Positions 1 to 34,592 of a DNA stretch of 34,592 nt are shown piece by piece (position 1 is the first letter of the stretch; each line of letters opens with the position of its first letter). The position numbers and the translations under genes were made by a program. This DNA comes from Octopus bimaculoides (Eukaryota): positions 66,486,022 to 66,520,613 of the forward strand of contig NC_068982.1 of the NCBI RefSeq assembly GCF_001194135.2, in the 5' to 3' direction. A model generated the notes under the pieces. It made no database searches. It saw only the letters and a program-made list of their open reading frames with translations, and had not been told where the DNA came from.

Positions 1-1279
1 TATATAACCAAAACATAAATTACAATGAATATCCTTGTGAGAGGAGAAATATTTTTTTAAGGGAAACTACATTGAGGTAAATATGAAGGAAGTGTAAACA
101 CCAATGAGCCATAGATATAAAGTATTGCTCCTTCTCTCTGTCCCTTAGTTTCTATCCAGATTTAAGACTGCGTCGAGATTATTTATCAGTTATTTTAAGC
201 AACTGGATGTATGCAGGTGAAGACTTCAACAGCCTATTTCCGGTGATAGTAATTCGAGAGGATTTGGGGCAGTTAATTGTGTGTGCATGTTTGTGAAGGG
301 ATGTCTGAATGGGTACATGTGCCAATGTATTTGTATGTAGTGCGCATGTTTGAATTTATACATGTGTACATGGAGGGTGAGCTTTTGCGTGGGTGTTGGT
401 ATATATAATTATGTATGTATGTATGTATGTATGTATGTCTTTGTTTTACTATACCAGTCAACGTCGACTCCGTCTGACGCAAACAAACACTTCAGTGGAA
501 CATTTCGTGTTCGGGTATGCTTGCGTAGGTGTAAATGTATTTATTTTTCACTTAGAATTTCACAGTTTTTATTCGAGAGTCATATCGACCAAAGACAATA
601 AACCGATGGACTGTTTTCTGTGTTATATGTGTGTGTGTGTAGTGCAAAAATTTAAAAACGGATATGCGATAAAAAACAAAGAAGCGGTGTGTATTAGGTT
701 TGCGCTCATAAAAAATAGGTTACAGAAAGAAAAGACGAGGAGAGAAAAAATGGAGAGAGACAACCGTGTCTTAGACGGAGGATGGGGTGGGGCACAATGA
801 GTAAGATTTGTTGCAGTTTTGACTAAGAAAAGAAATAGATTTTTAAAAAATAAATGTTCACTGCTTTATAAAAACTATATCAACTAGGCAAATGATCGGT
901 TAATGTTCACTTTAACACCAGGCCATCAAAACAAAAAGTGAAATAGGTGTTAAAAAACGAATATGAAAACAAAAATGTGCACCATTGAACCGGAGGGTGA
1001 TGAGAGGACTTTCGGAAAATTCGCAAGATCCGATTGTTGGATCTTTTTTAAAACGGGGGCCACATTTTTCATTAACGAAACACTTTGAGACTTGGAACAC
1101 TGGTAGAATGTGTCATATAAAACATCTTTTTCTCTTAGTCTTCTTAAAAAAAAAAAAGAAATCCATAAGTTATTCCATGTGAAAGTTCTCGTATTTCTGT
1201 AATTTCAACCAATCACTGACGTCCATTCAGCCGATATACATTAAGTGCCGACTACATAAACAAACGATTCTGAAACAAT

Positions 1280-1292
1280 TAACCCTAACCCT
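1280..1292 (-). repeat. (TTAGGG)2 telomeric-type repeat abutting an assembly gap
   Basis: TAACCCTAACCCT immediately before the N run. Confidence 0.5.
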
Positions 1293-1874
1293 NNNNNNNN
1301 NNNNNNNNNNNNNNNNNNNNNNNNNNNNNNNNNNNNNNNNNNNNNNNNNNNNNNNNNNNNNNNNNNNNNNNNNNNNNNNNNNNNNNNNNNNNNNNNNNNN
1401 NNNNNNNNNNNNNNNNNNNNNNNNNNNNNNNNNNNNNNNNNNNNNNNNNNNNNNNNNNNNNNNNNNNNNNNNNNNNNNNNNNNNNNNNNNNNNNNNNNNN
1501 NNNNNNNNNNNNNNNNNNNNNNNNNNNNNNNNNNNNNNNNNNNNNNNNNNNNNNNNNNNNNNNNNNNNNNNNNNNNNNNNNNNNNNNNNNNNNNNNNNNN
1601 NNNNNNNNNNNNNNNNNNNNNNNNNNNNNNNNNNNNNNNNNNNNNNNNNNNNNNNNNNNNNNNNNNNNNNNNNNNNNNNNNNNNNNNNNNNNNNNNNNNN
1701 NNNNNNNNNNNNNNNNNNNNNNNNNNNNNNNNNNNNNNNNNNNNNNNNNNNNNNNNNNNNNNNNNNNNNNNNNNNNNNNNNNNNNNNNNNNNNNNNNNNN
1801 NNNNNNNNNNNNNNNNNNNNNNNNNNNNNNNNNNNNNNNNNNNNNNNNNNNNNNNNNNNNNNNNNNNNNNNNNN
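1293..1874. other. Assembly gap
   Basis: N run. Confidence 1.
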
Positions 1875-4061
1875 ATTTTGTTTCTCTCACTATGATACAT
1901 GGGATCTTTCTTAAAACCTTTTTCTTTTACACAAACGAAAAATAAATGAATCTAAATATTTTTTTTCAAACTTATTTCCATTACACTCAAACAAAAAAAT
2001 AATTTATGAATTTCTTTCTCTTTGAAAGTCCTCTCCCCACCCCCTCGGAAAAAAAATTCTCCACAAATTTCTTTATAATCGTAATCTATACCGTTTGAAA
2101 GGTATTTATATCAAATTTCATTGAAAGATATCCATTTTCCTAAAATCTATGAAGGAAAAAACCGTATCTTGTGAATTTTCCTCTTCCCACCTCTCCCCAC
2201 ATTTTTGTTTTTATTTATATTCGTTCGACCTTTGTGGTTTTCGTCACTGTTTTCGAATTTGGCCAATTAAGACCATAAAAAAGCTTCATCCACTCTTATT
2301 GTATGTATATATTACCTTATATTGTCCACTGTGAGGTACCAAAACATTTGACCACATCTCTGTGACTGGCCACTAACATCACTTTTTATTGGTGAGGTTT
2401 AAATGTAGTCTCTCTCCGCACATCAATTACATGTTTTGCTAAAGTTTTATCTTCTAAAATATTGTTTCATTCATAAATTGTTATTTTATATGTGATATAT
2501 GTCTCTTTCTCTCTCTCTCTCCCTCATCATCATCATTATCATCATCTTTTAACATCCATGTTCTATGCTGACATAGGTTGAATGGCTTGACAGGATCTAA
2601 CAGGTTTGATGTCAATTTTGGCATGGTTCCTACTCAAAATTAGTTTGTATATTTAAGATAAGGATGGATTGACAGATGATGGGGTGTTTCTCTGTAAAAC
2701 ACAGAAGACAACACTGTGATTCATTTGTAGATGCTTGTGCATTATTTGTTACTTCCAGAGATTTTCAATTGTGCTTTAAAGTGCAGTGGAGCTCTTCAGG
2801 TGGAAATGGGTTGTTGTGCTCATGGTTTTTGAAAAGATTTTATGTTAGCTCTATGTAACCTGATGTGTTGGTAGTAAAAAAATCTGCACATTATACAATT
2901 CTTTTTTTCAGGCATTTGGTCTTTAAAAGACAAAGACCTTTATTTCAGTAATTGCTTGCCTGCTCCTTTCATTTCACACTTATTACTTTTACTTTGCACA
3001 GTGTCAAAGAGAGGTGAGGTAAGTGATTTTATGAGTCTTTGAGAAATGCAAAACCCATGCTGGCTGATTCCTCATTCTTAGCTTTTGAATATTCTGTGAG
3101 ATATTCACAAATTTATTAACAATATCATATATGGTTTACAAGTGCACATATACTCAAAATGATGCTGAGTTGGTACTTTTGTTAATATACAAAACACATA
3201 CATACATATACACACACATAATCACACACACACAATGCAAGAGCAATGGAATAAGTATAAGACAAAGTAACGAGATTAAATTAAATGACTTTTCAATGCA
3301 GTGTCCCATCCTGGATACAGTTCAGTGATGAAGATCAATAAAAGAATAAAAAGACTAACTTGAAATAATAGAAAAAATTCAGTATTATGTGTATTATCAA
3401 TATTACTTTTATTTGATAATTATTTTGTTTGACGTTCGATGTTTTGGCAGACAGTGGGATGTTAAGAATGTGTGTTGATGAGTATGTTTACAAAGAGTAT
3501 ATGGGTTCAATTTCAAATTAATCCAGTCAAAGCAGTTTGTTCACTTGCTATATGCTCACTGGGTTACTTCAAGTTATGTATTTCACTGGGTTATTTCTAG
3601 CTGTATATTGTCTGTCCTCGTGGAATATTCATTAAAACAAACACATATATGAACTGAAAAGTAAACATATCGTTTGTAAACACTTTATAGACAATTCACT
3701 ATATTATACATAAATGATAACACACTACTTACTTCATCTGAGCACACCACACTAAATCATAACATACCTGATTCATTATATTTATATATCAATGGTAACA
3801 CACCAATAACTTCATCTTAATACACAATATTATACTATAACATACCATATACACACATACATACGTTAAGATCACCAGCATTCTCTCTCTCACACACACA
3901 CAGCTTCTCGTATTTGGATCACCGCTTCTTTCCCCTTTTGTTATCTCCCCTTTTTCTTAGCTCTCCTGTGAGAACTTTCTGTCCGGCAGTCGCCATGATA
4001 GATCGCTGACCACAACATTCAATTTTTTTTCTCCGTGTTTTTCTCCTTGTTTTCTCCTTAT

Positions 4062-4098
4062 TCTTTCTGTTGAAGAGCGTAGCTCGAAACGTTAAAGA
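4062..4098 (+). ncRNA. Minimal hammerhead-like motif with variant core, in a PLE-like terminal repeat (~3870-4190)
   Basis: TCTTT CTGTTGA A GAGC-gta-GCTC GAAAC GTT AAAGA. Stems I and II pair perfectly; A6 is replaced by U. Confidence 0.55.
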
Positions 4099-4639
4099 CT
4101 TTCTCTATTTCTGAGCGTTAAACTAATACATCCTTTTGTTGTTTACACCACCTGTCCTCGTCTGTTGTTGTTTTTTTCGTAAATTCTCCCATACTATACT
4201 ACACCCTAGCCCAATATCGTATCTCACAATATAACATTTTAACCAGACAAACATAGCAGCCAAATCTTATACAAATCACATTCTACTGTTCGGAGAAAAG
4301 AAAGGACACAATGGATAATGTAGTTCCACTATAACTGAGAGGTCATGGTTGGAATGCTTTTAAACATAGGTCTGTTTAAGCCACAATAATACAAAGCAGA
4401 ACTTCCACTGTTGCTACTACTGCTTTTACCTCTGTTGTAGTTACAATTTCATGGAATACTGGTAGTTAAATTATTGATGTGTCACGCAACACTTATGTGC
4501 TCAACTATTGAGAGCTAGAGCTCCAAGCTCATAAACTGCCATAGGTACTGTGCTGTGTGCATAGTTAAGATGTCTGACACTTGCATGCAGAGTTAACTCA
4601 GCTTTAAATAAATGCAACACACTTAGTAGTCTCACCAAT

Positions 4640-5100
4640 TGGTTAAGATTTCTTCAAGTTAGTTGTTGCAGAGTTTGGAGATTTATGTAAGGCTGGAAAA
4701 GTTGTGCAGCAGAATCTGAAAAATGATGGGTGAATATAAATGTGATTTCATCTGTATATAAGGCTCTTTGATTGTATTATGGAGCTGTCAGAAGGTTGTA
4801 TAGGCATAGAATGAAAAGAGATGGTGAGAAAATAGATCCTTGGGTATTTTATTTGGGAAATTTCAGGTTTGGAAGTGTTGTTCTTGTACATTACATAAGG
4901 CTTGGTAGCCTGACAAATAGTGGGCTAAACAGTGTTTTGTATTGTTTCTTCTGACTTTGAGTATCTTTTTGTATGAGTGGATTGTGGGAAATAGAATTAA
5001 AAGCTTCTGATGTTGATGGTACTTAGAATGACATGTAGATATTTTGTTGTTGGTGAAGCCATTAAATATTTTCTGTGTTAGGGTTGTGAATAGTATGGTA
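4640..5100 (-). mobile_element. Highly decayed non-LTR retrotransposon RT fragment
   Basis: With frameshifts: (K)AFNSISHNPLIQK (~KAFDSVxH), LAHYLSGYQA, PQGSIFSPSLF (~PQGSVLSPxLF), YTDEIT (~YADD). Confidence 0.6.
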
Positions 5101-5103
5101 GAT

Positions 5104-5290
5104 GAATGCTGTTTAAGTTGCAGTTGCACTGGACAATACAGCTTCCAAGATGGAGGATATTGTCTCCCAAATATTGTGCTATATGATGAATGATCCACTG
5201 GCCACCATGATGGAGAAGAACCAAAGAAAATGCATGAAGAGTTTGAAGAAATCCCTTAGCACCTATCACACTGATCATCACTATTTTTGA
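5104..5290 (+). mobile_element. Decayed RTE/BovB-like LINE C-terminal fragment
   Basis: MLFKLQLHW..SKMED.CLPNIVLYDE*STGHHDGEEPKK..SLKKSLS resembles the RTE motif QLRWAGHV.RM...RLPK..LYGEL..G.R..G.PKKR.KD.LK.SL. Confidence 0.6.
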
Positions 5291-5492
5291 GTTTGTTACT
5301 TCCTTCAAAAACACATGCATGACGGACCTTGATTGAGGAAGAGCTTTAGCATAACAGCACTGATGCCAGAAAATAATTTTCCATATAGCCATTGTAGCTG
5401 GGTTTCCCTGTTCCATATTGGTTACAGCAGCCACCAGTAAATCTGCAGTTTATGTGGACAGTTTTTTCACAAATTTTTCTTTATCAATGAAC

Positions 5493-5641
5493 ACCATCAT
5501 CATCGTCATCATCATCATCATTGTCATCATCATCATCGTCATCATCATCATCATCATCATCATTGTCATCATCATCATCGTCGTCATCATCATCATCATC
5601 ATCATTGTCATCATCATCATCGTCATCATCATCATCATCAT
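5493..5641. repeat. (ATC)n microsatellite with GTC variants
   Basis: Directly visible; the source of the poly-I, poly-M and poly-D ORFs. Confidence 0.95.
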
Positions 5642-5689
5642 CAAAGTAGTGCACTAGTAGAATAATTAGAATGTCAGACAAATTGCCTA

Positions 5690-5841
5690 ACGGTATTTCT
5701 TCCAACTTATTACTTTCTCATTTCAAATTCTACTGGAGTCAACTTTGCTTTTCACCCCTTCAGGTTCAGTAAAATAAAGTACTAGTGAAGTACTGAAGTC
5801 AATGATATTGACTAACACATCTCAAAATTGCTGGCCTTGTG
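5690..5841 (+). mobile_element. SINE family A, partial copy
   Basis: GGAGTCAACTTTGCTTTTCACCCTTCAGG...AAAATTGCTGGCCTTGTGCAAAAATTCAAAATC followed by (ATT)n. Confidence 0.7.
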
Positions 5842-5858
5842 CAAAAATTCAAAATCAA

Positions 5859-5859
<1 letters not shown>

Positions 5860-5931
<72 letters not shown>

Positions 5932-5933
5932 AT
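5860..5933. repeat. Compound (ATT)n(GTT)n microsatellite
   Basis: Directly visible. Other (ATT)n arrays lie at ~6755-6806, 9985-10060, 10190-10255, 10477-10517, 10737-10800 and 24787-24835. Confidence 0.95.
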
Positions 5934-5934
5934 T

Positions 5935-6486
5935 GAGTGAGAGACCAATGCATGCTATCAAAGTGACACTGGGGTACAAATATATGAGACCCAATATACC
6001 CAGCATGACTACCCATCTGATAAGGGTACACCAGGCACATACATCACAACCATATATGTGCAATATGGTGATTTCATATCAAGGTAAACAGTGCTTGACC
6101 TTGCAGGTGGGGGCCTAGTTAGAATTTTTTTCAGATCAAGTAGCCCATCCCACTCAAAAGGTCTCTGAATAGGATTTGTGTACAGCTGATGAACGAGACA
6201 CCTATGTTTCCAGAGGTGAATTATTCAAACCCCAAAGAATCCCTCTCAACATATGGCTATGATGCTGCCCTACTACCCCTGCTCATGATAAGAGATGCAC
6301 ATATAGTCAGCCACTAAGGGACATACTTAACTGGTTAAGGTCCAGCAACTGACTAGTGAATCTGTGGTATTGAGCAGAATATTTGCTGTAGCCCATCTGT
6401 TGCACCAAGACAAAACATGATAATACTTCCAATCAGTTAAGATTAGAAGCCATGAGAGCCACTGCTTGGTACAGCATTGGGGCATT
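5935..6486 (-). mobile_element. ~550-bp interspersed element, copy 1, flanked by (TTA/TTG)n
   Basis: Collinear over its whole length with 9436-9985, with the same two ends. Strand is inferred from an assumed (AAT)n 3' tail. Confidence 0.8.
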
Positions 6487-6592
6487 TATTATTATTATTA
6501 TTATTAAATTCAAATTACGACAAACGTAAACAAACAAACGAAGTTTGCTTTTAGAGGCGTTGAGATGTCTTAGAAAGTTAAAGAAGTGGTTT

Positions 6593-6744
6593 TAAATTCT
6601 CAATCGCAGGATAATGCTAATAATATAGCCTGAACAGGATAAACTACCCCTATTTTGCAGAAAAAAAGTGTAGGTGGTTAGCTGTGGACTCGAACTCACA
6701 TCTCCGTGATTACGCGTCAGCATTATCATGCGATTGAGAATTTA
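6593..6744. mobile_element. 152-bp element with 26-bp terminal inverted repeats
   Basis: TAAATTCTCAATCGCAGGATAATGCT (6593-6618) versus the reverse complement of 6719-6744: 25 of 26 match. A B-box GTTCGAGTCC lies inside on the minus strand (6686-6695). Confidence 0.6.
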
Positions 6745-6751
6745 CAATCAC

Positions 6752-6805
<54 letters not shown>

Positions 6806-6992
6806 GTATCTCTCAATGTCTTGAGCCCTTGTGACAAATGAAAAAAAAATCATTATCAATGTTATTATTATTAGCATTGTAAAATAAGAAAGAAACCCCT
6901 CAGCAGTAAGTCTCCATCAAAGACTATTTCAAAATATAAAATGGGCTAATTCAGGTAAGGTAAAACTTAAAGAAACAAAACATTTTGATTAC

Positions 6993-7123
6993 TTACTCAC
7001 AAGTGGCACCACAATTAAGTGCCATATAATTGAAGTAAGCTGTATCAGGTATACAGAACTGGCGATCCCAATTTTGGCAACAGGGGTCTTTGTCAGAACG
7101 GCAAAGTGTGAAATTAAAGGGTC
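6993..7123 (-). CDS. CAP gene probable last coding exon: ShK/ShKT-like Cys-rich domain
   Basis: Acceptor ctcttatatttAG; phase 1 start. Translates (R)PFNFTLCRSDKDPCCQNWDRQFCIPDTAYFNYMALNCGATCE*, with TAA at 6995-6993. A perfect donor T|GTGAGT at 7001/7000 allows an alternative spliced continuation. Confidence 0.85.
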
Positions 7124-8171
7124 CTAAATATAAGAGTTATACTTGTTTCATTTAAGAAAATATGAAATTTTAGTTAAATTTTAGAAGAATATAATTGTAG
7201 TGATGTAACTTCTAAAGAGAACACAAAGATTTGCCATCCGAAGAGAGGATATATTGATCTGGATCAGCACTGGTACAATCAGAAACATGGCTTAGTGTTG
7301 GACTCATGATCATAAGACTGTGGTTTTAATTCCTGGACCTGGCAATACATTGTGTTTTTGAGCAAAAACATTTCATTTCATGTTGCTCCAGTCCACTCAG
7401 CTGGCAAAAATGAGTAATCCTGCGATGGAATGGTGGAGTGCATGCACCATGGAACCTGGAAATCTGGTCCTATGAGTCTATATGACTCGGGAAGGATCTT
7501 TATCCTTTATCCTCCTTTTAAAACACAGTTTTCAGCATCATTTTGCAGATCCTCTAATAACTAGTTTAGCAAGCACAGAGTAAGATGTGCTTAGCTGAAG
7601 AGATCTAATAGACTGAAATATGTCTCATTTTGTCAATCATACTTGTCAAAATCAGATTTCAATAATATTTGCATTATTTTAATGTATTTTTAATACTTAT
7701 TAGAATTTTTATTCACTCTAAGATGCAACTAATTTGATTGCTTACACCATTATCATCATAACATCTACATTTTCATACTTGCATGGGTCAGACAAAATTT
7801 GTTGAGGCAGATTTACTATGTCTGGATGCTTGTCCTGTTGCCAAGCTTCACCTGTTTCTAAGCAAGGCGATGTTTCCCTTATGGTTGGACATGTTTTCAT
7901 GAAATTTTGAAACCAAATGACACCACTTATATGATAGTGACACTTGTTTACAAATATTGCACAATGTCAAGGCAAGGAGTTACAAACACAGAAACACACA
8001 CACATGCATGTGCACATGTGCATACACACACACACACATCCTCATCGTTGTTGTTGTTGTCGTCATCATCATTTAACCTCTATGAACTATAGTGGTCATG
8101 GGTTTTATATATATATATACACGCACATATATGCATGTATGTATGTATGTATGTATGTATGCATGTATGTA

Positions 8172-8848
8172 TGATGAGCTTCTTTCAATTCTGCTAAATT
8201 CACTCTCAAGGCTTTGGTCAACCTGAGGCTATAGCAGAAAACACTTGTCCAAGGTGCTGATTACTGTGATTAAAACCTAAAAAAAACCCACATGGTTGGG
8301 AAGTAAATTTCTTAACCACAAAGCCACACGTGTTTCTACATGTGTATGTGCTTGTGATATCCTTCATTGGTGTGGGTGCTAGTATCACATAAAAGGCACT
8401 GATGCTGGTGCCACTGAAAAGGTACTAGTGATGGTGCCACATAAAAAGCATCCAGTACACTTTGTAGAGTGGATGGTGTTAGGAAGGGCATCCAACTGTA
8501 GAAATCAAGCTAAAATAGACTATGGGACCTGGTGCAGCCCTTAGCCTTGCCAGTTCCCATCAAGCTGTCCAACCCATGCCAGCATGGAAAACAGACGTTA
8601 AATGTTGATGATGATGATGATAGATGAAGTTACTTCTCAAATAATAATAAATGAGTTTTAAAATTTAATATAAGTATATTTACCAGGTGTAGGCATTGTT
8701 CTGCACTAAGAAGTTTGCTCCCCAACCACATGGTTTTGGGTTTAGTCCCACCTTGTGTAACACCTTGGGCTAGTGTCTTCTATTATAGCCATGAATTGAT
8801 CAAAGCTATGTGAGTGAATTTCATAAATGGAAACTGAAAGAAGCCTGT
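8172..8848. mobile_element. SINE family B copies 8172-8340 (-) and 8686-8848 (+), with a family C copy at 8375-8620 (+) between them
   Basis: B: ...CCAACCACATGGTT...CTATAGCC...AAACTGAAAGAAGCC then (TA)n. C: GGAAGGGCATCCA.CTGTAGAAA...CCAACCCATGC.AGCATGGAAA...GACGTTAAA(TGA)n. Confidence 0.7.
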
Positions 8849-8850
8849 TT

Positions 8851-8892
<42 letters not shown>

Positions 8893-9135
8893 NNNNNNNN
8901 NNNNNNNNNNNNNNNNNNNNNNNNNNNNNNNNNNNNNNNNNNNNNNNNNNNNNNNNNNNNNNNNNNNNNNNNNNNNNNNNNNNNNNNNNNNNNNNNNNNN
9001 NNNNNNNNNNNNNNNNNNNNNNNNNNNNNNNNNNNNNNNNNNNNNNNNNNNNNNNNNNNNNNNNNNNNNNNNNNNNNNNNNNNNNNNNNNNNNNNNNNNN
9101 NNNNNNNNNNNNNNNNNNNNNNNNNNNNNNNNNNN
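8893..9135. other. Assembly gap inside a (TA)n array
   Basis: N run flanked by TA repeats on both sides. Confidence 1.
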
Positions 9136-9176
<41 letters not shown>

Positions 9177-9320
9177 AGAAGGACATCTGCCAAAAGAAAA
9201 TTCACAAATTTTGTCCAACCCATGCAAGCATGGAATAGTGGATGTTAAAGCAATGATGCTGATGATCATGATGTTTCCTCATCTCATTGAATTATTATTT
9301 AACCATAAAATCAAACTCAC

Positions 9321-9353
9321 GGCAGTCAGGTTCCAGTCCTGGGTCACAATATT
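9321..9353 (-). CDS. CAP gene 33-nt linker exon
   Basis: Acceptor catttaatttccAG, donor C|GTGAGT; phase 1 to 1. Translates (K)YCDPGLEPDC(R). Two Cys; the frame fits both neighbouring exons. Confidence 0.75.
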
Positions 9354-9435
9354 CTGGAAATTAAATGATAATGAGAATAAAATTAATATTACTGAGATTC
9401 CATTTATTATAATCATAATAATAATTATTATTCTT

Positions 9436-9985
9436 GAGTGAGAGAGCAGTGCCTGTCATCAAAGACACACTGGGGTAAAATATATGAAGCCCAGTTTACC
9501 CATCATTACTACCTGTTTGATAAGGGTGCATCAAGGACATGCATCACAACCATATGTGCACAAAATGGTGATCTCATATCAAGATAAACAGTGCATAACC
9601 TTGCAGGTGAGGCCCAGTTAGAATTTTCTTCAGGTTGAATAGCCAATTTCACTCAAAAGGTCCCTGAATAAGGGTTGTTTAAGGATGTTGAATGAAACAC
9701 CCATGTTTCCAAAGCTGAATTATCTAAACCCCAAAGAATTCCTTTCAACACATGGCTATGATGTTCCCCCTCTACTTCTGCTTATGATCAGAGATTCACA
9801 TATCGTCAGCCACTAAGGGACATGCTCAACTGGTTAAAGTCCAGCAACTGACTAGCGAATCTGTGGTATTGAGCAGAATATTTGCTGTAGCCCATCTGTT
9901 GCAACAAGACAAAACATGACAATATTTCCAATCGGTTAAGATCAGAAGCCATGAGAGTCACTGCCTGGTACTGCATTGGGGCATT
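9436..9985 (-). mobile_element. ~550-bp interspersed element, copy 2, flanked by AAT/TTA repeats
   Basis: Starts GAGTGAGAGA and ends GCATTGGGGCATTT(ATT)n, exactly like copy 1. Confidence 0.8.
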
Positions 9986-9993
9986 TATTATTA

Positions 9994-10051
<58 letters not shown>

Positions 10052-10060
10052 CATTATTAT

Positions 10061-10189
10061 TCCGCCGAAGTCAACTTTACTTTTCATCCTTTTGAGGTTG
10101 ATAAAATAAGTACCAGTTGAACACTGGGATCGATGTAATCAACTCATCCCCTCCCCCAAAACTGCTGCCCTTGTGGCAAAATTTGAAGC

Positions 10190-10249
<60 letters not shown>

Positions 10250-10467
10250 CATTACTAAGGCAGTGAGCTGGCAGAATCGTTAGCACACCGGGCAAAATAC
10301 TTAGCAGCATTTCACCCGTCTTTACATTCTGAGTTCAAATTCCATCTAGGTCAACTTTGCCTTTCAGCTTTTCGAGGTCACTGAAATAAATACCAATCAA
10401 GCACTGGGGTCAAAGTTATTGACTAGCCCCCCCTTCCCCAGAACTGGAGGCTTTTAGTACAAAGAGT

Positions 10468-10515
<48 letters not shown>

Positions 10516-10733
10516 TACTATTAAGGTGGTGAACTGGCAGAATTGTTAACATGCTGGGCAAAATGCTTAGTGGCATTTCATGTTTTAATGTTCCAATTTA
10601 AAATTCCGCTGAGATCGATTTTGCCTTTCATCCTTTCAGGGTTGATGAAATAAGTGCCAGTTGAGCACTGAGGTTGATGTAATCAACTAGCCCCCTTCCC
10701 TAAATTTCAGGCCTTGTGCCCACTGTAGAAAGG

Positions 10734-10735
<2 letters not shown>
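10061..10735 (+). mobile_element. Three tandem copies of SINE family A (10061-10190, 10257-10470, 10523-10735) separated by (ATT)n/(AAT)n
   Basis: Head GG(C/T)GG(C/T)GA.CTGGCAGAAT.GTTA, B box GAGTTCAAATTCC, body GGT..ACTTTGCCTTTCA, ATT tails. Confidence 0.8.
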
Positions 10736-10765
<30 letters not shown>

Positions 10766-11054
10766 CATTATTATTATCATCATGATCATTATTATTGTTG
10801 TTTTATTCATTATTCTGAGACAGAAGGAATATAACCAATAAACTTCCTAGATTCTCTTAGACTGGAAGATGGTAATGTTATTAATGATCTTATTGAAGAG
10901 ACAGATGGAGTTGCCATATCAATAGATGAACATAAAATGACGGCTAGCCAAAAGTTGTAAGATGTTGATAAATGAAATTTTTCCCAATAGGCACATGGCT
11001 CATTGATACAAAAATAATATTTAGGTACAGAAAATGTTAATACTGCATACTTAC

Positions 11055-11152
11055 TACATTGATTTCGTAAACAGCGAGTTCCTGGACTTAAGTTGCAGAG
11101 CTCACATGCTTCATAAGTTGATGGAAAGAATGGGTGTTCTGGATAATTTCCA
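11055..11152 (-). CDS. CAP gene exon (GN motif and Cys-rich hinge)
   Basis: Acceptor tttatctttctcAG, donor A|GTAAGT; 98 nt, phase 2 to 1. Translates GNYPEHPFFPSTYEACELCNLSPGTRCLRNQC, the CRISP-type hinge C-x2-C...C-x4-C. Confidence 0.92.
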
Positions 11153-11379
11153 CTGAGAAAGATAAACTGACATCAAACTCAGAAATCAATTTGAGTACCA
11201 ATTATAGTTAGCTTGCTTTTTTTATTTTTTTTATTTCTCTATTTTATGTAATCTTCCAGTTACATAGAATAAAGAATAAGTAAAAAATAAATTGAACAGG
11301 CAATTAGAATATGTATAAAATATTTAGAAAATTATGCAGAACACTTATTGAAAGGAGAGAAAATTGCTGTTTTCCTTAC

Positions 11380-11498
11380 GGTGGGGAATAATCACATACA
11401 TATATCCACCATTGTTTTTCTGTGGTACCATCAGAAAATTGAAGACTATCACAGAACTGTTGACCACAACCAACTTTATTAGTTTCATACCATATTAA
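11380..11498 (-). CDS. CAP gene exon (W..T..VGCG and YVCDY.P motifs)
   Basis: Acceptor ttctttattgcAG, donor CC|GTAAGG; 119 nt, phase 0 to 2. Translates LIWYETNKVGCGQQFCDSLQFSDGTTEKQWWIYVCDYSP(P), matching the CAP1/CAP2 signatures. Confidence 0.95.
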
Positions 11499-12011
11499 CT
11501 GCAATAAAGAACTGAGTATTTAAAAAAAAAAAAACCTTTATTTGGAGCAATCAGTGAAGTTTTACTTACAAGACTTCAAAAGTTGGATTTAATATTTATG
11601 CACTTTCACTGCTAAACTTACTTAAGCAAAAAAAAAATGTTCATTAATGAAGGCCCTGATCCAAACATTAAATACCCCCTTCTCTTCATAATGCACATAC
11701 TTAAGCATAAATATTATTGTTCCACAAGGAAAAAAATAAATAACCTTGTAGAAGTAAGGAATAAGTATAAAACCCATAGATTTTCTTCTTATTCCTTATT
11801 TCTTCTTTTCTTTTTCTGATTTTTTAGTGTCTTATTTTCGTTGTGTACTTTCATTGGGACAACCTGGCTGAGTTCTCTATGTCTTGTTAATGTACAAAGT
11901 TTTAGTTTGGTATTTTCAATTGTATTGAAAGTAAACTAAATTATATATGTGTGTATGTGTAGTATGATGGTGCTATTTTCTGTATGTTGTACATATGTGA
12001 GGCATGGACGG

Positions 12012-13210
12012 ATGCAGGTGTAGCTGTGTGGTTAAGAAGCTTGCTTCCCAGCCACAGAGACTAAGATTTGGTTCCCCTGCAAGACATCTTGGACAAATAT
12101 CTTTTACTATAGCCCCAAGCAAACCGAAGCCTTGTGAGGTAGAGTTGCCAAATGAAAACTGAAAGAAGCCCATTACATATGCATATATATGTGTATGTAT
12201 GTATATATAGATGCAATTTGAAATTCCCACCACTTACATAGGTAAATAGCGATAAACAGTCTTCTATGTACTATATTGGATACACAGTGTTCGTTTGGTA
12301 TGTTGATTTTCTGTTTACTGCTATTTATCTTGACCATATTATACTGATGAGTAGAGGTTGTATAATACTACAATAACTACGAAATCATGATCTTTAATTC
12401 AGTCTGTTTTTAAGGGGCTGGCTTTGAGAGTTGCATTTCCTTGCATTCGGTAAAAATGTGTTTTTTATGGTAGTCTGACCTTAGAGTCCCTCATAGCGTG
12501 AAGCATTATTGTATAGTAATGCCCTTATATAAATAAATACATGAATGTATGTATATTCATTCCTCCTCATCTTGACATTGCATGAGAGCTGTAAGTGAAT
12601 GTCACTGTCATACGAGCAGTATCATTTATTCCCAAAACTCATTATAAATATGTTTGACCATGGGGAAAATAACATCTTGCTTGGAAACAAATGAGGGTTG
12701 GTGACAAGAAGGATATCCAATCATAGAAAATCTGACCTGTGCAAAAGTAAATGATGATGAAGCAATGATGATTATCTGTTATCTGGAGATAATCCTTGGG
12801 TGATGAAAATCATTAGTGTTTCTTTTTACTTGTTTCAGTCATCAGAATGCAGTCATGCTGGAGTACCAGCCTAAGGAATTTTGAGTTGAATGTATCAACC
12901 CCAGTACTTACTTTTTAAAAGATTGGTATTTATTTTATTGGTTTCTTTAGCCAAATTGCTAAGTTATAGGGATGCAAACACACCAGCACTGGTTTTCATG
13001 TGGTGGTGGGGAGGACACACACACACACACATACACACACACACATATGGCAGGCTTCTTTCAGCTTTCATCTATCAAATCCACTCATAAGGTTTTAGTC
13101 AGCTCAAGGCCATAGTAGAAGACACTTGTGCAAGATGCCACACAGTGGGGCTGAACCCCAAACCATCTGGTTGGGAAGCAAGCTTCTTACCACATAGTTA
13201 CTCCTGCATG
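12012..13210. mobile_element. SINE cluster: family B 12012-12175 (+) and 13045-13210 (-); family D 12828-13020; C-like 12540-12770
   Basis: Shared motifs with copies at 8172-8848, 20315-20640 and 21160-21875. Confidence 0.6.
12338..12398 (+). ncRNA. Type I hammerhead ribozyme with intact core and palindromic stem III
   Basis: ATTATA CTGATGA GTAG-agg-TTGTA-taatac-TACAA-taa-CTAC GAAA TCATGA TC/ TTTAAT. All conserved core nucleotides are present, the cleavage triplet is AUC, and stem I pairs at 5 of 6 positions. Confidence 0.75.
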
Positions 13211-13692
13211 TTATTGGTGAAATTATTAAAATGTTTAACAAAATACCTTGTGGTATTTGTTCTGGTTCTTTATGTTCTAAGCCCACTTGTAAAGACACTG
13301 GCGTCAAACTGTATCAGTCCTTGCTTTCACTTGGACAACATCAGGGGAGAGGAAAGGGCTGTTGAATGGCTAACTGCTACTCTTTCCTTTAAAAAAAAAA
13401 GAAAAAAAGCTTGCACAGCTCTGTGCCCTGGAGAATTTCCAGGTGCAGACACATAGCTAACTTTGACCAATGAAGGCCTTAGAGACATAGTGGCTTGTAT
13501 AAGAGATAAGAGAGACACAGGACAATAGTGACTGGAACTTCTCTGACTACCATTCTGTTGAATTCATTTTAACATGGTGCTAAACAACAAAAATTACCAC
13601 CATCACCGCTGTCACAGCTGCTGCTTTCATCGTTTCCACCGCTGCTGTCACCACCACCACCGCCACCGCCACCACCACTGTCATTGCCTTAC

Positions 13693-13846
13693 CTGTGTAT
13701 ATGCTTCACAGTTTTTACCTTTCCTACAACTATTTGTTGAATAAATATAGTTTGAAGACTGAGACTGGAATATTTCCACTATTTCTTCTGGCTTTAATTT
13801 TCCTTGTACTGCAACTGAATTCTGACCAACATTTGTCCCGTTCAGA
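13693..13846 (-). CDS. CAP gene exon (GQN and xYTQ motifs)
   Basis: Acceptor cttctttatttcAG, donor CAG|GTAAGG; 154 nt, phase 2 to 0. Translates LNGTNVGQNSVAVQGKLKPEEIVEIFQSQSSNYIYSTNSCRKGKNCEAYTQ. Confidence 0.92.
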
Positions 13847-14519
13847 CTGAAATAAAGAAGGTTTTGATGGCCCATGAAAGGCCAACAGAAAATATTGCAT
13901 TATTTTAAACGTTTGAACATTTGTTTGTTATTTAGACAAACTGGTAGCTACTTTAGATAAAGGTTTGAATGAGTTCATGAAGTCAGTATGCACACAAGCA
14001 CACACACACACATACACACACATGCATATGTGTATGCCTGTGTGTATGCATGTGTGGGTATGTGTATGCAAATGTGTTGGTGTAAACTGATAAATAGAAT
14101 TGACACATAAGTGTATGCGTGCATCTGTGTGTTGGAGTGTATTGTGCATCTGTGTATGTGTGCACATGTACACACAAGTACGTGTGTGTATGTCTTTCCC
14201 CTTCAAATTTCTAGAATAATGAGGGTGTGTGACTATATCAATATGAGATGAAAATAAAAAGCCACATTCAAACAGAAATACTGTGGGATTTCTGTATGAC
14301 TCACTTATCTTCCTATATCTGTTTACACCAATGTCCTCTTTGCATTTTGCATTTTATGAGAATAGTGAAACAAGACACAGTATTATTATTGATTTACTTA
14401 ACTAAAACTCTTGAAGATGATGCTCCAACTGGCCACAATCCAATTATTGAAACCATTTAAAACATAAAAGAATGAAGATATAAGAAAAAATTAATGTATA
14501 TGTATACATAAACACTTAC

Positions 14520-14596
14520 AAGAAGAGGTTGCCTGGTCCAAAAACACATCGGTCAGCTTGGCCTTGGGCTAAAGAAGCAAGGGATTCATCCCATTC
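14520..14596 (-). CDS. CAP gene exon (WD..LA..AQ..A..C motif)
   Basis: Acceptor cattttgtAG, donor TT|GTAAGT; 77 nt, phase 0 to 2. Translates EWDESLASLAQGQADRCVFGPGNLF(F). Confidence 0.92.
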
Positions 14597-14699
14597 CTAC
14601 AAAATGATATTAGGAAATATCATAAGGACCAAGAAAGAAGGAACTAAAGAAAGAAAAAAGTGAGTGAGCATAAAAGAATTTATATAAATATACTCATGA

Positions 14700-14876
14700 A
14701 CACATACACATTCATATGTATGAATGTACATACATATATACATACATACACACATACATACACACATACATACATACACACACATACATACACACACATA
14801 CATACACACACATACACACACACACATACATATATGCATACATACATACATACATACACACATACATACATACATA
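14700..14876. repeat. (CATA)n/(CA)n compound microsatellite
   Basis: Directly visible; continues as (CATA)n at 15585-15628 beyond the LINE. Confidence 0.95.
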
Positions 14877-15584
14877 GTAACTAGGACACTCTATAATGAA
14901 ATCCATTGGAAGGATAATCTCAAGGACAAAGAAATAAAAACCCACAATATGGTAGAAGCCATAGCCACTCATAATAAAAAGGAATACTGGTGGAATGTAC
15001 CAGTGAAGACCTCAATAAAATGTAAGCACAACATACCTAATATAATGATTTGGGATAGAGAAAAGAAACTGTTCACAGTTGTGGAAATTAGCTGCTCAGC
15101 GGATGTTAACATAAAGGTGAAGATCAATGAAAAAGAGAACACCTATGCTGAACTATTGAGAAATCTGCAGTTACTCTATCCAGATTACAAGTTCAGGTTT
15201 ATGTCTGTAATTATTGGGGCCCTGGGATATGTAACACACTGCCTAAATACCAATCTTGAGAAATTAGGCTTCTCAAAACCAGAAAGGAGAAAGCTGATTC
15301 GAAGACTACAGATCCAATCCATCACTGGAACTGTAAAAATCTGTAAAACTTTTCAGAAGTTTATCATTTAAATATATCTGAGCATGTCTACATATGTAAC
15401 TATATGCATGAGAATACATACATAAAACATTCAAAGCTGCACATACATACATGCATACATACATACATACACACAAAAATACCTAGTTGTTGATGTTGAG
15501 ATTCCAATGAAGGGACCCTGGATCTAGGTTAGAAACCGGTTCTTTCTCTATTGGCAAAATATCTTGAAATAAACTGAATAATGA
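14876..15584 (+). mobile_element. 5'-truncated R4/Dong-clade (restriction-like endonuclease) non-LTR retrotransposon in a (CATA)n array
   Basis: Open frame 14877-15371: RTLYNEI...WWNVPVKTSIKCKHNIPNIMIWDREKK...VVEISCSADVN...EKENTYAEL...IIGALG...GTVKICK, a PD-(D/E)xK RLE with PD changed to PN. About 210 nt of 3' UTR follow, then (CATA)n; a CATA/CA array also lies on the 5' side. Confidence 0.88.
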
Positions 15585-15598
15585 CATACATGCATACA

Positions 15599-15629
<31 letters not shown>

Positions 15630-16432
15630 GTGGTAACCAATATATTAAGTGTAATGAGTCAAAACAAACTTTTAATCACTTGAAATTATATCTGTATTGA
15701 GAAAATAAGATTTAGCTTATAAAACAATTCTTGTAAAGAAATTGTCTATACATAAACTCATATGGCCAGTTTCCTCATGGACTGGACGCTGGTCCGTCCA
15801 GGAAGGGATATAGGCACAATAGAATCTGGGAAACTAGCGCTATGAATTTATATGATTTGTGTAGGATCGTCATTCTTTTACTCTATCCTATATACAGATA
15901 AATTCTGAACATGTATGTAAGTGTATGTCTCCTTCCTCATATATGATACTTTTACCCTCAGATCAATCTCACCAACCATTGTTAATTCCCTTTCTAACAA
16001 ACCAAAGGGACACAATTCTTATCACTTTTTCCTCCAAACTTTCCTTTTCTTATTTCTTTCTCTTTTATCCATTTTTCATTTTTTTCTCATTATTTGTTGC
16101 TTTCACACAGGGAGCAGCTATGTTTATTTTGACCATTGTACCATCAGATTATGAAACTTATACTTACGAACATTTAAATCTCGTATTTATTAAATCATAT
16201 ACATATAATATATGCGTGTGTGTGTGTGTGTGTGTGTGTACAGCAGCTATGTTGGGGCATTGCCTGTGTTATTGCTACTCTTAGTGCAACACTCCGTCTG
16301 CATTTGACTTTTGGTGAATGTGTTTGATATCAATACCATGAGTCATGAGTCCTCTTATCAATATGTTCACTTGTCTTAGATTTCCGATTCTAGAATATGT
16401 ATGTATGTATGCCTGCATGTATATGTACACGG

Positions 16433-16478
<46 letters not shown>

Positions 16479-16556
16479 GTATATATGTATACATATACAT
16501 ATATATACATACAATGTGTATATAGATACGCGCGCGCGCGCATACATGCATATGTA

Positions 16557-17398
16557 TGGATCTAGTTAGTTTGGCTGCCAGCATTTCAAAAATTAAAGTT
16601 TATCAAAACTTTTAAAATTTGGCATATTAATATGCTTTTCCAAGCTGAATTGCTGGAGTTATTTCACTTTTTCCAGAAAAATGTTTTTAAAAAGTTGTAG
16701 CGGTTTACAGTTTGATCGTTTTCACCCAGTCAGGAAACAGGATTTGAAAGATGTCATTTTGTGCGTGACTGCACGTGTTGTCAACATTCTGAAAATAGCA
16801 CGTATTTTTATATGAAACTGTAAACAAATCAAAGAATTTAGAATTTTCAGAACATTTTTGAAAATTTGTACTCTACACATGGGAATCCATACGATTATGC
16901 AAATAAAAAGAGATCTTTCTGATTTGACGGGCACCACTTGCTTTCTTAACGAAACACTTTCAAACTTGGGAGACTGGTAGAATGTGTCATATAAAGTTTT
17001 AAATGGGTGAGGGCGTGATTTAAGGCCTATTTAGGTGTTATTTTTTAGCACATTTTCCGACCAGGTTACAAGCAACAGATGGGCATAAGCAACAGAATAT
17101 ATCGTCAACGCATTTGGCATCGCTTAGAATATATTTGGGAACACACATGCTTTCTCGCTGACAAAAGAGTTCTCATGTTTGACTTGTTACTATGGAAACA
17201 AGTATGAATGTGTCTGTGGCTTACGATTGGCTAAAATTACCCAAAATTTCTAAACTTTAATTGCTACTAACTTATTTATTGATTTATAGCAGAAATGATT
17301 TCCACGTCATTCTTTAACCTATAAAAGTGTATCATTACACTGAATATGAAATCAATTTGAACAGAAAATAATGCTGGCAGCCAAACCAACTAGATCCA
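16557..17398. mobile_element. ~840-bp MITE-like non-autonomous DNA transposon with TIRs and TA flanks
   Basis: TATGGATCTAGTTAGTTTGGCTGCCAGCATT (16555-16585) versus the reverse complement of 17370-17400: 30 of 31 match. TA on both sides suggests Tc1/mariner type. No ORF. Confidence 0.8.
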
Positions 17399-18477
17399 TA
17401 TATTTATATATATACAAATAATAAATGAGTATATGCATATATACGTACATGTATGTACATACCTACATCTACATGTATATATAGATGCATATCTGGGTAC
17501 AGGACGTTGCAAAAAAAACGTGGACAAAATGGTAAACAGAATACAGAAAACACACAGGCCACATAGAGAACATTTCCTTCATCAGCTGCCACCATTCTAA
17601 AACTAAGCGTTTCGAAGAGTTAAGGCAGGACGCATCGTTAGAATGGCTCTTCCCACGGACCACAAATTAAATTTGTACCATGGAGGAATGTAGTGGCGGA
17701 CAGAAAACAAGACAGGAAAACGAAACAGTGAAAACAAACAAAAAAGGCTATACGGCCAGACGTGAAAAAATATGTGTATATATATATTACAGCACACACA
17801 AACACATATATACTTTGACATACACACGCATACACATGCACGTATACATTTGGATATATGTATACAGAGAGAGAGAACGAGAGGGAGTGAGAGTGTGTGA
17901 TGTCTGGTTTTACAAACAAAGCAGAAGAGCGGGCCACCTGTATTCTTATAATGACGATATTACAATAGATAAGAATGAAACATTATTCCAGTTAGTGAAA
18001 AACGTTGATTAATCTCTAGGGTAATGAACAACACTTAATCTTATCTTACCCATATACACTTTAGCTTATATAATTGGGTTTCACCCTCTTAGGACATCTG
18101 TTACTCCATATTTTAAGTTTGTGTGTGGATAAAGAGTGAATACCCTTGAATGCGTACATTTATAAACATACTTTTTGCTTTGAAACTCGTTGTGAAGTCC
18201 GTTTTGTGTTTAAATCATTGTGTTCTATCATCAGAACGAAATTGTGAACCGTTGGTATAGTTAGTCCTTGAGTGGTTTTTATTAAAGTATTTTCTTTTTA
18301 GTTCAACTGATTATTGCTGACTTATCAAGGGTATCTAGAAAAGTAAATCAGAGAGAGAGAGAGAGAGAGGCTTACGTTTCTTTTGGATTACTTTAACTTC
18401 TCTAATACTAAATGGTCCGAAGACCACGTTTTCTCGGGAAAGTTGCTGCTTGAACAAAGGGCAAGTAGAATGTACTG

Positions 18478-18735
18478 GGATCTATTCGGTTTGGCTGCCA
18501 CCATCAATTCTATTCGAAGTGATTTCATATTCAGTGTAATGATACACTTTTATAGGCTAATTAATGACGTGAAAGTAATTTTTGCTTTAAATCAATAAAC
18601 AAAGAATTATTAGCAATTAAAGTTTGAAAATTCTTGTAATTTTAGCCAATCTTAAGCCACAGACACATTCATGCCTGTTTCGATTGTAAGAAGTGGAACA
18701 TGAGAACTATTTTGTCTGCGAGAAAGCACATGCCT
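18478..18735. mobile_element. Diverged, inverted partial copy of the right end of the 16557-17398 MITE
   Basis: GGATCTATTCGGTTTGGCTGCCACC...GATTTCATATTCAGTGTAATGATACACTTTTATAGG...GCGAGAAAGCA aligns to the reverse complement of ~17140-17398. Confidence 0.75.
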
Positions 18736-19554
18736 GTAGCCATAGTATCAAGCGAAACCGAGCAGTCTTTGAAAAGTCTTTTATCTGTGAGGAAGCACGT
18801 GTTGATAAATTTGATGCTGTGTTTCGTGTGATTATGGTAGCAAGCTCCAGTAACTTCGCTTCTATTATGGAAACATTGAAAACAGAGGAGGATGTGTTTA
18901 AAATTAAAACCGAAAGTTAGAAATACACTCAGTCAAAAATATTTTGTAATGTGCTGCTTATTGCATTCTTAAATGTTTGTTTTTTAAGCACATTTTGTTC
19001 ACTCTTATTTTCATATATAACATATAAACATGTACATCTTTAGGAACATTGTCATTTCATAAGATTTTGCAGGCAAATTTTTAAATTAACATAAACATTT
19101 ATTTACATGAAAGAAAATTACCGGAGAACTTTCATCTAATTCTTCCAAATCTTTCTCCTAAAAATTGTAAGGTGTTTATCGCAATTGCATTAAATGCATA
19201 ATATATATATATATAATTATGTTGGTAGGGTAAAATCCAAGCTGTGTCCACTTGAAGGGCATCTACTTATTTCAGTATGTAGTTCTTGTATTGATATGAG
19301 GTACATATTAAAGATGAAAATTCTAGAAACATATATATAAAGGTTACCCAGGTTTTCGCATCCACAAGGCCTTAGCTTTACATACATTTCGTCAGACACC
19401 GGCCATTAGGGCCTGACGAGACGTGTAAAGCCAAGTGCTTTATAGACGCAAAACTCAGGATAATCCTATGAACCAGCCATAATTATCTGTATCTAAATAC
19501 TCTAACGCTCTATAACTTAGAATGTGCTTTTCTTTCGGATTTATGATCTACTGA

Positions 19555-19557
<3 letters not shown>

Positions 19558-19647
<90 letters not shown>
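19558..19647. repeat. (TA)n(TG)n microsatellite
   Basis: Directly visible. Other arrays: (TATG)n ~20225-20300, (CA)n ~24060-24088, (GA)n 25947-25995. Confidence 0.95.
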
Positions 19648-19649
<2 letters not shown>

Positions 19650-20314
19650 GATTCAGTAGGGTCAATGCTCCAAAAACCACCATAAACTCATGATAAAGAT
19701 AAACCGTCCATCAGGAGATGTGAGACCTCCTGATGGATTTATTTTTTCTCTATGATTCTCGTATGATTACAGCCATTTCATAACTTTCATTATGTAATTT
19801 TATTAATTTCAGTATGCAAATTTTTACGTACATGCTTACATCGATATGTATAGTCAGTGTATTCAATTGTATATTCGCCAATTATTACAACTAAAGAAAG
19901 TTAATTCATCATATCACCGGAATATCCTGAGTACATCTATAATTCAATACGTTATATACATATGTGTGTGGGGGTGGAGTGGCGAGTGTGTGGGTATACA
20001 CACACACACACACAGAGGCGGGTATGCACCCGTAAAAACTCTCTTTTGCTTTTGCTTTCGCTAAAAATATTGATCCACCTAGTTTAGTGGATTAAGGTGG
20101 GAGACAAAGATTATAACAACCGCCCTTCCCCACGCTGATTTGTACTACAGCCAAGATTGGACATCCCAGCATTTGAGAGTTTCTAGATTACTTTGTTATC
20201 AATCTCTTAAGCGACAAATATACATATACAAACACATACACATGTATGTATGTATGTATGTATGTATGTATGTATGTATGTATGTATGTATGTATGTATG
20301 TCTTTCCTTTCCTT

Positions 20315-20643
20315 TGCTTGTTTCAGTCATGAGGCTGCAGCCATGCTGGGGCACCGACTTGAAGAATTTTTAGACGAATGAATGGACCCCAGTACTTTTT
20401 AAAACCTGGAACTTATTCTATCGATCTTTTTTGCTGAACCACTACGTTACGGGGACGTAAACACACTAACACTGGTCACACACACACACACACACACACA
20501 CGACGGAGTTCTTTCAGTTTCCGTCTATCAAATCCACTCACAAGGCTTTGGTCAACCCGAGGCTATAATTGGAGGCACATGCCCAAAATGGTACACTATG
20601 GTTTTGAACCTGAAACTATGTACCTCGAACCATGGAAGCAAGC

Positions 20644-20674
<31 letters not shown>

Positions 20675-21875
20675 AATTAATTTTAAAATAATTTGTATTC
20701 TGAGAGAATTACTCTGGTTATAGAAATATAAATCGTAAAATATTAATATGCATGTGAGCTGCAAGGAAATATGGGTCCTAGTTGTTTGTAGTACTAATCA
20801 TTGGTAACTGATATTCTACTGAATGAGATTTAACTCTGGTCTTACCATTAATAATAGATTGGCACCGTTGATAGCTTCTCGATATTTCTGGTGAGTCGCC
20901 AAAATACGTCCTTTCTCGAAAGGTCGAAATTTCGACCTTGACAATTGCCCAAACACTCCACGTCTTCGAAGTGCTTCTGGTAAAGAACCATCCTCAGGGA
21001 GTCGTATCATCTGGTCTCTTTTGTCCAACAACTGACTGTAAAATTAGTTAAGATATAATAATGATTGATTCTTCAAACAAACATTTGAGGATGAGTGTTA
21101 ATATATTTTACCATCACTTATCATTCACCATTTGATTTCTCTCGTTTATCTGTGCAGTTAACAAGGTAGCTTTGCAACCACCTGATTTTAGGTTCAGTCT
21201 CACGGCGCAGCAATTTGGGTAAGAGTCCTCAACTATAGCCTAGGCTGATTAATGTCTAGTGAGCAAATTTGGCAGGTAAGAACGTAGAAGCTTAAAGAAG
21301 CTCGTCACGCATGTGTGTACACACACACACACACACACGTGTATGTATGTATGTATGTATGTATGTATGTATGTATGTGTGTATGTACTTTATGGTTTAG
21401 CCTTGGCAAAGCGAGACTAAAAACCAATTGTTAAAAGACAATATACTTGTTCTTTAGAGAAAAGTGCCAGCTGAGTACAGAGCGTAGTATGAATTAATGA
21501 ATGGCAAAAGAATAGAAGTCACGTTATCAATTTCATTAGCTTACATCTGTTTCTATTATAAGAAACGTTGCACTCAAATTTGAGTGCCCGTGCGACCCCT
21601 TATTATTTGATCAGAGCCATTTTAATGAAGTGTATGTTTATTGCGGAAAGCAATATATGTGTGTGCGTATCTTTGTGTTAGTTTTCACTCCATTTGATAA
21701 CCAGTGTTGGTTTGTTCACGACCCCGCCAATAGGCGATTCAGCAACTAAGAGTGATAGAATAAGTACTACATTTAAAAAAAAGAATTAATGCTGGAGGTC
21801 GATTTGTCTGATTAACACTTTTTAGGAGGTGTCCTAGTATGGTCGCAGTCAAATGATTGAAACAAGTAAAAGAAT
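20315..21875. mobile_element. SINE copies: family D 20315-20480 and 21695-21875 (opposite orientation); family B 20505-20640 (-) and 21160-21310 (+)
   Basis: CTTGTTTCAGTCAT...GC.G..CATGCTGG.GCACC motif and its reverse complement; AAATCCACTCACAAGGCTTTGGTC. Confidence 0.6.
20846..21035 (-). CDS. CAP/SCP (CRISP/GLIPR-like) gene, most 5' exon identified: pro-region and start of CAP domain
   Basis: Acceptor ctaattttacAG, donor ATG|GTAAGA; 190 nt. Translates QLLDKRDQMIRLPEDGSLPEALRRRGVFGQLSRSKFRPFEKGRILATHQKYREAINGANLLLM. The end matches the CAP motif IL..HN.yR..v..aNM..m. An alternative AG 4 nt downstream (start 21031) is possible. Confidence 0.85.
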
Positions 21876-22009
21876 AAAAGTATATGTTAATTATTCATTT
21901 AATTTAACTCATCTGATTTTTAAAATTTATTTTACTTTTCTTTATCCTGGCATTATAAGGATGACTGTGAGGAGCTGAAACTGGCAAAAAATGGCTGCAT
22001 AATTGTTTT

Positions 22010-22215
22010 AAATTTTGACTCAAGGACAGCAAATTTATGAAGACCGGGGTTTGTCGATTACATGAAACTCAGTACTTGACTGGCATTTATTTTATTAACA
22101 CTGAAGGGATGTAAAGCAAAGTCGACCTCGATGGAAGTTCAGCTCAGAACGTAAAGTACTGGAAGAAGTGCTTCTAAGCATTTTGTCCGACTCTCTAACG
22201 TTTCTGCCAGCTCAT
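22010..22215 (-). mobile_element. SINE family A copy
   Basis: GCAAAGTCGACCTCG...AGCTCAGAACGTAAAG...CTAACGTTTCTGCCAGCTC, the reverse of the family head and body. Confidence 0.75.
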
Positions 22216-22384
22216 TACCTCTAGGTAGGTGTATTGCAAAAATCGATTTTACTTGGAACTGCACGCATATTGCGTAAAGTACTATCTGTCTGAAGCCCTT
22301 GTGACTTGGCAGACAGTACAAACCCCCAGTAGACAATGTTTTCAATCTACATCGTCATAATATTGGAGACTGTGCGTCGTCTTC

Positions 22385-22489
22385 AATGATAATAATAATA
22401 ACAATAATAACAACAACAGCAACAATAATAATAACAATAATAATAACAACAATAATAATAACAACAACAATAACAACAACAATTGCAGC

Positions 22490-22542
<53 letters not shown>
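22385..22542. repeat. (AAT)n/(AAC)n microsatellite
   Basis: Directly visible; immediately 5' of the R4/Dong RT fragment. Confidence 0.95.
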
Positions 22543-23168
22543 GGATTTCATCAGCAAAAAAGATGGGCAACTGGAAGGCTTCGGGACCTGATGGAGTTCA
22601 AGGCTACTGGATCAAAAGATTTGGTGAATGTCATGCACGAATAGCTGCGCGACTCAACACCTTGTTAAATGCCGACCAAGTAACACCAGAGTGGTTGACA
22701 TTGGGTAGGACAGTACTGCACTTGAAAAGCATTGAAAAAGGCAATACGGTAGACAATTACAGGCCGATATCCTGTTTGCCACTTATGTGGAAATTATCGA
22801 CTGGAATACTCGCAGAGTCAGTGTACGTGCATCTGGGAAAAAAATGGAATCCTGCCACATGAGCAGAAGGTTTGCAAGTGTAAGTGCAGAGGTACCAAGG
22901 ATCAACTGTACTTAGAGACTGCAAGAGGAGGAAAAGTAACTTAGCCATGTAATGGATCGACTATCGTAAGGTGTACGATATGATCCCACTTTCTTGGATT
23001 ATGGAATGTATGAACCTATTTGGTATAGTATTGAATGTTGAGCGATTGCTTGGAAAAAGTATGGCGAATTGGAGGACTGACCTGACAGCATACGTAAGAA
23101 GTTTAGAGACAGTAGAAATCAGGAGGGGCATCTTCCGAGAGGACTGCCTCTCCCCACTGATCTTCGTT
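22543..23168 (+). mobile_element. Decayed R4/Dong-clade reverse transcriptase fragment
   Basis: NWKASGPDGVQGYW, NYRPISCLPLMWKL, EQK...GTKDQL, WIDYRKVYDMIPLSWI, RGIFREDCLSPLIFV. Contains a frameshift, a deletion and a stop. Starts right after the (AAT/AAC)n array and is cut by a SINE at the 3' end. Confidence 0.9.
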
Positions 23169-23171
23169 TAT

Positions 23172-23345
23172 TGGAGGGGATTAAGTCGATTACATCGAAC
23201 CCAGTGCATAACTGGTATTTTTACCACCTCCGAAAAGATGAAAGGCAAAGTCAGCCTCGGTGGAATTTGAAGTCAGAACATGAAGACGGACGAAATGCTG
23301 CTAAACATTTCGGCTGGCGCACTAACAATTCTGTTAGCTCACTGC
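23172..23345 (-). mobile_element. SINE family A copy truncating the R4/Dong RT fragment
   Basis: AAGATGAAAGGCAAAGTCAGCCTCGGTGGAATTTGAAGTCAGAAC. Confidence 0.75.
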
Positions 23346-24055
23346 CCCATTAATAATAATAATAATAATAATAAAAATAATAATAATAATAAAAAACAAC
23401 CCATGGTGTACACGTTTTATTATCAATTAGTAAGAGTAGAAGGGGCACCCTCAGTGGCTTTTGTAGATCGTCCTATTCTGAAATGATAATACGACTACTA
23501 ATATTAAAGAGACGCTATCATTTACTAAACAACTACGATATCGATTACATCACTCAAGAGTTTACAATAAACACAAACAACAAAGGAAGATAAATACATT
23601 ATTTTGACAGCGACTATTTTGGCGAAGCGTAAACGATTACAGCAGAGACAGCGGGAAGGGTAAATGTCTTTTAGGATACTCGATATTATGTTGAAATATC
23701 ATATGGCAAAGATCTTGCATAGAAGTAGGTTAAAAGAAGAAGACAAACACATTTGAATACACTCCATGACAAAACATAGTGAATGACTTTCTAACGGGTT
23801 CGAATCTGAACTGGGGACGAGTTTGTATGTGTGTGTGTGTGCACGCGTGTTAGGATAATATAACACGAGGATGGAAAATACCAGGCTTTAATAGTAAATC
23901 GCGCCATTTGTTTCTGCACCGGACCGCAGCTTTAAGTTGCTCAGTTTACATTTATATTTCATTGTATACGATGATTCTTTAGACTTATGTTATTGAATAT
24001 TTTCAGCAACAGTTGTGTGGGTGCTTCCTCAGGTGGAATGCCATCAAGCACTATT

Positions 24056-24093
<38 letters not shown>

Positions 24094-24391
24094 GCATCAG
24101 ACATAATGCAGATACATCTATCACCGAAAGGCAAATTAACCGCAGTATTCATCCGGAGGTAGTCTGTCTTATATACGTGCTGTGTTTAAAACGCAAGAAT
24201 ATATCAATAGCAGACCAAAATCGTCTAGCAGAGGCGTAAAAATGCTCGACGCGCTTTTCTGCATCATTGAGCTTTGCCATTAGCATGTACTCAATGACAA
24301 CCTCATGCTGAGACAAAATCTATCGCTGTATGTATGTATGTATTTATTACATATATTGTCTATATTATAAATGTATATTATAATTATTATA

Positions 24392-24784
24392 TGAAAACTC
24401 ACAACTAATTTTGCTGGGTATTTTGGAAAGTGTCAGCTGTCCACAGCCAGCAGACTAAAGTGACACTTGTTTACTGTTCATGCTTCAAGAACCCTGCGAA
24501 GAATTCTTGCAGTTCCAAGAAATTCTGATTTTTGTAGGTGTTCTACCTTCACACTTGGACCGATCTTTTTCAGCCATGTTGGTAGTTGAGTACTGATACT
24601 TCCAGGTGCACCAATTACTATTGGTATCATGTCTACTCTCTTCATTGACCACAACTTATCGTATTTCCCATTTCAAATTGTCATAGTTATTTATTTTTTT
24701 CTTCTTTCACATTGATCCTGCTGTGATCGGGGCACGCTATGTCGATTATCATACATGTTCTTTCTTTATTATTCACCACAACAA

Positions 24785-24786
<2 letters not shown>
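24392..24786 (-). mobile_element. 5'-truncated R4/Dong-clade element 3' end (RLE C-terminus and 3' UTR) in an (AAT)n context
   Basis: Minus strand reads, across small indels, TCMIIDIACP...NNYDNLKWEIR*LWSMKRVDMIPIVIGAPG...HLQKSEFLGTARILRRVLEA* (stop 24480-24478). (TTA)n lies at 24787-24835 and a short AAT-like tail at the 3' end. Confidence 0.85.
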
Positions 24787-24835
<49 letters not shown>

Positions 24836-25008
24836 CAATTATATTACATTACATTTCCATAACGGCCAATTTACAAATCGGTTTCATAGTAAGAGCTGAG
24901 AGGGAAAAAAAACGAAAAGTAAAAAAATCGATTGTCATCAGAGAATGCTGAAAGAAATGGTTTACCATGGTCTTTTTTGCCATTGGAGATTTGAAAAAAA
25001 AAAAAAGA

Positions 25009-25946
25009 NNNNNNNNNNNNNNNNNNNNNNNNNNNNNNNNNNNNNNNNNNNNNNNNNNNNNNNNNNNNNNNNNNNNNNNNNNNNNNNNNNNNNNNNNNNN
25101 NNNNNNNNNNNNNNNNNNNNNNNNNNNNNNNNNNNNNNNNNNNNNNNNNNNNNNNNNNNNNNNNNNNNNNNNNNNNNNNNNNNNNNNNNNNNNNNNNNNN
25201 NNNNNNNNNNNNNNNNNNNNNNNNNNNNNNNNNNNNNNNNNNNNNNNNNNNNNNNNNNNNNNNNNNNNNNNNNNNNNNNNNNNNNNNNNNNNNNNNNNNN
25301 NNNNNNNNNNNNNNNNNNNNNNNNNNNNNNNNNNNNNNNNNNNNNNNNNNNNNNNNNNNNNNNNNNNNNNNNNNNNNNNNNNNNNNNNNNNNNNNNNNNN
25401 NNNNNNNNNNNNNNNNNNNNNNNNNNNNNNNNNNNNNNNNNNNNNNNNNNNNNNNNNNNNNNNNNNNNNNNNNNNNNNNNNNNNNNNNNNNNNNNNNNNN
25501 NNNNNNNNNNNNNNNNNNNNNNNNNNNNNNNNNNNNNNNNNNNNNNNNNNNNNNNNNNNNNNNNNNNNNNNNNNNNNNNNNNNNNNNNNNNNNNNNNNNN
25601 NNNNNNNNNNNNNNNNNNNNNNNNNNNNNNNNNNNNNNNNNNNNNNNNNNNNNNNNNNNNNNNNNNNNNNNNNNNNNNNNNNNNNNNNNNNNNNNNNNNN
25701 NNNNNNNNNNNNNNNNNNNNNNNNNNNNNNNNNNNNNNNNNNNNNNNNNNNNNNNNNNNNNNNNNNNNNNNNNNNNNNNNNNNNNNNNNNNNNNNNNNNN
25801 NNNNNNNNNNNNNNNNNNNNNNNNNNNNNNNNNNNNNNNNNNNNNNNNNNNNNNNNNNNNNNNNNNNNNNNNNNNNNNNNNNNNNNNNNNNNNNNNNNNN
25901 NNNNNNNNNNNNNNNNNNNNNNNNNNNNNNNNNNNNNNNNNNNNNN
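25009..25946. other. Assembly gap (could hide an upstream exon of the CAP gene)
   Basis: N run between poly-A and (GA)n. Confidence 1.
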
Positions 25947-25998
<52 letters not shown>

Positions 25999-26326
25999 TA
26001 AAACAATGTTGTTTGAGATGAACTAGATACAGGAAGTCCTGTCAAGGTCATTGAATTAGGGCGGTTTTTAAGAAGAGGTAAAAAGCAAAAGAGAATGTAG
26101 GAGGAGGAGGTGGAAAAAAGAGGCTGTTAAACTGTCTGAATTTTCTCAACTGTAATTACTTCGGTCTTTTACTTACTGACATTTTCAACTGATTAACTAA
26201 TTTGAATTAATTTCAAGTCAGTCTTTTAGAAGTTTAATTTGGTCAAAAATAGAATGTTTCTTGAAAACCGCGTACATTATCCATTCATAGGGGTTTTGAA
26301 TTCATAATACTTTACGAATTTTTATC

Positions 26327-27260
26327 ATACTAGACTACCCATGACCCGTTGGGTCACCGGGAAAGTCTGAGTTTCCTAGCAACGGAGTTTTGTTCCGTGA
26401 GTTTTTTTTCTTTTCCAGGTTATTTCGCAGGTTTTCAACAAATGTAAAATCGAAATCACGCGTAAACGGTTCCTTTTCCCAGAAAAGGAAAGATTTGGTT
26501 GCTATTTTTTTGTATGCCCTGCTACCACGTAACAGGTATTTCAGGTCATTTATCTCAAATAGCAGTTTCGTGGTAGCAGGGCGTGCTAGAAATAGCCGCC
26601 AAATCTTTGGAGGTGAGATACGTTGAATGCATTCGAAAAAAAAAAAAACTATGGAAAATAATTTTTTCACAACGAGGTTACGAATGGGTCTTTTACGAAA
26701 TATTTATCGTGTTTTAAAAGTCATTTTTACTTTAAAATTTTTTTAAATATGCAAAAAAAAACTTTTTGTAATGGTATTCACTTGAAAATAATTTTTAAAA
26801 AAACATTAAAATATTGTCTGTTCAAAGAAAGCTAAAATATAAGTACTTACTGTACAAACAACTTACATTTTTGAAATCTCATTCACTTAAAAATATTTAC
26901 AAATGATTAAAATATTGTGTTTAACAAAAGCGAAAATGGAAACATTTTCTATTAAAAACAAATCGTATTTTTTTTCGTTGTCAAGTGATTGTGTTTAATC
27001 GAAAGGTAAAAGTTTCTTCCCTTTCAGGGTTAAGCTATTTCCGGAATATTTTCCCATTATGCACCGTTTTGAGTATTTATTAAACCCCTAATATCTCAAC
27101 AACCACTTGTCCGATTTACGCGAAACTTGTTTTATTCCGTTCATATTCACATTTCATGGGCAACTTAATTCATGGTATTTTCCCATTATGCGCCAGTTTG
27201 GCTGGGTAACATTGCAAGCAAGCAAGATTCAAACTCACTTTTAATGTATTACAGATAGAT
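26327..27260 (+). mobile_element. Possible non-autonomous Helitron/Helentron-like element
   Basis: Starts ATACTAGAC with the hairpin TGACCC-gtt-GGGTCA (26342-26356), contains CCGATTTACGCGAAACTTG, and ends ...TATTACAGATAGAT. Resemblance is to the general termini of such elements only. Confidence 0.3.
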
Positions 27261-27269
27261 TAACTGCTA

Positions 27270-28470
27270 AGTGGGCTGTGAGGTAGCAGAACCGTTAGAA
27301 CAACAGAAAAAAATGTCTTACGTTCTGTGTTCAAAACCCACCGTGTTAGCATTGCTGTTATTCATCCTTTCAAGGTCTATAAAATATAGTATCAGTCAAG
27401 TATAGGAGCCGAAGTATCGACTTACTCAATTTCCTCAAATTTGCAGGCCTTTTGCCTGAATCAGAAATTATAATTAACATGCAGCAACCAGTAACTTATA
27501 GATCCCGGTGTTTCTGCTCTGTCACTTTGAATAGCTCTACATCATCTGCTAACAAGTTGCGCACCATCTCCACTTGAACTTACCAACATCAGGGAACTAA
27601 CTATAAGAAGGAATTTAACCAATATAGGGCTTTCAAGGCCTGGAGAGCTAAGGAGGAGTCCATGAATATTTCACGGAGCCTACTCTAAACCTCCCTCCCG
27701 CCACTAAAAAAAACTCAGAGCCCACTTAAATTTTGAAAAGAACTCTTCACCCTGTTGGTGGGTGCCTCATAAGCGTGTATATTGAGCCCTACCCAATATA
27801 CACACCTCTTCTCTACATTATCCCTCTCGTTCCTCACCACATCAAACTCTACACTAAACACTTATCTCGATTCATTTTACACGGTTCTACAACCGCGCTG
27901 GGACGTCCTCCCTGTCCATGTTATTTTACAGACAACATATACAATATATAAGCTGAGCATCAACTTCATCAATCACACTAGTATGGGTTCAAATTATTAT
28001 GACCGTGAGTGTTACCCTTTCTCTGAATAAGGATTTCTTATGTAACAACAAAACCAAAACTTTTGAGGGAGTTTATCGTCGATTGTATCGACCTCTTTAC
28101 TTGACTGGTATATATTACATTGATTACTGAAGATGAAAGGTAAAACCTATGGGATTTGAACTTAGAACGCAAAGGGATGTAACTAAACATCACAGACCCT
28201 TTTGCCCACTCCCTAACGATTCTGTCAGTCCACTGCACCTTCTCCGATTAAATGTTTCTAATTAAGTACAAGTCTAACAATTTTGAGTGAGATGGAAGCT
28301 TAGTCAACACCATCATTTTCCGTATTTGACTGGCACTTATTTTATCGACTCCAAAGGGATGAAAGGCAAAGTGAACCTCGGCAGAATTAGAATTCAGAAT
28401 GTAAAGAGCCGGAAGAAATATCGCAAAGAAGGTTTTTCCGACTTTAAAGATTCTGCCAGTTCGCTGCCTT
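27270..28470. mobile_element. SINE family A copies: 27270-27475 (+), 28045-28245 (-), 28262-28470 (-)
   Basis: Diverged matches to the same head, body and tail motifs. Confidence 0.65.
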
Positions 28471-29159
28471 CTTTTTCGATTAAATAACAATACAGATACT
28501 GAGGGTGATGATAAGATTGTCCATAGCATTTGTCTCAATCTATTGCTGACTTTTGGTGTTAAGACTATAACCTGTTGTATAAATATAATTTTCAATGAGT
28601 CATCTGCTTTTGATCTTGCTGTTGCAGTACAGAGGAGGAAGAATTTGGTTCTCTCTGACCATGTCAGTTTCGGAAAGTTTCAGTCTGTATTAAACCAACG
28701 TTAGTCTTTGTTGGTCTTCTTTGTTAGTTTTTGTTCAATGTATTCTCTTTTTATCTACCTTAGTCTTCCTTCAAATTGTTTGTCGTGGAGTGCAGCATCT
28801 AGTTGACAGTATGTTGTGTATATAACGTTTTGAGTTGTCTAGCCAGAATTCCATAGTTCGAGATAGAATGTGAAACTAACACCACCAACGCCGCAACCAC
28901 TATCACCATCACAATTACTGCTAAAGGCGTTATACGGAAATATGTAAAGTGGGAAATAGAAATTAGTAATATTCAAAGCATTTAACGAAGGCTTTTGTGA
29001 CACGAGTCAAAATGTTGCTACACTTCAATCAAAACTTATATCGCACGAACCAACAAGAAAGCTTCAACTTTGACAATCGACCGACAAGAGACAAGCAATC
29101 AATTCCCGTTTAAATCACAGCTTATAGAGTTAAATATAAAAATGGTAAATTAGACAATG

Positions 29160-29202
<43 letters not shown>

Positions 29203-29524
29203 AACATATGGGAGAGTCATGGTTGGGGTGTCTTTGATTATAAGTTTGCTGTTCGATCAAGATTGATCAGAGGTCATACCCGTCGCTAAGTGGGTGCACT
29301 GGATAGCACTCCCCCTTCACTATTCAATGGTGCGCAAAAATAAGGTTTACAAAAATTAGTGCCCACCCAGAATATTCTAAAGCATCCCCGGGCACTAAAG
29401 TCAGGCGACGGGACTATCAGAGGTTAAAAGACAACAACACGCAAACAACCATAATGTAGCAGATTTGGTTTACTTAGAACTCATCACCAACCAATGTACC
29501 AACAGTACTTATTGTAAACCTCAC

Positions 29525-29561
29525 CTCCTCTACGTACGAATCAACGAGTTCGTTGTATTTT
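29525..29561 (-). CDS. Candidate upstream 37-nt exon of the CAP gene (unconfirmed)
   Basis: Acceptor ctttgatttgtAG, donor GAG|GTGAGG. The only open frame gives KYNELVDSYVEE ending in phase 0, which would need the 21031 acceptor. No homology support. Confidence 0.22.
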
Positions 29562-30024
29562 CTACAAATCAAAGTTGGATTATTTTGTTAGTTTGCATTT
29601 GTTAAAACAAGGAGTAGATTTTCTGTAGTTGACTGGGTAAAATTCTCAATGACATAGCCCTGCTGAGATAACTTTTGTATTTTGTTTGTAAAGTAAATAT
29701 ATTCTTAGTTTAAGAGATTTTCCTAAACGTTTGCTTTAAAATCCTGACATCCGGTAAACAGGCGGCCACTACCAGCCAAAAGAAAGAGTAGCTGGGTGGT
29801 ATTGCGGTCGATTTGGATTAACTGTTGAAGGAAAATCGATATTAAAAGCAAATGAGATTTAAGTATCGCAAAATATGATCTATCATTGACCCTCAATAAC
29901 GGGTTCGATTCTCTTCATTAGTTCGTTTCAGTTATTTGGTTGAATGTTAGAAAAGTCATGAATATTACACGGTTCCACTTCTCCCATTCTACTAAGCGGC
30001 AAATTCATTATTAAACTGGTTTTA

Positions 30025-30223
30025 ATTTTTGGAACAAGGCCAGCAATTTCGGGAGAGGGGTGAGTTGATTACATCGACCTCAGTGCTCTACTGGTATTTA
30101 TTTTATCGACCTCGAAAGGGATGAAAGGCAAAGTCAACCTCGGCGGTATTTGAACTCAGAACGTGCAGACAGACGAAATGCCGCTAAGCGTTCTATTAAC
30201 GATTCTGTCAGTTCGCCGCCTTA
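30025..30223 (-). mobile_element. SINE family A copy, CpG-intact
   Basis: GATGAAAGGCAAAGTCAACCTCGGCGGTATTTGAACTCAGAACG...GTTCGCCGCCTT. Confidence 0.8.
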
Positions 30224-30402
30224 AAGTCATTATCAAATTAAAAATTAAATTGAGGCGGTGGACATAGCCGAGATCACAGAGCAGCAATGTAAATATTTTA
30301 TTAGTTGCAAACAGGATGGATACAGTTCTATATTTAAGATATGAGGAATTATGTACGTTATTTACATTTGACAGATATTTGTCCTCATCTAGTTTGTTGT
30401 TA

Positions 30403-30444
30403 ACACGTTTCGGCTGATATACCCTCCAGCCTTCATCAGGTGTC
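30403..30444 (-). ncRNA. Minimal type I hammerhead ribozyme motif in left pLTR (cleavage triplet deleted)
   Basis: Minus strand reads GACAC CTGATGA A GGCTG-gagggtatat-CAGCC GAAAC GTGT. Stems I and II and the core are intact; 3 nt are missing relative to the right copy (GAAAC GTT GTGT). Confidence 0.7.
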
Positions 30445-30656
30445 TTGGGGAAATTTCGCACCTGGGTTCTCATTCCTAAGGTATTTTTCGATGTTATTAT
30501 TATTATTGGAATCGAACTCGGAATCTTGGGGTTAGTAGTCCGCGCTCTTAACCGTGAGCAATTATGGAGTGAATTTTAGGGCCTATAAATCTAATATTTT
30601 CCTATCTTTCCTTAATACCGATTCCCATATGCTACTCATATCTGTACTCGGTCTGC

Positions 30657-31240
30657 ACTACGAAGAAGTGATCAAGCTCAATAACAATCTATTAAGCAAC
30701 AACTACCCCCAAAACATACTATCCACTCCAATTATGAAGAAAAGAGAGGATGAAACCAATAAACTGTCCACAATCTGTCTACTCTATGTAAAAGGCCTCT
30801 CCGAAAAGATACAAAAGATATGCGGCCCATATGACATCAGGACAGTATTCAAAAGTAATACAACACTTCGCAAATATCTCCTTCGAGTAAAACCACCAAT
30901 AGAAGAGAATATGACCAAAGATTGCATGTACTCCATCCCATGCAGCTGTGGTAGGTTAGACAAAGGCGAAATATGCCGTCCCCTAAAAATAAGGGTAGAC
31001 GAACATCGCAAAGCTGTGACACGGGGAAATATTGATAAATCGGGTATACCTGATCATGTATGGAAAAATGGAGACCACCTCCCCTTGTGGGATGAAGTTA
31101 AAATAATAGAGAACACCACTGGAAAATACGAAAACTAAAAGAAGCAGCACATATGCTAGGACACAACCTCCTAAGCAGACCGAATGTAGATATGAGTAGC
31201 TTATAGGAACCGGTATTAAGGAAGGATAGGAAAATATTAG
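30657..31240 (+). pseudogene. Penelope RT C-terminus plus GIY-YIG endonuclease remnant
   Basis: Translates LLSNNYPQN...LLYVKGLSEKIQKICGPYDIRTVFKSNTTLRKYLLRVK...MYSIPCSCGRLDKGEICRPLKIRVDEHRKAV...SGIPDHVW, then frameshifts to KLKEAAHMLG. The YIG motif has drifted to DKG. Confidence 0.88.
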
Positions 31241-31277
31241 ATTTATAATCCCTAAAATTCACTTTATAATTACCCAC

Positions 31278-31350
31278 GGGCATAAGGCGTAGTGGTTAAG
31301 AGTGCAGGCTACTAACCTCAAGATTGCTAGTTCGATCCCAAGCAGTGACC
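31278..31350 (+). other. tRNA-like Pol III module (A and B boxes) inside the PLE terminal repeat
   Basis: A-box-like TAGTGGTTAAG, anticodon-like loop CTACTAA, B-box-like AGTTCGATCCC. A partial inverted copy lies at ~30508-30553. Not a clean cloverleaf. Confidence 0.7.
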
Positions 31351-31375
31351 TGAATATTAATAACAACATCGAAGT

Positions 31376-31408
31376 CTGATGAAGGCTATATCAGCCGAAA
31401 CGTTGTGT
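31376..31408 (+). ncRNA. Minimal type I hammerhead ribozyme motif in right pLTR (stem I 5' strand deleted)
   Basis: CTGATGA A GGCT-atatc-AGCC GAAAC GTT GTGT. The upstream ACAC partner is lost by a deletion relative to the left copy. Confidence 0.7.
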
Positions 31409-32414
31409 TAACAAGAAACAAGATTAGGACAAATATCCGTCAAATGTAAACAGGATGGATTTGTACATTTCCTTTCCATCTTGTCCCGGTCCCATACAGT
31501 TATTGTTTAGCCCCAAGTCAGCCTTATTCTGGCAAATTTTTGATCAAAAAGGTTTCAATCATGACAATCCTATCTATAAGGGACTTATTTGAACAATGTA
31601 ACCTTCTCTTTTTTTAAAGACTACCGCGTAGCGTATGATTAGAGGAAAAATTGGCTGCTATTTCTAATTGGTCGAATGACAACGTACATAGTTGTGAACT
31701 TGATGGAGTGGAAGAGAATAGATTTAGAGGTGGTTTACCGAGTGCGGGGTTGGATGGAAAGCGGACAGCGAAGGTGGAAACTTTCTCTGCAAGAATACTG
31801 CTCATAGTCCATCAGGATTGAGAAGTGGAGAAAAGTGGGATTCCGCGAAGTTGGGTGACATCCTTTTCGACCAAAGGATCGTCTGCAGTTTTGGAGCAGA
31901 TTGAGGACCCCGCAATGCACAAAGGCATTCATCATTGTTCGTTATTTACCCATACCACAAGATTTACGGTGTTGGGTGAGTGCGATTCTATTTCTAGGAG
32001 TGGGCGATTTTCCTCATTGTAATCTTAAGTGATCTGAAAAAAGATAAGATGGTCACCATAGGTGACCACCGCGCTTATGATGGTCCCGAACAGTATTCCT
32101 TCGGTTATGGATCTATTCAAATCAGAGTTGATCTGGGCCTAAACAATCACAACAACAACAATAACAACAGTTCAAGACAACATCTCGGGGAGGAATGTTT
32201 GTTGCAATATGGTGTAGATTTCATGTCCCTCAATGAATGTTTCTACTATCACTATTTTCTGTTGATAAACGAGTAGTAAAAAAAAATTGGCATTAAAACC
32301 AGGGTTGTTTATATGTATGCATACATCTCTCCCTACATATTTATATACATACAAGTTTTAAAGTTATTGGCATATAATTGTTGGCGATTGCTATAAAAAA
32401 AATTAGATAAGACT

Positions 32415-32700
32415 ATCATCATCATCATCATCATCGTTTAACGTCCGCTTTCCATGCTAGCACGGGTTGGACGATTTGACTGAGGACTGGTGAACCAGAT
32501 GGCTACACCAGGCTCCAATCTGATTTGGCAGAGTTTCTACAGCTGGATGCCTTTCCTAACGCCAACCACTCCGAGAGTGTAGTGGGTGCTTTTACGTGCC
32601 ACCTGCACGAAGGCCAGTCAGGCGTTACTGGCAACGGCCACGCTCAAAATGGTGTATTTTATGTGCCACCTTCACATGAGCCAGTCCAGCGGCACTAGCT
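32415..32700 (-). mobile_element. SINE family C copy, CpG-intact
   Basis: (ATC)n TCGTTTAACGTCCGCTTTCCATGCTAGCACGGGTTGGACG...CCTAACGCCAACCACTCCGAG; the inverse of 8375-8620. A partial copy lies at ~2520-2630. Confidence 0.75.
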
Positions 32701-33099
32701 AATTTTTGTTTGAGTTTTTGATGAAATTATTATTCAAAATATTGTTACTGTATTATAATATCCCGTGAATGTCATATTCATGTGACATTTTTATAATTAT
32801 TGACGATTAAAATTTTTCGGATAATTAACCGTATCTTTAGCCATCTAATCTTCGTGTCATTTGGTTTGATCTCCGATTATCACCAGGTGTCTGGATATGT
32901 ACACGCTACCCGATTGAATTCGAAGTAGGAACGTTTATTTACCAAACTAAACCTAGTGACGTTCTTATCCATTATGCAACTGACGCATGTGCAATCGGAA
33001 CCTAAATATTGATTTCAAATTTTGGTACAAGGCCAGATAGTTTGGAGGCGATGTGTAAGTCGACCACATTGACCCAATGTTTAAATAGGGTTAATTAAA

Positions 33100-34215
33100 G
33101 CGAAGAGTTGACAGAATCATTACCACGCAGGATAAAATACTCAGCGGTGGCATTTCGTCCGTCTTTGTGTTCTGAGCTCAAATTCCGCCGAGGTCGACTT
33201 TGCCTTTCATCTTTTTTCGGGTCGATAAAATAAGTACTAACTGAGCACTGGGGTTGATGTAATCGACTTATCCCATCTCCCGAAATTTCTGGCGTTGTGT
33301 CAAAACTTGAAGTCAATATTTAGGTTTCGATTGCATTTAGTTTGGTAAATAAACGTTCTTAGTTCGAATTTAGTTGGATAGCGTGTACATATCCTGGAAA
33401 TATGGTACTTGACTGGATCTTTATTTCAACGAGCCTGAAGGGATAAAAGGCTTAGATGCCCTCGGCGGGATTCGAACTCAGAACATAAAGAGCCGGAGTT
33501 AATAATAAGTAGCTCCTCATTTTGGTAAAAGACTGGCAGCTTTAAGGGAAAGGGATTACCTAATACCATCAACTCTTGTACTTAACTGGTACTTTATTTT
33601 ATTCAAATAGAAAGGACAAAAGACGAAATTGATCTTGGCGGAATTTGAACTCGGAACGTAAAGAGCCGGAAGAAATACCACAAAGTATTTTCCCAACACT
33701 CTACTGACAGTTCCAAACCATTGAAGGCACGTGGCTTAGTGGTTCGGGTATTTGGCTTACGATCGTAAGGTCGTGAGTTCGATACCCAGCGGCGCGTTGT
33801 GTCCTTGAGCAAGGCACTTTATTCCACTCAGCTGACAAAGTGTACTTGTAATTGGAATGGCAAGTCTTCTCACGCTGAATCTCTCTGAGAACTACGTTAA
33901 AGGTACACGTGTCTGCGGAGTGCTCAGCCACTTGCACTTTAATTTCACGAGCAGGCTGTTCCGTTGATCGGATCAACTGGATTCCCTGTCCTCATAAGAG
34001 AGGGTGTGCCAATTTCAATTCATTACCTTTCAGATGAAGTTATTAACTGCAATTTTGAGGGGAGGGGTTGATCGATTAAAACAACCCGAATAGCTGACTA
34101 GTACTTTATTTTGTTAATCCCAAGAGGATGAAAAGTAAAGTTGACCTTAGCAGGATTTAAATTCAGGACATAGACCTATAAAAATACGCCAAGGTGTTAT
34201 CTCGACGCTCTAACG
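33100..34215. mobile_element. SINE family A cluster: 33100-33318 (+), 33400-33495 (-), 33510-33720 (-), 34040-34215 (-)
   Basis: Repeated CTCGGCGGAATTTGAACTC and GCCTTTCATC motifs in both orientations. Confidence 0.7.
33723..34010 (+). mobile_element. tRNA-derived SINE with a GTGTCCTTGAGCAAGGCACTT core
   Basis: A box TGGCTTAGTGG, B box GAGTTCGATACC; shared tail GAGAACTACGTTAA.GGTACACGTGTCTG. A decayed relative lies at ~7283-7500. Confidence 0.75.
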
Positions 34216-34260
34216 CAGTGATTCTCAACCATTTTTCATCTATGGATCCCTTTGATTACT
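34216..34260 (+). mobile_element. hAT/Charlie-like MITE left end interrupted by a SINE
   Basis: CAGTGATTCTCAACC resembles the CAGTG(G/A)TTCTCAA TIR start. The partner end is not in the window. Confidence 0.35.
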
Positions 34261-34278
34261 GTCTTACTTCGGTGGAGT

Positions 34279-34592
34279 GGAGGCGCGATGGCCCAGTGGT
34301 TAGGGCAGCGGACTCGCGGTCATAGGATCGCGGTTTCGATTCCCAGACTGGGCGTTGTGAGTGTTTATTGAGCGAAAACACCTAAAGCTCCACGAGGCCC
34401 CGGCAGGGGATGGTGGCGAACCCTGCTGTACTCCTTCACCACAACTTTCTCTCACTCTTACTTCCTGTTTCTGTTGTGCCTGTAATTCAAAGGGTCAGCC
34501 TTGTCACACAGTGTCACGCTGAATATCCCCGAGAACTACGTTAAGGGTACACGTGTCTGTGGAGTGCTCAGCCACTTGCACGTTAATTTCAC
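34279..34592 (+). mobile_element. tRNA(Arg)-like SINE, CpG-rich, runs off the window end
   Basis: A box TGGCCCAGTGG, loop GACTCGCGG (TCG), B box GTTTCGATTCC, then a non-tRNA body. The tail is shared with 33723-34010. Confidence 0.8.

What the first reader, a model, noticed from the sequence alone, without database searches (positions are those of the whole stretch)
11055..21035. CAP protein that has lost all four canonical cavity residues
Seen in the spliced translation: CVFGP where CxxxH is expected, GQNS for GENL, FQSQ for WxxE, and EAYTQ for GHYTQ; the N-terminal HN is also HQ. All structural Cys, WD, VGCG, YVCDY.P.GN and seven in-phase exons are intact, so this is not a pseudogene. Established: the His/Glu/Glu/His tetrad forms the metal-binding cleft of CRISP/GLIPR/PR-1 proteins; some members (GQN types, tetrad-less parasite VALs) deviate. 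Inference: a non-metal-binding secreted CAP whose function relies on lipid binding or on the ShK-like tail, possibly venom, reproductive or immune.
Basis: partly seen in the sequence, partly recalled or inferred. Interest (0 to 1): 0.75.

Follow-up and report, generated by a model that had tools for sequence, protein, structure and literature searches.

The report
Octopus CAP protein lacking metal-binding residues
This is a real, conserved octopus gene for a secreted CAP-family protein whose usual metal-binding residues (two histidines, two glutamates) have all been replaced; CAP proteins like this are already known from parasites and a horsefly, so it is a modest addition, not a surprise.

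Summary
The window is Octopus bimaculoides DNA. Its minus strand carries coding exons 2-9 of the RefSeq gene 'cysteine-rich venom protein TEL1' (XP_014771924.1, 300 aa). All junctions are AG/GT, and the spliced translation matches residues 29-300 exactly.

The protein reads HQKYR, CVFGP, GQN, FQSQ and EAYTQ where CAP proteins have HNxxR, CxxxH, GEN, WxxE and GHYTQ. The same residues occur in O. sinensis, O. vulgaris and Argonauta hians, so they are not assembly errors. dN/dS is 0.06-0.2, so it is not a pseudogene.

The changes are focused. Of 42 well-conserved CAP positions, 31 are kept, and the non-conservative changes cluster on the cleft motifs. The mature protein has only two histidines, neither at a tetrad position.

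Two corrections apply:
- Gln in GQN is the majority state among relatives and lies within the CAP4 consensus.
- The gene has nine coding exons, eight of them in the window.

The nearest non-octopod relative is a chiton protein that also lacks both histidines. Bivalve relatives keep them. About 7% of related CAP domains have lost all four residues.

Solved precedents are SmVAL4, HpVAL-4 and tablysin-15. Verdict: new member of a known kind; function and expression untested.

The parts
20846..21035 (-). Coding exon 2. Covers the last base of codon 28 to M91. Encodes an N-terminal extension with dibasic sites K33-R34 and R51-R52-R53, then helix alpha1 with the CAP3 motif as H76-Q77-K-Y-R80.
   Evidence: AG acceptor and GT donor, 190 nt. 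100% tblastn match to XP_014771924.1 residues 29-91. Codon positions.
14520..14596 (-). Coding exon 3 (E92 to F116/F117). Encodes helix alpha2 (EWDESLASLAQGQADRC) and the CVFGPGNLF loop. P112 stands where the first tetrad His is expected (codon 14536-14534).
   Evidence: In alignment A2 the bivalve and other relatives have CVFKH / CxWxH at this point.
13693..13846 (-). Coding exon 4. Holds the N119-G-T sequon; G124-Q125-N126 (CAP4, Q for the first tetrad Glu); F143-Q-S-Q146 (Q for the second tetrad Glu); the Y150/Y152 loop; C157 and C163; and E164-A165-Y-T-Q168 (A for the second tetrad His).
   Evidence: Column statistics.
11380..11498 (-). Coding exon 5. Encodes LIWYETNKVGCGQQFC...WWIYVCDYSPP, the central beta-strands, with the VGCG and CAP2-type motif intact.
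   Evidence: The model has strands of pLDDT 90-98 here.
11055..11152 (-). Coding exon 6. Encodes GNYPEHPFF and the four-cysteine hinge (C224, C227, C235, C240), the N228-L-S sequon, and H214, the only His outside the CAP3 motif.
   Evidence: The hinge aligns with the GLIPR1 hinge.
9321..9353 (-). Coding exon 7 (33 nt). Encodes the linker (K)YCDPGLEPDC with C243 and C251.
6997..7123 (-). Coding exon 8 (127 nt). Encodes the ShK-like cysteine-rich tail RPFNFTLCRSDKDPCCQNWDRQFCIPDTAYFNYMALNCGATC and the N255-F-T sequon. It is skipped in isoform X2.
   Evidence: Pfam ShK 14.3 bits, below the 20.9 cut-off. It aligns in register with relatives whose tails pass the cut-off.
3632..3653 (-). Last coding exon. 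Encodes (D)SYMCLF plus the TAA stop at 3634-3632. In isoform X2 the same exon is read in another frame (LHICVCFNEYSTRTDNIQLEITQ).

Best explanation
This is a functional, conserved octopod gene. RefSeq calls it 'cysteine-rich venom protein TEL1', XP_014771924.1.

Shown:
- The domain order is signal peptide, a roughly 50-residue basic N-terminal extension, CAP domain, four-cysteine hinge, and a divergent ShK-like tail.
- The CAP fold-determining residues are kept.
- The cleft has been specifically remodelled: His to Pro, Glu to Gln, His to Ala, plus N77Q, W143F and G164E. Gln occupies the GEN position, as in most relatives.
- These residues are held fixed under strong purifying selection across Octopus and Argonauta.

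Inferred:
- The cleft can no longer coordinate Zn2+ or Mg2+. Functions that depend on the tetrad in natrin, CRISP2 or Pry1 are therefore unlikely here.
- The protein instead acts through metal-independent binding.
- My preferred mechanism is that the CAP domain is a stable, glycosylated carrier or binding scaffold, and the ShK-like tail is the effector that engages a membrane target. This parallels the cysteine-rich domain of vertebrate CRISPs. The tail is the most constrained part of the protein.
- Skipping of exon 8 gives a tail-less isoform.
- Metal-independent sterol or fatty-acid binding, as in SmVAL4 and HpVAL-4, is the alternative or an additional activity.
For: - Gene model: eight AG/GT exons whose spliced translation equals residues 29-300 of XP_014771924.1. 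Exon 1, with MLLLSVCFIFFLLTSASA, lies just outside the window.
- Orthologues in O. sinensis, O. vulgaris and Argonauta hians carry the same P/Q/Q/A residues.
- Nei-Gojobori omega: 0.20 for O. bimaculoides vs O. sinensis; 0.056 vs Argonauta. By region, CAP is 0.066 and hinge plus tail is 0.029.
- Family and fold: Pfam CAP E=6.5e-12. AlphaFold core pLDDT is about 85-98. Foldseek top hits are GLIPR1 (TM 0.79 normalised to target), natrin and PR-1.
- Targeted change: 31 of 42 conserved positions are kept, and the non-conservative changes cluster on cleft motifs.
- The mature protein has only two His, H76 and H214. The loop CVFGPGNLFFLNGTNVGQN contains no His, Asp or Glu.
- The tail is the best-conserved region: 92% identity to Argonauta and 52% to chiton, against 82% and 41% for the CAP domain.
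- Tail cysteines align with ShK tails of relatives that pass Pfam's cut-off.
- Published precedent for metal-free but functional CAPs: SmVAL4 (PMC4118828) and HpVAL-4 (PMC5893428).
Against: - No coordinates of the model were available. I could not check whether E164 (which replaces the Gly of GHYTQ), E137/E138/E141 on helix alpha3, or H214 reach the cleft.
- The tail was modelled with low confidence (pLDDT 32-64).
- The tail is below Pfam's ShK cut-off and has seven cysteines with C-x3-C-x4-C spacing.
- There are no expression or protein data. The accessions were absent from the text-held supplements of one O. vulgaris posterior-salivary-gland proteome.
- dS against Argonauta is saturated (about 1.9), so omega is approximate.
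- CRISP2 needs Mg2+ for sterol binding (PMC11599453), which counts against assuming lipid binding survives loss of the tetrad.
Confidence: 0.6

Rival explanations
1. Metal-independent lipid carrier. The CAP domain itself is the working part. It binds sterols through the aromatic loop between helices alpha3 and alpha4 (the caveolin-binding motif) or fatty acids between alpha1 and alpha4, as shown for the tetrad-less SmVAL4 and HpVAL-4. The tail only targets or stabilises the protein.
For: - SmVAL4 keeps one of four tetrad residues, binds cholesterol, and complements yeast pry mutants (PMC4118828).
- HpVAL-4 lacks the histidines and binds sterol (PMC5893428).
- The octopus alpha3-alpha4 loop keeps aromatic Y150 and Y152.
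- The CAP core is under purifying selection, omega 0.066.
Against: - CRISP2 loses cholesterol binding without Mg2+ (PMC11599453).
- The loop is pinned by the C157/C163 cysteines, and I did not test it against a defined motif.
- The tail is more conserved than the CAP domain.
Confidence: 0.3
2. The cleft still binds a cation or has another activity through substitute residues. Candidates are E164 next to A165, the acidic face of helix alpha3 (E137, E138, E141), or H214.
For: - E164 is invariant in the four octopods and replaces a Gly conserved in 80% of relatives.
- Coordinates could not be inspected, so geometry is unknown.
Against: - There is no His at or near any tetrad position, and only two His in the mature protein.
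- The chiton orthologue has Ser, not Glu, at position 164.
- Carboxylate or amide side chains alone would be a very different and weaker site than His2Glu2.
Confidence: 0.08
3. Decaying or misassembled gene. The substitutions reflect relaxed constraint, a pseudogene, or assembly or annotation error.
For: - The Pfam CAP score (46.8 bits) is lower than in relatives (55-72 bits).
- The window has three assembly gaps.
Against: - The ORF is intact and all splice sites are canonical.
- The residues are identical in four genome assemblies of different species.
- Omega is 0.06-0.2.
- The gaps lie in introns.
- His to Pro and His to Ala are not single-base read errors of a His codon: the codons are CCA and GCA.
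Confidence: 0.02

Closest known systems
Liolophura sinensis (chiton) 'cysteine-rich secretory protein 2-like', XP_064616790.1
   Same: - It is the closest non-octopod relative: 45% identity, E=1.6e-57.
- It has the same length (299 aa) and the same order of CAP, hinge and ShK-like tail.
- It shares the CC doublet and C-x3-C-x4-C ending, and has 19 cysteines.
- Intron positions are the same at every junction I recovered.
- It shares HQ, F for W, and loss of both histidines.
- It groups with the octopods at 85% bootstrap in the NJ tree.

   Different: It keeps the second tetrad Glu (FNDE). It has Tyr and Asn where the octopus has Pro and Ala, and Ser rather than Glu at position 164. I have only a predicted protein for it.
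Bivalve CAP-ShKT proteins (Mytilus VDI51030.1, Mizuhopecten OWF49911.1 'peptidase inhibitor 16', Pinctada A0A194AJ68)
   Same: They share local motifs with the octopus protein: CVFKH.NL.F.NG..VGQN, HQ/HR, and F for W. They also carry a hinge and a cysteine-rich tail. In the NJ tree they are the weakly supported sister group (52%).
   Different: They retain H-Q-E-H (GHYLQ). They have long basic N-terminal regions.
SmVAL4 (PDB 4p27), HpVAL-4 (5wee) and tablysin-15 (3u3l): solved CAP proteins without the cleft histidines
   Same: They are CAP folds with the central cavity kept but the metal-binding histidines missing. They are secreted glycoproteins. All three appear as structural hits of the octopus model (PMC4118828; PMC5893428).
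   Different: They come from parasites or a blood-feeder and are distant in sequence (15-23% identity in the Foldseek alignment). They have no hinge or ShK-like tail. Lipid or leukotriene binding has been shown for them and not for the octopus protein.
Vertebrate CRISPs (natrin 1xx5, triflin 1wvr, CRISP2) and GLIPR1 (3q2r)
   Same: They are the best sequence and structure matches among solved proteins. GLIPR1 scores E=5e-17 and TM 0.79. They share the three-part plan of CAP domain, four-cysteine hinge and small cysteine-rich C-terminal domain.
   Different: They keep the His/Glu/Glu/His tetrad and bind Zn2+ or Mg2+. The CRISP C-terminal domain is the Crisp/ICR type, which was not detected here. 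The RefSeq name 'venom protein TEL1' reflects only a best-hit label.

Membership tests
CAP superfamily (Pfam PF00188) | Significant match to the CAP domain profile | tested here: met
   46.8 bits against a gathering cut-off of 21.1, E=6.5e-12, covering profile positions 2-117 of 117.
CAP superfamily (Pfam PF00188) | Alpha-beta-alpha sandwich fold | tested here: met
   In the AlphaFold2 model the CAP core has pLDDT of about 85-98. Foldseek gives probability 1.00 to GLIPR1, natrin, PR-1, P14a, Pry1 and GAPR-1. This is a prediction, not a solved structure.
CAP superfamily (Pfam PF00188) | CAP1 motif (GHYTQ..W) and CAP2 motif (..C.Y.P.GN) | tested here: inconclusive
   CAP1 reads EAYTQLIWYET. Y, T, Q and W are kept, but G becomes E and H becomes A. 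CAP2 reads YVCDYSPPGNY and is intact except for N to D, a variant found in 28 of the related domains.
CAP superfamily (Pfam PF00188) | CAP3 motif HNxxR and CAP4 motif G(E/Q)N(I/L/V), consensus as quoted in PMC4118828 | tested here: inconclusive
   CAP3 reads HQKYR: H and R are kept, N becomes Q. CAP4 reads GQNS: GQN fits the consensus, but the fourth residue is S.
CAP superfamily (Pfam PF00188) | His/Glu/Glu/His cleft tetrad that coordinates a divalent cation | tested here: not met
   P112, Q125, Q146 and A165 stand at the four positions. This is typical of the superfamily but not required for membership, because solved members lack it (PMC4118828, PMC5893428).
Vertebrate-type CRISP subfamily | Hinge with four cysteines following the CAP domain | tested here: met
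   C224, C227, C235 and C240 align with the GLIPR1 hinge and are invariant in alignment A2.
Vertebrate-type CRISP subfamily | C-terminal Crisp/ICR domain | tested here: not met
   The Pfam scan of the whole protein and of the tail alone gave no Crisp-domain hit. Only a weak ShK match appeared.
ShKT domain (Pfam PF01549) | Profile match above threshold and the six-cysteine pattern ending C-x3-C-x2-C | tested here: inconclusive
   The score is 14.3 bits against a cut-off of 20.9, E=0.062. The tail has seven cysteines and ends C-x3-C-x4-C. Its cysteines align column for column with tails of relatives that pass the cut-off: P0017 at 26.1 bits and P0035 at 40.6 bits. UniProt labels the O. bimaculoides and O. 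vulgaris entries 'ShKT domain-containing'.
Tetrad-less lipid-binding CAPs (SmVAL4 / HpVAL-4 type) | Absence of both cleft histidines | tested here: met
Tetrad-less lipid-binding CAPs (SmVAL4 / HpVAL-4 type) | Sterol or fatty-acid binding; aromatic caveolin-binding-motif loop between alpha3 and alpha4 | not testable with these tools
   Y150 and Y152 are present in the loop. Binding needs an assay.

The most novel reading that the evidence does not exclude
The octopod and chiton genes may be orthologues of one ancient molluscan lineage of CAP-hinge-ShK-like proteins. That lineage would have given up cation binding before chitons and cephalopods diverged and has been kept under strong constraint ever since. 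This would imply a dedicated metal-independent role driven by the unusual seven-cysteine tail, for example an endogenous or venom ligand of an ion channel or receptor. The conserved dibasic sites (KR, RRR) in the N-terminal extension would mark proprotein processing.
Probability: 0.25. Interest if true: 0.45.

Novelty: new member of a known kind. Interest (0 to 1): 0.25.

Why it matters
The role of the CAP cleft tetrad is still debated: metal-dependent signalling, sterol binding, or a proposed protease activity. A non-parasite animal protein would be a useful natural comparison if three things hold, as they appear to here. The fold, hinge and tail are conserved. Every tetrad residue is replaced. 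And relatives form a graded series: bivalve H-Q-E-H, chiton Y-Q-E-N, octopod P-Q-Q-A. Such a series could separate cleft-dependent functions from cleft-independent ones.

It also shows that the RefSeq label 'venom protein TEL1' carries no functional evidence. Beyond that it is an ordinary family member. It does not open a new kind of system.

Tried and rejected
1. Two word-indexed homologue searches returned almost nothing: one cluster for the single sequence and four proteins for alignment A2. The second was partly my own doing, because I set a strict E-value cut-off and the bivalve N-termini are low in complexity. The exhaustive HMMER search and a trimmed-alignment search were needed.

2. 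An apparent second, compact gene copy inside intron 1 of O. sinensis was an artefact. My BLAST database held two loci in one file. It disappeared when the loci were separated.

3. The first bootstrap tree run timed out. I redid it with my own distance code.

4. Model coordinates are not exposed, so the cleft geometry could not be inspected. Only secondary structure, pLDDT and Foldseek hits were usable.

5. Literature searches by accession and by the name 'TEL1' found nothing on this gene. The accessions were not in the supplements of a salivary-gland proteome paper.

6. Pfam and PDB scans of intronic ORFs that look like retroelement fragments were negative.

7. I could not search decapodiform (squid, cuttlefish) or Nautilus genomes. 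The genome collection on offer is prokaryotic, so the point at which the tetrad was lost within cephalopods is not resolved.

Full report
**What the sequence is**

The window is AT-rich, microsatellite-laden animal DNA with three assembly gaps. Six-frame translation of the minus strand between 11055 and 21035 shows five open segments. Each is bounded by AG and GT, and they splice into one 212-residue reading frame.

That protein is 100% identical to Octopus bimaculoides XP_014771924.1, 'cysteine-rich venom protein TEL1 isoform X1', 300 aa. It is 98% identical to the O. sinensis and O. vulgaris proteins and 81-83% identical to a partial Argonauta hians protein. The window equals positions 13409-48000, reversed, of a locus on O. 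bimaculoides chromosome record CM046602.1.

**Gene model**

Eight coding exons lie in the window, all on the minus strand and all AG/GT:

| Exon | Window coordinates |
|---|---|
| E2 | 21035-20846 |
| E3 | 14596-14520 |
| E4 | 13846-13693 |
| E5 | 11498-11380 |
| E6 | 11152-11055 |
| E7 | 9353-9321 |
| E8 | 7123-6997 |
| E9 | 3653-3632 (ends in TAA) |

- Their spliced translation equals residues 29-300 of the RefSeq protein exactly.
- Exon 1 encodes the signal peptide MLLLSVCFIFFLLTSASA and lies about 3.3 kb beyond the window end.
- Isoform X2 (XP_014771926.1) is reproduced by skipping the 127-nt exon 8. This shifts the frame in the last exon and removes the cysteine-rich tail.

**The observation**

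- H76-Q77-K-Y-R (expected HNxxR).
- C108-V-F-G-P112 (expected CxxxH).
- G124-Q125-N126-S (expected GEN).
- F143-Q-S-Q146 (expected WxxE).
- E164-A165-Y-T-Q (expected GHYTQ).

Alignments to solved CAP proteins place the first tetrad His of GLIPR1 and natrin in an insertion relative to the octopus loop. That loop, CVFGPGNLFFLNGTNVGQN, contains no His, Asp or Glu at all. The GEN, WxxE and GHYTQ positions align unambiguously with Q, Q and A. The mature protein has only two histidines: H76 of the CAP3 motif and H214 in the hinge.

**Are the substitutions real and under selection?**

The four octopod proteins come from four separate genome assemblies. All share P/Q/Q/A; Argonauta differs only nearby, with CVFEP and HRKYR.

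I extracted codons from the genomic loci and computed Nei-Gojobori dN/dS:

| Comparison | omega | Note |
|---|---|---|
| O. bimaculoides vs O. sinensis | 0.20 | 8 synonymous, 6 non-synonymous differences |
| O. bimaculoides vs Argonauta, whole | 0.056 | dS about 1.9, saturated, so approximate |
| vs Argonauta, CAP domain | 0.066 | |
| vs Argonauta, hinge plus tail | 0.029 | |

The codons at the former His positions are CCA and GCA, not single-base neighbours of CAY read in error. Pseudogene and assembly-error readings are therefore rejected.

**Is it unusual?**

An exhaustive HMMER search gave 3629 hits at E<=0.001. I aligned the best 150 representative proteins, 198 scorable non-octopod CAP domains, to the query.

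| Tetrad position | State among 198 domains |
|---|---|
| First His | kept in 75% |
| GEN position | Q in 100, E in 76 |
| Second Glu | kept in 90% |
| Second His | kept in 84% |

- Gln in GQN is the normal state of this branch and fits the published CAP4 consensus G(E/Q)N(I/L/V) (PMC4118828).
- Thirteen domains (6.6%) have none of the four canonical residues. Many of these sit in multi-domain proteins.
- The state is therefore a minority one, but it recurs.

Of 42 CAP positions with at least 60% consensus, the octopus keeps 31. The kept positions include H76, R80, W93, D94, all six cysteines, Y166, T167, Q168, W171, G178, Y205, P207, G209 and N210.

Of the 11 changes, four are conservative (A85G, M88L, V170I, N204D). 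Six of the other seven lie in the cleft motifs (N77Q, H112P, W143F, E146Q, G164E, H165A); the seventh is A172Y. The picture is a specific remodelling of the cleft on an otherwise intact scaffold.

**Fold**

AlphaFold2 with a 32-sequence alignment gave mean pLDDT 75.5. The CAP core was at about 85-98, with the expected order of helices and strands. The N-terminal extension and the tail were poorly defined.

Foldseek against the PDB returned GLIPR1 (TM 0.79 normalised to the target), natrin, PR-1, P14a, pseudecin, SmVAL4, Pry1, GAPR-1, tablysin-15 and HpVAL-4. I could not check whether E164, the acidic face of helix alpha3, or H214 reach the cleft. This is the main open point in the 'no metal binding' inference.

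**Relatives and history**

- The closest non-octopod is a chiton protein, Liolophura sinensis XP_064616790.1 (45% identity). It has the same length, the same tail with a CC doublet and C-x3-C-x4-C ending, 19 cysteines, and matching intron positions at the junctions I recovered. Its tetrad positions read Y-Q-E-N.
- Bivalve relatives (Mytilus, Mizuhopecten, Pinctada) share the local motifs CVFKH.NL.F.NG..VGQN, HQ/HR and F for W. They keep H-Q-E-H.
- In a neighbour-joining tree, octopods plus chiton group with 85% bootstrap. The bivalve clade is a weakly supported sister (52%).
- An unnamed marine metatranscriptome protein (P0027/P0158, Y-Q-Q-N) sits inside a different clade that is otherwise H-Q-E-H. 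It lost the tetrad independently.
- Other close relatives that carry names are annelid proteins.
- The likeliest sequence of events is: an ancestor with H-Q-E-H; loss of both histidines in the chiton and octopod lineage, either shared or parallel since the replacement residues differ; then loss of the second Glu in octopods.
- I could not examine squid, cuttlefish or Nautilus.

**The tail and other features**

- Alone, the last 60 residues score 14.3 bits on Pfam ShK, below the 20.9 cut-off.
- The tail's cysteines align column for column with tails of relatives that pass the cut-off: 26.1 and 40.6 bits.
- The tail is the best-conserved region. Identity to Argonauta is 92% and to chiton 52%, against 82% and 41% for the CAP domain.
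- The mature protein has 19 cysteines, an odd number.
- It has three N-glycosylation sequons: N119 in the loop beside the former first-His position, N228 and N255.
- The N-terminal extension carries dibasic sites (K33-R34, R51-R53). Argonauta shares the RRR, and the chiton has RHKR at the equivalent place.

**Mechanism**

- Shown: the gene encodes a constrained CAP-hinge-ShK-like protein with a signal peptide and without the tetrad.
- Inferred: it does not coordinate Zn2+ or Mg2+. It therefore cannot work the way natrin (Zn2+ and heparan-sulphate dependent signalling) or CRISP2 (Mg2+-dependent sterol and A1BG binding, PMC11599453) are proposed to work.
- Preferred reading: the tail is the effector, as the cysteine-rich domain is in CRISPs. 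The CAP domain is the scaffold, and exon-8 skipping gives a tail-less variant.
- Main rival: metal-independent sterol or fatty-acid binding by the CAP domain, demonstrated for the tetrad-less SmVAL4 and HpVAL-4 (PMC4118828, PMC5893428).
- Tissue and role (venom, reproduction, immunity) are unknown. No paper mentions the gene, and it was not in one salivary-gland proteome supplement.

**Verdict**

It overstates the rarity of the state: tetrad-less CAP proteins are established, and about one related domain in fifteen is in the same condition. This is a new member of a known kind, of modest interest. Its main value is as a natural comparison series for the role of the CAP cleft.

Noticed in passing
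window 6997-7123 and 3586-3653 (minus strand): RefSeq isoform X2 is reproduced exactly by skipping the 127-nt exon 8. The last exon is then read in another frame (LHICVCFNEYSTRTDNIQLEITQ), giving a CAP-plus-hinge protein without the ShK-like tail.
   Followed up: yes
window 20960-21022 (minus strand, exon 2): The extension between the signal peptide and the CAP domain has dibasic or tribasic sites: K33-R34 and R51-R52-R53, with R21-R22-K23 encoded in exon 1 outside the window. RRR is conserved in Argonauta, and the chiton has RHKR at the equivalent place. This may mark proprotein-convertase processing.
   Followed up: partly
window 13840-13842, 11092-11094, 7113-7115 (minus strand): There are three N-glycosylation sequons. 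N119-G-T lies in the loop next to the lost first His and is shared with Argonauta, chiton and scallop relatives. The mature protein has 19 cysteines, an odd number also seen in the chiton protein, which hints at a free thiol or a disulphide-linked dimer.
   Followed up: partly
window 1293-1874, 8893-9135, 25009-25946: These are three runs of N (assembly gaps). All lie in introns or downstream of coding exons of the CAP gene, flanked by TA/GA microsatellites.
   Followed up: yes
window 14724-15371 (+), 22386-23270 (+), 30554-31138 (+): These intronic ORFs look by eye like fragments of retroelements (reverse-transcriptase-like and endonuclease-like stretches). Pfam and PDB sequence searches gave no significant hit.
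   Followed up: partly
L003 (Argonauta hians) 2001-8033 and 8971-9018: The Argonauta orthologue spans about 6 kb, against about 34 kb in the two Octopus species. A short inverted copy of the exon-4 end (TCKQGRNCEAYTQ) lies about 1 kb downstream on the other strand.
   Followed up: no
L004 (Liolophura sinensis) 8214-8264, 8380-8430, 8781-8828: Three extra near-identical copies of the hinge-coding segment (CSYCNLDPASICERNQC) sit in the intron after the chiton hinge exon.
   Followed up: no
L001 4168-4887 (outside the window, upstream of exon 1): The upstream neighbour of the CAP gene is a 239-aa HAD-family hydrolase gene on the same strand. No second CAP gene lies within 10 kb on either side.
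   Followed up: no
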